Assembly (NCBI GenBank): GCA_964529325.1
Contig: CAZGWH010000003.1
Span: forward strand, 5,119 to 69,118
DNA from: an uncultured bacterium
GTDB lineage: Bacteria > Fidelibacterota > Marinisomatia > SCGC-AAA003-L08 > GCA-2689995
DNA length: 64,000 nt
Direction of reading: 5' to 3'
Below the pieces are notes generated by a model that was not told the origin of the DNA, did no database searches, and was given only the letters and a program-made list of their open reading frames with translations. The position numbers and the translations under genes were made by a program. This document shows, piece after piece, positions 1-64,000 of this stretch. Positions within the stretch are counted from its first letter, which is position 1. Every line of letters begins with the position of its first letter.

Positions 1-2579
1 ATTTACAAGAAAAAGGACAGGTTTTACAGCGATTTAAAAATGGAAAACTCAAAATATTATATATTGCTCCAGAAAGACTTCAACAAAAAACCTTCCAGTT
101 GGAATTGAAACGCTTAATCGAAAGAGGAGTAAATATTAACTATTTTCCTATCGACGAGGCACATTGTATTTCTGAGTGGGGTCATGATTTTAGACCTCCA
201 TATTCACGGTTAAAAGATAGACAACAAGATTTACCTCATATTGATGGAAACCATCCATCCATAATCGCTCTAACTGCCACTGCATCTCAAAAAGTTCAAG
301 AAGATGTGTTGGAACAGCTATCTATGGATAAAGATAAAAATTTAATTCATAAAATTGTTGATAGAAAAGAGTTGAGTTTAGAAGTGATACCGATGCAATA
401 TGAACTCTCAAGCGGTAAATATAAAGTAACTTATCGAAACCCTGACGATAAAAACGGATTTTCAGAACATCATTTTGAAGAAGGTGCTATGCGTCATGAT
501 GTTTTGAAATATGTATTAGATAATATATTACCTCATAGATTTGATTCTTTTGATATTAGCCAAGATGCTGGACTAATCTTTACTATTTATGCAGACCCAA
601 AACCAGCGATTGAAATGGCTGAAAAAACAGTGAAAAAAATTGCTAAAGAAAAGGAAATAAGTGAAGGTTCTGTTAAATATCAAAAATTATCGGAATATAT
701 CCTCCTCGAAGAGTTCAGGTCAGATAAATGTCGTGAAGGTGAAGGTGCAAGATGGTTGTCAGAATATTTAAATAAAAATGGTATAGATAATAAACCATGG
801 TTCTCATCGTTAGGATATCGTAAGGGTCGAACTTCTGCAGATAAAAGAAAACTTGATAAGGCGTGGGAAAAAATAAAAGTCAAAACTCAAGATGAGTATA
901 TTAGTAATAACGTAAATCTTTTAGTTACTACAAAAGGATTTGGTATGGGAATTGATAAGCCAAATATCCGATACATTATACATTTTGGTTTTCCTGACTC
1001 ATTAGAATCATATTTCCAACAGATTGGTAGAGCAGGCAGAGATAGAGAACATTCGCATTGTATTTTACTTTGGGATGCACCTACATCTGATTGCGAAATA
1101 TACCTTAAAGAGAATAAAACTCCCGAATGCTATAAACCAGATGATACAACTGGAAAGATACAATTTAAAGAATGTCCGTATGGTAGAATAAGGAAGTGTG
1201 ATTATGCTAAACAGATTCACTTTATTGAATCAGGTTATCCCACTATTGATGAGTTACAGTTCGCAATTGATTACCTGAAAGAGAAATCTATAAGTCAAAA
1301 AACATTTCCATGGATCCACCTTAAAAAGGATTATATGAAAGATCAAGTTGCAAGTGCTCTTGGTTATAAAGGAATTCATCGCTCTCAAATAAACGAACAA
1401 TTGTTGATTGAAACATTATCCACTCTAAATTATGTTTATGAATTTTCACAAACCTATTTAGAAATATTAATTCATAGAAAAACGACGATGCGAGAAATAT
1501 TAGAATCAACAAACAACGACATTGTTAAGGAGCATATTGAACTACTCGATCATATTTATCCTAAGTTTATTGATTCTCCCCCCAACAATAATTTTAGACC
1601 ATTTGATATTTCTGATTATGTCCAAAAAATCAGAAAAGTATTGAATAAGGAAATTTTAATTGATGAAGTTGTTCAATTCTTTAATATGCTTAATGAAAGA
1701 GATGACATTGAGTTGAAATTTAATTACATGAAAGACTTTGGGTATGAAATAAAACTGAATGAAGAGATGTTGCAAACAGCAATTGATGATGCAGAACATT
1801 TTAAAAAAGTTTCTGATTGGAAAGAATCCCAATATCTTATGTTTGAGAATGTAGTAAAGTATGCAAAACTTGAACCATTTTCTCAAACTGAAGAGCATAC
1901 CAATACCATGTGTCGTCGTTCCCATATAATGACTGTTTTTAGCACCGAAGGAGCAAAAGTAGGTGAAGGAGTTCGGTGTGATTACTGTGATAATTGCGGT
2001 TATCATAATTCATGGGATGAAAATGCAAATGATTTGATTGCAGGATATGACGAACAACAATTTCGAGTAAATGTTAGAGAGTTTTATTCAAAGCAGTCAA
2101 ATAACGGAGAATACATTAAATCTAATATGAGTCATTTCTTTTCAATTGTAGATGAAATGATTAAAGAAAATTACACAATGATGGTAGAAACAATATCGGA
2201 TGCTTGGTTGGAACAAATAGGTGAATCTGAAAATCCCGCAACTAATCTTATGCTGTCTATCGTTCATCACTTAAAAAAGGATAAAATCCAACATTCTAAA
2301 TATTTAAAAAAAGTATTTGAAGTAATAGATGATACCAATCTAACTCAAAATATTATAATAGGGTTATTCAAATCAGCAGAAATTGCCCCAATGGATATTT
2401 ATAGGGAGCAATTTAGAAAGGTAGATTCTAAAAGGAAAATGAAGTTACTTAGAATATTTAGTTCAAATAAGTCAGATGAATTTGAAATAATAGAGACAAC
2501 AATTGGTTTGGAAATTGTTGGAAATCAAAATCGAAAGTTTAAATCAGTCTTAGGAAAAATTGAGAAAATGGAGGTCTAA
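1..2579 (+). CDS. RecQ-family SF2 DNA helicase, atypical (large insertions and an unknown C-terminal domain); 5'-partial
   Basis: The frame is open from the window edge. Upstream of the listed TTG it reads KILYIAPERLQQK (RecQ motif Ib). Then come FPIDEAHCISEWGHDFRPPY (motif II), ALTATAS (III), TTKGFGMGIDKPNIRYIIHF (V), QQIGRAGRD (VI) and a RecQ-type Zn motif, CRRS...CDYCDNC (Cys 605/627/630/633 in ORF numbering). Confidence 0.85.
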   Translation, partial: LQEKGQVLQRFKNGKLKILYIAPERLQQKTFQLELKRLIERGVNINYFPIDEAHCISEWGHDFRPPYSRLKDRQQDLPHIDGNHPSIIALTATASQKVQEDVLEQLSMDKDKNLIHKIVDRKELSLEVIPMQYELSSGKYKVTYRNPDDKNGFSEHHFEEGAMRHDVLKYVLDNILPHRFDSFDISQDAGLIFTIYADPKPAIEMAEKTVKKIAKEKEISEGSVKYQKLSEYILLEEFRSDKCREGEGARWLSEYLNKNGIDNKPWFSSLGYRKGRTSADKRKLDKAWEKIKVKTQDEYISNNVNLLVTTKGFGMGIDKPNIRYIIHFGFPDSLESYFQQIGRAGRDREHSHCILLWDAPTSDCEIYLKENKTPECYKPDDTTGKIQFKECPYGRIRKCDYAKQIHFIESGYPTIDELQFAIDYLKEKSISQKTFPWIHLKKDYMKDQVASALGYKGIHRSQINEQLLIETLSTLNYVYEFSQTYLEILIHRKTTMREILESTNNDIVKEHIELLDHIYPKFIDSPPNNNFRPFDISDYVQKIRKVLNKEILIDEVVQFFNMLNERDDIELKFNYMKDFGYEIKLNEEMLQTAIDDAEHFKKVSDWKESQYLMFENVVKYAKLEPFSQTEEHTNTMCRRSHIMTVFSTEGAKVGEGVRCDYCDNCGYHNSWDENANDLIAGYDEQQFRVNVREFYSKQSNNGEYIKSNMSHFFSIVDEMIKENYTMMVETISDAWLEQIGESENPATNLMLSIVHHLKKDKIQHSKYLKKVFEVIDDTNLTQNIIIGLFKSAEIAPMDIYREQFRKVDSKRKMKLLRIFSSNKSDEFEIIETTIGLEIVGNQNRKFKSVLGKIEKMEV

Positions 2580-3166
2580 TGAACAAGCAGTTTGAAAAAG
2601 TTATAAAAAAAATGGATGAACAGTCGAATAAAGCAATTGAATTACAAAAACATGTTTCGTCTTTATTCACCAAAGTAGAATCAACTCAAGGAGATATTGA
2701 CAAAAAAATAGATAAGGTCAATAAGGACTTAGAAAAAGTATTGGGTGGTTTTGAAGTTGAATCGGAACGAATATTTAAAGATGTTAAATCTGAGTTTGAT
2801 AAATTAAAAACTGATATAAATACTTCATTACAAGATAAGATTAAAGAAATTGGTATTCTTAAAGAAGAATATCAAGAAAATGTATCTAATCTAATTCAAT
2901 CGATTGATAAAAAGTCTAATAAAATTCTTAAAATTTATAATGAATTGGAGGGCATTAAAAAAATACAAAAAGACGCAATAAAAACTTTTGGTGAAATTGC
3001 TGGCAACCAGAAAATGGCAACAGATAAATTCACCAAAGAATCACAAGAATTGTTAACAAATACAGATTTGGGCAATTTGCTACACATTGTTGAGTCATTT
3101 GAATCTCGACTAGTGAAATTGGAAAATTACGCCCACAAACACACATTTGGAGGAACTAAAGTATGA
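2579..3166 (+). CDS. Hypothetical coiled-coil protein (195 aa)
   Basis: Lys/Glu/Asp-rich, heptad-like sequence throughout. The start overlaps the helicase stop (TAATG) and the stop overlaps the next start (ATGA). No family recognised. Confidence 0.6.
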   Translation: MNKQFEKVIKKMDEQSNKAIELQKHVSSLFTKVESTQGDIDKKIDKVNKDLEKVLGGFEVESERIFKDVKSEFDKLKTDINTSLQDKIKEIGILKEEYQENVSNLIQSIDKKSNKILKIYNELEGIKKIQKDAIKTFGEIAGNQKMATDKFTKESQELLTNTDLGNLLHIVESFESRLVKLENYAHKHTFGGTKV

Positions 3167-3429
3167 AAATTGAAAACATGAGAAAAGGTGATTGGAACAA
3201 AACCAAAGCATTCTTTGATATTGAAACAAATGAAGGAATAGTTATAAAAGGATTTAAACTTGTTGAAGGAGCAAGTGGAATGTTCATGAGTAATCCCAGC
3301 CATTATAGTAAAAAAGACGACAAGTGGTTTGATGATGTTTTTATACCAAAAGAATTGAAAGATGAATTGGAAAAAATGGCTATTAAAGAATTTGGTGGGA
3401 AAAATAATAGCCCTGATTATCCATTTTAA
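3163..3429 (+). CDS. SpoVG-fold nucleic-acid-binding protein (88 aa)
   Basis: By eye it aligns with B. subtilis SpoVG: AFFDIETNEGIVIKGFKLVEGASGMFMSNPS against [31 protein letters not shown]. The C-terminal helix is also similar. Confidence 0.6.
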   Translation: MKIENMRKGDWNKTKAFFDIETNEGIVIKGFKLVEGASGMFMSNPSHYSKKDDKWFDDVFIPKELKDELEKMAIKEFGGKNNSPDYPF

Positions 3430-3456
3430 ATTCTATTTAAAAATAAACTAAATAAC

Positions 3457-4365
3457 ATAAAGGGTTCCATTTTTGGTTTAGCCATTGGTGATGCGATAGG
3501 TGCACCTTTAGAGTTTAAACCGCCAGGTAGTTTTAAACCTATTTCAGCAATGCACTCTGGTGGCTATTTTAATTTAAAAGCAGGTGAATTTACCGATGAT
3601 ACTTCTTTGGCATTATGTCTTGCTGAAAGTTTAATAAAATGTAATGGTTTAGATTTGAAAGATAATATGGATATGTATTGGAAGTGGCTTTCTGAAGGAT
3701 ATTTAAGCGTAAATGATAAAGCAATTGGTGTAGGTAAAACAACGATGAGAGCTATATTTAATTATACAAAAACGGGTAATCCTATTTCTAAAATTAAGAA
3801 TAAAATGTCTGCAGGAAATGGATCATTAATGCGACTTGCTCCGGTACCTTTATTTTATTCAAATAATCCAATTAAAGCAATTGAAAAGTCTGGAGAAAGT
3901 TCAAAAACAAACCATCCGTTGCAAATAACAGTTGATGCATGTAGATATTTTGGAGGATTAATTTACGGCGCCACTAATGGAGTTAATAAAGAACTATTAC
4001 TTTCTAAATTATATGCTCCGATTGATGATTATTGGATAATTAACGACCTCCACCCTGAGATAACAGAAATTGCAAACGGATCATTTAAAGAAAAAAAACC
4101 ACCTGAAATTAAGGGTACAGGCTATATTTCAAATTCATTAGAATCGGCATTATGGGCATTTTATAATAGTAATTCGTATGAGGAGGGGATTTTTTTAGCT
4201 GTAAATTTAGGGAATGATGCGGATACCACAGGTGCAATATATGGTCAATTAGCAGGTGCATATTATAGATTTAATGAGATACCGTTGAAATTTAAAAATA
4301 AAATAGCGATGAAAGATTTACTTAATTCTATTGCTGAAAAGTTAAATAGAAAATTAGAAATTTGA
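3457..4365 (+). CDS. ADP-ribosylglycohydrolase family protein (ARH/DraG-like); start codon uncertain
   Basis: Motifs GEFTDDTSLAL, GNGSLMRLAPV and GNDADTTGAIYGQLAGAYY. The conserved N-terminal GLAIGDAIGAPLEF lies upstream of the first ATG (3550), and the only possible starts there are ATT (3430) or ATA (3457). ATA would give MKGSIFGLAIGDA. Confidence 0.85.
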   Translation: MKGSIFGLAIGDAIGAPLEFKPPGSFKPISAMHSGGYFNLKAGEFTDDTSLALCLAESLIKCNGLDLKDNMDMYWKWLSEGYLSVNDKAIGVGKTTMRAIFNYTKTGNPISKIKNKMSAGNGSLMRLAPVPLFYSNNPIKAIEKSGESSKTNHPLQITVDACRYFGGLIYGATNGVNKELLLSKLYAPIDDYWIINDLHPEITEIANGSFKEKKPPEIKGTGYISNSLESALWAFYNSNSYEEGIFLAVNLGNDADTTGAIYGQLAGAYYRFNEIPLKFKNKIAMKDLLNSIAEKLNRKLEI

Positions 4366-4586
4366 AAAGAAAATTATTGAATGGAGATTATAAATCAATT
4401 AATTGGAGAGGTCAAAAAAAATTAATTGACAAAATATTTTTATTTTGCGTTGCTTTTCTTTTATGGGTGGGTGAAAAATTCGGTCTGACTTATAATGAAA
4501 TAAATGTAATTATTTTTGTTATAATTTGGCCTATTATAACAATTATTTTATTTGGCTATTCAATACATTGTTTTATCACGCATTGA
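4362..4586 (+). CDS. Small two-TM membrane protein (74 aa)
   Basis: A basic N-terminus followed by two hydrophobic helices (IFLFCVAFLLWV, INVIIFVIIWPIITIILFGY). The TTG start overlaps the ARH stop (TTGA). Confidence 0.5.
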   Translation: MKRKLLNGDYKSINWRGQKKLIDKIFLFCVAFLLWVGEKFGLTYNEINVIIFVIIWPIITIILFGYSIHCFITH

Positions 4587-5226
4587 CAGTGTTTATAAAT
4601 TATATAAAAAATATGTAGATATAGTAAAAATGACATTTCAAACTCCAGATAAATTAATTAATTATTTTAAAAATATTAACCTAGATAGATTTCATGTTCT
4701 TGATATTTTTGTAGGTGAATTGGATAAAGATGACGCATTGAATAAACATTATATGTGGCTGGCTAATATGGTTTTCAATAATCAATCAGAAGAAATCTCT
4801 AATGAATCACCATTTTTGAAAAGATATCCTTTTAAATCTAAACCCATATCATTAGGTGGTGATTTTGTAAATACTTCTAATTATAAAGGTTATACAGCAA
4901 CATATGTATTAAGTGAAAAAGGAAATTTAATTTTAGAATATTATGGATTCGGGAAATATGATATTACTCAAATACAAATTGACGAAATAAGAGTAGATTT
5001 GAAAGTTGATTTTCCAGATAAAAATTCTGATGGTGTTTCAGATAAGGAAATTGTTGAAATGATTTTAGATGAGATGGGTGGGTATAATAGTGTTCAAAAT
5101 ACTCCAGAGTTGATTCAAGGTGATTTTTGGATGTGTGCAAGAGAATCTATTTATGGTCCAAAAACATATATACCATTTAAAAATAGTGTTATTATTAGTG
5201 ATGAAAAGAAATGGATAATAAAATAA
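4552..5226 (+). CDS. Hypothetical protein, last gene of the operon
   Basis: Long open frame with no recognised motifs. The start is either TTG 4552 (overlapping the previous gene) or ATG 4630 (MTFQTPDK). Confidence 0.55.
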   Translation: MAIQYIVLSRIDSVYKLYKKYVDIVKMTFQTPDKLINYFKNINLDRFHVLDIFVGELDKDDALNKHYMWLANMVFNNQSEEISNESPFLKRYPFKSKPISLGGDFVNTSNYKGYTATYVLSEKGNLILEYYGFGKYDITQIQIDEIRVDLKVDFPDKNSDGVSDKEIVEMILDEMGGYNSVQNTPELIQGDFWMCARESIYGPKTYIPFKNSVIISDEKKWIIK

Positions 5227-5325
5227 TTTTTTGATTTTAGGAACAAATTTTAAGAATATTTTTACTTATAATAACATCATTTCCTTTGTTCAATAAATTA
5301 CAATAAAAAATCAATTAATGAAAGG

Positions 5326-5397
5326 AAGAGGACCGACCGCTAATTGACCGTCCCAGGCCATAGTAAGTAGCATCAGTTAGAAGTATATGGTCCTCTT
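5326..5397. ncRNA. GC-rich 72-nt nested-stem element (candidate small structured RNA or integration-site remnant); strand unknown
   Basis: AAGAGGACC (5326-5334) pairs perfectly with GGTCCTCTT (5389-5397). Inside, CTAATTGA (5340-5347) pairs with TCAGTTAG (5373-5380), 8 bp with one G-U. It forms a local GC island in an AT-rich gap between convergent genes. Confidence 0.3.
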
Positions 5398-5481
5398 ATG
5401 TTTGTTATATATTTTAAAAAGCAATGACAATAATTTATATCAGAATTTCTTTTAATTCTAAATCTTTAATTAATATTTTTT

Positions 5482-6357
5482 CTAAATATTATCTCCTAAT
5501 TCAAATAATTTAACAGCTCCATGTTTTGCTGATAATTCCTTTTGCTTACTTTCAAAAATTAAAATATTATTTTCATTAAATGAGGGCGAGTAATTTGAAA
5601 TAGTTTTCCGCATTGAATTTTCAAAAAAGGGGAAGGCATGAGAAAGGCCACCTCCAATTGAAATTGCATTTGGGTCTATAAAATTAATAACATGAGATAA
5701 GCATTCACCAAGTTTTTCACCGAAGTCATTCCAAACGGATTCTGCACTTTTATTGTGTTGTTTTGCTAATTCATTTAAATCTTTTGGATTAATTATCGTA
5801 TGAAAATATTTAAAAGATAATTTTTCTACACCGCTGATTGAAATGTAGTTTTCCCAATTTTTTTGAGCTATTGGCGATATTCCATATTCACCTGCCATAC
5901 CATTTCCACCAGTAAATAATTGTTCATTAATTATTATTCCAAACCCCAAACCGGTACCCAGCGTCACACCAACACATGTTTTTTTATTAAACTGATGAAA
6001 TTCACCTAAAGCAAATAAATTAGCATCATTTTCAATTAAACAGGGAAGATGTAATTTTTCTTCCATTATTTTTTTTAAATGACAATTTTGTAATAATGTT
6101 AAATTTGGAGTGTTTAGTATTAATCCTTTACTTGATTTTAATGGTCCTGGGCAAGCAAATCCAATACCTTTTATAAAATTATCACCCGCAAGTTTTTTTA
6201 TTTGAGCACTTATGCCATCTAATAGTTCGTCAGTCGTTTTATAATCTGAAATATTATTTTTTGGTGAAATTAATTTTAATTCATATTTTTCATTAAATAA
6301 TGCAGATGAAAAAGTAGTTCCACCAATATCAGTTCCTATAAGATATTTATTTTCCAA
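5482..6357 (-). CDS. ROK-family sugar kinase (glucokinase-like)
   Basis: DIGGTTF, ENDANLFALGE, GTGLGFGII and GMAGEYG motifs. Confidence 0.85.
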   Translation of the reverse strand: MENKYLIGTDIGGTTFSSALFNEKYELKLISPKNNISDYKTTDELLDGISAQIKKLAGDNFIKGIGFACPGPLKSSKGLILNTPNLTLLQNCHLKKIMEEKLHLPCLIENDANLFALGEFHQFNKKTCVGVTLGTGLGFGIIINEQLFTGGNGMAGEYGISPIAQKNWENYISISGVEKLSFKYFHTIINPKDLNELAKQHNKSAESVWNDFGEKLGECLSHVINFIDPNAISIGGGLSHAFPFFENSMRKTISNYSPSFNENNILIFESKQKELSAKHGAVKLFELGDNI

Positions 6358-6475
6358 TTGCTTTAAAATACAATTATTTATTAATTATCAAATATATAAT
6401 TATATTAATAATTCAACATTTGATTAAATCCGTTTCAAAGAAGTAATTTAATACACTTTTTTAAAGGGTATATTA

Positions 6476-6868
6476 ATGAAATTCATATATATAATTCTCA
6501 TTTTATTTACTATAATTGGGTGTACAAATACTACGATTGGTTCAACAGAAGTCCAAGAAATTGATTATGTTGAATTTTCTCAAATAGAAAATTATAATAA
6601 CGGTTCTTGGTTTGAGGTAACAGGTCATATAAAAAATATTAGTACCACACAGACCATACCATCAGCATGGCATATTGAATGTCAATTTTATTCTGATGAA
6701 AGTATGTCATTAAAATTGGGCGGAGAAAATGGAACGGTATGGGTTCCTCTGGAACCTGACCAATCTACAATTTGGACAATTAGGTGGCTCCCCGGAGTAA
6801 ATTCGAATATTAATATTTCTGACTACCCTGATTGGACTTATGGTGATATAAGGGCATATAAAAATTAA
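6476..6868 (+). CDS. Lipoprotein, unknown function
   Basis: Signal peptide with a lipobox-like LFTIIGC. Confidence 0.6.
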   Translation: MKFIYIILILFTIIGCTNTTIGSTEVQEIDYVEFSQIENYNNGSWFEVTGHIKNISTTQTIPSAWHIECQFYSDESMSLKLGGENGTVWVPLEPDQSTIWTIRWLPGVNSNINISDYPDWTYGDIRAYKN

Positions 6869-7218
6869 TGGTACAAGCAATTTTAGCCTATATTGTTATT
6901 TTTTCAACCCTATTTTTGTCTTCGGTAAGTATTTCATTCACCATACTTAAATCCCAGACTAAACCTCCTCAAACATCTAAATTTAGAATATTACAACAGA
7001 AAAGAGTAATAAATGGATTATTAAGAAATTTCAATGAATTATCCTCTTCACATAAATCAATTCAACGAAATTTAGAATTAAAAAAAACAGCATTAGAGTA
7101 TGAAATTCTAACAACTGATTCACTTTTGAATGAAATGGAATTAAACCAAAATAGACTAAACCATCATGAAAAAATATTGAATTCAAATGATAATAAATTA
7201 GCGAAAATGTTAAAATGA
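6868..7218 (+). CDS. Membrane-anchored coiled-coil protein
   Basis: An N-terminal TM helix followed by a polar helical region. Start and stop are coupled to both neighbouring genes. Confidence 0.5.
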   Translation: MVQAILAYIVIFSTLFLSSVSISFTILKSQTKPPQTSKFRILQQKRVINGLLRNFNELSSSHKSIQRNLELKKTALEYEILTTDSLLNEMELNQNRLNHHEKILNSNDNKLAKMLK

Positions 7219-8042
7219 AAAATGTGTTATTATTTTCTATAATATTTCTTTCGGTAAATTTATATTCTCAATGCAACGGGTGTAATAAAAATAATCAGAA
7301 ACTAGATATTTGGGATATTCAATATACATGTAATCAAAAATTAATTTCTTATGATGAATGTAATAATATTACGAATGTATTAACCGAATCTATTTCAATT
7401 GCTAAAACAGGCGAAGAGTTATTAAATGTTGGTTTGCAAAAATGGAATAATAATGAACTTACATTTTTTGCTTTATTTGATAATCGATATAAATTAAACC
7501 TAGAACAATTTACTAAATTTAAAAATTTAAACCATTTACTTTTAAAAGGAATTGAAATAATTGATAATAATTTTAAGAAAAAAATTATATTAAAAGGGGA
7601 ATATATATTACTTATTCGGAATCAACTTTCAATTCCCTTATCTCAACTGGAATTTTCAAATAATTTAAAATATATTTCTTTAGATGAAAATCATTTAACA
7701 GGTGAGATTACTGAACAATTTTTTAATAATCCAGAACTCATTAATTTATCAATTGAATATAATGAATTATCTGGCCATTTACCTGTAGATTTAAGTGGTG
7801 CAAAAAAATTGAAATTTTTTACACTAAATAACAATATAATAACTGGCTCTGTACCGAAGTCAATTTGCGAATTAGCAGATTTAGAAGTACTTCATTTGCA
7901 ATATAATAAATTTGATAAATTGCCAGAATGTATATGTGAAATGAAAAAAAGGTCTATTGATATTGAATTATATGGAAATAAATTCTGTGAAGAAATTCCA
8001 AAGTGCATTGAAGAGTCGATTGGGTTTCAAGAATGTTTTTAA
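7215..8042 (+). CDS. Secreted leucine-rich-repeat protein (plant-specific-type LRR) with Cys-rich caps
   Basis: Signal peptide plus repeats of the form LxxLxLxxNxLtGxIP (NHLTGEITEQF, NELSGHLPVDL, NNIITGSVPKSI). The ends are Cys-rich (QCNGCN at the N-terminus, NKFCEEIPKCIEES..ECF at the C-terminus). Confidence 0.8.
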   Translation: MKNVLLFSIIFLSVNLYSQCNGCNKNNQKLDIWDIQYTCNQKLISYDECNNITNVLTESISIAKTGEELLNVGLQKWNNNELTFFALFDNRYKLNLEQFTKFKNLNHLLLKGIEIIDNNFKKKIILKGEYILLIRNQLSIPLSQLEFSNNLKYISLDENHLTGEITEQFFNNPELINLSIEYNELSGHLPVDLSGAKKLKFFTLNNNIITGSVPKSICELADLEVLHLQYNKFDKLPECICEMKKRSIDIELYGNKFCEEIPKCIEESIGFQECF

Positions 8043-8094
8043 ATTATAACTTTTATAATTCATCGCTCTAACTATTAGTTATAACTATTTTAAA

Positions 8095-8787
8095 ATGAGT
8101 TTAATTCACATTTATAAAGATATAGCACAATTCAAAAAATCATTTGATATTATAACAAATAAAATTCACTATCCAATCGCAATTTTTTTATGTTCATTAA
8201 TATCTAAAACTAAGGCGACTCCAAATTTTATAACCTTTATTAGTATTATTTTTGAACTTACTGCAATCAGTTTAATATGTATTAATTTTATTCATTATAG
8301 ATATGTTATTGTGATACTATTTCAACTGGGGTGGATATTTGATTTAATGGATGGAATGTTAGCTAGATATAAAAAACAGGGTTCATACCATTCGACAAAC
8401 CCTTCAATTAAGGGTTATTATTTAGATGCAGTTTCTGATCATGTTTTAAAGTTTATGGCAATCGGGGCATTGTCATTTCAACTTTCTAATTCATTTTCTT
8501 GGGGATGGAAATTAAGTTTATTATTTATAGTAATCCATGCTATTACTCAAACTGAATATACAATTCGCAATTTAATTTTAGCTAAAACACAACAAAATAA
8601 ACCTGAATTAAAAAAACGAACAGGATCTGTTATAGAATCCACCGTTTTATTATTTAATAATATATATTTATTTTATATTATATTTCTTCCTATAGGTCGT
8701 ATTGACTTATTATTTATTTGTTTTGGTATTGGTGAAATTATTTTATTTTTAAAAAGAAGTTTGAAGTTTTGGTTTACAGCAAATTGA
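8095..8787 (+). CDS. CDP-alcohol phosphatidyltransferase family protein
   Basis: DLMDGMLAR...GYYLDAVSD matches Dx2DGx2AR...Gx3Dx3D. The protein is polytopic. Confidence 0.75.
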   Translation: MSLIHIYKDIAQFKKSFDIITNKIHYPIAIFLCSLISKTKATPNFITFISIIFELTAISLICINFIHYRYVIVILFQLGWIFDLMDGMLARYKKQGSYHSTNPSIKGYYLDAVSDHVLKFMAIGALSFQLSNSFSWGWKLSLLFIVIHAITQTEYTIRNLILAKTQQNKPELKKRTGSVIESTVLLFNNIYLFYIIFLPIGRIDLLFICFGIGEIILFLKRSLKFWFTAN

Positions 8788-8810
8788 TTCATTTTGAAAA
8801 ATAATGAATA

Positions 8811-9812
8811 ATGGGTAGACAATTTAATGACCGTCCTATTTTGATAGTGGGATTACCTCGGTCTGGTACAACATGGCAATTTAATGTAATGAGTCAATCT
8901 ACTGCATTATATCCAATATTTGAACCAGATAATCGAAAAATAAATCCATTTTCACATTATTACTTAAAAGATAATCACCGTTTTCCTGTTGATGGTGGGA
9001 ATAATGAATTTTTTATGAATTATTTATGGAAAAATATTTTTACAGGTAAGTGGGAAGAGGGATATATTCATCGCGTTTTAAAATATTTATATTTAAAAAA
9101 TAATGATTCCATGGAAAATAATATTCAAAAATATTGTGGTTATAAAATTCCTAAAAATGACATGATTCAGTATTTGGAATATAATATTAATCAAAGTTCC
9201 TTACCGAATAAATACATAGTTAAATTATTTGAATATTTTTCTAAAATTAATATAAAAGGAAAAATTCCACTAATAAAATCGGTTCATTGTATTCGCCAGT
9301 TAAAATGGATTCAGAAAAATTATAATCCTAAAATTGTCATAATTACTCGAAAATTACCAAATTTAATTGCAAGTTTTCTAAGATTAAAAATGCCTGATTC
9401 ATTAAGAGGAATTTCAGCTTCACCTCTATTTAAAAAAAAAGTGGATATAATATTTGAAAATGACAATAAACAGAATGGTTTTATTTTTCATTCTATGATT
9501 ATTCAGGCGTGTGAGCTACTCACAACCCTTTTAAGCTATCATAATTTAAAAAATGACTCTGTGCTTATCAATCATGAAAAAGCATGTGAAAACCCCATTT
9601 TCCATTATAAAAATCTATTCAATGATTTAAATTTAACATGGAGCAACTCAATTGAAAAATATATCGAAGGAGAAAATATAAGCGGTGCTGGATTTGTGCC
9701 TCAACGGAGGGCTGAAAAAGAACAGATTCGATATAAAGATCAACTTTCACATTCTCAATTAAATTTAATAAAAGAATATGCTGAAGTGTATAATCTTGAA
9801 AGTTATTTATAA
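8811..9812 (+). CDS. Sulfotransferase family protein
   Basis: N-terminal PAPS-binding loop GLPRSGTTW, and a later ITRKLPNLIAS region resembling the 3'-phosphate-binding motif. Confidence 0.75.
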   Translation: MGRQFNDRPILIVGLPRSGTTWQFNVMSQSTALYPIFEPDNRKINPFSHYYLKDNHRFPVDGGNNEFFMNYLWKNIFTGKWEEGYIHRVLKYLYLKNNDSMENNIQKYCGYKIPKNDMIQYLEYNINQSSLPNKYIVKLFEYFSKINIKGKIPLIKSVHCIRQLKWIQKNYNPKIVIITRKLPNLIASFLRLKMPDSLRGISASPLFKKKVDIIFENDNKQNGFIFHSMIIQACELLTTLLSYHNLKNDSVLINHEKACENPIFHYKNLFNDLNLTWSNSIEKYIEGENISGAGFVPQRRAEKEQIRYKDQLSHSQLNLIKEYAEVYNLESYL

Positions 9813-9819
9813 ACAATAG

Positions 9820-11064
9820 ATGATAAATACATCTAATTCAAGAAAATCAATTTTATTTATTACTCCATATTTACCATCTGAATTTTCAGGGCATGCAGGT
9901 GCACAACTCATATTTAGAAATATAATTATATTATCTAAAAATTATAATATTTTTTTAATTTCGTTTATTAATTCGAATGAGTTAATGTATCTTGATATTT
10001 TAAAAAAGCATGGAATAAATATTTCATATATTATTTTTAATCGAAATTCAAAAAAACTTTCCACAAATATCATTAATTTTATCAAATATATTCCTGCATT
10101 ATTACAATCATTTTTACTTTTTAAACCATTTTTTTTAACAAAATATAAAAATAATAACTTTAAAAAATTAGTTGATAAAACCATCGCGGTGAATAAAATA
10201 GATATCATTCAAATTGAGTATAATATTATGTATCATTATTTACCTCAAAATAATAAAATAAAATCACTTCTCATCCTACATGATGTATCCACTAAATTAT
10301 ATGAAAGAAGTTACCAGCAAAATAAAAATATATTTACAAAAGCATTTAGATATATAGATTATCTAAGGTGGAAATCGGTAGAATTCAATATAATTAATAA
10401 ATTTGATAAAGTTATTTCATTAACTAAAGAAGATAAGCACTATATTTATAATAAAGTTAATACTTCAATCTCAATCGTTCCACCTCAAATTCAATTTGAA
10501 GAATGTGCTGTTAATAATAGAAAAAAAATGAATATAATTTTCATTGGCTCTTATAATAGAGAGCCTAATATTAACGCTTTAGAAATATTACTTTTTAATA
10601 TTTTTCCAAAAATTCAAGGTGAATTCCCTGATTTAACTTTAACAATTGTTGGAAAATATTTACCAACATACTTACTAAAACATATTAATAAGAATGATAA
10701 TATAATTTATAAGGGATATGTAGAAAACATAAATAATGAAATTTCAAATGCTCTCCTCATGATTGCACCCATTTTTATAGGTGCAGGATTAAAAATGAAA
10801 ATTCCACATGTATTATCTTGTGGTGTTCCTGTAATTACAACAACGGTAGGGGCTGAAGGAATTGAAATAAATGAAAGTGATGGGATGTGGATTGAAAATG
10901 ATATATTGAAAATAATATCATTAGCTATTAATTTATTGAAAGATAAAAACAGTCTAATTCAAAAAGGTATCTTGGGGAAAGAAAAAGTAAATGAATTATT
11001 TTCATCTAAAGTAATTAATGAAAAATTAATTTCAATATATGACGAATTATTTAATATTTCATGA
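9820..11064 (+). CDS. Glycosyltransferase family 4 (GT-B)
   Basis: GT-B layout with a C-terminal GAGLKMKIPHVLSCGVPVITTTVGAEGIE. Confidence 0.8.
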   Translation: MINTSNSRKSILFITPYLPSEFSGHAGAQLIFRNIIILSKNYNIFLISFINSNELMYLDILKKHGINISYIIFNRNSKKLSTNIINFIKYIPALLQSFLLFKPFFLTKYKNNNFKKLVDKTIAVNKIDIIQIEYNIMYHYLPQNNKIKSLLILHDVSTKLYERSYQQNKNIFTKAFRYIDYLRWKSVEFNIINKFDKVISLTKEDKHYIYNKVNTSISIVPPQIQFEECAVNNRKKMNIIFIGSYNREPNINALEILLFNIFPKIQGEFPDLTLTIVGKYLPTYLLKHINKNDNIIYKGYVENINNEISNALLMIAPIFIGAGLKMKIPHVLSCGVPVITTTVGAEGIEINESDGMWIENDILKIISLAINLLKDKNSLIQKGILGKEKVNELFSSKVINEKLISIYDELFNIS

Positions 11065-12563
11065 AAAATTCAACAAAAATAGCAAAAGAAGCAGGAATAA
11101 ATATTGCAGGTGAAATGTATGGAGGGATTGTTCGATTTACATTTATTGGTATTCTTGCTCGTTTAGTTGGACCTGAATTTTTAGGGATTTATTCTATTGG
11201 GAATGCAATTACGCGTATTTTTGCTGTATTAGGTATTGCAGGATTAGATAAAGGAATATTACGATATGTAAGCTATAATCGAGGTGAAAATGAAAAAATA
11301 ATAATTAAAAAATGGATTAATGTAGCTCTTAAATATGCACTATTATTTGGATTTATTGTATTCATTCTACAATTTGTCTTATCATCAAAAATTACTCTTT
11401 TATTTTATAATGGAAATATTGATATAAAAAATATAATCCAATTATTTGCGTTCATTTTACCTTTTTCAATATTAAGTGGAATTGCTGCTCATAGTACTCA
11501 AGGATTTAAAATTTTAAAATATAAGGTAATAACAATTCAAGTTATTCAACCAACAGCATTACTAATTATCCTTTTTACATTATATTATTTTAATTATACT
11601 TTATTTGATCAAATAACATATCCTTTAATTATTGCAGAAATTATTGGGTTTACCCTAATGTTTATTTTTTTACAACGCATAATGGTAATAAAACCAAAAG
11701 ATGTAATAAATCAATCGTTAGATAGTGAAATTATTAAATTCTCATTTCCGCTTATGTTAGTCGGATTATTAGGAATGATGATGCATTGGATTGATATTTT
11801 AATGTTAGGGTATTATTTAAATCCAGAAGAAGTAGGTATTTATCAGCCTGCCGTACGAACAACAGGAATTATTCGATTATTTTTAGTATCTTTTACAGGT
11901 ATATTCACTCCGATGATGTCAGAGCTAATTGCCAATAATTTAATAAAAGAAATGAAAAATATTTATCAATTAACGGCAAGATGGATGCTTACTCTCTCAT
12001 TGCCATTTTTTGTAATAGCTCTCACTCGTTCCGAGCAAATTATGAATTTATTTGGAAATCAATTTATTATAGGAGCAAATATTATTGTTATTTTAATGGT
12101 TGGGATGCTTTTTCAAGCAATTGGAAATCCCGCGGGTTCTACTTTGGTTATGGCAGGTAAAACAAAATTAGTTCTTTTCAATACTATTTTTGTTGCTTTT
12201 TTAAATATTTGTATCAATATTTATTTAATTCCAAAACTAGGTTTAATTGGAGCAGCATGGGGGACAGCTATATCTTTAATTATTCTTTGTATTGTACGAA
12301 TTATACAAATTTGGATATATTATAAAATACAACCATTTGGTTTTAATATATTAAAAGCTATCTTAAGTGGGATTATTTTATATGTAATGTCAATATTTTT
12401 ATCTACATATTTAAATCAAATCAATTATTTCTTAAATTTATGTATAACATTTAGCATATTAATTATTATTTATATGCTTTTATTATTTATATTTAAATTA
12501 GAAAGAGAAGATATAGAAGTGATTGATTCAATAAAATTAAAATTTAAAGGTTTACAAAGTTAA
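11061..12563 (+). CDS. Polysaccharide biosynthesis protein / Wzx-type (MOP superfamily) flippase
   Basis: About 14 predicted TM helices, typical length and position for this family. Confidence 0.8.
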   Translation: MKNSTKIAKEAGINIAGEMYGGIVRFTFIGILARLVGPEFLGIYSIGNAITRIFAVLGIAGLDKGILRYVSYNRGENEKIIIKKWINVALKYALLFGFIVFILQFVLSSKITLLFYNGNIDIKNIIQLFAFILPFSILSGIAAHSTQGFKILKYKVITIQVIQPTALLIILFTLYYFNYTLFDQITYPLIIAEIIGFTLMFIFLQRIMVIKPKDVINQSLDSEIIKFSFPLMLVGLLGMMMHWIDILMLGYYLNPEEVGIYQPAVRTTGIIRLFLVSFTGIFTPMMSELIANNLIKEMKNIYQLTARWMLTLSLPFFVIALTRSEQIMNLFGNQFIIGANIIVILMVGMLFQAIGNPAGSTLVMAGKTKLVLFNTIFVAFLNICINIYLIPKLGLIGAAWGTAISLIILCIVRIIQIWIYYKIQPFGFNILKAILSGIILYVMSIFLSTYLNQINYFLNLCITFSILIIIYMLLLFIFKLEREDIEVIDSIKLKFKGLQS

Positions 12564-14878
12564 TGTCGAATTATCAAAAAATTATTATATTTATTGCAAT
12601 CATGCTTTTTTCTCTCATATTTACTTTTAAAGATGTAATTAGTGGAAATAATGTATTCGCAACTCCAGACTCACAATCTGCATCATCTGTAGGAAAAGGA
12701 ATGGAAACATACAAAGCTGAAAATGGAGAATACCCAAAATGGAATCCTTGGATATTTTCTGGAGTTCCATCTACTCATTCACTACAACATGTATCTCGAT
12801 TCTATCCACCAAATTTTATTTTAAAACACCTAAACCAAATAGGAATGCCTGGATTTATAAATTATTTATTACATTTTATATTTGCAGGTTTTGGATGTTT
12901 CTTAATATTATATAATCGGAAAATAAATTATTGGGCTTCAGTTTATTCAGGGTTATCATTTGCTCTCATGCCATATTTAATCACTATGATTGTTCATGGA
13001 CATGGTTCTCAAATGATGACTTCTGCTTATATTCCATGGATTTTTTATGCATTAGATCGACTTAGAGAAAATATCAATATTAAAAATACCTCAATTCTAT
13101 CCATATTAATTGGATTCCAATTATTAAGAGGTCATGTTCAAATTGCTTACTTTACCTGGCTGATTATCGGTGTTTATATTTTATTTTACTTTATTACAGG
13201 ATTATTAAATAAAAATCAAAAAGTATCATCTGATTTTTATTTTTACTCATTCATAGCGTTAATGATCGGTTTTGGTACTGCTGTTCAATTATATTACCCT
13301 GCCCATTCTTATTCTAGTTTTTCCATTAGAGGGGGTAGCGGGGGAGGTACTGGCTTTGACTATGCAACTGCATGGTCATTCAGTTTAGGAGAAATGTTAA
13401 CCTTTTTTAATCCTAATTATTACGGTTTTGGAAGTGCTACTTATTGGGGGAATATGCCTTTCACAGATTATCCTAACTATATGGGAATACTAACAATTAC
13501 ATTTATGCTTATTGCAATATTTAATATTCGAAATACAAAAATAGGAATACTATTTTTTATTTGGTCTGCATCTCTATTATTATCATTTGGACACAATACA
13601 CCAATTTATAAATTATTTTATAATTACTTCCCATTTTTCAATAAATTTAGAGTTCCTGCAATGTTTTTAATTCTTTTGCAGTTTAGTACTGTAATATTAG
13701 CAGGGTTAGGTTTAGATTATTTATTGAAAAATGTATCAAAATGGAAAAACTATTTAAAATATATTTCCATCCCAATTTTAATTATAATTATTTCATTTTT
13801 TACAAAAAATTCCTTCTTATCTAGTTCAGAGAAGTCTCATAATATATTAGATAAAATTAGATTAGAAATGATTAATGATGGAGCATTAAATGTATTAGGT
13901 ATATTTTTAATTGCTTTAATTTTATTTTTCTTATTCTATAAAAAATTAATAAATGAAAAATTAATAGGAATTGGAATTTTAACTCTATTAATTATTGATT
14001 TATATCCTATAAACAATGAAATTATTCATCCAAGTCAAAAATTTACTCAGTCTCAATTAATGATGTCTTCGAGAAATTATAAAAAATTACAAAAAAATGA
14101 TGATATTATTAATTATTTACAAAATGATAAATCTAATTTTAGAATTCTTCCATTACCCCCATTGCTAAACGATAATCGGTGGGCTGGATTTCAAATTGAA
14201 AATGTAGGGGGATACCATCCTGCAAAATTGCAAAATTATCAAAAAATGATGACAGATGTAGGTTTTAATTCACCTGGTTTTCTACACATGTTAAATGTAA
14301 AATATTTAATCAGCTTAAGTCCATTAAATCATCCTATGTTTACAGAGGTATTCATTGGAAAGTTAAATCATCAAGGAAATTTAAAAAATACATTTATATA
14401 TTTAAATAAAATGAGTACAAATAATATTATATTCCCTCACTTTATTGATAAATATACAACACATACTGAACTGATAAATAATTTGAAAAAACCAACATAT
14501 TCACCAATAAATACAGTATATATTAATAATAGTGATGATATAATTAATGGTGAAAATGGAATTGGTATATTACAGGAATATTCAAAAAGTGCAGATTTAA
14601 TCTCAGCTACTATAAATATGGATAATGCAGGTCTAATTGTATTTAGTGAAATTTATTATCCAAATGGGTGGGAGTGCTCTGTAAATAATAAAATAGTAGA
14701 TATTATTGAAGTTAATGGATTATTAAGAGGAATTTATTTAGATAAAGGAATAAATAAAATTACAATGATATTTAAGCCAAATGATTTAAAAATGAGTAGA
14801 ATTATTTCATTATGTTCATTTTTCATAATAGGGCTTGGGTTTTTCTTTGGCTTAATTAAATCTAAAAAATATGATTAA
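12563..14878 (+). CDS. Large polytopic membrane protein, YfhO-like glycosyltransferase (GT-C-like)
   Basis: A multi-TM N-terminal half, a soluble C-terminal region and a final TM helix. The family assignment rests on architecture and context only. Confidence 0.5.
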   Translation: MSNYQKIIIFIAIMLFSLIFTFKDVISGNNVFATPDSQSASSVGKGMETYKAENGEYPKWNPWIFSGVPSTHSLQHVSRFYPPNFILKHLNQIGMPGFINYLLHFIFAGFGCFLILYNRKINYWASVYSGLSFALMPYLITMIVHGHGSQMMTSAYIPWIFYALDRLRENINIKNTSILSILIGFQLLRGHVQIAYFTWLIIGVYILFYFITGLLNKNQKVSSDFYFYSFIALMIGFGTAVQLYYPAHSYSSFSIRGGSGGGTGFDYATAWSFSLGEMLTFFNPNYYGFGSATYWGNMPFTDYPNYMGILTITFMLIAIFNIRNTKIGILFFIWSASLLLSFGHNTPIYKLFYNYFPFFNKFRVPAMFLILLQFSTVILAGLGLDYLLKNVSKWKNYLKYISIPILIIIISFFTKNSFLSSSEKSHNILDKIRLEMINDGALNVLGIFLIALILFFLFYKKLINEKLIGIGILTLLIIDLYPINNEIIHPSQKFTQSQLMMSSRNYKKLQKNDDIINYLQNDKSNFRILPLPPLLNDNRWAGFQIENVGGYHPAKLQNYQKMMTDVGFNSPGFLHMLNVKYLISLSPLNHPMFTEVFIGKLNHQGNLKNTFIYLNKMSTNNIIFPHFIDKYTTHTELINNLKKPTYSPINTVYINNSDDIINGENGIGILQEYSKSADLISATINMDNAGLIVFSEIYYPNGWECSVNNKIVDIIEVNGLLRGIYLDKGINKITMIFKPNDLKMSRIISLCSFFIIGLGFFFGLIKSKKYD

Positions 14879-16028
14879 AGAAAATTATAAAATACTCATA
14901 GCCTTCTTAGGTTTAATTATTATATTAATTACATTTAGTTTAAACCATTATCTCATTTCTGAAATTAGAAATGATGCGAGAACTCAAATTGAACAAATTA
15001 CAAAAATTTATTCCGAAAAAGTAAATTCAAGCAATGTTGAAGAATTAACTGTGATTTTAGAAGTATTACTACCTTCAATTACTTTTCCATTAATTATTAC
15101 GACAAATGATGAAATTTATGCAGTACGAAATATTAATATCAATACTCCTCCAAATACACCCGTTTATAAAAAACAAGTTACAAAAATTATTAAAAGAATG
15201 GACTCTTATTTTACTCCAATTCCAATAAAATGGAACTCTAATTCTTTTAGCTTGATTCATTTTGGTGATCCCGACCTAATTCAAAAAATCCAATGGATAC
15301 CGTATATTCAAATAGGAATGTTAGCTATATTTATTTCTTTAATTTTATTTTCGTTACATTTAATAGGTGACCATGAAAAAGACAAACTATGGGTTGGGAT
15401 GACACGGGAGACAGCACATCAGTTAGGAACTCCAATCTCATCATTATTAGGATGGATTGATTTATTGAAAGATGAAAAAATAGATTCTAAAATAATTAAT
15501 TCAATGAATTTAGATATTCAAAGACTCAAAGAAATAGCAGATAGATTTTATAAAATAGGCTCTAAGCCTAAATTTGTTGAAATTGATTTAATGGATCTAT
15601 CGAATGAAATTTGCGAATATATAAAAAATAGAATTCCTTCAAAAACAGAAATAAAATTAAATGTAGTAGGTGATCATGTCCATATTATGGGTGCTAAAAC
15701 ATTAATTGGATGGGCTATCGAAAATTTATTAAAAAACTCCATTGATGCCTGTAAAGATAAAAAAGGTGATATTAAAATTAATTTAAGTATAGAAAACCAT
15801 ATTGCAATACTAGATGTAATTGATAATGGTATGGGTATAAAAAAATCAGAGTGGAATAATATTTTTTCTGCTGGATTTAGTAATAAAAATAAAGGATGGG
15901 GTTTAGGATTAAGTTTAACAAAGAGAATTATAGAAAATATTCATCTGGGCAAAATAGGAGTTCTAAAATCTCAAGATGGCGAAACTATAATTAGACTAAA
16001 CCTACCATTAAATAATTTAATAAAATAA
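14871..16028 (+). CDS. Sensor histidine kinase (no response regulator in the window)
   Basis: Two TM helices, H-box ETAHQLGTPISSL and ATPase motifs DNGMGI and GWGLGLSL. Confidence 0.85.
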   Translation: MIKENYKILIAFLGLIIILITFSLNHYLISEIRNDARTQIEQITKIYSEKVNSSNVEELTVILEVLLPSITFPLIITTNDEIYAVRNININTPPNTPVYKKQVTKIIKRMDSYFTPIPIKWNSNSFSLIHFGDPDLIQKIQWIPYIQIGMLAIFISLILFSLHLIGDHEKDKLWVGMTRETAHQLGTPISSLLGWIDLLKDEKIDSKIINSMNLDIQRLKEIADRFYKIGSKPKFVEIDLMDLSNEICEYIKNRIPSKTEIKLNVVGDHVHIMGAKTLIGWAIENLLKNSIDACKDKKGDIKINLSIENHIAILDVIDNGMGIKKSEWNNIFSAGFSNKNKGWGLGLSLTKRIIENIHLGKIGVLKSQDGETIIRLNLPLNNLIK

Positions 16029-16033
16029 TATCT

Positions 16034-16669
16034 ATGACAAATATTGAATATCTATTATTATGTTTTTCAACTTTATTCAGTTTGGTTAATCCATTGGGAT
16101 TTCTACCTATTTTTCTCGCACTAACTGATAAATACGATAAACCTCAACGAATTATCGTACTGAAAAATGGAATTATTACGGCAATGTTTACATTGATAAT
16201 CTTTTCAATTCTCGGTACTGCAATATTTACTTTTTTCGGAATTACAATTGAAGCATTTCAAATAATGGGTGGAATTATTTTCTTTAAAACAGGTCAACGG
16301 ATGCTCGAAGGGAATATTGGAAAAACAAGAACTTCCCCCGTAGAAGAGGAGGAAAGCATAGAGAAAGATAATATTGGCATTAGTCCACTTGGAATACCGA
16401 TTATTGCTGGCCCAGGTGCTATAACAGCTACGATGGTATTAACAGGAAAAACAGGGAGTTATGAACATCTATTTATTTTAATATCATCCATTATTTTCGT
16501 TTTAATTGTAACTTACCTAACTTTTTTATGGGGAGAGACATTAATTAATAAATTAGGGCAAACTGGATCGAAAATTATACAAAGGATAATGGGGTTATTA
16601 TTAATGGTAATTGCTATTCAATTTATTATTACTGGCTCTGAAACTGTATTATATCGCATTATACATTAA
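16034..16669 (+). CDS. MarC family (UPF0056) membrane protein
   Basis: NPLGFLPIFLALT signature; about 6 TM helices. Confidence 0.8.
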   Translation: MTNIEYLLLCFSTLFSLVNPLGFLPIFLALTDKYDKPQRIIVLKNGIITAMFTLIIFSILGTAIFTFFGITIEAFQIMGGIIFFKTGQRMLEGNIGKTRTSPVEEEESIEKDNIGISPLGIPIIAGPGAITATMVLTGKTGSYEHLFILISSIIFVLIVTYLTFLWGETLINKLGQTGSKIIQRIMGLLLMVIAIQFIITGSETVLYRIIH

Positions 16670-16676
16670 TAAATAT

Positions 16677-17435
16677 TTGAGAACTTTATTTTATTTTTAT
16701 TTTCTAATATCTTGTAGTTGTTATAATGATAATTATAATAATTCATCGTTTGAAATTATTAGGGGGAGACTTCCAATATTAATAACAATTCCACACGATG
16801 GAAATAAAATTTTAAATTATGTACCAATTCGAAAAGATACCTATTTAGATTTTAATAATAAAAATGACCTTCATACTAGAACAATAGGATTAGATATTGC
16901 GGATGAACTTTACTCCCTTACAGGTAAATTACCAACGATTATAATAAATAATATTCATCGTAAGTATGTTGATTTAAATAGAGATTCAAAGTTAGCATAT
17001 AGTAGTACAAGAACCAAAATAATATATAATAACTATCATAAACTCATTTATGAAGAAATAAAAAGTAAATTGAAAAATAATAAATCAGTTCTATTATTAG
17101 ACTTACATGGGTTTTCTTGCGATACAATAGATGTTTCGCTTAGTACTCGTAATCATAAAACATTATATAATGAAAATGAATTTGATTTGATTTTCAAATC
17201 ATCTTCTGGAATTTATAAAACTTTACTATATAATAATTATATAACTAAAATTAATAATCCATTTTATGGTGGATATACAATAAAAGATATAACGACAAAG
17301 TTTAATGAAAATTTATCAGCAATGCAAATTGAACTTGGAAATAAAATTAGATATAATAAAAATGAAGGAGATAGGTTTGTAAAATTAATTTCTGAAAGTT
17401 TAATTTACTATTTGGAGGAAAAAGGTTATAATTGA
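16677..17435 (+). CDS. N-formylglutamate amidohydrolase-family protein with a lipoprotein-like signal
   Basis: ITIPHDG, YVDLNRD and LLDLHGF motifs. I prefer TTG 16677 (MRTLFYFYFLISC), which lies just after the marC stop, over the overlapping ATG 16611. Confidence 0.6.
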   Translation: MRTLFYFYFLISCSCYNDNYNNSSFEIIRGRLPILITIPHDGNKILNYVPIRKDTYLDFNNKNDLHTRTIGLDIADELYSLTGKLPTIIINNIHRKYVDLNRDSKLAYSSTRTKIIYNNYHKLIYEEIKSKLKNNKSVLLLDLHGFSCDTIDVSLSTRNHKTLYNENEFDLIFKSSSGIYKTLLYNNYITKINNPFYGGYTIKDITTKFNENLSAMQIELGNKIRYNKNEGDRFVKLISESLIYYLEEKGYN

Positions 17436-17456
17436 TTTATAGAAACACATACAACT

Positions 17457-18323
17457 TTACTTAATATATATTATCGGCATAACATTGGATGGTTCGCCAA
17501 TCACTGATAGCTGTACAAAATATTTCCCACTTTGCAGGTTCATAGGTTTTATTTGTAGATTTTGGTTTCCTGTTTGTGAAAAAAAATTAAATTGCTCTAA
17601 TAATTGACCCTTTAAATTAAATATATTAACAACAACATTTCCGCTACTCGGATTAAAATAATTAATGTTAAAATCTGGATTAAATGGATTGGGATAAATT
17701 TTATTTATTATAAAACTTTTATTTAATATATTATTATCCATATTCTTCAAACTAATGCATTCACCAATTTTTAATTTAATTTCCATAGGAGGATTTACAA
17801 ATTGCGTAAACCAAAAAGTTAAAGTATCTTCTATTGTAATATTATAATTAGTATAATTATGTTCGATAATATAATTACAATCAGCCCAAATATCATCATT
17901 AATTAAATAGAATGATACTTTTCCTGGGATTTCTGCATTAAACTCCATATTCCATTCTTGATAATTATATTCCAAAAAAATATCATCTTTATTACGAATA
18001 TCTTGCGTGAACTTAGTTGCTCCAAAATTATTATCCCAACAATCACCTGCACCTATATCATAATGCGGAAAAGCCAATCTACACCATCGTTGTATTTCAA
18101 CAGGAGGCTCTATAACATCAAATTCAGTATCATAACAATCTGATGCAATATCAGAAAATCCTGCAAAATTAAAAGAATCATAAGTAAAAAAAGATGAATC
18201 AATTAAAGTAGGACTTATCCAGCTCATATTCATTTCATATTTTGCAATAATTTGTACTTTTGATGTATGTTGTGATAGTGTAATTGAAATAAATAAGATA
18301 TATATAATATATTTAATATTCAT
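17457..18323 (-). CDS. Secreted protein with a T9SS (Por) C-terminal sorting domain
   Basis: Signal peptide plus a C-terminal domain reading IYPNPFNP....VNIFNLKGQLL....LQSGKYFVQL. Confidence 0.75.
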   Translation of the reverse strand: MNIKYIIYILFISITLSQHTSKVQIIAKYEMNMSWISPTLIDSSFFTYDSFNFAGFSDIASDCYDTEFDVIEPPVEIQRWCRLAFPHYDIGAGDCWDNNFGATKFTQDIRNKDDIFLEYNYQEWNMEFNAEIPGKVSFYLINDDIWADCNYIIEHNYTNYNITIEDTLTFWFTQFVNPPMEIKLKIGECISLKNMDNNILNKSFIINKIYPNPFNPDFNINYFNPSSGNVVVNIFNLKGQLLEQFNFFSQTGNQNLQIKPMNLQSGKYFVQLSVIGEPSNVMPIIYIK

Positions 18324-19093
18324 TCATTTCGCCATTTAGGTTTTCTTTTTTCATTATAAGCTTTAAGTGCTTCCAGCCTATCTTTTGTTCCTAATGTTTC
18401 TAAATACGCATTTCTTTCAATTTCGAGCCCTATTTTTGAATTTTCTCTAAAACTATTATTTATTGATTTTTTAGCTGAATTTATTGCAATCGGCGCATTT
18501 TTTATTATTTCTCTCGCCAATAATATTGAATTATCTAATGGATTTTCTGCAATTTGATCAATTAATCCAATATCTAATGCTTTTTTCGAATTTATAATTT
18601 TTGCAGTATAAATATATCTTTTTGCATTTGCTAGTCCTATTATTTTAGGTAACCGAAAAGTTCCACCTGCACCAGGGATTATTCCTAAGCTTGTTTCAGG
18701 AAATCCGATTTTAATATTTTGAGATGCTATTCTAAAATCACAGCAAAGTGCTAATTCAGCACCGCCACCAAGCACAGCACCCTCAAGCGATGCAATTACA
18801 GGAATTGTCATATTATCAATTTTGTTAAATACATTATTTAAGTTATTTAAAAAATGAATTGTTTCTTGGTTAGTAAATTGACTTCGCTCTTTTAAATCAG
18901 CACCAGCACAAAAGTGTTTTAATTTACTTGAAATTACTAAACACCTTGCACTGAGATCTTTAATAATTAAATTAATTGAAGAATTAAATTCTTGTAGAAA
19001 TTGAATTGATATTGCATTCACTGGTGAATTATTAAAAGATAATATATATATATTATCTTCAATTAATTCTAAATCGATAAGTTGATTTTCCAT
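18320..19093 (-). CDS. Enoyl-CoA hydratase (crotonase family; methylglutaconyl-CoA hydratase-like)
   Basis: FCAGADLKE and GGGAELALCCDFRIA motifs. Confidence 0.85.
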   Translation of the reverse strand: MENQLIDLELIEDNIYILSFNNSPVNAISIQFLQEFNSSINLIIKDLSARCLVISSKLKHFCAGADLKERSQFTNQETIHFLNNLNNVFNKIDNMTIPVIASLEGAVLGGGAELALCCDFRIASQNIKIGFPETSLGIIPGAGGTFRLPKIIGLANAKRYIYTAKIINSKKALDIGLIDQIAENPLDNSILLAREIIKNAPIAINSAKKSINNSFRENSKIGLEIERNAYLETLGTKDRLEALKAYNEKRKPKWRNE

Positions 19094-19098
19094 CTTGG

Positions 19099-19425
19099 CT
19101 ATATTAAATGATTTGGAACATCTAATTTCAATAATAACATTGCCTGACCATGTGTTTTTCCCTGTGCATCGTTTATTAAAGTTTCGGACCCGCCTCCACC
19201 CAAGCTATCACCTAAAATAAAATTTAATGCAAAAATATTATCTAATTCATATCTTATTACTTCACCTTTTGCAATTGATTTAAAATGGTTTTTTATTAAT
19301 TCTACAGTTATATTTCGTTTTGCCCATTGATAAATATCATTATTTTTAAATAATACTCCTACATTTGAGCTTGGTCCTTTATCTCCAGATCTTGCATTAG
19401 CTATTTGTTTTAATTCAATTAACAT
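19099..19425 (-). CDS. AtuA-like C-terminal (DUF4387-type) protein
   Basis: RSGDKGPSSNVGV and GGGGSETL motifs. It sits directly downstream of the DUF1446 gene. Confidence 0.55.
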   Translation of the reverse strand: MLIELKQIANARSGDKGPSSNVGVLFKNNDIYQWAKRNITVELIKNHFKSIAKGEVIRYELDNIFALNFILGDSLGGGGSETLINDAQGKTHGQAMLLLKLDVPNHLI

Positions 19426-19436
19426 TATTATAACTC

Positions 19437-20795
19437 CTATGTTTTTACTATACTAACAGTTGTTTTAATTAAGTTTTTAGGGATTAATGTCGGCCAATAT
19501 GCAACAATTGGTTGAGCTTTTGGCCTCCCTCCAGAAAACCCTGTAATTCCAGGAGGTCCATTCGTAATAACTGGTGCTAATTCTTTACCAAATCGATTAA
19601 CTTTTTCTTTATTTTTATCTTTAACTCCTAATCTTAAAACCACTTCATTTATATTTTTTGAAATATTAACAATATCTTTATGGCATGAATTTACTCCTAA
19701 AAACTCAGTTTGTGTATCTTCATAAACACAATCAGCATTTTTAAGTCTTTCCCATATAATTTCTGCTGTTTTTTTTGCTTTTTCCATCGCATCGGGGCCT
19801 GAAATTGTTAATTGACCTGTAGCTTTATAGCCAGCAAAATAACTTATTGCAACTTTATATGTATCTGTTTCTTCCAATCCTTTAACATTGGAAATATGTA
19901 CTCTATTATTGCCTAAATCCTCTAATTTGAAAGATGTAAAATCCACACATACATCAGGTGAAATATATTTTTTAGGATTCCCCATTTCATATAAGATTTG
20001 TTCACAAACCGTTTCTCTATTTACAAGCCCACCACTTTGATCTTGCTTTGTAATTATAAAATCGCCTGTAGAATTAATTTCAACAATAGGGTATCCAATA
20101 TTAGCAAGGTCTGGCACTTTCCACCATTTTGAATAATTCCCACCCGTACATTGAGCACCGCATTCAAGTACATGTCCTGCAAGTGTACCAGATGCCAATC
20201 TATTTATATTTTCTTTCACCCAACCAAATTCATAAATTGTTGGACCTAGAACAAGTCCAGGATCAGATACTCTACCCGCAAGAACAATTTCAGCTCCTAA
20301 TTCTAAAGCTTCAGCAATAGGAAAACTATTAATATATACATTTGCAGAAGTAACTTTTTCTCTTATTTGATCAAAACTTGCTCCTGTTTCTAAATTTTCA
20401 AAAGAAACCCCTTGAGAAATAAACTGATCAATTTCATCAAAAATATCATCACCTTCAATAATGCCAATTTTTAATTTATGTCCCAATTTATTTGCGACCT
20501 GAACTAATTTTTGGCTACAACTTTTAGGGTTTACTCCTCCTGCATTTGAAATAATTTTAACTGAATTTTCTTTTATTATATTTAAGGATAATTCAATCAT
20601 TTCAACAAAATCATTTGCATAACCGGCGTCTGGATTCTTTAATTTTTGTCTTTGCATTATTGACAATGTAACTTCAGCGAGATAATCTAAAGTTAAATAA
20701 TCAATATTCCCCTTTTTCAATAGTTGAATAGGGGCATCAATAGAATCTCCCCAAAAACCTTGACCATTTCCAATACGTGTTATTTTCGAAATCAT
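19437..20795 (-). CDS. Acyclic terpene utilisation AtuA-like protein (DUF1446)
   Basis: N-terminal GNGQGFWGDSIDAPIQLL...DYLTLDYLAE; the length is also typical. Confidence 0.7.
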   Translation of the reverse strand: MISKITRIGNGQGFWGDSIDAPIQLLKKGNIDYLTLDYLAEVTLSIMQRQKLKNPDAGYANDFVEMIELSLNIIKENSVKIISNAGGVNPKSCSQKLVQVANKLGHKLKIGIIEGDDIFDEIDQFISQGVSFENLETGASFDQIREKVTSANVYINSFPIAEALELGAEIVLAGRVSDPGLVLGPTIYEFGWVKENINRLASGTLAGHVLECGAQCTGGNYSKWWKVPDLANIGYPIVEINSTGDFIITKQDQSGGLVNRETVCEQILYEMGNPKKYISPDVCVDFTSFKLEDLGNNRVHISNVKGLEETDTYKVAISYFAGYKATGQLTISGPDAMEKAKKTAEIIWERLKNADCVYEDTQTEFLGVNSCHKDIVNISKNINEVVLRLGVKDKNKEKVNRFGKELAPVITNGPPGITGFSGGRPKAQPIVAYWPTLIPKNLIKTTVSIVKT

Positions 20796-22465
20796 ACTTG
20801 TAATACTCCAAATTTAGGTTCAGGAAATTTAGTTTGATGACTAACAATTTCCAACGATTTAATTAATGTTTTTCTTGTTTCTTCTGGAGCTATAATCTCA
20901 TCCACCCACATTCGTGCTGCTCCATATTTTATATCTCCTTGTTTATCATAGCGATCTTTAATTTCATTATATAATTTTGTTTTTTTTTCTTCACTTATAT
21001 CCCCCATTTTTGACAATTTAATTTGTAATAATGTTTTTGCAGCTTGACTTCCACCCATTACTGCAATTCTAGCTGAAGTCCAAGCAAACATAAAGCGAGG
21101 ATTATAAGCTCTTCCTGACATCGCATAATTACCTGCACCATAAGATCCTCCAATAACAATTGTTATTTTAGGAACAATAGAATTAGAAACTGCATTTACT
21201 AATTTTGCTCCATCCTTTGCAATCCCCCCCCATTCTGAGTCCTTTCCAACCATAAACCCATTTACATCATGAATAAATATGAGTGGTATTCTATCTTGAT
21301 TACAGTTCATAACAAATCTTGCCGTTTTATCTGCTGAATCAGAATAAATTACACCGCCCATTTGTAATTCTCCAGATTCTGTTTTTTGAATTTTTCGCTG
21401 GTTTGCAATAATTCCTACATTATACCCACCGATTTTAGCATTCCCACAAATAATAGTTTTTCCATAGGATGCTTTAAATTCATCGAATTGGCTATTGTCA
21501 AGAATTCGAGCAAGAATTTCTTTTATATCATATTGTCCTGGGTTTTCAGGATTAAAGAAACCTTTTAATTCATTTATTTCAAATTTAGGCTCTTTAAATT
21601 CATTCGCAACAAATGCTCTACTGTCTGAGAAATTTATATAACTTAGTATCGATTTTATTCTATTTAAAGCACTAATATCATCCTTTTCATGATAATCAGT
21701 TGTACCACTTATTGAGCTATGTGTATTTGCTCCTCCTAATGTTTCTTGATCAATTTCTTGACCAATTGCAGCTTTTACTAATGCTGGACCCGCTAAAAAC
21801 ATACTAGCACCTTCAACTATAATATATTTGTCACACATAACCGGCAAATATGCCCCGCCAGCAACACAGGGTCCCATCACTGAAGCTATTTGAGTTATTC
21901 CCATTGCAGACATTCTTGCATTATTATAAAATATTCTTCCAAAATGATTTTCATCTGGAAAGACTTGCTCTTGAAAGGGTAAAAATACACCTGCACTATC
22001 AACAAGATAAATTATAGGAATATTATTTTCTAATGCAATTTGTTGTGCTCGTAATGTTTTTTTTAAACTAATTTCAAAATATGCTCCTGCTTTTACAGTT
22101 GCATCATTTGCAACAATAACAGCTTGCCTCCCATCAATTAATCCAATGCCAATAATAACACCTGCAGACGGAGGTGAACCAACTTCATTATACATTTCCC
22201 ATGCTGCAAAAATACCTAATTCTAAAAATTCGGAGTTATTATCGATTAAATAATCAACTCGCTCTCTTGCTGTCATTCGACCTTTTGTATGCTGTCTTTC
22301 TATTGCTTTTTCACCACCACCTAATTTAATTATTTTCTGATGATTTCTAAACTCTAAATTCAATTTATTAAAATTAGAATAATATTCATTGAATTTTTCT
22401 TGATTAAGCTCGGATATATTTGTTCCAATATTAGCCAATTTCTTCCCAAACCCCCATTTTTTCAT
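20792..22465 (-). CDS. Acyl-CoA carboxylase carboxyltransferase (beta) subunit, methylcrotonyl/geranyl-CoA carboxylase type
   Basis: GGGEKAIERQHTKGRMTARERV, ANDATVKAGAY and GGSYGAGNYAM motifs. Confidence 0.9.
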   Translation of the reverse strand: MKKWGFGKKLANIGTNISELNQEKFNEYYSNFNKLNLEFRNHQKIIKLGGGEKAIERQHTKGRMTARERVDYLIDNNSEFLELGIFAAWEMYNEVGSPPSAGVIIGIGLIDGRQAVIVANDATVKAGAYFEISLKKTLRAQQIALENNIPIIYLVDSAGVFLPFQEQVFPDENHFGRIFYNNARMSAMGITQIASVMGPCVAGGAYLPVMCDKYIIVEGASMFLAGPALVKAAIGQEIDQETLGGANTHSSISGTTDYHEKDDISALNRIKSILSYINFSDSRAFVANEFKEPKFEINELKGFFNPENPGQYDIKEILARILDNSQFDEFKASYGKTIICGNAKIGGYNVGIIANQRKIQKTESGELQMGGVIYSDSADKTARFVMNCNQDRIPLIFIHDVNGFMVGKDSEWGGIAKDGAKLVNAVSNSIVPKITIVIGGSYGAGNYAMSGRAYNPRFMFAWTSARIAVMGGSQAAKTLLQIKLSKMGDISEEKKTKLYNEIKDRYDKQGDIKYGAARMWVDEIIAPEETRKTLIKSLEIVSHQTKFPEPKFGVLQV

Positions 22466-23393
22466 ATTTTTCTATTCTATTATGAATTAATTCTTCAATT
22501 GATAATTGAGATAATTCTTCAATTGTCGATAAAATATAATTTTTAACATTTAAAACAATTTCATCAAAGTCATGGTGAGCTCCACCCAATGGCTCTTTGA
22601 TAATATTATCACAAATACCTAATTCTTTTAAATCCTGTGCCGTAACTTTCATCGCGTCCGCCGCTTGTTCTGCCCTTGAGGAGTCTCTAAATAATATCGA
22701 AGCACATCCTTCAGGGGAAATAACAGAATACCATGTATTTTCAAGACAAACAATTTTATCTGTAACTCCAATTCCTAAAGCACCCCCAGATGCACCTTCA
22801 CCAATAACAATGCTAATTGTCGGTACTTTCAACATTGACATTTCAAATAAATTTTTCGCGATAGCTTCAGCTTGCCCTCGTTCTTCTGCTCCCAATCCTG
22901 GATATGCACCTATCGTATCAATAAATGTTATAATAGGAATATTAAATTTTTCAGCTAATTTCATAATTCGTAATGCTTTTCGATATCCTTCTGGTCTTGG
23001 CATTCCAAAGTTTCTATACAATTTATCTTTTGTAGTTTTTCCTTTTTCCTGAGCAATAATCATAATATTTTGATTATTTATTTTTGCCATGCCTGCAATA
23101 ATAGCCTTGTCATCTGAATAATATCTATCACCATATATTTCTATCCATTCATTTGAAATTGCATTAATAAAATCTGATGAATGTGGTCTCTTGGGATGCC
23201 TTGCTAATTGAACTCTTTCCCATCTAGATAAATTTAAATAAATAGTTTTTTTCAAATTTTCAAATTTTAAATTTAATTGTTCAATTTGTGACGATATATC
23301 CATTCCTGTCTTAATAGATGTACTTTTTAAAGTTTCTATTTTATCTTCTAAATCTTTTAGAGGAGCTTCGAAATCTAATAAATATTTTGTCAT
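22431..23393 (-). CDS. accA: Acetyl-CoA carboxylase carboxyltransferase alpha subunit
   Basis: LARHPKRP, DTIGAYPGLGAEERGQAEAIA and GEGASGGALG motifs. Confidence 0.9.
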   Translation of the reverse strand: MTKYLLDFEAPLKDLEDKIETLKSTSIKTGMDISSQIEQLNLKFENLKKTIYLNLSRWERVQLARHPKRPHSSDFINAISNEWIEIYGDRYYSDDKAIIAGMAKINNQNIMIIAQEKGKTTKDKLYRNFGMPRPEGYRKALRIMKLAEKFNIPIITFIDTIGAYPGLGAEERGQAEAIAKNLFEMSMLKVPTISIVIGEGASGGALGIGVTDKIVCLENTWYSVISPEGCASILFRDSSRAEQAADAMKVTAQDLKELGICDNIIKEPLGGAHHDFDEIVLNVKNYILSTIEELSQLSIEELIHNRIEKYEKMGVWEEIG

Positions 23394-25454
23394 TTAAATT
23401 TTCAACATTGATTTTAATATAATTTCTAAATCAAATAATAATGATTGATTTTGTATGTAATATTCATCAAAGAGATTTAAATCTCTTTTTTTATTTGGAG
23501 ATTTAATTTGCCCTAATCCAGTTAACCCTGGTTTAAACATTAAATTTGGATTAATAAACTCCGTGCTAATTTGCCTGCAACCAACAAAACTTAAATCACC
23601 TTTTAATATTGAATATAAAGTAGGGATATTACGAATAAGAGAAATTGAAGAATTAAAATATTTTAGGTTCAAATGAGTATTTCTATCGCCCCAAATTGAC
23701 TTTAAATTTAATGGGTAAAAAAGAAATAACATAAACTGTAAAGGAAGAGTTATAATTATTAGAGTAAATGAAAAGAGAATATCAAATACTCTTTTAGATT
23801 TTAAATTAAAAGCTTCAAATAGAGGGATATCTAAATCAATTAATTTTATCAATCCTAGCTCTGTTGTTATTCCCTTACCAATTAACATATTCTCGTTTAA
23901 AGAAACATATTTTATAGAAACATTTAATCCCTTGATAGATTTAAATAAATTAATTAAGAAATTTCCAGAATATATTTTTTCAGGAATTATTATTTCATTA
24001 ATATTGTGTTTCTGAATTATTTCTATTAAATCCTCTTCTCTACCAATAATTTTAATATCGTTTTTAGAATTGTTTTTATCTAAGCCAAAATCAATATATC
24101 CAATCAAATTAAAATCAATTGATGGGCTATTAATAAGTAATTCTCCAATTAATTGAGAGTCTTTCCCTATACCGATTACAGCAATATTTCGTGTGAATAA
24201 TGGTGAGTTTTGGGAAAAATGAGTTCGTCCATTTTTATATAATAAAATTGCAATCACTCGCCATGCAGGAATAAATATTCCGCATATAAGCGATGATAGG
24301 ATTAATACTACTCTTGAATATGCAATAATTGAAATATAATAAACAAAAACGGTAGTTATAAAAAAAGTTATTAAACATACTGCAAAAGAGCGACCATATG
24401 ATGTTAATCTTTTTGAATATATTTTAAATTTTAAAGCTGTAATAAACCAAACGATAAAATAGCAAAATATTAGTGGAAAATGTTTTATTAATAATGAAAA
24501 ATCAAATTGTATGTTATAATTCAAAAAATACCATGTATATATTGAAAACAAAAATGAATTCATAATAATTATTGTATCTAATGTTAACGATATTAATTTT
24601 AAACTATTTTTCTGAATGTATGAATTTAATAAATGTATTTTTATACCAACTCTAATAAATAACCATGAAATCGTCCAAAATTTAAATTTATGGCTATGTT
24701 TTTTAAAAAATAAGGTCATTGATTTATGAAATATACTTATAGTATTAAATGGTGCATATTTGTGGCTTTCACCTTTATAATGAATTATTATTGCCTTAGG
24801 GATAAATAAAATTTTATATCCAGCATCTTTCACTCTTGTGCAAAAATCAGTATCTTCAAAATATAAGAAAAATGATTCATCAAACCCTTCCATTTGCTGA
24901 TATATTTTTTTATGAAACATCATACATGAACCACTAACTGCATCCACTTCAGTAATTTCATTTTCATTACTAAATGTTTTATTATATTTACCAAAAATCT
25001 TAGATTTAGGAAATAATTTATCTAGCCCCAGTAGTTTTGAAAATCCAATTAATAAAGTAGGAAAGGACCTTTTTGAAGCAAGCTGTAATGAGCCATCGGG
25101 ATTAACAACTTTCGCACCAACAATTCCAGTATTATTGTTATTTACTAAGTACTTATGAAGAATAGCTAATGTTCTATTTTCAACTAATGCATCTGGGTTT
25201 AATAAGCAAATAAAATCTCCGTTTGCAATTTCAACACCTTGATTTACTGCTTTAGAAAATCCATAATTTTGTTTATTTTTTAATAAAGTGATTTCTTTAA
25301 ATTCATTCTCTATCATTTCAGCAGAATGATCAAAAGAGTCATTATCAACTATAATAATTTCAAAAGGAATACTAATTTTAGAATTATAAATAGATTTAAG
25401 ACATTGTCTTAAATATGATTTCACATTATAACTTATAATAATTATACTAAGCAT
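23394..25454 (-). CDS. Fusion protein: GT2 glycosyltransferase + polytopic linker + bacterial sugar-transferase (PGT) domain with degenerate catalytic motifs
   Basis: The N-terminal part is GT2 (IIISYN, VDNDS, NPD, FEDTDFCTR). The C-terminal part is PGT-like (KRVFDILFS..., KPGLTGLGQI), but SLIRNIPTL replaces the LDELPQL motif and VGCRQ replaces VGPRP. Confidence 0.8.
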   Translation of the reverse strand: MLSIIIISYNVKSYLRQCLKSIYNSKISIPFEIIIVDNDSFDHSAEMIENEFKEITLLKNKQNYGFSKAVNQGVEIANGDFICLLNPDALVENRTLAILHKYLVNNNNTGIVGAKVVNPDGSLQLASKRSFPTLLIGFSKLLGLDKLFPKSKIFGKYNKTFSNENEITEVDAVSGSCMMFHKKIYQQMEGFDESFFLYFEDTDFCTRVKDAGYKILFIPKAIIIHYKGESHKYAPFNTISIFHKSMTLFFKKHSHKFKFWTISWLFIRVGIKIHLLNSYIQKNSLKLISLTLDTIIIMNSFLFSIYTWYFLNYNIQFDFSLLIKHFPLIFCYFIVWFITALKFKIYSKRLTSYGRSFAVCLITFFITTVFVYYISIIAYSRVVLILSSLICGIFIPAWRVIAILLYKNGRTHFSQNSPLFTRNIAVIGIGKDSQLIGELLINSPSIDFNLIGYIDFGLDKNNSKNDIKIIGREEDLIEIIQKHNINEIIIPEKIYSGNFLINLFKSIKGLNVSIKYVSLNENMLIGKGITTELGLIKLIDLDIPLFEAFNLKSKRVFDILFSFTLIIITLPLQFMLFLFYPLNLKSIWGDRNTHLNLKYFNSSISLIRNIPTLYSILKGDLSFVGCRQISTEFINPNLMFKPGLTGLGQIKSPNKKRDLNLFDEYYIQNQSLLFDLEIILKSMLKI

Positions 25455-26173
25455 TACTTTATTCTAAATAATCCTTGAAAACTTAATTTTATCACAACCC
25501 AAGCTGCTTCATAAATAATTTTTTTAGTCATTTTAGATTTCCCAACAGTTCTATCAACAAAAATAATTGGAATTTCTTTTAATGAATACCCATTTCTTAA
25601 AGATTTTGTATTCATTTCAATTTGAAAAGAATATCCCTCCGATTTAATTGATGATAAATTGATTGATTTTAACACTTTAGAATTAAAACATTTAAAACCG
25701 CCAGTGGCATCAATTATTGGTAATCGAATAACAGTCTTCGCATATAAATTTGCAAAATACGACAATAGCAATCTTCTCATAGGCCAATTAACAACATTAA
25801 CTCCATTGACATAGCGACTTCCAATAACAACATCTGACCGCTCAGATTCATCAAGTAAGCGAGGAATATCTGTAGGGTTATGTGATAAATCGGCATCCAT
25901 TTGAATAATTTTATCATAATTATTATCTAATGCCCATTTAAATCCTGTACAATAAGCAGTACCTAATCCTAATTTCCCCTCTCTTTGAATTAAATGGAGA
26001 TTGGAATTCGTTTCCATATTTTTTCTTACAATATCTCCAGTTCCATCTGGAGAGTTATCATCAATTATTAAAATATCATAATCCGAATTTACTGCCCATA
26101 TTTGACTTAGTAACTCCAAAATATTATCTTTTTCATTGTAAGTTGGTGATACTATTAATGTTTTTTTATTCAT
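25454..26173 (-). CDS. Polyprenol-phosphate sugar synthase (Dpm1/GtrB-like GT2)
   Basis: PTYNEKDN, IIDDNSPDGT and QMDADLSH motifs. Confidence 0.85.
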   Translation of the reverse strand: MNKKTLIVSPTYNEKDNILELLSQIWAVNSDYDILIIDDNSPDGTGDIVRKNMETNSNLHLIQREGKLGLGTAYCTGFKWALDNNYDKIIQMDADLSHNPTDIPRLLDESERSDVVIGSRYVNGVNVVNWPMRRLLLSYFANLYAKTVIRLPIIDATGGFKCFNSKVLKSINLSSIKSEGYSFQIEMNTKSLRNGYSLKEIPIIFVDRTVGKSKMTKKIIYEAAWVVIKLSFQGLFRIK

Positions 26174-27059
26174 TTATCAGTCGTTTTAATTGATTTAAAC
26201 TATAGTCTAAAGTATAAATATGAGCTCCAATTTCATTAGATATCTTGCTCACATCTAAGTTTGTTTTTTTGGGTCTAACCGGAATTTGATTAAGATTTTC
26301 AGATTTAATTGGGTGAATCAACGAAGAATCAAAATCAAATATTTCGGCAATTAATTTTGCAAAATCAAATCGAGATATCAAATCGTCACTACCATAATGA
26401 TATATTCCTCTTGCTTTCATAATTATACATTGTCTAATTGCTTGTGAAAATGCAGTAGTCCAAGTTGGATTTGATATTTGGTCTATAACTACATTTATTT
26501 TGTTCTGTTTCCTTAAATTTTGAAAAACCCATGATACAAAACTTGCACTAGAATTAATATCATTACCAAAAAGTACATTCGGTCTAAGAATTAAATACTG
26601 TTTATTTGATCCTCTTAATATATTTTCTGCTTCTAATTTAGTTTTTCCGTAATATGTTTTTGGATAGGTTGGATTTTTTTCTGAATACCAACCTGAAACC
26701 CCATCAAATACATAATCTGTTGATATTTGAATAAATAGAGTTTCATTTTTCATTACGCTTAATAAATTTTTAACTCCATTTACATTTATATCGACAGCTT
26801 TTTCTTTTTCAACTTCACAACAATTCACATCTGTAAAAGCGGCCGTATTTATTATTATATTAGGATTTATTTCATCGCAAATATATTTTAATTCCGACTT
26901 ATTTGTAATATCAAGTTTAATTTCATTATTATTAAATAAACTAGGGTTAGATATATTCTTATAAATTGCTGGAACTACATTATAAAAAGGGCTAAGCTCT
27001 AAATAGATTGATCTACCCAATTGTCCATTTGCTCCTGTTAAAAGGATTGTTTTAGACAT
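26166..27059 (-). CDS. rfbD: dTDP-4-dehydrorhamnose reductase
   Basis: LLTGANGQLG Rossmann motif, STDYVFDG and YGKTKLEAE motifs. Confidence 0.8.
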   Translation of the reverse strand: MSKTILLTGANGQLGRSIYLELSPFYNVVPAIYKNISNPSLFNNNEIKLDITNKSELKYICDEINPNIIINTAAFTDVNCCEVEKEKAVDINVNGVKNLLSVMKNETLFIQISTDYVFDGVSGWYSEKNPTYPKTYYGKTKLEAENILRGSNKQYLILRPNVLFGNDINSSASFVSWVFQNLRKQNKINVVIDQISNPTWTTAFSQAIRQCIIMKARGIYHYGSDDLISRFDFAKLIAEIFDFDSSLIHPIKSENLNQIPVRPKKTNLDVSKISNEIGAHIYTLDYSLNQLKRLINE

Positions 27060-27520
27060 TAATCAATCTTACATCCATTTGATTTAAATAAATCTAATTT
27101 TTCAGCTAAAGCATCATTTTCGAGTGAAAATATTTCAGCACAAAGAATTGCTGCATTTATTGCTCCAGCTTTTCCTACAGCTACTGTTGCGACGGGTACG
27201 CCTTTGGGCATCTGTACTGTTGCAAGTAATGCATCCATTCCATTAGAAATACCACCAGGCATTGGTATTCCTATTACAGGCAAGGATGAATGTGCTTTAA
27301 TTGCCCCGGCTAGATGTGCGGCCATACCAGCAGCACCAATCAAACAACCATATCCATTTTTTCTGGCAGTTTTTGAAAACTCACTAACCTCCTTGGGGTT
27401 TCTATGGGCAGATAATACATGTAATTCCCATTCGATTTCAAAAAAATTGAAATATGGCTCTGAAGCCATTACTGTATCTTTATCGGATGTACTTCCTATT
27501 AATACTGCTACTTTTTTCAT
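27059..27520 (-). CDS. purE: N5-carboxyaminoimidazole ribonucleotide mutase
   Basis: GSTSD, SAHRNP and GAAGMAAHLAG..PVIGIP motifs. Confidence 0.95.
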   Translation of the reverse strand: MKKVAVLIGSTSDKDTVMASEPYFNFFEIEWELHVLSAHRNPKEVSEFSKTARKNGYGCLIGAAGMAAHLAGAIKAHSSLPVIGIPMPGGISNGMDALLATVQMPKGVPVATVAVGKAGAINAAILCAEIFSLENDALAEKLDLFKSNGCKID

Positions 27521-27564
27521 ATAATTACTCCTATTTTAATTTATTAATGAATAATTGTAAATAT

Positions 27565-28545
27565 TTAATCATTTAATGTAAAAGTTTTACTATGTTCAAA
27601 TATTAACTCAAGTTCTTTAAGCATTAATATTTTTGAATTCCCAGGATTATTAACATACCCAGTAACAAATAATGTTTGTTCTAATTCTTTATTTTCAAAA
27701 ATAAAACAAATAAATGGTCCTCCTGTATTTGATTCAGTGTGGCCATAAACTCCTTTTAATATTTTATTTTTTTTACTAATCGACTGTTTTCTATAAAACT
27801 CACTTATTTCAATATTGGGCATTGTTCGTAATATTAACGATTCAAATATCTCCCAATAAATTTCTGATGCATCTTTATTGATTAATGGAAATTCATGAAT
27901 GGTTATCCACCTATATGGATAAACTCTTCCAATCCATAGAAAGTCCTTACTCACGGTATCTTTTTTTACTTCAATATAATCCATTGAGATGGGCATATCA
28001 AAACTAAACCAATCTTGAATTTGAACAATAATTGAATCATTTCTCATTTTTTCTGATTCAGGAATCCAAATTAATTTTTCTAATTCCGACTCATATTGAT
28101 TGAATAACCAATTAAAGTTAGAATCTAATATTGTCTCAAAATGAATTGCATCAAATGCTTGAATATTTGAAACTACTTGATTATATGCATATAAATTTTT
28201 AGTTGAAAATAAACTGTTATCATTATCTAGCACCTCATTCATTTTATTTAAATACCTATCTAAAGTAGTATCTTTTGGATTTTCAATTGAAAGGAATAGA
28301 AGATTTCGATGTTGATGAAATTCATCTAAATCATTAGCTGTTTTCCATCTAATATTAAATAATGGTTCGTATTGAGGACATTGTGCACCTTTTTGATCAA
28401 AATAATTATGAATAATTGGAGCTAATAATTCTTTATCTTCAAAAGATGTAAAAACAATTAAATCATTCAATATTCCAACGGCGTCTTTTTTAAGATTACA
28501 TGAGAAAATGAATAAGCATAGTAATAAAATTATTTTTTTTTGCAT
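27565..28545 (-). CDS. Lipoprotein, DUF4837-like
   Basis: Lipobox LFIFSC. The family call is tentative. Confidence 0.45.
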   Translation of the reverse strand: MQKKIILLLCLFIFSCNLKKDAVGILNDLIVFTSFEDKELLAPIIHNYFDQKGAQCPQYEPLFNIRWKTANDLDEFHQHRNLLFLSIENPKDTTLDRYLNKMNEVLDNDNSLFSTKNLYAYNQVVSNIQAFDAIHFETILDSNFNWLFNQYESELEKLIWIPESEKMRNDSIIVQIQDWFSFDMPISMDYIEVKKDTVSKDFLWIGRVYPYRWITIHEFPLINKDASEIYWEIFESLILRTMPNIEISEFYRKQSISKKNKILKGVYGHTESNTGGPFICFIFENKELEQTLFVTGYVNNPGNSKILMLKELELIFEHSKTFTLND

Positions 28546-29390
28546 ATTACCATAATTGTTGAAGCGTTTTTACTACCATTTAATAGCATGTTTAATACTG
28601 TTATAATTGAAACATATAACCCTTTAAATATGCTGTAAATTGACTTCTTATTTATACTGAGTAAAATATTATAAAATGAATCTTGTATCATTGAATATTT
28701 TTTTAATATTTCAAATCCATTTTTATTTAATAATTTTTCTAAGGTAAAAAAATTAAAATGATATAGGTGTCTAGGGGCGTCATAGGGAGCCCATTTGTCA
28801 AGAAAATATTTTTTCTCTAATGCATCATGATTAGGTACAGCAATAACTAATATACCATTTTTTTTTAAAATTGTATTTATTGAATTAAATAATTTTTCTA
28901 AGTCATGAACATGTTCTACTACATGCCACATCGAGATTACATCAAAAAGCTTATTTTTTAATTTATCGATATTAGAATAAAATTTCAAAATTCCATTATA
29001 ATTAGAAAAATTATCTTGAAGAGTAGATGAAAATCCTTTTTTCTGCATATAAATAGCAAACTCCCCTTGTCCTCCACCGATATCTAATAATTCACCCTTA
29101 TTATTAAATTTTATTATTCTACCATGTTTAATTTTTAACGCAATTTTTTGAACTAATTTGTAAATTAGATTATAAATACTAATGTTTCTCTTTTTATGAG
29201 GATCATAATCTGTATGGTTATAAAAATTAGAAATTTCATCGGAATTAGGTCTCGGATTAAGTAAAATAAAATTACAATTACATTTTACTAATTGAAAACT
29301 TTCAATTCTGCTTAAATTAAACCTATCTTTCACTTTAATGAAATTTTGAAATTTACTCCCATTGCAAATTGGACAATTAATTAATTCCAT
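28530..29390 (-). CDS. Class I SAM-dependent methyltransferase with an N-terminal Zn-ribbon
   Basis: CPICNG...CNC followed by SAM motif I, LLDIGGGQGEF. Confidence 0.8.
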   Translation of the reverse strand: MELINCPICNGSKFQNFIKVKDRFNLSRIESFQLVKCNCNFILLNPRPNSDEISNFYNHTDYDPHKKRNISIYNLIYKLVQKIALKIKHGRIIKFNNKGELLDIGGGQGEFAIYMQKKGFSSTLQDNFSNYNGILKFYSNIDKLKNKLFDVISMWHVVEHVHDLEKLFNSINTILKKNGILVIAVPNHDALEKKYFLDKWAPYDAPRHLYHFNFFTLEKLLNKNGFEILKKYSMIQDSFYNILLSINKKSIYSIFKGLYVSIITVLNMLLNGSKNASTIMVICKKK

Positions 29391-29391
29391 T

Positions 29392-31461
29392 TTAAGTTAT
29401 CTCAAAATCTGCAAACGCATTTTGGATATTGACATTTAGGAGTTTAATTTCAACAATATCACCAATATGATATTCTCGTTTATACCGTCGCCCATAAAAT
29501 GATAATTTAGAGCGGTTAAACAAATAATAATCATCAGTCATTGATTTTAAAGAAACAAATCCATCAACAAGAATATCATTTAATTGAACAAAAAACCCTT
29601 TAGGGTTAGCACCAGAAATTATACCTTGAAAATCATTTTCGATATAATTATTTAAATATCTCAACTGTTTTCGCTTAACATAATCTCTTTCAGCTCGCAT
29701 TGCATTTACTTCTAATCGAGATGATTCTTGGGATATATTTTTTGGATTTTCAATTAAATATTTAGAATTATTAATCATCGATTTTAAAAACCGATGAACA
29801 ATTAAATCTGGATATCTACGAATCGGTGAAGTAAAATGACAATAATAATTAAAACCAAGCCCAAAATGCCCTGCATTTTCAGGACTATAATTTGCTTTAG
29901 GCATTGCTCGTAAAGCTAAATGTTCTAGTAATCTTTCAGCTTTTAATCCTTTAATTAGATTAAACATTTTTTTAAGATTAATATTATTTTTTGATAATTT
30001 TTTCTTAATATCATTAGGGATATTTGATCGAAATAATACTTGTTTTAACTCTAAAATATCTACTTTTTTTGGCGTTTCGTGATTTCGATATTGAAATCCT
30101 TTAAATTTAGCCCCATACTCTTTTGCAATAATTTTATTTGCTAATAACATTAATTCTTCAATTAAATTATGACTTTTTAATATTTTTTTTGGTTTTATTG
30201 AAATAGGTATATCGTTTTCTCCCATTTCTATATTAGGCTCTGGAATATTAAAATCAAAACTACCAGATTTTATTCTTTTATTTCTTAAAAAGTTTGTTAT
30301 TTTTTCAAAGTGTTTAATGTCTTTATAATATTCATCTTCTTTAGTTAAATTAACTATATCGCTATAACTATACTTTTGTTTTACCTCAATTATCGATTCA
30401 ACAATTGTATGACTTATCACATCATATTGGTTATTTAAATTAACTATTAATGACAAAGATAATCTTTTTTCATTTTCTTTTAATGAACAGATTCCATTGC
30501 TGATTTCTTCGGGTAACATTGGAATACATTGATTTATTAAATAGACACTCGTTCCTCTCTTAAAAGCTTCAGCATCTAATTTTGTATTAACTTTAACGAT
30601 TTCTGCAACATCTGCTATATGAATTCCAACTTCAAACCCATTTTCTATTTTTTTTATTGAAATAGCATCATCATGATCTTTTGCTGATTCAGGGTCAATT
30701 GTAATTATGCGTAAGCTGGTAAGGTCAATTCTATTTTTTTGATTAATTATATCATTATTATTTATTTTAGCAACTTCATTGATTACTTCTTGGGAGAAAT
30801 CTCTCGCTATACCATACTTTGATGTTATTATTTTAAAATCCATTAATGGATTATTTGAATCGCCAATTATTTTAGTAATTCTTACAGGAATATCACTTGG
30901 AGGATTAACCCAATCTACAATTTCAGCTTCAACCCAGCAAAAATCTTCAAGTGGTTTCCCCTGCATTTCTACAATATTAAATTTTCTATTACATAATTTA
31001 AACGGAGGCTCAAGTATATACCGATTATGAAGTTTTTTAACATTTCCTTGAATTAATTTATTTGAACGAGATAATATTTCTACAATTTCACCATTTATTT
31101 TATCTTCAAATTCATATATAATTTTCACTTTTACATAATCACCATGCAATGCTCCATGAAAATGACCAGACCCAACTGAAATCTTTTTATTATCCTCAAA
31201 AATAAATCCTTTTCCAGATTTAATTAATTCTAATTTTCCAATTATGAATAACCCCGGAGGCGTAACCATAAATCTTCCACCATGAACTTTTGTAATTTTA
31301 TCAAGATTATTTAATTGTTTTAATGTTGATTTAAACTTAGGGTAATTATTTTTATGGACTTTTATTTTACTTGCTATTTCTTTTTTCTTAAAAGCAGTAT
31401 TTGGGTTTGATTTTAAAAAATCAAGGATTTTATTTTCTAAATTAGCTACGATTATTATTAT
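29392..31461 (-). CDS. rnr: Ribonuclease R (RNB + S1 domains); true start lies upstream of the first ATG
   Basis: RNB motifs (DPESAKDHDDA, HFGL..YCHFTSPIRRYPD) and a C-terminal S1 domain. The frame stays open to 31461 and encodes the expected N-terminal HTH (ENKILDFLKSNPNTAFKKKEIASKI). That extension contains no ATG, GTG or TTG; the first ATG is at 31269. Confidence 0.9.
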   Translation of the reverse strand: MIIIVANLENKILDFLKSNPNTAFKKKEIASKIKVHKNNYPKFKSTLKQLNNLDKITKVHGGRFMVTPPGLFIIGKLELIKSGKGFIFEDNKKISVGSGHFHGALHGDYVKVKIIYEFEDKINGEIVEILSRSNKLIQGNVKKLHNRYILEPPFKLCNRKFNIVEMQGKPLEDFCWVEAEIVDWVNPPSDIPVRITKIIGDSNNPLMDFKIITSKYGIARDFSQEVINEVAKINNNDIINQKNRIDLTSLRIITIDPESAKDHDDAISIKKIENGFEVGIHIADVAEIVKVNTKLDAEAFKRGTSVYLINQCIPMLPEEISNGICSLKENEKRLSLSLIVNLNNQYDVISHTIVESIIEVKQKYSYSDIVNLTKEDEYYKDIKHFEKITNFLRNKRIKSGSFDFNIPEPNIEMGENDIPISIKPKKILKSHNLIEELMLLANKIIAKEYGAKFKGFQYRNHETPKKVDILELKQVLFRSNIPNDIKKKLSKNNINLKKMFNLIKGLKAERLLEHLALRAMPKANYSPENAGHFGLGFNYYCHFTSPIRRYPDLIVHRFLKSMINNSKYLIENPKNISQESSRLEVNAMRAERDYVKRKQLRYLNNYIENDFQGIISGANPKGFFVQLNDILVDGFVSLKSMTDDYYLFNRSKLSFYGRRYKREYHIGDIVEIKLLNVNIQNAFADFEIT

Positions 31462-32260
31462 TTAATTTAGATGATTTTAAAATATAAAAACTACCAATAG
31501 CTATCATTATTAAGGAAATAATTTGGGCTCCTGAAAGTCCAATAACATACTTAGGATTTAAACGAATAAATTCAATTAAAAACCGAGATAGACCTACTAA
31601 TATAAAATATTTACTTATTTGAATACCGCTAATTTGTTTAGCAAATCTTTTTTTATATAAATATAAAAAAACAAAGAAATATGCCAATGCCTCATAAATT
31701 TGAGTTGGATGCACTGGAACGATCGTAGGTGGTAATCCATTCGGAAATGCAATGCCCCAGGGCAAATCTGTTGGCTTTCCATAATCATCTCCAACTAATA
31801 AACATCCAATTCGACCAATTCCATGACATAATGCTAAATAAGGAGCAGTCCAATCAGCAACGACTGCCCATTTTAAATTATGCTTTCTAATATAGAGAGT
31901 AACGGCAATTGTTCCACCAATTAACCCTCCATAGAAAACCATTCCAGCTCCAAAGTTTTGAATACCTGAAGCAATTCTATCTGGAGTTAATGTAAATATT
32001 CCAATAAATATCTCTTTCAATCCTTTTAAATTCTCTATTCCATGGCCGCTAGATAAGTTTTCTAAAATATAATAAATTTTAGCACCCAATATTCCACCAA
32101 GAGCAGCATTGAAGGTTAAATCTTCAGCCATCATTGGGTCTTTACCAAGATGTATCATATCTTTTTTTAATAGATAATTCCCTGTTAAAAATGCAATTAC
32201 CATCATTAAACCAAACGAGGAAATTACAAAACCACCAAACCTAAATATTTCAGGATACAT
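31442..32260 (-). CDS. lgt: Prolipoprotein diacylglyceryl transferase
   Basis: GGILGAKIYY, GRIGCLLVGDDYG and HPTQIYE motifs. Confidence 0.9.
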   Translation of the reverse strand: MYPEIFRFGGFVISSFGLMMVIAFLTGNYLLKKDMIHLGKDPMMAEDLTFNAALGGILGAKIYYILENLSSGHGIENLKGLKEIFIGIFTLTPDRIASGIQNFGAGMVFYGGLIGGTIAVTLYIRKHNLKWAVVADWTAPYLALCHGIGRIGCLLVGDDYGKPTDLPWGIAFPNGLPPTIVPVHPTQIYEALAYFFVFLYLYKKRFAKQISGIQISKYFILVGLSRFLIEFIRLNPKYVIGLSGAQIISLIMIAIGSFYILKSSKLNNNNRS

Positions 32261-33188
32261 TTATATTTTCTCCACATTTGGTACAATATTTAATAGTTAA
32301 ATCCATACCTACATTTTTATTGCAATTAGGACAAATATTTTCTTTTTTAATAGTATTCTGTTTAGAATTTGAGTCATTTAAAATAAAAATTAATGACAAT
32401 ATAAAAATTAATAAAAAGCCAAAGATCAAACTATAATATTTAGTATTATTAAATTTATCTAATAAATCATTATTGACTTCTTCGATATCAGGATGATCAT
32501 GATTATGATTATGTTCATCACCTTCGCTATGATTATGATCAGTTAATATTTTATCTAGAATTTCAAGAGTCGTTAATGAACTTTCTTTTACATAGCTAAA
32601 CGAAATTTTAAATTTTTCATTCTTATTTAATTTATTTATGAATTTTCGATTATATGTTAAATTGTATTCATCATTGAATTCTTCTGGCTCAACTAATGAA
32701 GACTTATATTTTTTTGCCCCCAATGGTCGCTGTATTACAACATGAAAATCTATCAAATCAACATTTGATTCAAAAGTATATTCAAAATTACGCTGAATAT
32801 CATTTTGAGCTAAGTCAACATAAAACTGACAATAATATTGAGAGTTATTAATGTTTAATTCCACGAAACCATTTGTTTTTAATGGAATTTCGACTAAGCC
32901 ATTATGATTATTTTCAGTTTGAAATTCAAATATAGATGTAATGCTATGTGGTAATTTTATTTCAGCTTTGTAAGGTAATAATTTTTCAGGAATATTATAT
33001 TGTAACATTACAAGTACATTTGATTGATCATATTCAGGAAAAAAACCCAAAACAAAATCTAATTTATCTAATTGATTCTGAGAAAAAATAATTGATAGAT
33101 AGAGTAGAATAGATAATATGTTAATTTTTTTGATTATTGTATTCCTTGAATAATTATGAAATCGTAAAAAATATGAGAGATTGCACAT
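32250..33188 (-). CDS. Membrane protein with an extracytoplasmic domain, a His-rich tract, a TM helix and a C-terminal zinc ribbon
   Basis: Contains DHNHSEGDEHNHNHDHPD, the TM helix YYSLIFGFLLIFILSLIFIL, and CPNCNKN...CTKCGEN. The real start is probably near 33137 (see findings). Confidence 0.5.
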   Translation of the reverse strand: MCNLSYFLRFHNYSRNTIIKKINILSILLYLSIIFSQNQLDKLDFVLGFFPEYDQSNVLVMLQYNIPEKLLPYKAEIKLPHSITSIFEFQTENNHNGLVEIPLKTNGFVELNINNSQYYCQFYVDLAQNDIQRNFEYTFESNVDLIDFHVVIQRPLGAKKYKSSLVEPEEFNDEYNLTYNRKFINKLNKNEKFKISFSYVKESSLTTLEILDKILTDHNHSEGDEHNHNHDHPDIEEVNNDLLDKFNNTKYYSLIFGFLLIFILSLIFILNDSNSKQNTIKKENICPNCNKNVGMDLTIKYCTKCGENINVS

Positions 33189-33736
33189 ATTGCAAATCCT
33201 CTAAAATAAAAAATTAATCCTAAATATCCACCTGCCGTAAATCTTAAAAAAAAAGATTTCCATTCAAATGAATCACCAAAAATCCCGACATAGTGAAAAC
33301 CACTAAAAATAAGAGAAGATAATAAGAGTATCGGGATAAATATTGAACTTTTAGTTATTTTAAATAATTTTAAAAAAATAGTTAAAAGTAAACCAATGAA
33401 AATAAATCTAAAAATGAATTCTTCAAAAATTCCCGCCCCAATTGCTAAATACAGTTTCTCAATTGTATTTAATCCTTCCTTTCCAAGAATTAATAAATTA
33501 GGAATATTATTAAAAACTAAGAATAATATAAAGCCGTAAACTAACCCTTCTATTATCATACCAAATAGAATCAATGGATTAATTTCATCCGTCTTAATAA
33601 TTGACTTACCCTTTAAAAAAAAATAAGTGGATAATAATATTAAGCTGATTAATAAACCAATTCTTCCATAGGAACCAAAAAATAAAAATGCTTGCCTTAG
33701 CAATACATCGGCTCCATTTCTTACTTCGAATGGCAT
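33134..33736 (-). CDS. CPBP-family intramembrane glutamic endopeptidase
   Basis: EEFIFR, FSGFHY and HIFYDF motifs. Confidence 0.75.
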   Translation of the reverse strand: MPFEVRNGADVLLRQAFLFFGSYGRIGLLISLILLSTYFFLKGKSIIKTDEINPLILFGMIIEGLVYGFILFLVFNNIPNLLILGKEGLNTIEKLYLAIGAGIFEEFIFRFIFIGLLLTIFLKLFKITKSSIFIPILLLSSLIFSGFHYVGIFGDSFEWKSFFLRFTAGGYLGLIFYFRGFAICAISHIFYDFIIIQGIQ

Positions 33737-33846
33737 ATTAAAATTAACAAATACACCTAATAATTCATAGCATATTAAAAGTGGAAAAATTAATATAATA
33801 TTATAAAAATAATTATGTGTTAATTTGAAATATGGTGAATTAATAA

Positions 33847-35652
33847 TTAATCCTGATCTATTTTTAAAACAGCCAAAAATGCTTCTTGTGGAATTTCAAC
33901 ATTACCAACTTGTTTCATTCTTTTTTTCCCTTTTTTCTGTTTTTCTAATAATTTTCTTTTTCGAGAAATATCACCACCATAACATTTTGCCGTCACATTT
34001 TTCCGAAGAGCCTTAACCGTTTCTCTTGCAATAATTTTTGCACCCAGTGTTGCTTGAATTTTAATTTCAAACATCTGTCTATGAATAATTTCTTTTAATT
34101 TTTTACATAGCCCCGAACCTTGATTATATGCATTATCTTGGTGTACAATTAATGATAATGCATCAACAATTTCATCTGCAATTCGAACATCTAATTTTTG
34201 TAATTTTCCAGGTCTATTTTCAATTATTTCATAATCAAATGAAGCATAGCCTCTAGATATAGATTTTAATTTTTCGAAAAATTCAAAAATAACTTCCCCA
34301 AGAGGCATTTCAAAAAATAATTGAACCTTAGTTGTTGTTAAATAATTAGTTGATTTATATACCCCTCGTTTTGAAATACATAATTTCATAATCCCACCAA
34401 TATATTCAGCAGGGGTAATAATTTCAGCTTTTATATAGGGTTCATTTACAGTTTCAATATCACCGCTCACGGGCATATCTGCGGGGTTATTCACTTTTAT
34501 AGAATCACCCATTTTAAGGTCAACTCGATATTGTACATTCGGAGATGTAGTTATAAGATTCATATTAAATTCTCGTTCTAATCGTTCCTGAACTATTTCT
34601 AAATGTAACGGTCCTAAAAAACCACACCTAAACCCAAATCCAAGAGCAATAGATGTATTTGGTTCATAACTTAATGCTGAATCATTTAAAATTAGTTTTT
34701 CTAAGGATGCTCTTAATTCTTCATAATCGTTTGTATCTACAGGATAAACTCCAGCAAAAACCATTGGTTTTATTGGTTGATACCCCGATAATTCTTTTGT
34801 TGCACGGTCATTTTTTACCGTGAGTGTATCCCCTACTTTTATCTTTCTTACATCTTTTAAATTTGTAATAATATATCCAACATCCCCCGCTTCTAATTTT
34901 TTTACAGGAACTTTATTTAATTTTAAAATTCCAACTTCAGCTATTTCATGTTGAATTGTAGAGTCTGCAAAATATTGAGCAGTCATACCTTTTTCAATTA
35001 TTCCATCAAAAACTCTAATATATGGTACAACTCCTCTAAATTTATCAAAAGTAGAATCAAAAATTAATGCTCGAGTCCCTTCATTTATAGAATCTCGAGG
35101 ATATGGGATTTTATCAATGATTGTATCAAAAACAGTTTGAATCGCTATTCCAGACTTTGCACTAATTTTAAGAATATCTTCTTCATCACAGCCTAATAAT
35201 TCAATCATTTGCTCTGTTGCTGAATCTATATCTGCGGCAGGCATATCAATTTTATTTATCACAGGTATTATTTCTAAGTCAGCATCTAAAGCTAGATATG
35301 TATTTGAAACCGTTTGCGCCTCTACACCCTGGGCTGCATCTATCAATAATAAAGCACCTTCACACGCTGCCAAACTTCTTGAAACCTCGTAAGTAAAATC
35401 AACATGTCCTGGAGTATCAATTAAATTAAAAATGTAGTCAATTCCATCAGTATGCTTATAATTCATCTGGATTGGGTGCGATTTAATTGTTATTCCACGC
35501 TCTCTTTCCAAATCCATATCATCTAATACTTGACTTTTCATCTCTTTGGAAGATATTGTATTTGTAAATTCTAGCATGCGGTCAGCAAGTGTTGACTTTC
35601 CATGATCTATGTGTGCAATTATGCAAAAGTTTCTAATATATTGTTTTTTCAC
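33847..35652 (-). CDS. lepA: Elongation factor 4
   Basis: IRNFCIIAHIDHGKST, DTPGHVDF and NKID motifs, plus the LepA C-terminal domain. Confidence 0.97.
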   Translation of the reverse strand: MKKQYIRNFCIIAHIDHGKSTLADRMLEFTNTISSKEMKSQVLDDMDLERERGITIKSHPIQMNYKHTDGIDYIFNLIDTPGHVDFTYEVSRSLAACEGALLLIDAAQGVEAQTVSNTYLALDADLEIIPVINKIDMPAADIDSATEQMIELLGCDEEDILKISAKSGIAIQTVFDTIIDKIPYPRDSINEGTRALIFDSTFDKFRGVVPYIRVFDGIIEKGMTAQYFADSTIQHEIAEVGILKLNKVPVKKLEAGDVGYIITNLKDVRKIKVGDTLTVKNDRATKELSGYQPIKPMVFAGVYPVDTNDYEELRASLEKLILNDSALSYEPNTSIALGFGFRCGFLGPLHLEIVQERLEREFNMNLITTSPNVQYRVDLKMGDSIKVNNPADMPVSGDIETVNEPYIKAEIITPAEYIGGIMKLCISKRGVYKSTNYLTTTKVQLFFEMPLGEVIFEFFEKLKSISRGYASFDYEIIENRPGKLQKLDVRIADEIVDALSLIVHQDNAYNQGSGLCKKLKEIIHRQMFEIKIQATLGAKIIARETVKALRKNVTAKCYGGDISRKRKLLEKQKKGKKRMKQVGNVEIPQEAFLAVLKIDQD

Positions 35653-36001
35653 AGGGGCAAATTTACCAAGTTTAATTCTTTACTTCACACCATCAAATTA
35701 ATTAATAATTAGAAATTTTGATTAAGATTCAATCTGTTAAAGATTTTGAAAATAAATGAAAATTTAAAGGAATACACTACCTATTAAAGTCATAATTTAA
35801 TTTAGTTTATAAGAGATAAAAAAAACTTCAACAAAGTAAAACAAAATGGTATAATTAATATTTTAAAGAAAAATATTAATATTATAAATTTGCTATGATT
35901 TGCTTTATGTCTATAATATGAATTTAATCTAAATTATCGGGTTATTTTTTTGATAAAAATCAACACTTCACCACTAATTATCTACAAAATTAAGGAAAAA
36001 A

Positions 36002-38230
36002 ATGAATTTCAATGTTGATCTTGATGTCGCGATTGAACATGGTTTATCTAAAAGTGAATATGAATATATTTTAGAAATACTAGGAAGAACACCAACTTAT
36101 GTTGAAATTGGCATTTTTTCTGTTATGTGGAGCGAGCATTGCTCTTACAAAAGTTCTATAAAATTATTAAAAACCTTACCTCGTGACGGCGGGAAATTAT
36201 TAGTTGCTGCAGGCGAAGAAAATGCAGGTCTTGTTGATATTGGTGACAATCTTGCATTGGCTTTCAAAATAGAATCGCATAATCATCCTTCAGCTGTAGA
36301 ACCTTATGAAGGTGCCGCAACTGGAGTTGGAGGAATATTAAGAGATATTTTCACAATGGGGGCAAGACCAATCGCAAATATGAACTCATTAAGATTTGGA
36401 AGTTTAGATAATCCTAAAAACAGATTTTTATTAGAACGAGTGGTTGAAGGAATTGCAGATTATGGAAATTGTGTAGGAGTTCCTACAATCGGTGGAGAAG
36501 TTGTAATTGAAGAATCATTTACAGGTAATCCATTAGTTAATGCTTTTACACTTGGAATTGTTAAACATGATGAAACAATTTCTGCAATTGCAGAAGGAGT
36601 TGATAATCCCGTTTTTCTTGTGGGAGCGAAAACAGGGAAAGATGGTATTCATGGTGCGACTTTTGCATCTGTAGAATTAACGGATGAATCAGAGTCTAAA
36701 AGAAGCAATGTTCAAGTTGGTGATCCATTTACTGAAAAACTATTATTAGAAGCATCTCTCGATTTAAGAAATAAAAAATGGTTAGTTGGAATGCAAGATA
36801 TGGGAGCCGCGGGAATTACTTGTTCTTCATCTGAAATGTCAGCTAAAGGTAAATGTGGTATAAAATTAAATTTAGATAAAGTTCCACTTCGTGAAAAAAA
36901 TATGAATGCCTATGAAATTATGCTTTCTGAATCTCAAGAACGAATGCTTGTAGTTATAAAAAAGGGGTTCGAAAAAGAACTTGAAGAGGTATTTTTAAAA
37001 TGGGATTTACATTGTACTCAAATTGGTATTGTTACTGATACGAATAATTTAGAAATTTTCCATAAAAATGAAAAGTATGTAAGTATTCCCGTAGACTCAT
37101 TAGTTTTAGGTGGCGGTGCACCTCAATATGAATTACCCGTTTCTGTTCCCCAATATTTTACAACTTTAAATAATCTTAATTTAGAAAAAATAAAAGAACC
37201 AAAGAATTTTAACAATGTATTAATTAAACTTTTAGCTTCCCCTAATATTTGTAGTAAAAATTATATTTATAATCAATATGACTCAACTGTTAGGACGAAT
37301 ACAATAATTGGCCCAGGACATGATTCAGCAGTAATTAGAATAAAAGGAACGACTAAATCAGTTGCAATGAGTACTGATTGCAATAGTCGATATGTGTATT
37401 TAAACCCAAGGGTTGGCGGGCAAATTGCGGTCGCAGAATCTGCTAGAAATGTGATTTGCTCTGGAGCAGAGCCGTTAGCAATTACAAATTGTCTAAATTT
37501 TGGAAATCCAAATGATCCTGAAATATATTGGCAATTTAAAGAAGCAATCACCGGAATGGGAGAAGCATGTCGAACATTCAATACTCCTGTAACTGGAGGA
37601 AATGTAAGTTTATATAATGAAAGTAGCTTAGGTGCCGTTTATCCCTCACCCGTAATTAGTATGGTTGGTCTAATTGAAAATGAAAATCATATTACAAGTA
37701 TGGATTTTAAAAATGAAGGTGATTTCATTTTAATAATCGGTTCATTAAATGGTCAAATTGGTGGGTCCGAATATTTAAAAACTATTCATAAAAAAGTTGA
37801 AGGACCAATACCGCCATTAAACTTAGAATTTGAAATGAGAGTACAGGATGTATGTCTTGAAGCGATAAAAAAGGGAATTATAAATTCAGCTCACGACCTT
37901 TCTGATGGAGGTCTCGCAGTTGCAGTATCTGAATCATTAATATCTTCAGATAAAAAATTAGGAGCAAAATTAGATATTTCGAGGAAACTTAGAAATGATG
38001 AATTGCTATTTGGTGAGTGTCAAAGTGCAATAATGGTATCACTTAATGAAAAAGATTTAATTGATTTAGTCATAATTGCTCAAAAATTTGATATTCCGAC
38101 TCAAAGCATTGGAAAAGTAACTGGAGATGGTAAATTATATATAAATGATTTAGTAAAATTAACTGTTAAAAAATTAAAAAAAACATATAATAATTCATTA
38201 GAAAATAAAATGACACAAAGTTATGTCTAA
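36002..38230 (+). CDS. purL: Phosphoribosylformylglycinamidine synthase subunit PurL (small type)
   Basis: WSEHCSYKSS, ESHNHPS and GAATGVGGILRD motifs. Confidence 0.95.
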   Translation: MNFNVDLDVAIEHGLSKSEYEYILEILGRTPTYVEIGIFSVMWSEHCSYKSSIKLLKTLPRDGGKLLVAAGEENAGLVDIGDNLALAFKIESHNHPSAVEPYEGAATGVGGILRDIFTMGARPIANMNSLRFGSLDNPKNRFLLERVVEGIADYGNCVGVPTIGGEVVIEESFTGNPLVNAFTLGIVKHDETISAIAEGVDNPVFLVGAKTGKDGIHGATFASVELTDESESKRSNVQVGDPFTEKLLLEASLDLRNKKWLVGMQDMGAAGITCSSSEMSAKGKCGIKLNLDKVPLREKNMNAYEIMLSESQERMLVVIKKGFEKELEEVFLKWDLHCTQIGIVTDTNNLEIFHKNEKYVSIPVDSLVLGGGAPQYELPVSVPQYFTTLNNLNLEKIKEPKNFNNVLIKLLASPNICSKNYIYNQYDSTVRTNTIIGPGHDSAVIRIKGTTKSVAMSTDCNSRYVYLNPRVGGQIAVAESARNVICSGAEPLAITNCLNFGNPNDPEIYWQFKEAITGMGEACRTFNTPVTGGNVSLYNESSLGAVYPSPVISMVGLIENENHITSMDFKNEGDFILIIGSLNGQIGGSEYLKTIHKKVEGPIPPLNLEFEMRVQDVCLEAIKKGIINSAHDLSDGGLAVAVSESLISSDKKLGAKLDISRKLRNDELLFGECQSAIMVSLNEKDLIDLVIIAQKFDIPTQSIGKVTGDGKLYINDLVKLTVKKLKKTYNNSLENKMTQSYV

Positions 38231-39353
38231 TAATAGAATTTTTTTTAATAGTTCACCTAATCCGACAATTGGGGTTGAGCTTGAATTGCAAACATTAGAC
38301 AAAGATAGTTTTGAGCTAGTTTCTGGTGCTCCACAAATATTAAATACATTTATAGATGATCCTCGGATAAAGGAAGAATTATTAAATTCAATAATTGAAA
38401 TAAATACAAATATTTGTAATAATGCAAGTGAGGTTCGTAACGATTTAAGAGATACATTAATTAAAGTATTAAAGTGTTCAGAAGAAAATAATTTTTGTAT
38501 TTTATCAATGGGAACCCATCCTTTTTCTAGATGGAATCAACAAACAATTTCAAATAATCCAAGATATCATAATTTAATTGAGCGAATGCAATGGCCCTTA
38601 CGGCGTTTATTAATTACAGGTGTTCATGTACACATTGGAGTCGATTCTGGTGAAAAAGCGATTGCCGTAACAAATGGTCTTACTCGTTATATCCCCCACT
38701 TTATAGGTTTATCTGCAAATTCACCTATACATGATAGTGAAATCACAGGGCTTGCTTCTACTCGTACTAAAATTTTTGAATCAATGCCAACAGCTGGATT
38801 ACCCGCAATTCTTAGAAATTATAGTGAATTTCAAAAGTTCATGAGAACGTTACAAAAAGCACATACAATAGAATCTATTAGAGAAGTCTGGTGGGATATT
38901 CGCCCCCACCCAATGTTTGGAACGGTAGAAGTTAGATTATTTGATTCTGTTCCATCTCTAGAAGAAATTGTAAGATTATCAGCATTTACACAATGTTTAG
39001 TGGTTGCAATTTCAAATCACTATAATATGGGAACTCAACTTCCAATTTTAGACCATTGGCTTGTTCAAGAAAATAAATGGAGAGCTACCCGCTATGGTTT
39101 AGAAGCAGATATCATTATTGATGAAAACGGAACTCAGGTTTCATTAAAATCTTCTATTATTGAAACAATTGAAACAATTATGCCTATTGCATACGAATTA
39201 AATTGCCAAAACGAATTAAAAGGTATTTTAAATCAATTAGAAAATGAAGTTCCTGCATATCGAAAACAATTAGACATATATAATGAAAATCATGATTTAA
39301 AGCAAGTTCTGAATGAATTTGTTACTTCATTTAAAAAAAGTGTTTTAGATTAG
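38223..39353 (+). CDS. Carboxylate-amine ligase, YbdK / glutamate-cysteine ligase family 2
   Basis: TIGVELELQ, GTHPF and GVHVHIGV motifs. Confidence 0.85.
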   Translation: MSNNRIFFNSSPNPTIGVELELQTLDKDSFELVSGAPQILNTFIDDPRIKEELLNSIIEINTNICNNASEVRNDLRDTLIKVLKCSEENNFCILSMGTHPFSRWNQQTISNNPRYHNLIERMQWPLRRLLITGVHVHIGVDSGEKAIAVTNGLTRYIPHFIGLSANSPIHDSEITGLASTRTKIFESMPTAGLPAILRNYSEFQKFMRTLQKAHTIESIREVWWDIRPHPMFGTVEVRLFDSVPSLEEIVRLSAFTQCLVVAISNHYNMGTQLPILDHWLVQENKWRATRYGLEADIIIDENGTQVSLKSSIIETIETIMPIAYELNCQNELKGILNQLENEVPAYRKQLDIYNENHDLKQVLNEFVTSFKKSVLD

Positions 39354-39354
39354 T

Positions 39355-40518
39355 ATGATTGAAAATTGGCTGATAAAAAACCAAAATGAATTAATTCAAT
39401 TAAGAAGATATTTACACAAAAATCCTGAAATTGGATATGCTGAAAAGGAAACCTCTGCATATTTAAAAAATTATTTAAAATCAATAGATCTTCAAATTAT
39501 TGAAAATAAAGATATGAAGTTTGGTTTTTATACTGAATTAGGACCTCTAACTGATAATATCTTAGCTATACGATGCGATTTAGATGCATTGCCAATTCAG
39601 GATACAAAAAATTGTGAATATTCATCTAAAAAAACAAAAACGATGCATGCTTGTGGTCATGATGCTCATATGACTATATTGATTGGTTTAATAAAATTTT
39701 TAAAAGAACATGAATCACAATTAACAGGAAGATTAAGATTTATATTTCAACCTGCAGAAGAATGTTCACCTGGTGGTGCAATTTCAATGATAAAAGGTGG
39801 AGCAATTAATAATGTCACTCACATAATTGGTTACCATTTATACCCCATGTTAAATGCAAATCAAATTGCAATTAAAGAAGGATTTATTACCGCAACTGTC
39901 GAAGTAGTTGAAATTGAATTAAAATGTAAAGGTGGACATACATCGAGGCCTGAAGAAACGGTTGACTTAGTATTGGCATCATCTATGCTTGTAAGTGAAA
40001 TTAATAATAAGTTAGATCAAATTAAAACGAATGAATCTCCAATTGTATTCGTTTTCGGTAGTGTTCATGGAGGTGATACATTTAATGTAATTCCTTCAAA
40101 TATAAAACTTAAGGGAACTTTGAGATATGTAAATTCAGCACATAAGGAAACTATACATGGCTCAATAAAATATGCTATTTCAGAAATTAATAAAATTACA
40201 GGTGCTCAAATTGAATTTTCAATCCCCTATACATCGCCTGGAATTTATAATAATAAATTTCTAACACAATTAATAATTGATTCTGGAAATTCAATATTAG
40301 ACAAAAATAATACAATAATTTTAGAAAAAGGAAGCTTAGGTGGGGAAGATTTTGCATTTTATTTAGAAAAAATTCCAGGTGCATATTTTAGAATAGGATG
40401 CTATGATGGTAATGCTAGAGATCTCCATTGTAATTTTTTTGATATTAACGAGGATTGTATTTTTACAGGAATTAAAATACTTAAAAATATAATACTTAAC
40501 TATGGTCACTTCTCGTAA
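39355..40518 (+). CDS. M20D-family amidohydrolase (N-acyl-amino-acid amidohydrolase-like)
   Basis: LHKNPEIGYAEKETS, MHACGHDAHMT and FQPAEE motifs. Confidence 0.85.
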   Translation: MIENWLIKNQNELIQLRRYLHKNPEIGYAEKETSAYLKNYLKSIDLQIIENKDMKFGFYTELGPLTDNILAIRCDLDALPIQDTKNCEYSSKKTKTMHACGHDAHMTILIGLIKFLKEHESQLTGRLRFIFQPAEECSPGGAISMIKGGAINNVTHIIGYHLYPMLNANQIAIKEGFITATVEVVEIELKCKGGHTSRPEETVDLVLASSMLVSEINNKLDQIKTNESPIVFVFGSVHGGDTFNVIPSNIKLKGTLRYVNSAHKETIHGSIKYAISEINKITGAQIEFSIPYTSPGIYNNKFLTQLIIDSGNSILDKNNTIILEKGSLGGEDFAFYLEKIPGAYFRIGCYDGNARDLHCNFFDINEDCIFTGIKILKNIILNYGHFS

Positions 40519-40525
40519 TTATTGA

Positions 40526-41311
40526 ATGAAATATGTTGCAATAAAACCACTTTCATTACTACTTGCAATTGGATTCTGCTTACTATCTTTTTCTATTATT
40601 CTTCTCCCGATTTTTATTTTAAAATTTATTTTCAAAATTGATATCCCGATGGAATACTCAATTTGGTTCAATATTCCAGGCTTTCTAATTCCAGCATATT
40701 TAATATATAAAAATTCAAGTCGCCCTTTTTTAAATTTATTTAAAAATAAAAATATAACATCAATTAAATTTTGGTTAATATCATCAATTACATGTATTGG
40801 ATTATTAATTTTTTTAGGTGAAGTAGAAAATTACATTTTATATTTTTACCCAATTTCAAATGAGCTATATAATTTAATGGAAACTCTCCTTTCTTCATCA
40901 TCTGGAATATTGGCTGCAACAATAATGGCTCCTTTTACAGAAGAAGTTTTTTTTAGAGGTGCAATGCTTAATGGGTTTATACATAAATATTCAAAATATA
41001 AATCCATTTTACTTTCAGCATTTCTATTTGGGATTATACATTTAAATCCCTGGCAATTCATCCCTGCTTTTCTTGCAGGTATTTTCTTTGGTTGGATATT
41101 TATAAAAACTGGTAATATTTGGCTATGTATGTTTTTACATTTTCTTAATAATAGTATGGCTGTATTATTTGAATTTACAGAAATTAAGGTTGAAGGATTA
41201 ATTTATGATCCAAGATTAGGTGTAGAGTTTCAACCATATTGGTTAACTTTTATAGGATTATTAATTTTTATATTTGGAATAAAATTATTAAAAAATATTA
41301 AGGATATTTAA
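40526..41311 (+). CDS. CPBP-family intramembrane glutamic endopeptidase
   Basis: FTEEVFFRG, FGIIHL and HFLNN motifs. Confidence 0.8.
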   Translation: MKYVAIKPLSLLLAIGFCLLSFSIILLPIFILKFIFKIDIPMEYSIWFNIPGFLIPAYLIYKNSSRPFLNLFKNKNITSIKFWLISSITCIGLLIFLGEVENYILYFYPISNELYNLMETLLSSSSGILAATIMAPFTEEVFFRGAMLNGFIHKYSKYKSILLSAFLFGIIHLNPWQFIPAFLAGIFFGWIFIKTGNIWLCMFLHFLNNSMAVLFEFTEIKVEGLIYDPRLGVEFQPYWLTFIGLLIFIFGIKLLKNIKDI

Positions 41312-43687
41312 TTGAAAAATAATTTAGCAAAAATGATGAAATGGATGTTTATTCAAGCAAATTCGAGATGTACAAGTAAAAAACATTTTAATGGTGAGAA
41401 GAAAATAAATATTATTAAAGATGATATCTCTATTATTCGTGACAAATGGAATATTCCACATATTACTGCAAAATCTAAAACAGATTTATTTTTCGCCCAG
41501 GGTTTTGTTCATGCACAGGACAGATTATGGCAATTAGAAATGAGTAGAAGAATTGGAATGGGAAGATTAGCAGAAGCATTTGGAGAAGTCGCACTTGAAA
41601 CTGATAGATTGACGCGAACACTCGGATTTTATAAAACTGCGAAAAAAGATTTAAAACTAATTACAGATGAAAAACTTACATATTTAAATTCATTTGCCGA
41701 TGGCGTTAATTATTATATTGATAATTATCCGAAACCAATTGAGTTTTCACTCACGCGGATTAAACCAGAACCTTGGGAACCAATCCATACAATAGTTTGG
41801 GGAAGAATTATGAGTTGGACATTGTCACATGGATGGTCTGGTTCACTAACAAGGCAAGAAATAATTGATAAAGTAGGCATAGAAAAAGCAGAAGAATTAA
41901 ATATAATTTATCCAGAAGACAATCCTGTAGAATTACCCGATGGATTGGAATTTAATAAACTTGGCTTGGATAATATGTATGAATCTGTTGTTGGACCCTA
42001 TCTTATGAAAGATATGGAAGGTGGCGGTAGAGGTTCTAATGCGTGGGCTATTTCAGCAAATAAATCAGAGACGGGTGGTGCAATACTTTGCAATGATACC
42101 CATTTAGCAATTCAAATCCCAAGTGTATGGTATTTAAATCACTTAAAAGCTGATGGTTATCATGTTACTGGCGCAACATTGCCGGGTTTTCCAGGTATGA
42201 TTTTAGGTCATAATGAAAATATTTCTATTGGAATAACCCTCTCTTTTTCTGATAATGAAGATATATTTATTGAAAAAATTTCAGATGCAGATGAAAATAA
42301 ATACCATCATGAAAACGATTTACTCTCTATAGAAGTAAGAGATGAAATAATAAAAGTTAAAAATAAACCAGATTTTATAGAAAAAGTCAAATCTACAATT
42401 CATGGACCTCTTATTGGAAATGTTACAAATAGACAGAATTTTAATATTTCCTTATCTTCAAAAGCATTAAAACAAAATACAATGTTTAATGGTTTAATGG
42501 ATTTAAATACAGCAAAAAATTGGGATGATTTTGTAGATGCTTGTCAAAAACTAGATGCCCCACCTTTAAATTTTGTATATGCGGATACAGAAAATAATAT
42601 TGGTTTATGGGTTACAGGCGAAGTTCCAATTCGAAATTCAGGTGAAGGTCAACTTCCAGTACCGGGCTGGAATAAAAAAGGTGATTGGATTGATTCAATC
42701 CCGTCTCATCAAATGCCTCATATATTAAACCCAAAATCAGGTTATGTAATTTCGTGTAATAATAAAATTATTGATGATAATTATCCTTATTTTTTAAGTA
42801 ATTCCTATATGAATGGCTATAGAGCAAAAAGAATTAAGGAGGTCTTTGATTCAAAAGAAAAAATATCAATTTTGGATTGTAAAAAACTACATACTGATTT
42901 TAAATCAATCCCTGGAATTCTAATTTTAGAAGGTTTATTAAAGAATTTTCAAACAGCAAAACCAAAAGCAAGTAAAGCTCTTTCAGAAATCATTAAATGG
43001 GATGGCTATTTAAATAAAGAATCAACTGGTGGGACTGTTTATCAAGTATTTATTTATAAATTATTAAGAAATATTGTTGAGCCACAATTAGGAGTAGAGT
43101 TAACCGATAAATATCTAGGTGCTGGTGAACATCCATTATTGCTACCAACAAGCGAATTACTTGGACATTCTGTACCTGCATTAATTAGAATTATACAAGA
43201 TGGAGGTTCTAAATGGTTAAAAGATTCAAATGAATTAATAAGCATAATTGAAAAAACTCTCATATCCACTTGTATCTGGTTAGAATCTAATTTAGGATAT
43301 AATCCAGAAGAATGGATTTGGGGTAAAATTCATACTGCAACATTTCAACATGGATTGACAATAGGTCAAGAATTTTTATCATTAATTTTTAACTTAGGTC
43401 CATTTCCTATTGGCGGTGATACAGATACGGTCTGTCAAACCGCTTTTAACCCAAATACTCCATATGAAAATACGGCATGGAGTCCAGCAATTAGATTAAT
43501 AATTGATTTAAAAAACTTTGACGAGTCAAATGTGATTTTGCCTCCAGGACAAAGTGGTGTTTTAGGAAGTACACATTATCAAGATATGGTTGAACCTTGG
43601 TTAAAAGGCGAATATATACCCTTAGCTTGGTCTGATAAGAAAGTACAAAAATTAAAAAAATATGAATTAATATTTCAACCAAGCTAA
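41312..43687 (+). CDS. Penicillin-acylase family Ntn hydrolase (possible acyl-homoserine-lactone / amide acylase)
   Basis: FAQGFVHAQDRLWQLE and a GSNAWAIS processing/nucleophile site. TTG start. Confidence 0.85.
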   Translation: MKNNLAKMMKWMFIQANSRCTSKKHFNGEKKINIIKDDISIIRDKWNIPHITAKSKTDLFFAQGFVHAQDRLWQLEMSRRIGMGRLAEAFGEVALETDRLTRTLGFYKTAKKDLKLITDEKLTYLNSFADGVNYYIDNYPKPIEFSLTRIKPEPWEPIHTIVWGRIMSWTLSHGWSGSLTRQEIIDKVGIEKAEELNIIYPEDNPVELPDGLEFNKLGLDNMYESVVGPYLMKDMEGGGRGSNAWAISANKSETGGAILCNDTHLAIQIPSVWYLNHLKADGYHVTGATLPGFPGMILGHNENISIGITLSFSDNEDIFIEKISDADENKYHHENDLLSIEVRDEIIKVKNKPDFIEKVKSTIHGPLIGNVTNRQNFNISLSSKALKQNTMFNGLMDLNTAKNWDDFVDACQKLDAPPLNFVYADTENNIGLWVTGEVPIRNSGEGQLPVPGWNKKGDWIDSIPSHQMPHILNPKSGYVISCNNKIIDDNYPYFLSNSYMNGYRAKRIKEVFDSKEKISILDCKKLHTDFKSIPGILILEGLLKNFQTAKPKASKALSEIIKWDGYLNKESTGGTVYQVFIYKLLRNIVEPQLGVELTDKYLGAGEHPLLLPTSELLGHSVPALIRIIQDGGSKWLKDSNELISIIEKTLISTCIWLESNLGYNPEEWIWGKIHTATFQHGLTIGQEFLSLIFNLGPFPIGGDTDTVCQTAFNPNTPYENTAWSPAIRLIIDLKNFDESNVILPPGQSGVLGSTHYQDMVEPWLKGEYIPLAWSDKKVQKLKKYELIFQPS

Positions 43688-43694
43688 AAATAAT

Positions 43695-44297
43695 TTGTAT
43701 AATAAACCGAAAATAAAAATAAATAAAGTATATACCAAATCGGGAGATTCTGGTAAGACAAAACTTACTGGCGGACAAACTCGATTAAAAAGCGATTTAA
43801 GAATTGATTGTTATGGTGAAATAGATGAATTAAATTCTAATATTGGTGCATGCATAGTAAATATAAAAAACATAGAAATTAATTCTGAAATGAAATTAAA
43901 GTTAATATCTATATTAATAAAAATTCAAAATCAGTTATTTAATTTAGGAGCAATGGTAGCTACTATGCCTGAAAATATTCATTCTAAAATGCCAAAAATT
44001 GAAGATGTTCATATTAAGTATCTAGAAGATGAAATGGATAAATTTAATAATGAACTAAAACCTTTAACCTCATTTGTTTTACCAGGTGGATCCAAAAGCA
44101 ATGCTTTTCTCCATATTGCAAGAACAATATGCCGAAGGGTTGAAAGAAAAGCAGTAAAATTAATGATGAAGGAAGAAATTAATCCAATAATAATTATTTA
44201 TTTAAATAGATTATCAGATGCCTTATTTGTATGGAGTCGATGGGTTATATGTTTAGAAAACAAAAATGAAAATTATTGGAACCCAAATCAAATATAA
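43695..44297 (+). CDS. PduO-type ATP:cob(I)alamin adenosyltransferase
   Basis: YTKSGDSGKTKL, YGEIDELNS and FVLPGG motifs. Confidence 0.85.
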   Translation: MYNKPKIKINKVYTKSGDSGKTKLTGGQTRLKSDLRIDCYGEIDELNSNIGACIVNIKNIEINSEMKLKLISILIKIQNQLFNLGAMVATMPENIHSKMPKIEDVHIKYLEDEMDKFNNELKPLTSFVLPGGSKSNAFLHIARTICRRVERKAVKLMMKEEINPIIIIYLNRLSDALFVWSRWVICLENKNENYWNPNQI

Positions 44298-44299
44298 AT

Positions 44300-45166
44300 T
44301 TATCTAAAATTTCCAGACCATCCCATTTTAGATCTTAATGTAGAGTAATAATCATTATAAGGCAATCTAATTAATAATGCATCAAATTTAGAACGAGTTA
44401 TATGTACTTCTTGTGTATAATCAATAGGAATATGAATCTGTCCATCAACACTTACTGCCATTCCAACATTTTCCTCCGAAAACTGAATTCTAATGTTTTC
44501 ATTATCAGATAAAATAATTGGTCTAGCCGACAAACTATGTGGACATATTGGTGTTACTCCAATAACATTTAAATTAGGTGTAATAATTGGGCCTCCTGCA
44601 GATAAAGAATAAGCCGTAGAACCTGTTGGTGTGCTAAAAATTACTCCATCACTAATATATGTATTTAAAAAGTGGTTTGAAATAAAAACATGAAGTTGGA
44701 GAGTTCTTGGTGAATTCCCATTATCAATTACTATGTCATTTAATGAATAATGAGTTATTTTAGGATTATTATTAATATTTAACTTTAATGCCATTCTTTT
44801 TTCTGTAAAATAATTTCCAGACAAAATTGAATTTAATGCAATTATAAAAGTATCTTGATTAGACTCACCAAGAAACCCAAGCCCGCCTATATGAATACCA
44901 AAAATTGGGATTTCATATTGTGCAACTTGCCGAAAGGTAGATAATATTGTACCATCACCTCCAATAGAAAGAATAATATCACAATCTTTACCAATTTCAT
45001 CTATTGATTTTTGTGGAACAGTTTTATATATTTGAGAAGAACGATCAATAAAAACATTATTAGAAAGCCAAACTTCGTGATTATTTTTTGTTAAAAAAGT
45101 ATATACTTGCTTAAAAATTGTCTCAAATTCGGGTTTTAATACATTACCTGTACATCCGAATTTCAT
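44300..45166 (-). CDS. nadK: NAD kinase
   Basis: GGDGT and STPTGSTAYSLSAGGPI motifs. Confidence 0.9.
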   Translation of the reverse strand: MKFGCTGNVLKPEFETIFKQVYTFLTKNNHEVWLSNNVFIDRSSQIYKTVPQKSIDEIGKDCDIILSIGGDGTILSTFRQVAQYEIPIFGIHIGGLGFLGESNQDTFIIALNSILSGNYFTEKRMALKLNINNNPKITHYSLNDIVIDNGNSPRTLQLHVFISNHFLNTYISDGVIFSTPTGSTAYSLSAGGPIITPNLNVIGVTPICPHSLSARPIILSDNENIRIQFSEENVGMAVSVDGQIHIPIDYTQEVHITRSKFDALLIRLPYNDYYSTLRSKMGWSGNFR

Positions 45167-45393
45167 TATTTTTGATCCATATTAAATTTTTCTAATATAA
45201 TTTCATCATTTTCAAGTATTATTTTTTCAATTTTCAACTCGGCTTTATTTAAAAAAGTTCTACATTTTTTAGTAAGTAACATCCCCTCTTCAAATAAATC
45301 AATAGAATTAGTAAAATCAAAATCATCACTGTCAATTTTTATAGAAATCTCTTTTAATCTTTTTAAATTATTTTCAAATTTTTCATTTTTCAT
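45166..45393 (-). CDS. xseB: Exodeoxyribonuclease VII small subunit
   Basis: The size fits, as does the FEEGMLLTKKC region, and the gene is coupled to xseA. Confidence 0.85.
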   Translation of the reverse strand: MKNEKFENNLKRLKEISIKIDSDDFDFTNSIDLFEEGMLLTKKCRTFLNKAELKIEKIILENDEIILEKFNMDQK

Positions 45394-46580
45394 TTTTCAT
45401 TTTCTTCTATTTTTATAATTTTCGATTCAGCAATTCCATCTTGAAATTGTAATTTTATAATTTCATTGATTTTAATTGATTTTATACTTTGAATTATTTT
45501 ACCAAAATTATTATTTGCAATTAAATAACCTTTTGATAAAATATTATTGGGGTGATTAACTTTAAATAGATTTCCATAATAATCTAATTTGTTTATAATT
45601 GTTTTTAACCTATATGAAAATTTAGTTATTATTTTATTATGAATAAAATCAATCTGCTGATGAAAGGATTCTAAGTTGCTACTTAATAATTTAATTTTAT
45701 ATTTAAAATTAATTGAATCTAATATTGTATTATAATTAGTTAATTTATCATTAATTATATTGACAAGTTCGGAATAATAACCATCAATATCTAAATTAGT
45801 TTGATGATAATTTCGTGTAATTAACTCAGATGCAAATGAAGGCGTAGGTGCTCGGTAATCTGCAACAAAATCCGATAATGTAAAATCTGTTTCATGGCCA
45901 ATGGCTGAAATTAAAGGGATTTTATTAGAATATATTTTTCTAATTAATTTTTCATTATTAAAACACCATAAATCTTCTATAGAGCCACCACCTCTTGCTA
46001 AAATAATTATATCTACATTTAATTTATCCAGTGTTTCAATACCCTTAATTATACTATTTACCGCACTCTCACCTTGCACAGTTGAATGAAATAATTTGAT
46101 ATTTAAATTTACACCTTGAACTTTGAAATATGCTATCATATCCCATAAAACTGCTCCCTTTTCTGATGTAATTATTCCTACTGATTTTGCAGATAGTGGA
46201 ATTCTTTTTTTATTTTCAGAATTAAACAAACCTTCTAATTCTAAAGATTTTTTTAATTTTTCAAATTTAATCCATAACTCTCCATCTCCTTCAGGGTAAA
46301 TGTTTTGGGCAATAAATTGATATCTTCCTTTTGGTTGATATAAACTAAGTTTACCAGAAAGAATTATTTTTTTACCGACTTGAATTACATGTTGATTATT
46401 TTGAGAATTAAAATTAACAATAGAAAGTTCACTATTTTCATCAATAATTGTGAAATAGGTGTGACCTGATGGATAGAAATTTTTAGATGTAATTTCACCC
46501 TTTACCCATATATTACTAAATTTTTTTTCAATTGCTAACTTAGCTTGATTATTTATTTGGGTAACAGTGTAAATCACCAT
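45390..46580 (-). CDS. xseA: Exodeoxyribonuclease VII large subunit
   Basis: N-terminal OB fold (WVKGEIT), ARGGGSIEDLW and SAIGHETD motifs. Confidence 0.9.
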   Translation of the reverse strand: MVIYTVTQINNQAKLAIEKKFSNIWVKGEITSKNFYPSGHTYFTIIDENSELSIVNFNSQNNQHVIQVGKKIILSGKLSLYQPKGRYQFIAQNIYPEGDGELWIKFEKLKKSLELEGLFNSENKKRIPLSAKSVGIITSEKGAVLWDMIAYFKVQGVNLNIKLFHSTVQGESAVNSIIKGIETLDKLNVDIIILARGGGSIEDLWCFNNEKLIRKIYSNKIPLISAIGHETDFTLSDFVADYRAPTPSFASELITRNYHQTNLDIDGYYSELVNIINDKLTNYNTILDSINFKYKIKLLSSNLESFHQQIDFIHNKIITKFSYRLKTIINKLDYYGNLFKVNHPNNILSKGYLIANNNFGKIIQSIKSIKINEIIKLQFQDGIAESKIIKIEENEK

Positions 46581-46596
46581 AATTTAATATATAAAT

Positions 46597-46637
46597 AAAC
46601 TATCTATCGCTATATAAATTATAGCGATAGATAGTTT
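46597..46637 (-). terminator. Intrinsic terminator-like hairpin downstream of the hup / bS22-like genes
   Basis: A perfect 18-bp inverted repeat, AAACTATCTATCGCTATA (46597-46614) and TATAGCGATAGATAGTTT (46620-46637), with a 5-nt loop and an A/T-rich tail. Confidence 0.5.
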
Positions 46638-46664
46638 TAACAAATAATTATTTGTTAATTAAAA

Positions 46665-46760
46665 TTATTTATTTTTTTTCTTGTGTCTATTTGCTCGTAA
46701 TCGCTTTTTACGCTTATGCGTATTTATTTTCCGTCTTTTACGCTTTTTACCACAGGGCAT
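46665..46760 (-). CDS. 31-aa highly basic mini-protein, bS22-like (AURKAIP1/COX24-type ribosomal protein); absent from the ORF track
   Basis: The reverse strand reads GGAGGcaaaATG, then MPCGKKRKRRKINTHKRKKRLRANRHKKKNK and a stop. This is the only strong SD-like site I noticed in the window. Confidence 0.6.
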   Translation of the reverse strand: MPCGKKRKRRKINTHKRKKRLRANRHKKKNK

Positions 46761-46769
46761 TTTGCCTCC

Positions 46770-47063
46770 TTAAAATCCTCTTAATTGAGATTTGTTTACT
46801 GAATTAATTAACAATTTAGAAACCTTAAATTTAGGTACAAATCGCTCCTTCACCCATATTTTTTCATTTGTTTTTGGGTTTCGAGCTTCTTTTCCAGCTA
46901 AATGCTTAACTGTAAAATTACCAAAACCCCTTATTTCGATTCTATCACCTTTTTCAAGTGACTTTTTTATTGTATCCAAAATAGTGTTAAAAATAAAATC
47001 TGTTTCTACTTTTGTAAATCCAGTTTGCTTTGATACTTGCTCTACTATATCAGATTTTGTCAT
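46770..47063 (-). CDS. HU/IHF-family DNA-binding protein
   Basis: RIEIRGFGNF...ARNPKT and FKVSK motifs. Confidence 0.9.
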   Translation of the reverse strand: MTKSDIVEQVSKQTGFTKVETDFIFNTILDTIKKSLEKGDRIEIRGFGNFTVKHLAGKEARNPKTNEKIWVKERFVPKFKVSKLLINSVNKSQLRGF

Positions 47064-47072
47064 ATTTACTTT

Positions 47073-47903
47073 CTATTTAAAACTATATTCAGGAATTGTA
47101 TGTAAAAAATTTAGACCTAAATTTACTTTAATTTCACCCATAATTGCATTGATTAAACTAGGTTGTTTCTCTGGAATTCGAATTAAAGTAGGGCGTGATT
47201 CATATCCTGTCATTTTACCAATTAGCCAAATTGCATCCTCAAAGGTGCCTATTTTATCGACTAATCCATTATTATATGCCTGTCGGCCTGAAAATATTTG
47301 TCCTTGGGCTAATTCTTTTATTTTATCTTTTGAGAAATTTCGTTCTAATGCAACATCTGATTTAAATTGATCAAATAATTCAATTACAACTTCATTGAAA
47401 TAATCTTTATCACTTTTTGATGTATTTCTAAAAGGGGAACCTGAATCTTTAAAATCACCACTTTTTATTGTGGTATAATCAATACCAATTATCTCCATTA
47501 ATTTAGCTACTGTTGGGTAACCCATAATTACACCGATAGAACCTGTAATAGAACCAGCGTTAGCGACAATAGAGTCAGCTCCAATTGAAACATAATACCC
47601 GCCTGAAGTCGCCATACTACTCATGGAAATAATAATTGGTTTATTTGAACGGTCTCTAATGTTTTTAATTTTTTGATATATTTCCTGACTTGCAGCTACT
47701 CCACCACCAGGTGAATTTACTCTAACTAATATCCCATTGATATCATCTCTTAAATAAAAATGATTTAAGTTTTTTATAATTTCTTCTGATTCTAATATGG
47801 TACCATTGATTTCAACTAAACCAATACGAGGAAAATCTTTTGTAATATCACACCCTAAAAATATAAAAATAATTAATATCAATAGGGAAAATTTAAAGTT
47901 CAT
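47073..47903 (-). CDS. sppA: Signal peptide peptidase SppA (36K type)
   Basis: SPGGGV and SGGYY motifs. I prefer ATG 47903 (MNFKFSLLILII...GC), which lies just downstream of the upstream stop, over the overlapping 47966. Confidence 0.85.
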   Translation of the reverse strand: MNFKFSLLILIIFIFLGCDITKDFPRIGLVEINGTILESEEIIKNLNHFYLRDDINGILVRVNSPGGGVAASQEIYQKIKNIRDRSNKPIIISMSSMATSGGYYVSIGADSIVANAGSITGSIGVIMGYPTVAKLMEIIGIDYTTIKSGDFKDSGSPFRNTSKSDKDYFNEVVIELFDQFKSDVALERNFSKDKIKELAQGQIFSGRQAYNNGLVDKIGTFEDAIWLIGKMTGYESRPTLIRIPEKQPSLINAIMGEIKVNLGLNFLHTIPEYSFK

Positions 47904-47907
47904 ACTA

Positions 47908-49560
47908 TTATTTTGTCCAAATGATAAGTTTTTGACCTTGGCGTAAAAAATCAGATCGTAATCCATTCCAATTTTTCAGCTTTCGAACAGAAGTATAATA
48001 TTTTCGTGCTATTCCACCTAATGTATCACCATATCTAACTGTATAATAAATTTTCTTTTTACCTGATTTATTAATCGATTTATTACGGAGACTTTCATAG
48101 CCTGAAATAGGGATTTGAAGTCGTTGACCAGGTTTAATATATCTTGTTTTTTGCAATCTGTTAGCATCAACAATATCTTGGATTCTTATGTTATATTTTT
48201 TTGCAATTAACCATAAACTTTCGCCTCTTCGTACACGATGTGTTTCAAAAACAACTTCATCAACTTTTTTCACCTGTAATAATGCATATAATGAATCAAA
48301 TTGGCTATTTGAATTTAAAGGTAATCGAAGAGGATAAAACTTATTTTTTTCAATTGGCGGTATTATATTTCTTCTTAACTCCGGATTATATAATGATAAA
48401 ATATTTTCGGTTGTTCCTGCACAAACGGCCAAATCTTTTAATAATACAGATTTATTAACATTTTTTATTTCCCATTCAATTTTAGGTTCTGGATTCACTC
48501 TAAAACCATATTTGGCAGGATCTTTTGCAACAAAAATAGCTGCCATTATATTAGGGACATAATTTCTAGTTTCTGCAGGAAGCGATGTTAGTTTCCAATA
48601 ATCTCTCGTTCCATGTCGTTTTATAACTCTCCTTACTCGCCCTTCTCCGCAATTATATGCTGCAAAAGCAAGATACCAATCATCAAATTCATCGTGAAGA
48701 TCTTTTAAATAATTTGCGGCAGCATGAGTAGATTTTTCAAAATCACTTCTCTCATCAACATACCAATTCTTTTTAAGTCCATAAGCCTTACCTGTTGAGG
48801 CAATAAATTGCCAAAACCCCGCTGCATTTGCATAAGACATTGCAATTGGATTTAACCCACTCTCAATCATTGCAACATAAAATAATTCAGAAGGTACTCC
48901 TTCTTCTTCAAGAATTGGAAGCATTATCTCTTTATACCTATCTGATCTATCTAGCCATTTTTGAACAGATTTTTTTCCTTGATGAGTAAAAAATTTAATA
49001 ATACTTGCTACTTTACGATTATATGTAATTGGTACATGGTTAGGTATTACCTCAATTGTTTCTTCAACATATTCTAAATCTTCAAGTGTTTGTGAATAAA
49101 CAAAATCATTGAGTCGATCTCTTAAAACTGCGACAGAAAGACCCGATTCAGTCTTATCAATACTTTGACTCTGTTGTTCATAATACTTTATAGCTGCAGT
49201 TAGAAGTGTATTAAATTCTAAATTTTGAAATTCATCCTCTAAGCTTAACATTTCTAAGTCAGAAAGAAGTTTAAATAATAATTCAAATTGATACCCAGCA
49301 TTCATTGTATCACTCGTAAGGTCCGCAATAATTGCTTCAGAGAACATTTCTTTTGCATCTGAAATTCTCAAATCAAATAATTCATCATCAATAAATAATG
49401 AATCCATACTTATTTCAAGCTGAGTATTATATGCTGGCTTATCCGTTGTTTGAATTATAGTTGTATCTATTCTCAATTGATTTGAGTAAACTAAACTCGT
49501 ATCAGGAATACAAAGTGCAAAAGAGAGTAGTAAAATATATAAAATTGCAGAGATTTTCAA
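47908..49560 (-). CDS. Membrane-bound lytic murein transglycosylase with two LysM domains (MltD-like)
   Basis: SLT motif ESGLNP...AAGFWQF and two LysM repeats (HRVRRGESLWLIAKKY, YTVRYGDTLGGIARKY). Confidence 0.85.
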   Translation of the reverse strand: MKISAILYILLLSFALCIPDTSLVYSNQLRIDTTIIQTTDKPAYNTQLEISMDSLFIDDELFDLRISDAKEMFSEAIIADLTSDTMNAGYQFELLFKLLSDLEMLSLEDEFQNLEFNTLLTAAIKYYEQQSQSIDKTESGLSVAVLRDRLNDFVYSQTLEDLEYVEETIEVIPNHVPITYNRKVASIIKFFTHQGKKSVQKWLDRSDRYKEIMLPILEEEGVPSELFYVAMIESGLNPIAMSYANAAGFWQFIASTGKAYGLKKNWYVDERSDFEKSTHAAANYLKDLHDEFDDWYLAFAAYNCGEGRVRRVIKRHGTRDYWKLTSLPAETRNYVPNIMAAIFVAKDPAKYGFRVNPEPKIEWEIKNVNKSVLLKDLAVCAGTTENILSLYNPELRRNIIPPIEKNKFYPLRLPLNSNSQFDSLYALLQVKKVDEVVFETHRVRRGESLWLIAKKYNIRIQDIVDANRLQKTRYIKPGQRLQIPISGYESLRNKSINKSGKKKIYYTVRYGDTLGGIARKYYTSVRKLKNWNGLRSDFLRQGQKLIIWTK

Positions 49561-49598
49561 GCCTTAAAATTAAGAAGTATAAAACACATAGAACAACA

Positions 49599-50669
49599 CT
49601 AGGAATTAATAAATAATGGACAATCTTCACATAAATTTGAAGAACAATAAGATTTTTCTAAAAATATAATTCCTTGAGTTAATGCAATATTTAAACGAAC
49701 ATCAATATTCCATTTTTTTAATATTTTGTCTATTTTTCCATAATGAGGTGAGTTTATTTTTTTCCATTGAAAAAATAGATTTTTATTATATTTACTCATA
49801 ATATATGGTAAAATAACATTTATATAAATTTCGATGTTAAATTGTTGCCTTGCTAATTTAAAAGAATTTTTATTTTTTAAAAATTTGAAGAATTGAGAAA
49901 TATTTATTTCATTTATGTTATTTAACAAATTTAAATAATCAATTGCATAAACTATATTTGGAATTCTATTTAACTGAAAAATATTAGGTGATCGACCTCC
50001 CTGCCAATTAATAGAATGTACCATATTTTTTAAGTTTATTATTATTCTTTCATTGGATATTTTTTTTGATTTTAAATTAATATATTTATTTGTAATAATT
50101 TCAATATCATCTAATTGTCGGTTAAAATGTAAAAATGAAAATATCTTAAATATCATTTCCTTATTATTATACGATTTAAATTTATCAACCTTTAGATTAA
50201 ATCTAATCTCTGCTAAATCATATAATATATTTTTTAACTGATTAATTTTAATTTTTATATCTATACATGGTGATTTTGTTATTGGAGTTATTTGATCCAT
50301 ATTGAAATATCCTTCAAATAATGCCGAAGATGTATTATTATGTAATGATAAGGAAATATGTAATAAAATATTATTATAATTGGGATTTAAATGATGCTTA
50401 TGTTTTTTCCAGTCATTTCCATTTACATGAATTTCAATGGCTCCTTTTAATTTTTCTCCATTTGGTAAACAAATAATCGAATTTAAAAAATCAGGGCCTG
50501 CAGATTTGTTCTGCTCCCCAGGAAATAGAATAGTTATTTCTCCTAAATTAGTTGTAATTAATTTAGAGGACATTGATTTCCATTGATTTTGAATAAAACT
50601 TTCAGGTATATTAGCATACTTAAATCCTGAATCATAGACAAAATTATTTACATTTAATAAATTATACAT
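49599..50669 (-). CDS. DUF2851 family protein
   Basis: AGPDF....GAIEIHVNGNDWKKHKHH..NYNNILLH matches the pattern I recall for DUF2851. Confidence 0.65.
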   Translation of the reverse strand: MYNLLNVNNFVYDSGFKYANIPESFIQNQWKSMSSKLITTNLGEITILFPGEQNKSAGPDFLNSIICLPNGEKLKGAIEIHVNGNDWKKHKHHLNPNYNNILLHISLSLHNNTSSALFEGYFNMDQITPITKSPCIDIKIKINQLKNILYDLAEIRFNLKVDKFKSYNNKEMIFKIFSFLHFNRQLDDIEIITNKYINLKSKKISNERIIINLKNMVHSINWQGGRSPNIFQLNRIPNIVYAIDYLNLLNNINEINISQFFKFLKNKNSFKLARQQFNIEIYINVILPYIMSKYNKNLFFQWKKINSPHYGKIDKILKKWNIDVRLNIALTQGIIFLEKSYCSSNLCEDCPLFINS

Positions 50670-50684
50670 CTATAGTAATATAAT

Positions 50685-51401
50685 CTATTTTAAGTCTTTA
50701 AAAATAATATTATATGTTAATTTAGCTAATCGTTCTTTATCATTATCAGGATTAAGATCTTTGGTTTCTATCGGTTCATGAATAATTAATTTTATATCAC
50801 TTTTTTTATTTAGTATTAATTTTGCTTTTGGAAGATTCAAACCTGTATTTAATATTGTTATAGGTACAATTGGCAAACCCGATTGAATAGCTAATATAAA
50901 ACTACCTTTTTTAAATGGAAGTAATTTTCTAGGGTTAGATCGTGTTCCTTCTGGATACACAAGCACATTAATATTTTTATCTTTCAATGATGCTAATGCA
51001 TGTTTAACAGATTTTTTAGCTTTATCTTTATTTTGCCTGTCGACACGAATCATACCCGCTGAATACATTGCCCATCCAAATAATGGAATCGGAAATAATT
51101 CTTTTTTTGTTAAAAATATTATATTAAAAGGAATTTGACTTAAAACAACAGGTATATCAAGTAAGCTTTCGTGATTTGCAATAAAAATATATTGTTTTTT
51201 TTGTGTTAAATAATTTAGTCCTTCTATAGAAATATTTATACCACTTGATTTACACATCCACTGACCCCATAGACGAACAAAAATTCCCGTAATATTTTTC
51301 TTTTTATCAAAAAGTCCTATGAATAATATAATTATTCCAATAATTAATATAGAAATAAAACCATTTAAATATAGCCAGCCAGAACGAAGGATTTGTAACA
51401 A
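50685..51401 (-). CDS. plsC: 1-acyl-sn-glycerol-3-phosphate acyltransferase
   Basis: NHESLLD and PEGTRS motifs. Confidence 0.85.
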   Translation of the reverse strand: MLQILRSGWLYLNGFISILIIGIIILFIGLFDKKKNITGIFVRLWGQWMCKSSGINISIEGLNYLTQKKQYIFIANHESLLDIPVVLSQIPFNIIFLTKKELFPIPLFGWAMYSAGMIRVDRQNKDKAKKSVKHALASLKDKNINVLVYPEGTRSNPRKLLPFKKGSFILAIQSGLPIVPITILNTGLNLPKAKLILNKKSDIKLIIHEPIETKDLNPDNDKERLAKLTYNIIFKDLK

Positions 51402-51406
51402 TGAAT

Positions 51407-52672
51407 TTATAACTGTGTCATATTTAAATATCGATGAAGAACTTTAGGAATAGTAATTGTTCCATCTTCATTTTGATTATTTTCTAATAAAGCAGCGACA
51501 AGCCTTGGAGTTGCAACACCAGAACCATTTATTGTATGAACATATTCTAATTTACCTGTTTCATTTCTTCTAAATCTAATATTACCTCTTCTTGCTTGGA
51601 ACGATTCAAAATTACTGCAACTAGAAACTTCTAACCACTTATTTGTACCTGATGCCCAAATTTCAATATCATAACATTTTGCAGCAGAAAAACTTAAATC
51701 CCCAGAGCATAAGGTTACAATTCGATATGGAATATTTAATAATTGAAGAACTTTTTCTGCATTTTGTAATAATTTTTCTAATTCATTATATGATTCATTA
51801 GGTTTTGCAAACTTAACTAATTCAACTTTATTAAATTGGTGAACTCTTAATAAGCCTCGTGTATCTTTCCCATAACTTCCCGCTTCTCTTCTAAAACATG
51901 CACTATAGGCGACATATTTTTTTGTTAATTCATCTTCTTTTAGTATTTCATCTTTATGAATATTTGTAACTGGTACTTCGGCAGTAGAAATACAAAACAA
52001 ATCATCAGATGGAATATAATACATATCTTCTTCAAATTTTGGAAGCTGGCCCGTGGTTTGTGTAGCCTCTCTATTTGTTAGAAAAGGTGGAAATAGTTCG
52101 GTATAGCCATGTTCGTCTGAATGTAAATCAAGCATAAATTGAATAATACCTCGCTCTAATTTTGCTCCTTTTCCGATGTATAATGGAAATCCTGTTCCTG
52201 ACATTTTAGATGCTCTTTTAAAATCAAATAAATTTAAGTTTTCACCTAACTCCAAATGATCCTTAGGTTTAAAATTAAATTTAGGAATTTCACCCCACTC
52301 TTTAATTAGTAAATTATCATTTTCAGTATTTCCAATTGGAACACTATCATGAAATAGATTAGGTATATAAAGTAATAAATTATCTAATTTATTATTTATT
52401 TCTTTTAACTGAACATCTAATTCTTTTATCTCTTTTGATGTATTTTTCATATTTATTAATACTTCAGATACATCCTTACCTTCTTTTTTAAATTGCCCAA
52501 TTTTTTTTGAAAAGGAATTTCTATCAGATTTTAAATTTTCAACGGTACTAATTAATTGCCTACGATTCAAATCTAAATTTATTATAATATCAAAATCTAT
52601 TTCATTGTTTTTAGATTTTGTTTTAGACTTAACTAATTCAATATTTTCTCTTATAAACTTTAATGGTAACAC
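51407..52672 (-). CDS. serS: Serine--tRNA ligase
   Basis: N-terminal coiled coil plus class II motifs (FRREAGS, GSGVATPR). Confidence 0.97.
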   Translation of the reverse strand: MLPLKFIRENIELVKSKTKSKNNEIDFDIIINLDLNRRQLISTVENLKSDRNSFSKKIGQFKKEGKDVSEVLINMKNTSKEIKELDVQLKEINNKLDNLLLYIPNLFHDSVPIGNTENDNLLIKEWGEIPKFNFKPKDHLELGENLNLFDFKRASKMSGTGFPLYIGKGAKLERGIIQFMLDLHSDEHGYTELFPPFLTNREATQTTGQLPKFEEDMYYIPSDDLFCISTAEVPVTNIHKDEILKEDELTKKYVAYSACFRREAGSYGKDTRGLLRVHQFNKVELVKFAKPNESYNELEKLLQNAEKVLQLLNIPYRIVTLCSGDLSFSAAKCYDIEIWASGTNKWLEVSSCSNFESFQARRGNIRFRRNETGKLEYVHTINGSGVATPRLVAALLENNQNEDGTITIPKVLHRYLNMTQL

Positions 52673-52684
52673 TTTTTCTCCAAA

Positions 52685-54208
52685 CTAATATGAAATATTA
52701 TATTTAAATTTAATTGTAGTATCTAAATATGCTAACTTTTTATTTTCAAAATCATTCAATTGAAATTTTGAAAAATTTAAATCTATTTTTATAATATCAC
52801 TTATATTATATTCACAAACAATTGATATTTTCTTTTTATTATAATTTGAATAATCTAAAAATTTACGACCAATTTCATATTTTGGTTCACCAAAAATTGA
52901 ATATTCAAATTCTGCACGAGGTGAAAATTTACTTTCATTAATCCATGTCATTACAACCCAAAAATCAAATGAATCACCTTTTGACCAATATCCTAAAGGA
53001 TACCCTTGATTATAATTTTCATTAATTGGAAATTTATGTTCATAGATCTGTGGAGCTATTATTGCATTTTCAAATCTAATATAAAATAATTCATTTTTAA
53101 TAGTAAGTAATTGAGTATGCCCTATTTGAAAAGCAATCCAATTATGATGATTAGTTTTATCAAAAGTATCAAATGGTGCCCATTCATCAACATAAAATGC
53201 GAAATTTGTTCGCCCTTTTTGATGTAACCAATCTATATCTAACCCCATCTGTAAATTATCAACATCACCTAATGCATGTTGTGCTGACCAATAAGGCATA
53301 ATTGGAATTAAATACTGCCAAGGTAAATTTCTTGCACCATAAACAATTTGTTCGAATAATCCAAATCTAATATTTTCCGATAGGAAAAAATCAAATCGAT
53401 GCTGAATAATTCCTCGCTTTATCCATGGGTATCGACCATTTGATGAGCTATTATTATATGCAATAGATAAATTTGAATCTGGTATTTCAGAAATTAATTC
53501 ACCAATTACCCATGTAAATTCAAAAAAATCATTTTCTTTATAACTTATTTTAAATTGAGGATAGGTTGGTGATTTTAATGATAAACTTAAATTTCCTCTT
53601 AAAAATGGGCCTAATGAAGATTTGAATTTTCCAAAATAAACTTCAAATTTATTACTAAAAAGCGCAACACCTCCTTGGCCTTCATCAAAATCGATTCCCC
53701 ATTCAGGTTCTTTCGTTTTTGTAAAATATTCCATTGAATATTCAGGATGAAATTCAAATGGTTTTAAACCATCTAATTCAAAACTACTTTTATCAATAAA
53801 ATATGCTGAATGTTTATAAAAACTACCCCATGCTTGAAAAAGAACTCCCGAATAGGGTGATATTATAGGTATTATCATATTTAAATTAATTCCAGGAGTA
53901 ATCCAAATAGTCGGAGATATTTTTTGGCTCATTTCAAATCCAGAAGTTGAATATCTTAATCCTAAAATTGGATACAACTGTAATTTATTATTAAAATAGT
54001 TTAGCACATTAATAGGTTCTTCCGTTGGTTTTAATTTCCTAAAAGGATACCTATAAAGATTTGGTGAAATTTCATACTTTAAAATAGAATTCACTTCATT
54101 TTTAATTTTAGAATTAATAGATATATTATTTGAAATACCTTGAGTGAAAATAAAAGTACAACAAAATAATGTAGTTAAAATTATATATTTCGAATAATTA
54201 ATGTGCAT
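52685..54208 (-). CDS. Outer-membrane beta-barrel protein (possibly capsule-assembly Wzi-like)
   Basis: Signal peptide, alternating aromatic beta-strand pattern and a C-terminal ...FKYNISY. The Wzi idea comes from context only. Confidence 0.4.
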   Translation of the reverse strand: MHINYSKYIILTTLFCCTFIFTQGISNNISINSKIKNEVNSILKYEISPNLYRYPFRKLKPTEEPINVLNYFNNKLQLYPILGLRYSTSGFEMSQKISPTIWITPGINLNMIIPIISPYSGVLFQAWGSFYKHSAYFIDKSSFELDGLKPFEFHPEYSMEYFTKTKEPEWGIDFDEGQGGVALFSNKFEVYFGKFKSSLGPFLRGNLSLSLKSPTYPQFKISYKENDFFEFTWVIGELISEIPDSNLSIAYNNSSSNGRYPWIKRGIIQHRFDFFLSENIRFGLFEQIVYGARNLPWQYLIPIMPYWSAQHALGDVDNLQMGLDIDWLHQKGRTNFAFYVDEWAPFDTFDKTNHHNWIAFQIGHTQLLTIKNELFYIRFENAIIAPQIYEHKFPINENYNQGYPLGYWSKGDSFDFWVVMTWINESKFSPRAEFEYSIFGEPKYEIGRKFLDYSNYNKKKISIVCEYNISDIIKIDLNFSKFQLNDFENKKLAYLDTTIKFKYNISY

Positions 54209-55791
54209 AATGATATAAAATTAATCCAATAAATGATATTATATTTTTTTATTAATCGGCTTTGAAGTAACACTTTATAAACTAAAAATAAAAAAATTAA
54301 ATGAAAACCTGTTCTATTTAAATCATGAGAATTAGGGAAAAGAAATATTAGCGATATAAGAATAATGGTAAGATATTCTGTTGGACTATCAAATATATGA
54401 TGTGTTTTAAATAACCCTAAAATTGACATTAGTACACCTATTCCCAATAATGTCAATACTATATCTGGGTTAATTGGAAATAATTGATACGCCTCGGTTT
54501 TTGAAAAATAAAAACTTAACCATGTCAATAAAATCATTCCAATACTCACATTATTTGTTCGACCAGAATTATTATCTAAAATAAACATAAAAGCACAAAT
54601 CATAGATAGAATAATCATATAAATATGTCCCTTTTCTAAATCAATTGATGTTTTTGTTAAAATAAAATATAAAATGCATAAATTTAATAGAAAAAAGGGA
54701 ATGTAGATATGTTTCATCCATGGGATAAAATTAAATACTTTATGATAGAATTTACCTGTAAAATCTTTAATAGATTTAATATCATCTCTAAAAATTAAGT
54801 ATAAATGCTGTAATGATAATGGGATAATGACTAATAATGGAAGAAAATTACTCAGATGAAATGAAGTATTTAGACTTAAAAATAATATTGCAAAAATACC
54901 CTGAATCGAATAAAGCAAGAATACTACATTTTTATGTTGAACATTAAATCGCTGTAATATATGATGAATATGGTTTTTATCTGGCGTGAAGATATTTTGA
55001 CTATTTAGAAGTCTTTTAAAAAAAACCCAAGTTGTATCAATAAAGGGAATACCTAAAATAATAGGAATATTCAATATATTTAAATTTGTATTATTATACA
55101 TAATTAAAATAAATACTGCAATTGAGTAACCTAAAAAATAGCTTCCGCTATCCCCCATAAAAATCATGGCAGGGAAAGTATTCGCTCTTAAAAAGCCAAA
55201 GATGCAAGATATTAAGATGATTGAAACTAGGTTATGTTGAAATCCTGTATGGATGGATATAACTGTTAAAATAATAATAGAAATTCCAGATGCAAGCCCA
55301 TCCATTCCATCTATTAAATTTAATGAATTTGTAACTGCAACAATAAAAAACAATGTAATAAAAAATGAAAAGAATAAAGAGCTTTCAAACCCTGGAAGTA
55401 TAAAAGTGATTTTTGTAATAGAAATAAAAATAAAACCTGCTAAAATTTGTGTCATAAACTTAACATATGGTGATATTGGGTTTATATCATCCATAAATCC
55501 GATAAAAACTAAAAAACTACTCCCAATTAAATATGCTGGAATTAAACTATGAAAAGGAATTAATAATATTGTAGATACTAAAAAACAGAAAAAAATCAAG
55601 ATACCACCAGTGCTTGGAATTGGATTTTTATGGACTTTCCTTGAATTAGGGATATCCATTATTTTATAAAAAGTTAATATTTTTACTCCAATTGGCATCA
55701 CTATCATTGTTAATGTAAAAGGTATTAAAAAATGAAAAAAATGAAAATTCTTTTCAGAAATAATTTGTAATTGATTAATTAATAATTGCAT
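54181..55791 (-). CDS. MraY/WecA-family polyprenyl-phosphate HexNAc-1-phosphate transferase with an extra C-terminal TM region
   Basis: NSLNLIDGMDGLASG and MGDSGSYFLGY motifs. Confidence 0.8.
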   Translation of the reverse strand: MQLLINQLQIISEKNFHFFHFLIPFTLTMIVMPIGVKILTFYKIMDIPNSRKVHKNPIPSTGGILIFFCFLVSTILLIPFHSLIPAYLIGSSFLVFIGFMDDINPISPYVKFMTQILAGFIFISITKITFILPGFESSLFFSFFITLFFIVAVTNSLNLIDGMDGLASGISIIILTVISIHTGFQHNLVSIILISCIFGFLRANTFPAMIFMGDSGSYFLGYSIAVFILIMYNNTNLNILNIPIILGIPFIDTTWVFFKRLLNSQNIFTPDKNHIHHILQRFNVQHKNVVFLLYSIQGIFAILFLSLNTSFHLSNFLPLLVIIPLSLQHLYLIFRDDIKSIKDFTGKFYHKVFNFIPWMKHIYIPFFLLNLCILYFILTKTSIDLEKGHIYMIILSMICAFMFILDNNSGRTNNVSIGMILLTWLSFYFSKTEAYQLFPINPDIVLTLLGIGVLMSILGLFKTHHIFDSPTEYLTIILISLIFLFPNSHDLNRTGFHLIFLFLVYKVLLQSRLIKKYNIIYWINFISLCTLIIRNI

Positions 55792-55797
55792 TAAAAA

Positions 55798-56544
55798 TTA
55801 TATTCTATTTTTTATTCCTGTTATGAGATAAATAATAATATACTTTATTGATTGAAAAAAATTAAAATTCATAATATCTCTATATAATTTCCATTGATAA
55901 ATTGATGCATTAAATTTATTGCTTGATATTGAGTTATTCCGAACCCTATATCTTGCTAAATATTTATTAATACCATATGGTTTTATTCCATTTCTATAGA
56001 GAGTTAACCATAAACCATGATCTTGTCTTTTTTTAATTAATGGAAATTTTATTTCTCCACATTTTTCCTTATCTAGCATGACCGTTAAGCACCCAATCAC
56101 ACAATTAGAAATTAGATAATTAAAAGATGGTTCTAAATTAAATTGACGGTTTCCTTTCATTTTAGAACCATCTTCCGAGACTCTATCATATTTTGTAAAT
56201 GAAAAAGCAATATTATTTTCAATAAGATGATTCACCTGTATCATTAACTTATTTTCATCCCATAAATCATCACTATCAAGAAATGCAACAAATCTACCCT
56301 TTGAGTTTTTAATTGCTATATTTCTAGTAACAGCAGCACCATTATTTTCTTTAGCTTCTATTAAACGAATTCTCTTATCATTTATAAATTGTTTAACAAT
56401 TTTAATACTATTATCACTTGAATTATCATCAACAATAACCATTTCCCATTTCGTATATGTTTGATTAATTACAGAATAAATTGTATCCTCAATATACTTT
56501 TCAGAATTATACATAGGTGTGATTATTGAAATTAATGTATTCAT
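55798..56544 (-). CDS. Glycosyltransferase family 2
   Basis: ISIITPMYN, VDDNSSD and LDSDD motifs. Confidence 0.85.
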   Translation of the reverse strand: MNTLISIITPMYNSEKYIEDTIYSVINQTYTKWEMVIVDDNSSDNSIKIVKQFINDKRIRLIEAKENNGAAVTRNIAIKNSKGRFVAFLDSDDLWDENKLMIQVNHLIENNIAFSFTKYDRVSEDGSKMKGNRQFNLEPSFNYLISNCVIGCLTVMLDKEKCGEIKFPLIKKRQDHGLWLTLYRNGIKPYGINKYLARYRVRNNSISSNKFNASIYQWKLYRDIMNFNFFQSIKYIIIYLITGIKNRI

Positions 56545-56548
56545 AATA

Positions 56549-57622
56549 TTATGAATTATGATTAAATAATAATGAAAAAAATGTAATATCCTCTAAGGAT
56601 ATTCCCCAAAATATTGTATACTGCGGTATTGCAAATAATAATATTGGTAATATATAAATCAAGTTTTTTTTATTAATATTAATTAATAATATTATTAAGT
56701 ATAAAATAAAAATAATAATTCCATTAGTTGCCAATGTTTGGATGAACGAATTATGTGCATGGAAAATTAAGCCATTAAATTTAATTAAATATTTATATGA
56801 ATTATTTCCTAATAGTATGTTTTCTTTAATAAATTGATAATATTCACTCCATATATTTTCTCTTATTGAAAAAGTTTTAAATTTACCTTGACCACCAGTC
56901 AATTGCATTTCAATTATATCAAAGTAGTGAAAAGAAAAATAACCTGTAATAAAAATTATTGAAAAAAATATTAATATTTCAAGTTTTGTCATTTTTTTTG
57001 TAAAAAATTGAGTACAAATATATAATAAATAAAAAAATAATGTACAAATCATCGCTGTTCTATTAAATGTAAGTAATAAAGAAATAACAACCATTGGAGT
57101 CATATACTTTATTAATTTATCATTTCTAAAATAACGCCTTGATAAAATAATAAATAAAAATAACTTTGATGCTACATTACTTGAATTTCGACTTAGTCCA
57201 TATGGCCTCATTTGTAATAAATAAGTTTCATTTGCATTGATTAAATTTGATCCAAATACAGACATATCTCCAATATAAAATTCATAAATTACAAATAATG
57301 ATTCAACGAAAATAAATATTAATAATATTTTTAAATCAAATTTTGAAATATTAAAAGCAATGAGAACTGTGAAAATTAATAAAATTTGATATGGAAATGC
57401 ATCGTTTAAATTATTTATGTTTTCTGGGGAAAACATCCTATTTAGTAATGAAAATGAAATTATCAATAATACTAATATAATATTATAATAATTTATTTCT
57501 GATAATATAATTGAACCTGCGAATAATTCTTTTTTTTTAATAAAAATAAATACTATTGCAAAAACAAATGTTAAATGAGGAATAATTTCTATTGTTGGAA
57601 GGTATATTAAAAAACCAAGCAT
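56549..57622 (-). CDS. O-antigen ligase/polymerase-family (Wzy-like) membrane protein
   Basis: Polytopic, with the loop motif HAHNSFIQTLATNG. Confidence 0.65.
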   Translation of the reverse strand: MLGFLIYLPTIEIIPHLTFVFAIVFIFIKKKELFAGSIILSEINYYNIILVLLIISFSLLNRMFSPENINNLNDAFPYQILLIFTVLIAFNISKFDLKILLIFIFVESLFVIYEFYIGDMSVFGSNLINANETYLLQMRPYGLSRNSSNVASKLFLFIILSRRYFRNDKLIKYMTPMVVISLLLTFNRTAMICTLFFYLLYICTQFFTKKMTKLEILIFFSIIFITGYFSFHYFDIIEMQLTGGQGKFKTFSIRENIWSEYYQFIKENILLGNNSYKYLIKFNGLIFHAHNSFIQTLATNGIIIFILYLIILLININKKNLIYILPILLFAIPQYTIFWGISLEDITFFSLLFNHNS

Positions 57623-57627
57623 TCTAA

Positions 57628-58125
57628 TTATATTGTTTTATTTAATTTTTTTAATTTTTCATAATGATCAATATTTCTATACTTGAATATTTTTGCTGGG
57701 TTACCACCCACAATTGCATATTTAGGTACATTCTTCACAACAACAGCGCCTGCTTGGATAATTGCTCCCTCTTCAATTTCAACACCACCTAAAATCATTA
57801 CATTATCACCAAACCAAACATTTTCTTTAATAAAAATATTTTTATTATTTTTTTTGTTCGAATCATAGGGGATAGAATTGCCATCATCATATTTATGAAA
57901 AGAGTTAATCATTATACAATTTTTCCCCGAATGAAAATTATCACTAATTTCTACATATCCATTCCCTTTAATAATCATACCATTAAAATTAGTATTAATA
58001 CCTAGATGAGTATTTTTAGTAAATCTAGAATAGAAATTTACTTTGGGTATAGTTTTATATGAACCAATTCTTATAATTGAAATGATTGTATAAATAAGTC
58101 TTAATAAATATTTAATAATTTTCAT
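57628..58125 (-). CDS. Hexapeptide-repeat (LbH) O-acetyltransferase
   Basis: [43 protein letters not shown]. Confidence 0.85.
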
Positions 58126-59344
58126 TTTCCAACAAAAAATAAGTTGAGATAAATATTATAATAAGAAATAGTCCCCATGTAATAAATGTTGCCATCGCAA
58201 CCCCTTTTACTCCATATGCTTGAATAAGTATATAATTCAAAAATATATTAATTAGAGCACAAGAACAGGTGATAATTGCTAAATATGTTGTTTTTTTTAA
58301 ATAAAAAATGAAATTAGTTATTAAAAAATATATAGATTGAAATAAAAACCCAAACAAAAGTAATAAAAAATAATCTTTTGAAATATAAAATTTTTCATTA
58401 ACAAACAAATTGAATATAAAATTTCTGAAAATTAAAATTAAAAAAAATGTGGTAATTAAAAATATTGATAAATAAATAATATATTTTATTATTATTTTAA
58501 TTTCTGTTTTAGTTTTTAGTAACTTATAAAAAATCGGAACCCAGCCTTGATTAAGAGACATGCCAATTAATAACATTATTGATGAGACCTGATATGCAAC
58601 AGAATATATTCCAACTTCATTATATGAATAATAATATGATATAAAAAAGCGATCAGACAATGCTATAATTGTCCCCCCTACAGCATGAGGGATTAATGGA
58701 ATTCCAAATTTTAAAATATTTTTCGTATATTTAAAAACAGGGAAAGTTAAATAGTCAAATTTATACAAATAAATTAGAGCAATTATTGAAGTTACAAAAA
58801 AAGATAGATATATTCCTCCTAATCTTCCCCAATAATTTTGATTGTAAATGACTACTAAAGCATAAGTCAATAAAAAGTCTAATAATGATTGTATTATTGT
58901 AAAAAATGCATATTTTTTTGGATTTTGAGATATTTGAAAAATTCCCAACACAACTTGTGAATTAACTCTTAAAAAAGAAAAAATTGGTAAAAATATAATT
59001 ATATTTCGAGGAATTCCTGAAATTTCCTCAATATCACTTGAAAATAAAAAAAATATTACTGATATAGAAATAAAAACTATAAATGTTAAAAATAGTGAAT
59101 TTGTTATAAAATATTTTAGTTCTTTTAAATTTAAATTAAAATATTCTACATTAATTGCTCCTTTAATATTGAGTGATATTATAGGAAATAAAAATAATAT
59201 CGCAACTTCAATCAATGATAAAATACCAAATTCTGTTTGTGATAAATAAGTAGTTAATATCGGTAAAAGTAAAAAAGGGATAAATGACTTTATTACATTT
59301 GTCGAACCATATATAATCAAATTATTTGTAATTAATTTTAACAT
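58112..59344 (-). CDS. Wzx-type oligosaccharide flippase
   Basis: About 12 TM helices; a MOP-like protein in a polysaccharide locus. Confidence 0.7.
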
Positions 59345-59347
59345 TTA

Positions 59348-61824
<2,477 letters not shown>

Positions 61825-61835
<11 letters not shown>

Positions 61836-62577
61836 TTAAAATCATATTTTTTTTCATTTGATTTTGCCATTCAATATTTTCGTTAACTATGTTTATAATA
61901 TTATTGATATTTAATTTAATATTTTCTTTTTTAAATTTATTATAAATTTCTTTTACTATTTTAAAATCTGATATTGTATCAATTGTTAGTCTAATGTTTT
62001 CATTTAAACTATCACAATTTAATTTTTCTAAGTGAATATCAAATTTATTTTTATTTAAGTAAATATAATTTGTAACATGTTCAATGTATTTTGACTCATT
62101 TGTGTTTTCGGCTATTCTTTCTAAAGCTGATAATTTTACCCCTTCAGCCCAAAACCCAAAATGAGATAATATTGTAAGTTTATTATTTGGCAGTTGGTAT
62201 GACCAATAATCTACATTTGAATTTTTAAATTCATTAATCATATTTCTTAAATATGTAATATCTAAAAGTGGATTATCAGCACATATTCTAATAATTTTAT
62301 CTATTTTATTAATTTTCGCAGCATTTATAAAGCGATTTAAAACATTTTCCTCATTACCTCTAAAATATCTAATTTTATTTTTAATTGCAATATTAGCAAT
62401 TTTATTATCTAATATATTATTTGTAGTTGCCAATATTATTGGTATATTTAAATTTGCGTAAGTTAATCGATTTATTAAAATTTCAAGGATTCCAAAGTTA
62501 TTGTAAAAATTCTTTACCATTTTAAAAGGTAAGCGAGTGGAACCATATCGTGCTTGAATTATTATTCCAATTTTCAA
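61825..62577 (-). CDS. Acylneuraminate / SpsF-type cytidylyltransferase
   Basis: TTG 62577 gives MKIGIIIQARYGSTRLP, a canonical N-terminus, and removes the 70-nt overlap with wzz that the listed 62661 start creates. Confidence 0.75.
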
Positions 62578-62591
62578 AATAAACTTATCAA

Positions 62592-63635
62592 TTAATTTTT
62601 TTGATATAATTGTTGAATAATTAAACCAAAAACTTGATTTAAATATATATAAATAATACAAAAAAATAAACCTATAAAAAAGAAGCTAATTACAATAAAT
62701 ATTCTTTTGGGAGATGTTTTTTCAATTGCAGGTTCTCCTTTATCTAATATATTTATTATCGTAGACTCATTAAGTTCGTCTATTTTTGCCACTTCATATT
62801 GCTGTCTTAAAATTATATATACTTGTTGATTAACTTCAATATTTCTTATTAATCGACCTCTTTCTAATTGTAAATTAGGAGTATCTAAGGCAAGTGGGTG
62901 TTTTTCTATAAATGATGTTAATTTTTCTTCAGAAACTGATAAATCATTTTTAGAACTTTCTAATCTTTTTTCAATAAATTTTCGTCTCTCTGAAGATTCA
63001 ATTAAAATTTTATTTCCAATGAAATTCTTTAAATATTCTGCAACATAATTTGATATATCTGCTGATAATTGAGGTTCTTCCATTAAAATAGAAATAATTA
63101 TTAAACCAGACTCCTCTTCTGATATGGAAATTCTATCGTTGAGATTTCTAATTCCAACTTCTAAAAATTTAACATCAATATTTTCTAATTTATTTCCACC
63201 GAAAAAATTGCCAAGTAGCTTACCTATACTGAATTTAGGTTCTTTATCTATTTCCCAATACTTAATTAAATTAATTTCATTTTTAAAGTTATCACTTTCC
63301 CATTTTTTTAATACAATATCTTTTTTAAGCATTCTGCTATTAATTAAATCAGGGATATAAAATGAATTTGATTTTTCTCCTCCTAAATTTATTCCAAATG
63401 TAGATGCAATTCCTTCAAATTGAGATAATGAGCTATTAGAATTTTGTGATTTCTCAGGATATATTGAAATATATGAAGTAAATAATGGTGTTATTAATAA
63501 TGAATAAATAACGGCAAAAAATGAGAATATAAATGTTATATAAAAAATAAACTTTTTCTTTTTTAATAATAATTTAAGAAAATTTATAATATTTACTTCA
63601 TTTACAAAATTTTTATTTGAATTATTATAAGTCAT
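62592..63635 (-). CDS. Wzz-type polysaccharide chain-length determinant
   Basis: N- and C-terminal TM helices flank a coiled-coil periplasmic region. The N-terminal pattern is ..LLKKKKFIFYITFIFSFFAVIYSLL. Confidence 0.7.
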   Translation of the reverse strand: MTYNNSNKNFVNEVNIINFLKLLLKKKKFIFYITFIFSFFAVIYSLLITPLFTSYISIYPEKSQNSNSSLSQFEGIASTFGINLGGEKSNSFYIPDLINSRMLKKDIVLKKWESDNFKNEINLIKYWEIDKEPKFSIGKLLGNFFGGNKLENIDVKFLEVGIRNLNDRISISEEESGLIIISILMEEPQLSADISNYVAEYLKNFIGNKILIESSERRKFIEKRLESSKNDLSVSEEKLTSFIEKHPLALDTPNLQLERGRLIRNIEVNQQVYIILRQQYEVAKIDELNESTIINILDKGEPAIEKTSPKRIFIVISFFFIGLFFCIIYIYLNQVFGLIIQQLYQKN

Positions 63636-63636
63636 C

Positions 63637-64000
63637 TTAATTTCCGATTAAATTTTGTATTACGATAATTGTTGTTGCAACTTGGCTGATAATAGCCATC
63701 CAATCCTTAAATCTACTCCATGAATTAAATTCTAACTTCTCAGCTATAAAGATAATATCACCACTTTCTAATTTATCATTAATTGAAAATGGATATCTTT
63801 GCCCTGTACTATATTTTATAATATATTTATTTTTTGTAGAGTTTTCATTTAGACCACCAGCAAGCTCTAAATAGTCAATTGTTTTATATTGGCTAAAAAA
63901 TGGATATCTACCTGGGTTTTGAACAGCTCCAATTACTTCAATATAATTTAATCTTCGCGGTATAATTATGTTATCACCTGAAGAAATTTTGAAATTATAT
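63637..64000 (-). CDS. Wza-type polysaccharide export protein, C-terminal part (gene continues off-window)
   Basis: Manual reverse translation gives ...SSGDNIIIPRRLNYIEVIGAVQNPGRYPF...LESGDIIFIAEK...IIVIQNLIGN-stop (SLBB-like repeats). The stop is at 63637-63639. It is absent from the ORF track because it is truncated by the window edge. Confidence 0.8.
   Translation of the reverse strand, partial: YNFKISSGDNIIIPRRLNYIEVIGAVQNPGRYPFFSQYKTIDYLELAGGLNENSTKNKYIIKYSTGQRYPFSINDKLESGDIIFIAEKLEFNSWSRFKDWMAIISQVATTIIVIQNLIGN

Follow-up and report, generated by a model that had tools for sequence, protein, structure and literature searches.

An association with a DUF1848 cluster has been described for the UG25 methylase-reverse transcriptase (class 1 UG/Abi, DRT-type; Mestre et al. 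2022, PMC9226505). The cassette described here, with the gene order DUF1848, fusion helicase (roughly 1,400 aa), coiled-coil gene and SpoVG-like gene, resembles UG25 in having DUF1848 beside a nucleic-acid enzyme fused to an N-terminal methyltransferase, and in its defence context. The DUF1848 protein of the strain analysed matched the PADLOC model RTasDUF1848 (E 1.3e-47). However, the fused enzyme is a reverse transcriptase in UG25 and a RecQ helicase in the cassette, this helicase gave no PADLOC match to RT or UG models, and descriptions of UG25 include neither the coiled-coil nor the SpoVG gene.

DISARM, BREX and Druantia-type systems also pair a large SF2 helicase with a module of SAM-methyltransferase fold and with small accessory genes, likewise inside defence islands, and the Helicase_C region of the fusion protein gave weak PADLOC matches to DrmA, DruE and BrxH. 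In contrast to these systems, the cassette contains no PLD, DUF1998, PglZ, PglX or other signature genes, its methyltransferase fold is Rsm22-like and not that of an N6/C5 DNA methylase, and only the cassette has DUF1848, the coiled-coil protein and SpoVG. The best PADLOC matches of the full helicase were DpdF of the Dpd 7-deazaguanine system (E 1.2e-85) and PsyrT of PsyrTA (E 1.4e-74), which share the RecQ-family SF2 core, and both matches were confined to that core. The Rsm22-like N-terminus, the C-terminal domain and two insertions are peculiar to the family, and the neighbouring genes included no detectable Dpd or PsyrA partner. With NCBIfam models the full protein cleared recQ_fam (272.6 > 219.8) but fell below the recQ and DpdF equivalog cutoffs (147.9 versus 550 for DpdF).

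METTL17/Rsm22 assists assembly of the mitochondrial small subunit, has a SAM-methyltransferase fold and carries an Fe-S cluster; it binds RNA, and a methyltransferase activity of its own is doubtful. In Foldseek, the N-terminal 460 aa of the fusion helicase matched METTL17/Rsm22 from end to end (E 8e-11, TM about 0.5), superposing in 440-450 aligned columns, and four cysteines of this domain are invariant in the cassette family. The identity is 13-16 %, and the cassette domain is bacterial, fused to a helicase and located in a defence island, with no sign of ribosome contact. By this likeness it may serve in nucleic-acid binding instead of methylation.

The window, i.e. the whole 64,000-nt stretch of DNA analysed, begins with six co-directional ORFs at 1-5226 (Table 1), which the earlier note had read as a six-gene operon forming one horizontally acquired module. 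The ORFs, the start/stop overlaps TAATG (2577-2581), ATGA (3163-3166) and TTGA (4362-4365), the convergence on a ROK kinase and the sizeable gap at 5227-5481 (255 nt; no other non-coding gap in the left half of the window exceeds 172 nt) were all confirmed. Pfam supported the RecQ-family helicase, SpoVG and ADP-ribosylglycohydrolase (ARH) assignments, and the transmembrane (TM) peptide and the orphan remained without a family. The six-gene operon does not hold, since the first ORF is truncated at the window edge and, on the parent contig, three additional genes carry the co-directional string at least 5 kb further upstream. Overlap by itself is no marker of a unit here because 22 of 50 co-directional junctions in the genome overlap (17 further ones are 0-15 nt apart). 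The block is indeed less AT-extreme than the remainder of the window (GC 0.299 versus 0.267), but the difference is weak and non-diagnostic, several other window genes having a GC of 0.31-0.38.

Table 1. Features of the locus, with window coordinates
Feature	Position	Strand	Remarks
Metallophosphoesterase (PADLOC candidate PDC-S10)	upstream of window	+	beside CRISPR array
CARF gene (CARF5/NE0113 protein)	upstream of window	+	overlaps DUF1848
Fusion helicase, last 858 codons	1-2579	+	frame from base 3; 1,412 aa in full on parent contig
Coiled-coil-like protein, helical	2579-3166	+	195 aa; third cassette gene
SpoVG-like protein	3163-3429	+	88 aa; PF04026, 37 bits versus cutoff 29.6
ADP-ribosylglycohydrolase, ARH fold	3430-4365	+	about 311 codons; PF03747, E 3.9e-67
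Two-TM peptide	4362-4586	+	74-codon ORF; hydrophobic segments about residues 25-43 and 45-68
Orphan	4630-5226	+	198 aa; start ATG 4630; very small family without known domain
Island-specific non-coding tail	5227-5318		right island edge about 5319
GC-rich long hairpin	5326-5400		conserved ROK-side flank
ROK kinase	5482-6357	-	convergent on block

The three upstream genes are DUF1848, CARF and the metallophosphoesterase, and their order ends at the end of a CRISPR array (36-nt repeat, last copy degenerate), inside which two independent assemblies break. The island spans from this array end to the conserved ROK-kinase flank. In a syntenic close relative (L026) the block is missing at the same site: between the ROK stop and about 5319 the sequences are about 95 % identical, and past that point they cannot be aligned, the right-hand synteny being retained (83-93 % aa) and a different gene lying to the left. 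This variable presence bears out the proposed horizontal acquisition. An integrase, which the earlier note had suggested seeking upstream, was absent within 10 kb at this and the other cassette loci inspected. On balance, window 1-5226 probably forms the right part of a defence island that is strain-specific, measures at least 10 kb and is built as a mosaic of modules in a Marinimicrobia (SAR406 / Neomarinimicrobiota) genome. The first would comprise the metallophosphoesterase and the CARF5/NE0113 protein beside the array, outside the window; the second, mobile and conserved, would be the cassette, whose last three genes lie in the window (the helicase in part); and the third would consist of ARH, the two-TM protein and the 198-aa protein, putative add-ons found beside the cassette in no other strain.

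The cassette was found in 11 independent loci (L001, L005, L007-L011, L013-L015 and L025), all of them metagenomic and several on short contigs. DUF1848, the fusion helicase and the coiled-coil gene (~195-209 aa) are common to all 11. The coiled-coil gene lies directly 3' of the helicase in each, usually with a 1-nt stop/start overlap, and its product is 195 aa long in 9/11 (197 aa in L009, 209 aa in L025). The SpoVG-like gene is the fourth gene in the main branch (9/11 loci), where its 4-nt ATGA-type overlap is always kept, and it is missing from the distant branch formed by L009 and L025. Both junction overlaps, helicase/coiled-coil and coiled-coil/SpoVG, persist though helicase identity drops to 38 % (L009); L025, known from the helicase C-terminal region only, is more distant still (33 %). 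No flanking genes beyond those of the cassette were common to the loci compared. The flanks included PglZ/BrxL, BrxABC (BREX), McrBC, MmeI-type R-M and PLD+SNF2 genes, as well as WYL, UvrD/PDDEXK, SLFN/Fic, DUF4007 and CHAT genes. ARH, the TM peptide, the orphan, CARF and the metallophosphoesterase are absent from all 10 other loci, L013 among them despite 94 % helicase identity. Thus, when the suggested co-occurrence of the six genes was checked, helicase, coiled-coil and SpoVG were found to belong together, with DUF1848, and the other three occurred only separately, which counts against a single six-gene module.

Within the fusion helicase, the N-terminal 554 aa outside the window carry the Rsm22/METTL17-like methyltransferase-fold domain and the Walker A motif. 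The in-window part contains the RecQ-family helicase from just upstream of motif II, the two insertions, the C-terminal domain and a RecQ-type zinc motif (CRR...CxxCxxC), with Pfam matches to DEAD, Helicase_C and, weakly, RecQ_Zn_bind. Among 31 homologues the helicase motifs are at least 95 % conserved, the catalytic Walker A, DEAH, motif VI and RecQ zinc motifs among them; the methyltransferase D-x-G-x3-G-T motif and the cysteine cluster are conserved too, and several homologues matched Pfam Rsm22 (PF09243). The family is small, with 30 full-length clusters and only 8 matches to the C-terminal 492 aa among 1.84 billion representatives. The DUF1848 gene directly precedes the helicase on the parent contig, outside the window. 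Its predicted structure is confident (pLDDT 91) and TIM-barrel-like, with seven invariant cysteines (206, 222, 248, 250, 262, 266 and 269) that include a CX3CX2C motif. Here a radical-SAM model matched locally, though weakly, and the motif has a local resemblance to PA0069/SplB-type radical-SAM proteins. The PDB matches of the structure were weak and of generic TIM-barrel type, and since no radical-SAM structure is among the 50 best matches listed, radical-SAM chemistry of DUF1848 stays a proposal. The coiled-coil protein gave weak, coiled-coil-type profile matches only, and its alignment showed a conserved C-terminal motif, R-x2-KLE-x-H-x-H-x-H-x-(F/L)-GG-x-K.

Judged by its neighbouring genes, the cassette may protect against phages or mobile elements. 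Its RecQ motor would load onto invading or replicating nucleic acid and translocate, the METTL17-like domain and the DUF1848 Fe-S enzyme would perform SAM-dependent chemistry on it (modification or radical-type damage), and the coiled-coil and SpoVG proteins could act as a scaffold and a single-strand binder or sensor. The cassette contains no nuclease or other obvious effector. The defence role raised in the earlier note is upheld as regards context (CRISPR array end, CARF and PDC-S10 upstream), but for the role itself the argument is guilt by association. The combination is still unnamed, no matching described system having been found; PADLOC-DB 2.0.0 (2023) called no cassette component as a system, and the helicase matched only generic RecQ-like models. 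The cassette is thus a candidate for a rare, previously undescribed three-to-four-gene defence unit.

Alternatively, the cassette could serve nucleic-acid maintenance, either DNA repair or recombination (RecQ with an SPL-like Fe-S enzyme) or RNA/ribosome quality control (the METTL17-like domain with an RNA-binding SpoVG). RecQ membership, the ribosome small-subunit assembly factor fold of METTL17/Rsm22, the SpoVG fold, the SplB-type motif of DUF1848 and an SPL-domain protein near the L005 cassette would all agree with such a role. However, the distribution is very patchy (5 loci in 185,579 species genomes, in unrelated phyla), the close relative has no cassette at the same site, one MAG holds two divergent copies, and the neighbours are always of defence type and never repeated. 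Maintenance is therefore considered unlikely.

ARH shares with Tri1, DraG and phage ARHs the full-length fold (PF03747 profile positions 1-285 of 287) and intact metal- and substrate-binding motifs, and TDDT, GNGSLMR and DADTTGA are all preserved. It differs from Tri1 and DraG in scoring below both equivalog cutoffs (237 versus 490 for Tri1, its best NCBIfam match, and 136 versus 337 for DraG), in having no canonical start codon, and in the absence of Tre1- or DraT-like transferase, T6SS or nitrogenase genes nearby. The first ATG (3550) comes only after the motif GLAIGDAIGAPLEF (3475-3516), there is no ATG, GTG or TTG upstream of the conserved N-terminus, and the only candidate starts are ATT 3430 and ATA 3457. 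Since the reading frame also continues in frame and with zero spacing from the SpoVG stop (TAA 3427-3429), ARH looks translationally dependent on SpoVG. The arrangement recurs in four independent assemblies, ARH being identical in three (L001-L003) and changed at one residue in the fourth (L004, 99.5 % identity). A local functional link between ARH and SpoVG is possible in this strain. ARH is nevertheless strain-specific cargo outside the cassette, and it would most likely act alone, stripping ADP-ribose marks of a phage or competitor transferase in a Tri1-like manner.

The length of the TM ORF was reached in 2 of 5000 shuffles of region 4341-4640 and hydropathy windows backed both segments, so by these measures it probably encodes a real small membrane protein, though no homologues were found. 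The orphan starts, as in all its homologues, at ATG 4630 and not at TTG 4552, and hence does not overlap the TM ORF. Its homologues form four clusters (55-67 % identity), all beginning MTFQ or MTYQ, in RmuC/PDDEXK/RT/PIF1, CHAT/trypsin and MerR/VWA/integrase contexts that contain neither ARH nor helicase. The orphan is independent cargo.

The packed genes, nine in reality, could still be imagined as one system in which the helicase senses, ARH reverses ADP-ribosylation and the TM peptide is the effector. Tight packing, no terminator-like site at 2500-5226, the ARH frame starting at the codon after the SpoVG stop and the recurrence in four assemblies would fit this. It is made very unlikely by the loci that have no ARH, TM peptide or orphan, by the orphan homologues, and by the lack of a detectable ADP-ribosyltransferase among the nine proteins; overlaps are ordinary here, and CARF overlaps DUF1848 yet is missing elsewhere. 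The helicase-ADP-ribosylation coupling put forward earlier is thereby left unsupported. A further reading, in which the block would serve a prophage, satellite or integrative element as its replication or recombination module, is highly improbable: ARH is nearest to jumbo-phage ARHs (PHROG 6572, E 2.5e-68, 39-40 % identity from residue 12 on), the helicase matches PHROG 33220 and an integrase lies near one orphan homologue, but the helicase N-terminal domain and the orphan have no relatives in 2.9 million IMG/VR contigs, and none of the cassette loci examined has an integrase, capsid, terminase or replication initiator at a distance of up to 10 kb.

To return to the island, a GC-rich hairpin lies just beyond its right edge. 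The + strand fold has an energy of -27 kcal/mol (z = -3.3, compared with -1.15 for the - strand), and no Rfam match was obtained at E <= 1. The hairpin is kept in L026 with 3 substitutions and is probably a terminator between the convergent genes, marking the island boundary.

The earlier note had placed six co-directional + strand ORFs in window 1-5226, and this layout was confirmed: the junction sequences TAATG (2577-2581), ATGA (3163-3166) and TTGA (4362-4365) lie at exactly these coordinates, and the domain assignments were upheld by profile scans (DEAD/Helicase_C, SpoVG and ADP_ribosyl_GH, with no family for ORF5 and ORF6). The overlaps that were taken to join the block into a unit do exist, but they are ordinary for this genome, as 22 of the 50 co-directional junctions within the window overlap and 17 further ones are 0-15 nt apart. 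Likewise, the block is less AT-extreme than its surroundings (GC 0.299 vs 0.267), but this is a weak signal. The Rfam search gave nothing across the whole window at the gathering threshold, and no tRNA or tmRNA genes were found in it.

Features of the locus and of the cassette flanks in the compared loci. L001, longer contig carrying the window's own locus; L002, same arrangement in another assembly; L026, syntenic relative without the block; other L numbers, further loci carrying the cassette
Feature	Position	Strand	Matches or content
CRISPR array end	L001 1-153 (~5 kb left of window start); L002 1-155		
Metallophosphoesterase gene, then CARF5/NE0113 gene	L001 570-2415, left of window		
ORF1, RecQ-family SF2 helicase	extends past left window edge	+	DEAD, Helicase_C, weak RecQ_Zn_bind match
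ORF2, coiled-coil protein		+	weak coiled-coil-type matches only
ORF3, SpoVG	stop TAA 3427-3429	+	PF04026, 37.0 bits vs cutoff 29.6
ORF4, ARH (ADP-ribosylglycohydrolase)	frame from 3430, directly after SpoVG stop	+	ADP_ribosyl_GH PF03747, E 3.9e-67
ORF5, 74-aa two-TM ORF		+	no family
ORF6, orphan, 198 aa	start ATG 4630	+	no family
GC-rich long hairpin	window 5326-5400; L026 about 10950-11030		+ strand fold -27 kcal/mol, z = -3.3
L010 flank			PglZ/BrxL, SNF2
L011 (Caldithrix) flank			McrBC, BrxA/B/C
L005 (Ignavibacteriaceae) flank			PLD+SNF2, Holliday-type endonucleases, SPL-domain giant
L007 flank			UvrD/PDDEXK, WYL, HIRAN
L008 flank			MmeI-type R-M, SLFN/Fic, DUF4007
L015 flank			MmeI-type R-M
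L014 flank			DUF697, CHAT

The full length of the helicase gene product (1,412 aa) was obtained from a longer contig (JGI 3300007512 Ga0105016_1000234, 99.9 kb), found via an exact match of the coiled-coil protein and converted by subtracting 5010 from the contig position to give the window position. Directly left of the helicase gene lies a DUF1848 gene (311 aa, PF08902, 330.3 bits vs cutoff 30.5), whose start is overlapped by the stop of a CARF gene (Cas_NE0113). The 403-aa CARF protein scored above the TIGR02584 cutoff (94.5 vs 80.65) and matched the PADLOC CARF5 model (E 9.9e-44), and the product of the leftmost gene, a metallophosphoesterase, matched PDC-S10, a PADLOC candidate, over the entire length (E 1.6e-65). 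Upstream, 1.05 kb from the CARF gene, is the end of a CRISPR array with a 36-nt repeat (GTCTAAACTCTCTCCGCGTTTTGAGCGGATTAAGAC), spacers of 37-38 nt and a degenerate last repeat. Other island genes, which the earlier note had considered left of the window, were thus found there as far as the contigs reach. Since two independent assemblies both end within the array and an exact repeat search of metagenome_contigs gave 0 matches, the region left of the array, including any cas genes, lies out of sight. Together, the CARF and PDC-S10 genes may form an ancillary module, related to cyclic oligoadenylate, of the adjoining CRISPR locus. With these three further genes upstream of the window, the string comprises nine or more co-directional genes and starts beside a CRISPR array.

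Full-length homologues of the helicase formed 29 clusters (1,349-1,416 aa, 38-63 % identity), and the weaker matches were of the generic RecQ type only. Loci were taken from the neighbourhoods of these homologues, together with the five found among 185,579 species genomes, a figure that illustrates the rarity of the arrangement, and all nine proteins were compared by tblastn with every locus. Eleven loci were independent (L001, L005, L007, L008, L009, L010, L011, L013, L014, L015 and L025). The order DUF1848, fusion helicase, coiled-coil gene (~195-209 aa) was present in all 11, and a SpoVG-like gene followed in nine, being missing in L009 and L025. These two form the most divergent branch, with helicase identity of 38 % (L009) and of 33 % over the C-terminal region (L025) and with coiled-coil proteins of 197-209 aa. 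The helicase and coiled-coil genes overlap by 1 nt and the coiled-coil and SpoVG genes by 4 nt, and both overlaps are kept across most of the 11 loci; unlike overlaps within one genome, such conservation across loci is real evidence of coupling. In L007 a 535-aa gene without a known match is inserted between the DUF1848 and helicase genes.

An all-against-all comparison of every ORF up to 5 kb from the cassettes revealed no further common gene, and tblastn located the genes for ARH, TM peptide, orphan, CARF and Metallophos at none of the other cassette loci. Even in L013, from a Neomarinimicrobiota MAG, where the helicase is 94 % and the coiled-coil protein 90 % identical to those of the window, all five are missing, and SpoVG is followed by a 542-aa gene without a known match, a PLD-domain protein, DUF6508 and a WYL regulator. 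The idea that the six genes form one module did not survive this comparison: the six do not co-occur as a set elsewhere, and from the tblastn results and the contexts of the orphan homologues (below) the ARH, TM peptide and orphan genes occur elsewhere only apart from the cassette. The proposed coupling of the helicase to reversible ADP-ribosylation lost its support as well, since no other cassette locus carries ARH. In all likelihood the unit is the cassette and the six-gene block is a composite. The cassette itself is a mobile one of three to four genes, under purifying selection and set in defence islands, and the overlap-linked gene string of this locus combines at least three modules that are unrelated to each other. 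For annotation this carries a warning that in streamlined genomes co-directionality and start/stop overlaps do not delimit functional systems.

The Neomarinimicrobiota MAG that contains L013 (NIOZ-UU74) carries two divergent cassette copies, L013 (JACNLC010000060.1) and L014 (JACNLC010000030.1). Over the N-terminal domain, helicase identity to the window is 94 % for L013 and 63 % for L014; both contigs end at the same point inside DUF1848.

The helicase scored above the NCBIfam TIGR00614 recQ_fam cutoff (272.6 vs 219.8 bits). Walker A (motif I), DEAH (motif II, DExH), motifs III, V and VI and the RecQ zinc motif CRR...CxxCxxC are conserved at 95 % or more among 31 homologues; the RecQ_Zn_bind match was weak (18.6, below 25). 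Its architecture differs from that of housekeeping RecQ in two large insertions and an extra N-terminal domain of 460 aa, and no Pfam match to RQC or HRDC domains was obtained. Three known identities were tried. As PsyrTA, the PsyrT model matched the helicase core only and a PsyrA match was found in none of eight neighbouring proteins; as DpdF, the score was 147.9 vs 550 (NF041063), with no Dpd partner matched among the scanned neighbours; and as housekeeping RecQ it remained below both cutoffs (TIGR01389, 299.1 vs 640.2; NF008279, 220.7 vs 1015).

The model of the N-terminal 460 aa (pLDDT 80) superposes over its full length on METTL17/Rsm22 (8om2_c, E 8e-11), and the best six Foldseek matches were all METTL17/Rsm22 (E 8e-11 to 1e-9). 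Pfam Rsm22 (PF09243) matched several of the helicase homologues; the N-terminus of the window strain's own helicase had no Pfam match at E <= 0.1, and a PDB sequence search with the domain profile gave nothing meaningful. Judged by the predicted structure together with the PF09243 matches of the homologues, the domain belongs to the Rsm22/METTL17 methyltransferase-fold family. Invariant in it are four cysteines (279, 289, 292 and 383) and a D-x-G-x3-G-T motif of the SAM-binding type. The catalytic competence of METTL17 itself is doubtful.

DUF1848 is a very large family, with at least about 8,000 matched clusters (at 90 % identity), typically at ~50 % identity. The structural model is TIM-barrel-like (pLDDT 91). 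No close solved relative was found for it: Foldseek against the PDB gave weak generic TIM barrels (TM 0.2-0.35), the 50 best listed PDB matches included no radical-SAM structure, and a PDB sequence search gave nothing meaningful. The invariant residues comprise seven cysteines, three of which (C262, C266, C269) make up a C-terminal CX3CX2C motif. The motif region showed a weak local match to rSAM_PA0069 (E 0.008), and there was no Pfam Radical_SAM match; DUF1848 may be a radical-SAM family, an assignment that these searches did not confirm. A DUF1848 cluster is known to accompany UG25, a methyltransferase-RT fusion (PMC9226505), and the searchable literature held no other statement on DUF1848. 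The sole PADLOC match of the window strain's DUF1848 was to the UG25 accessory model RTasDUF1848 (E 1.3e-47). One ordinary DUF1848 context, in Caloramator (neighbours DnaJ/DUF697, with Cas2 and an RT-primase 4 kb off), was uninformative. The coiled-coil protein has a near-constant length and an invariant C-terminal R..KLE.H.H.H..GG.K motif; in PADLOC-DB v2.0.0 it had weak matches only, such as ZorA tails (E >= 8e-5), and SpoVG had none. The window's SpoVG also scored below the septation regulator equivalog cutoff (25 vs 108).

The flanks of the cassette are different at every locus and of defence type in most loci examined. In L005 (15054-19869) two short ORFs with weak Radical_SAM matches, possibly a disrupted radical-SAM gene, come after SpoVG, and the gene next to them encodes a product of 1,257 aa that contains an SPL (spore-photoproduct-lyase-like) domain. 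The C-terminal 492 aa of the helicase had eight matches among 1.84 billion representatives, and an IMG/VR scan with its N-terminal domain found no relatives. A defence role of the cassette is moderately favoured; no effector nuclease is evident in it. From sequence comparison it can be classed as a rare, helicase-centred defence-island cassette of putative function.

In the proposed working, the RecQ motor would translocate along nucleic acid that is invading the cell or being replicated. SAM-dependent chemistry on this nucleic acid would fall to the METTL17-like domain tethered to the motor and to DUF1848 as an Fe-S enzyme, and the coiled-coil and SpoVG proteins would scaffold the complex or bind single strands. 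The specific SAM-dependent chemistry is doubtful. A broader and improbable proposal is that DUF1848 with a motor-tethered methyltransferase-fold domain would constitute a portable module for SAM/Fe-S chemistry on foreign nucleic acid, used in at least two engines (the UG25 RT and the RecQ helicase). The cassette would then be a mechanistically new anti-phage system in which the translocating helicase directs a radical or methyl transfer that marks or damages invading DNA or RNA, and the role of sensor or adaptor would go to the coiled-coil and SpoVG proteins.

The cassette and UG25 with DUF1848 share the same partner logic and differ in the engine, RecQ helicase or RT. DISARM and BREX also combine a helicase with a methyltransferase, but their signature genes are absent from the cassette, and the likeness to DpdF and PsyrT, for which the membership tests failed, is limited to the RecQ core. 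The view that no named system could be recognised proved correct, as the PADLOC, NCBIfam, PHROGs and Pfam scans of the nine proteins matched none, and neither PADLOC-DB 2.0.0 nor the literature that could be searched (DUF1848, SpoVG, RecQ and Rsm22 with defence or phage) yielded a description of the combination. If the cassette is a defence system, its gene combination, a METTL17/Rsm22-like domain on a RecQ motor, a DUF1848 Fe-S/TIM-barrel enzyme and a SpoVG-fold protein, would be without a described counterpart, and the orphan family DUF1848 would gain its first functional handle from being paired independently with two nucleic-acid enzymes that are fused to a methyltransferase domain.

Among the remaining genes of the block, ARH matched PF03747 along nearly the whole profile (1-285 of 287; 227.4 bits vs 26.2), provided that its start lies upstream of the first ATG (3550), where the conserved N-terminus GLAIGDAIGAPLEF is encoded. 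The frame runs on from the SpoVG TAA (3427-3429) with no ATG, GTG or TTG before this N-terminus. Residue 10 of a jumbo-phage ARH (40 % identical) aligns with window codon 12 counted from 3430, so the ARH start falls practically at the first codon behind the SpoVG stop, where only ATT 3430 or ATA 3457 is available. The start region (3427-3549) is identical wherever four assemblies from different samples cover it, one ARH residue differing in the fourth, and the missing canonical start is therefore not a sequencing error. Non-canonical initiation, termination-reinitiation, a read-through fusion and start-codon loss are the possibilities. Recoding of TGA or TAA was considered, given the low GC and a SpoVG-TAA-ARH junction that stays in frame, and was rejected: the C-terminal '...PF' also closes the homologues of SpoVG, and the other block genes stop normally at TAA or TGA. 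For Marinimicrobia, this ARH offers a small test case of either termination-reinitiation or initiation at a non-canonical codon.

As Tri1 (237 vs 490) and as DraG (136 vs 337) ARH remained below the equivalog cutoffs, and no ART domain was detectable in any neighbour. Most simply, it would be an independent ADP-ribose-removing enzyme, Tri1-like in action and equivalog to neither Tri1 nor DraG. That the orphan or the TM peptide might be the missing ADP-ribosyltransferase found no profile support, and the homologues of the orphan have no ARH neighbours.

In the PADLOC, NCBIfam, PHROGs and Pfam scans the TM peptide had no match and the orphan only two PHROG matches, both with E > 0.07. The orphan start at ATG 4630 agrees with all its homologues, which form only four clusters. 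Their neighbours are RmuC/PDDEXK/RT/PIF1, CHAT/trypsin or MerR/VWA/integrase genes, and in no case ARH or the helicase; an IMG/VR scan found no relatives. At two of these loci (L021 7522-8693 and a JGI 3300072015 contig) a 159-191-aa gene precedes the homologue with overlapping stop and start, which hints at a separate two-gene module; the L021 copy of this gene resembles a lipoprotein, and the window has its 74-aa two-TM ORF at that position. Just upstream of ATG 4630, window 4583-4612 resembles a promoter (TTGACA-18 nt-AAAAAT, 10 of 12 matches), which agrees with the orphan being its own unit, but such sites are no commoner in this region than in shuffled sequence.

The block is variably present among relatives, as the earlier note had considered: L026, a relative without the block at the syntenic site, is colinear with window 5482-16669 (amino-acid identity 83-93 %) and has a 394-aa beta-helix-like gene in place of the block. 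Its DNA is ~95 % identical from the stop of the ROK kinase gene, the conserved right flank, through a long hairpin, and similarity ends at about window 5319. Since the flank is kept and similarity ends there, the block is a variable island with its right edge at ~5319. The hairpin, located in an AT-rich spacer, belongs to the conserved flank, with three substitutions in L026 compared with proteins only 83-93 % identical, and had no Rfam match at E <= 1 (5200-5500 searched). It is probably a terminator, or else, with lower probability, an integration target or a small RNA. Farther right, beyond the ROK kinase gene, window 8095-17435 holds a polysaccharide/cell-envelope cluster (CDP-alcohol phosphatidyltransferase, glycosyltransferases, Polysacc_synt flippase and YfhO-like protein), colinear in L026 at 87-93 % identity.
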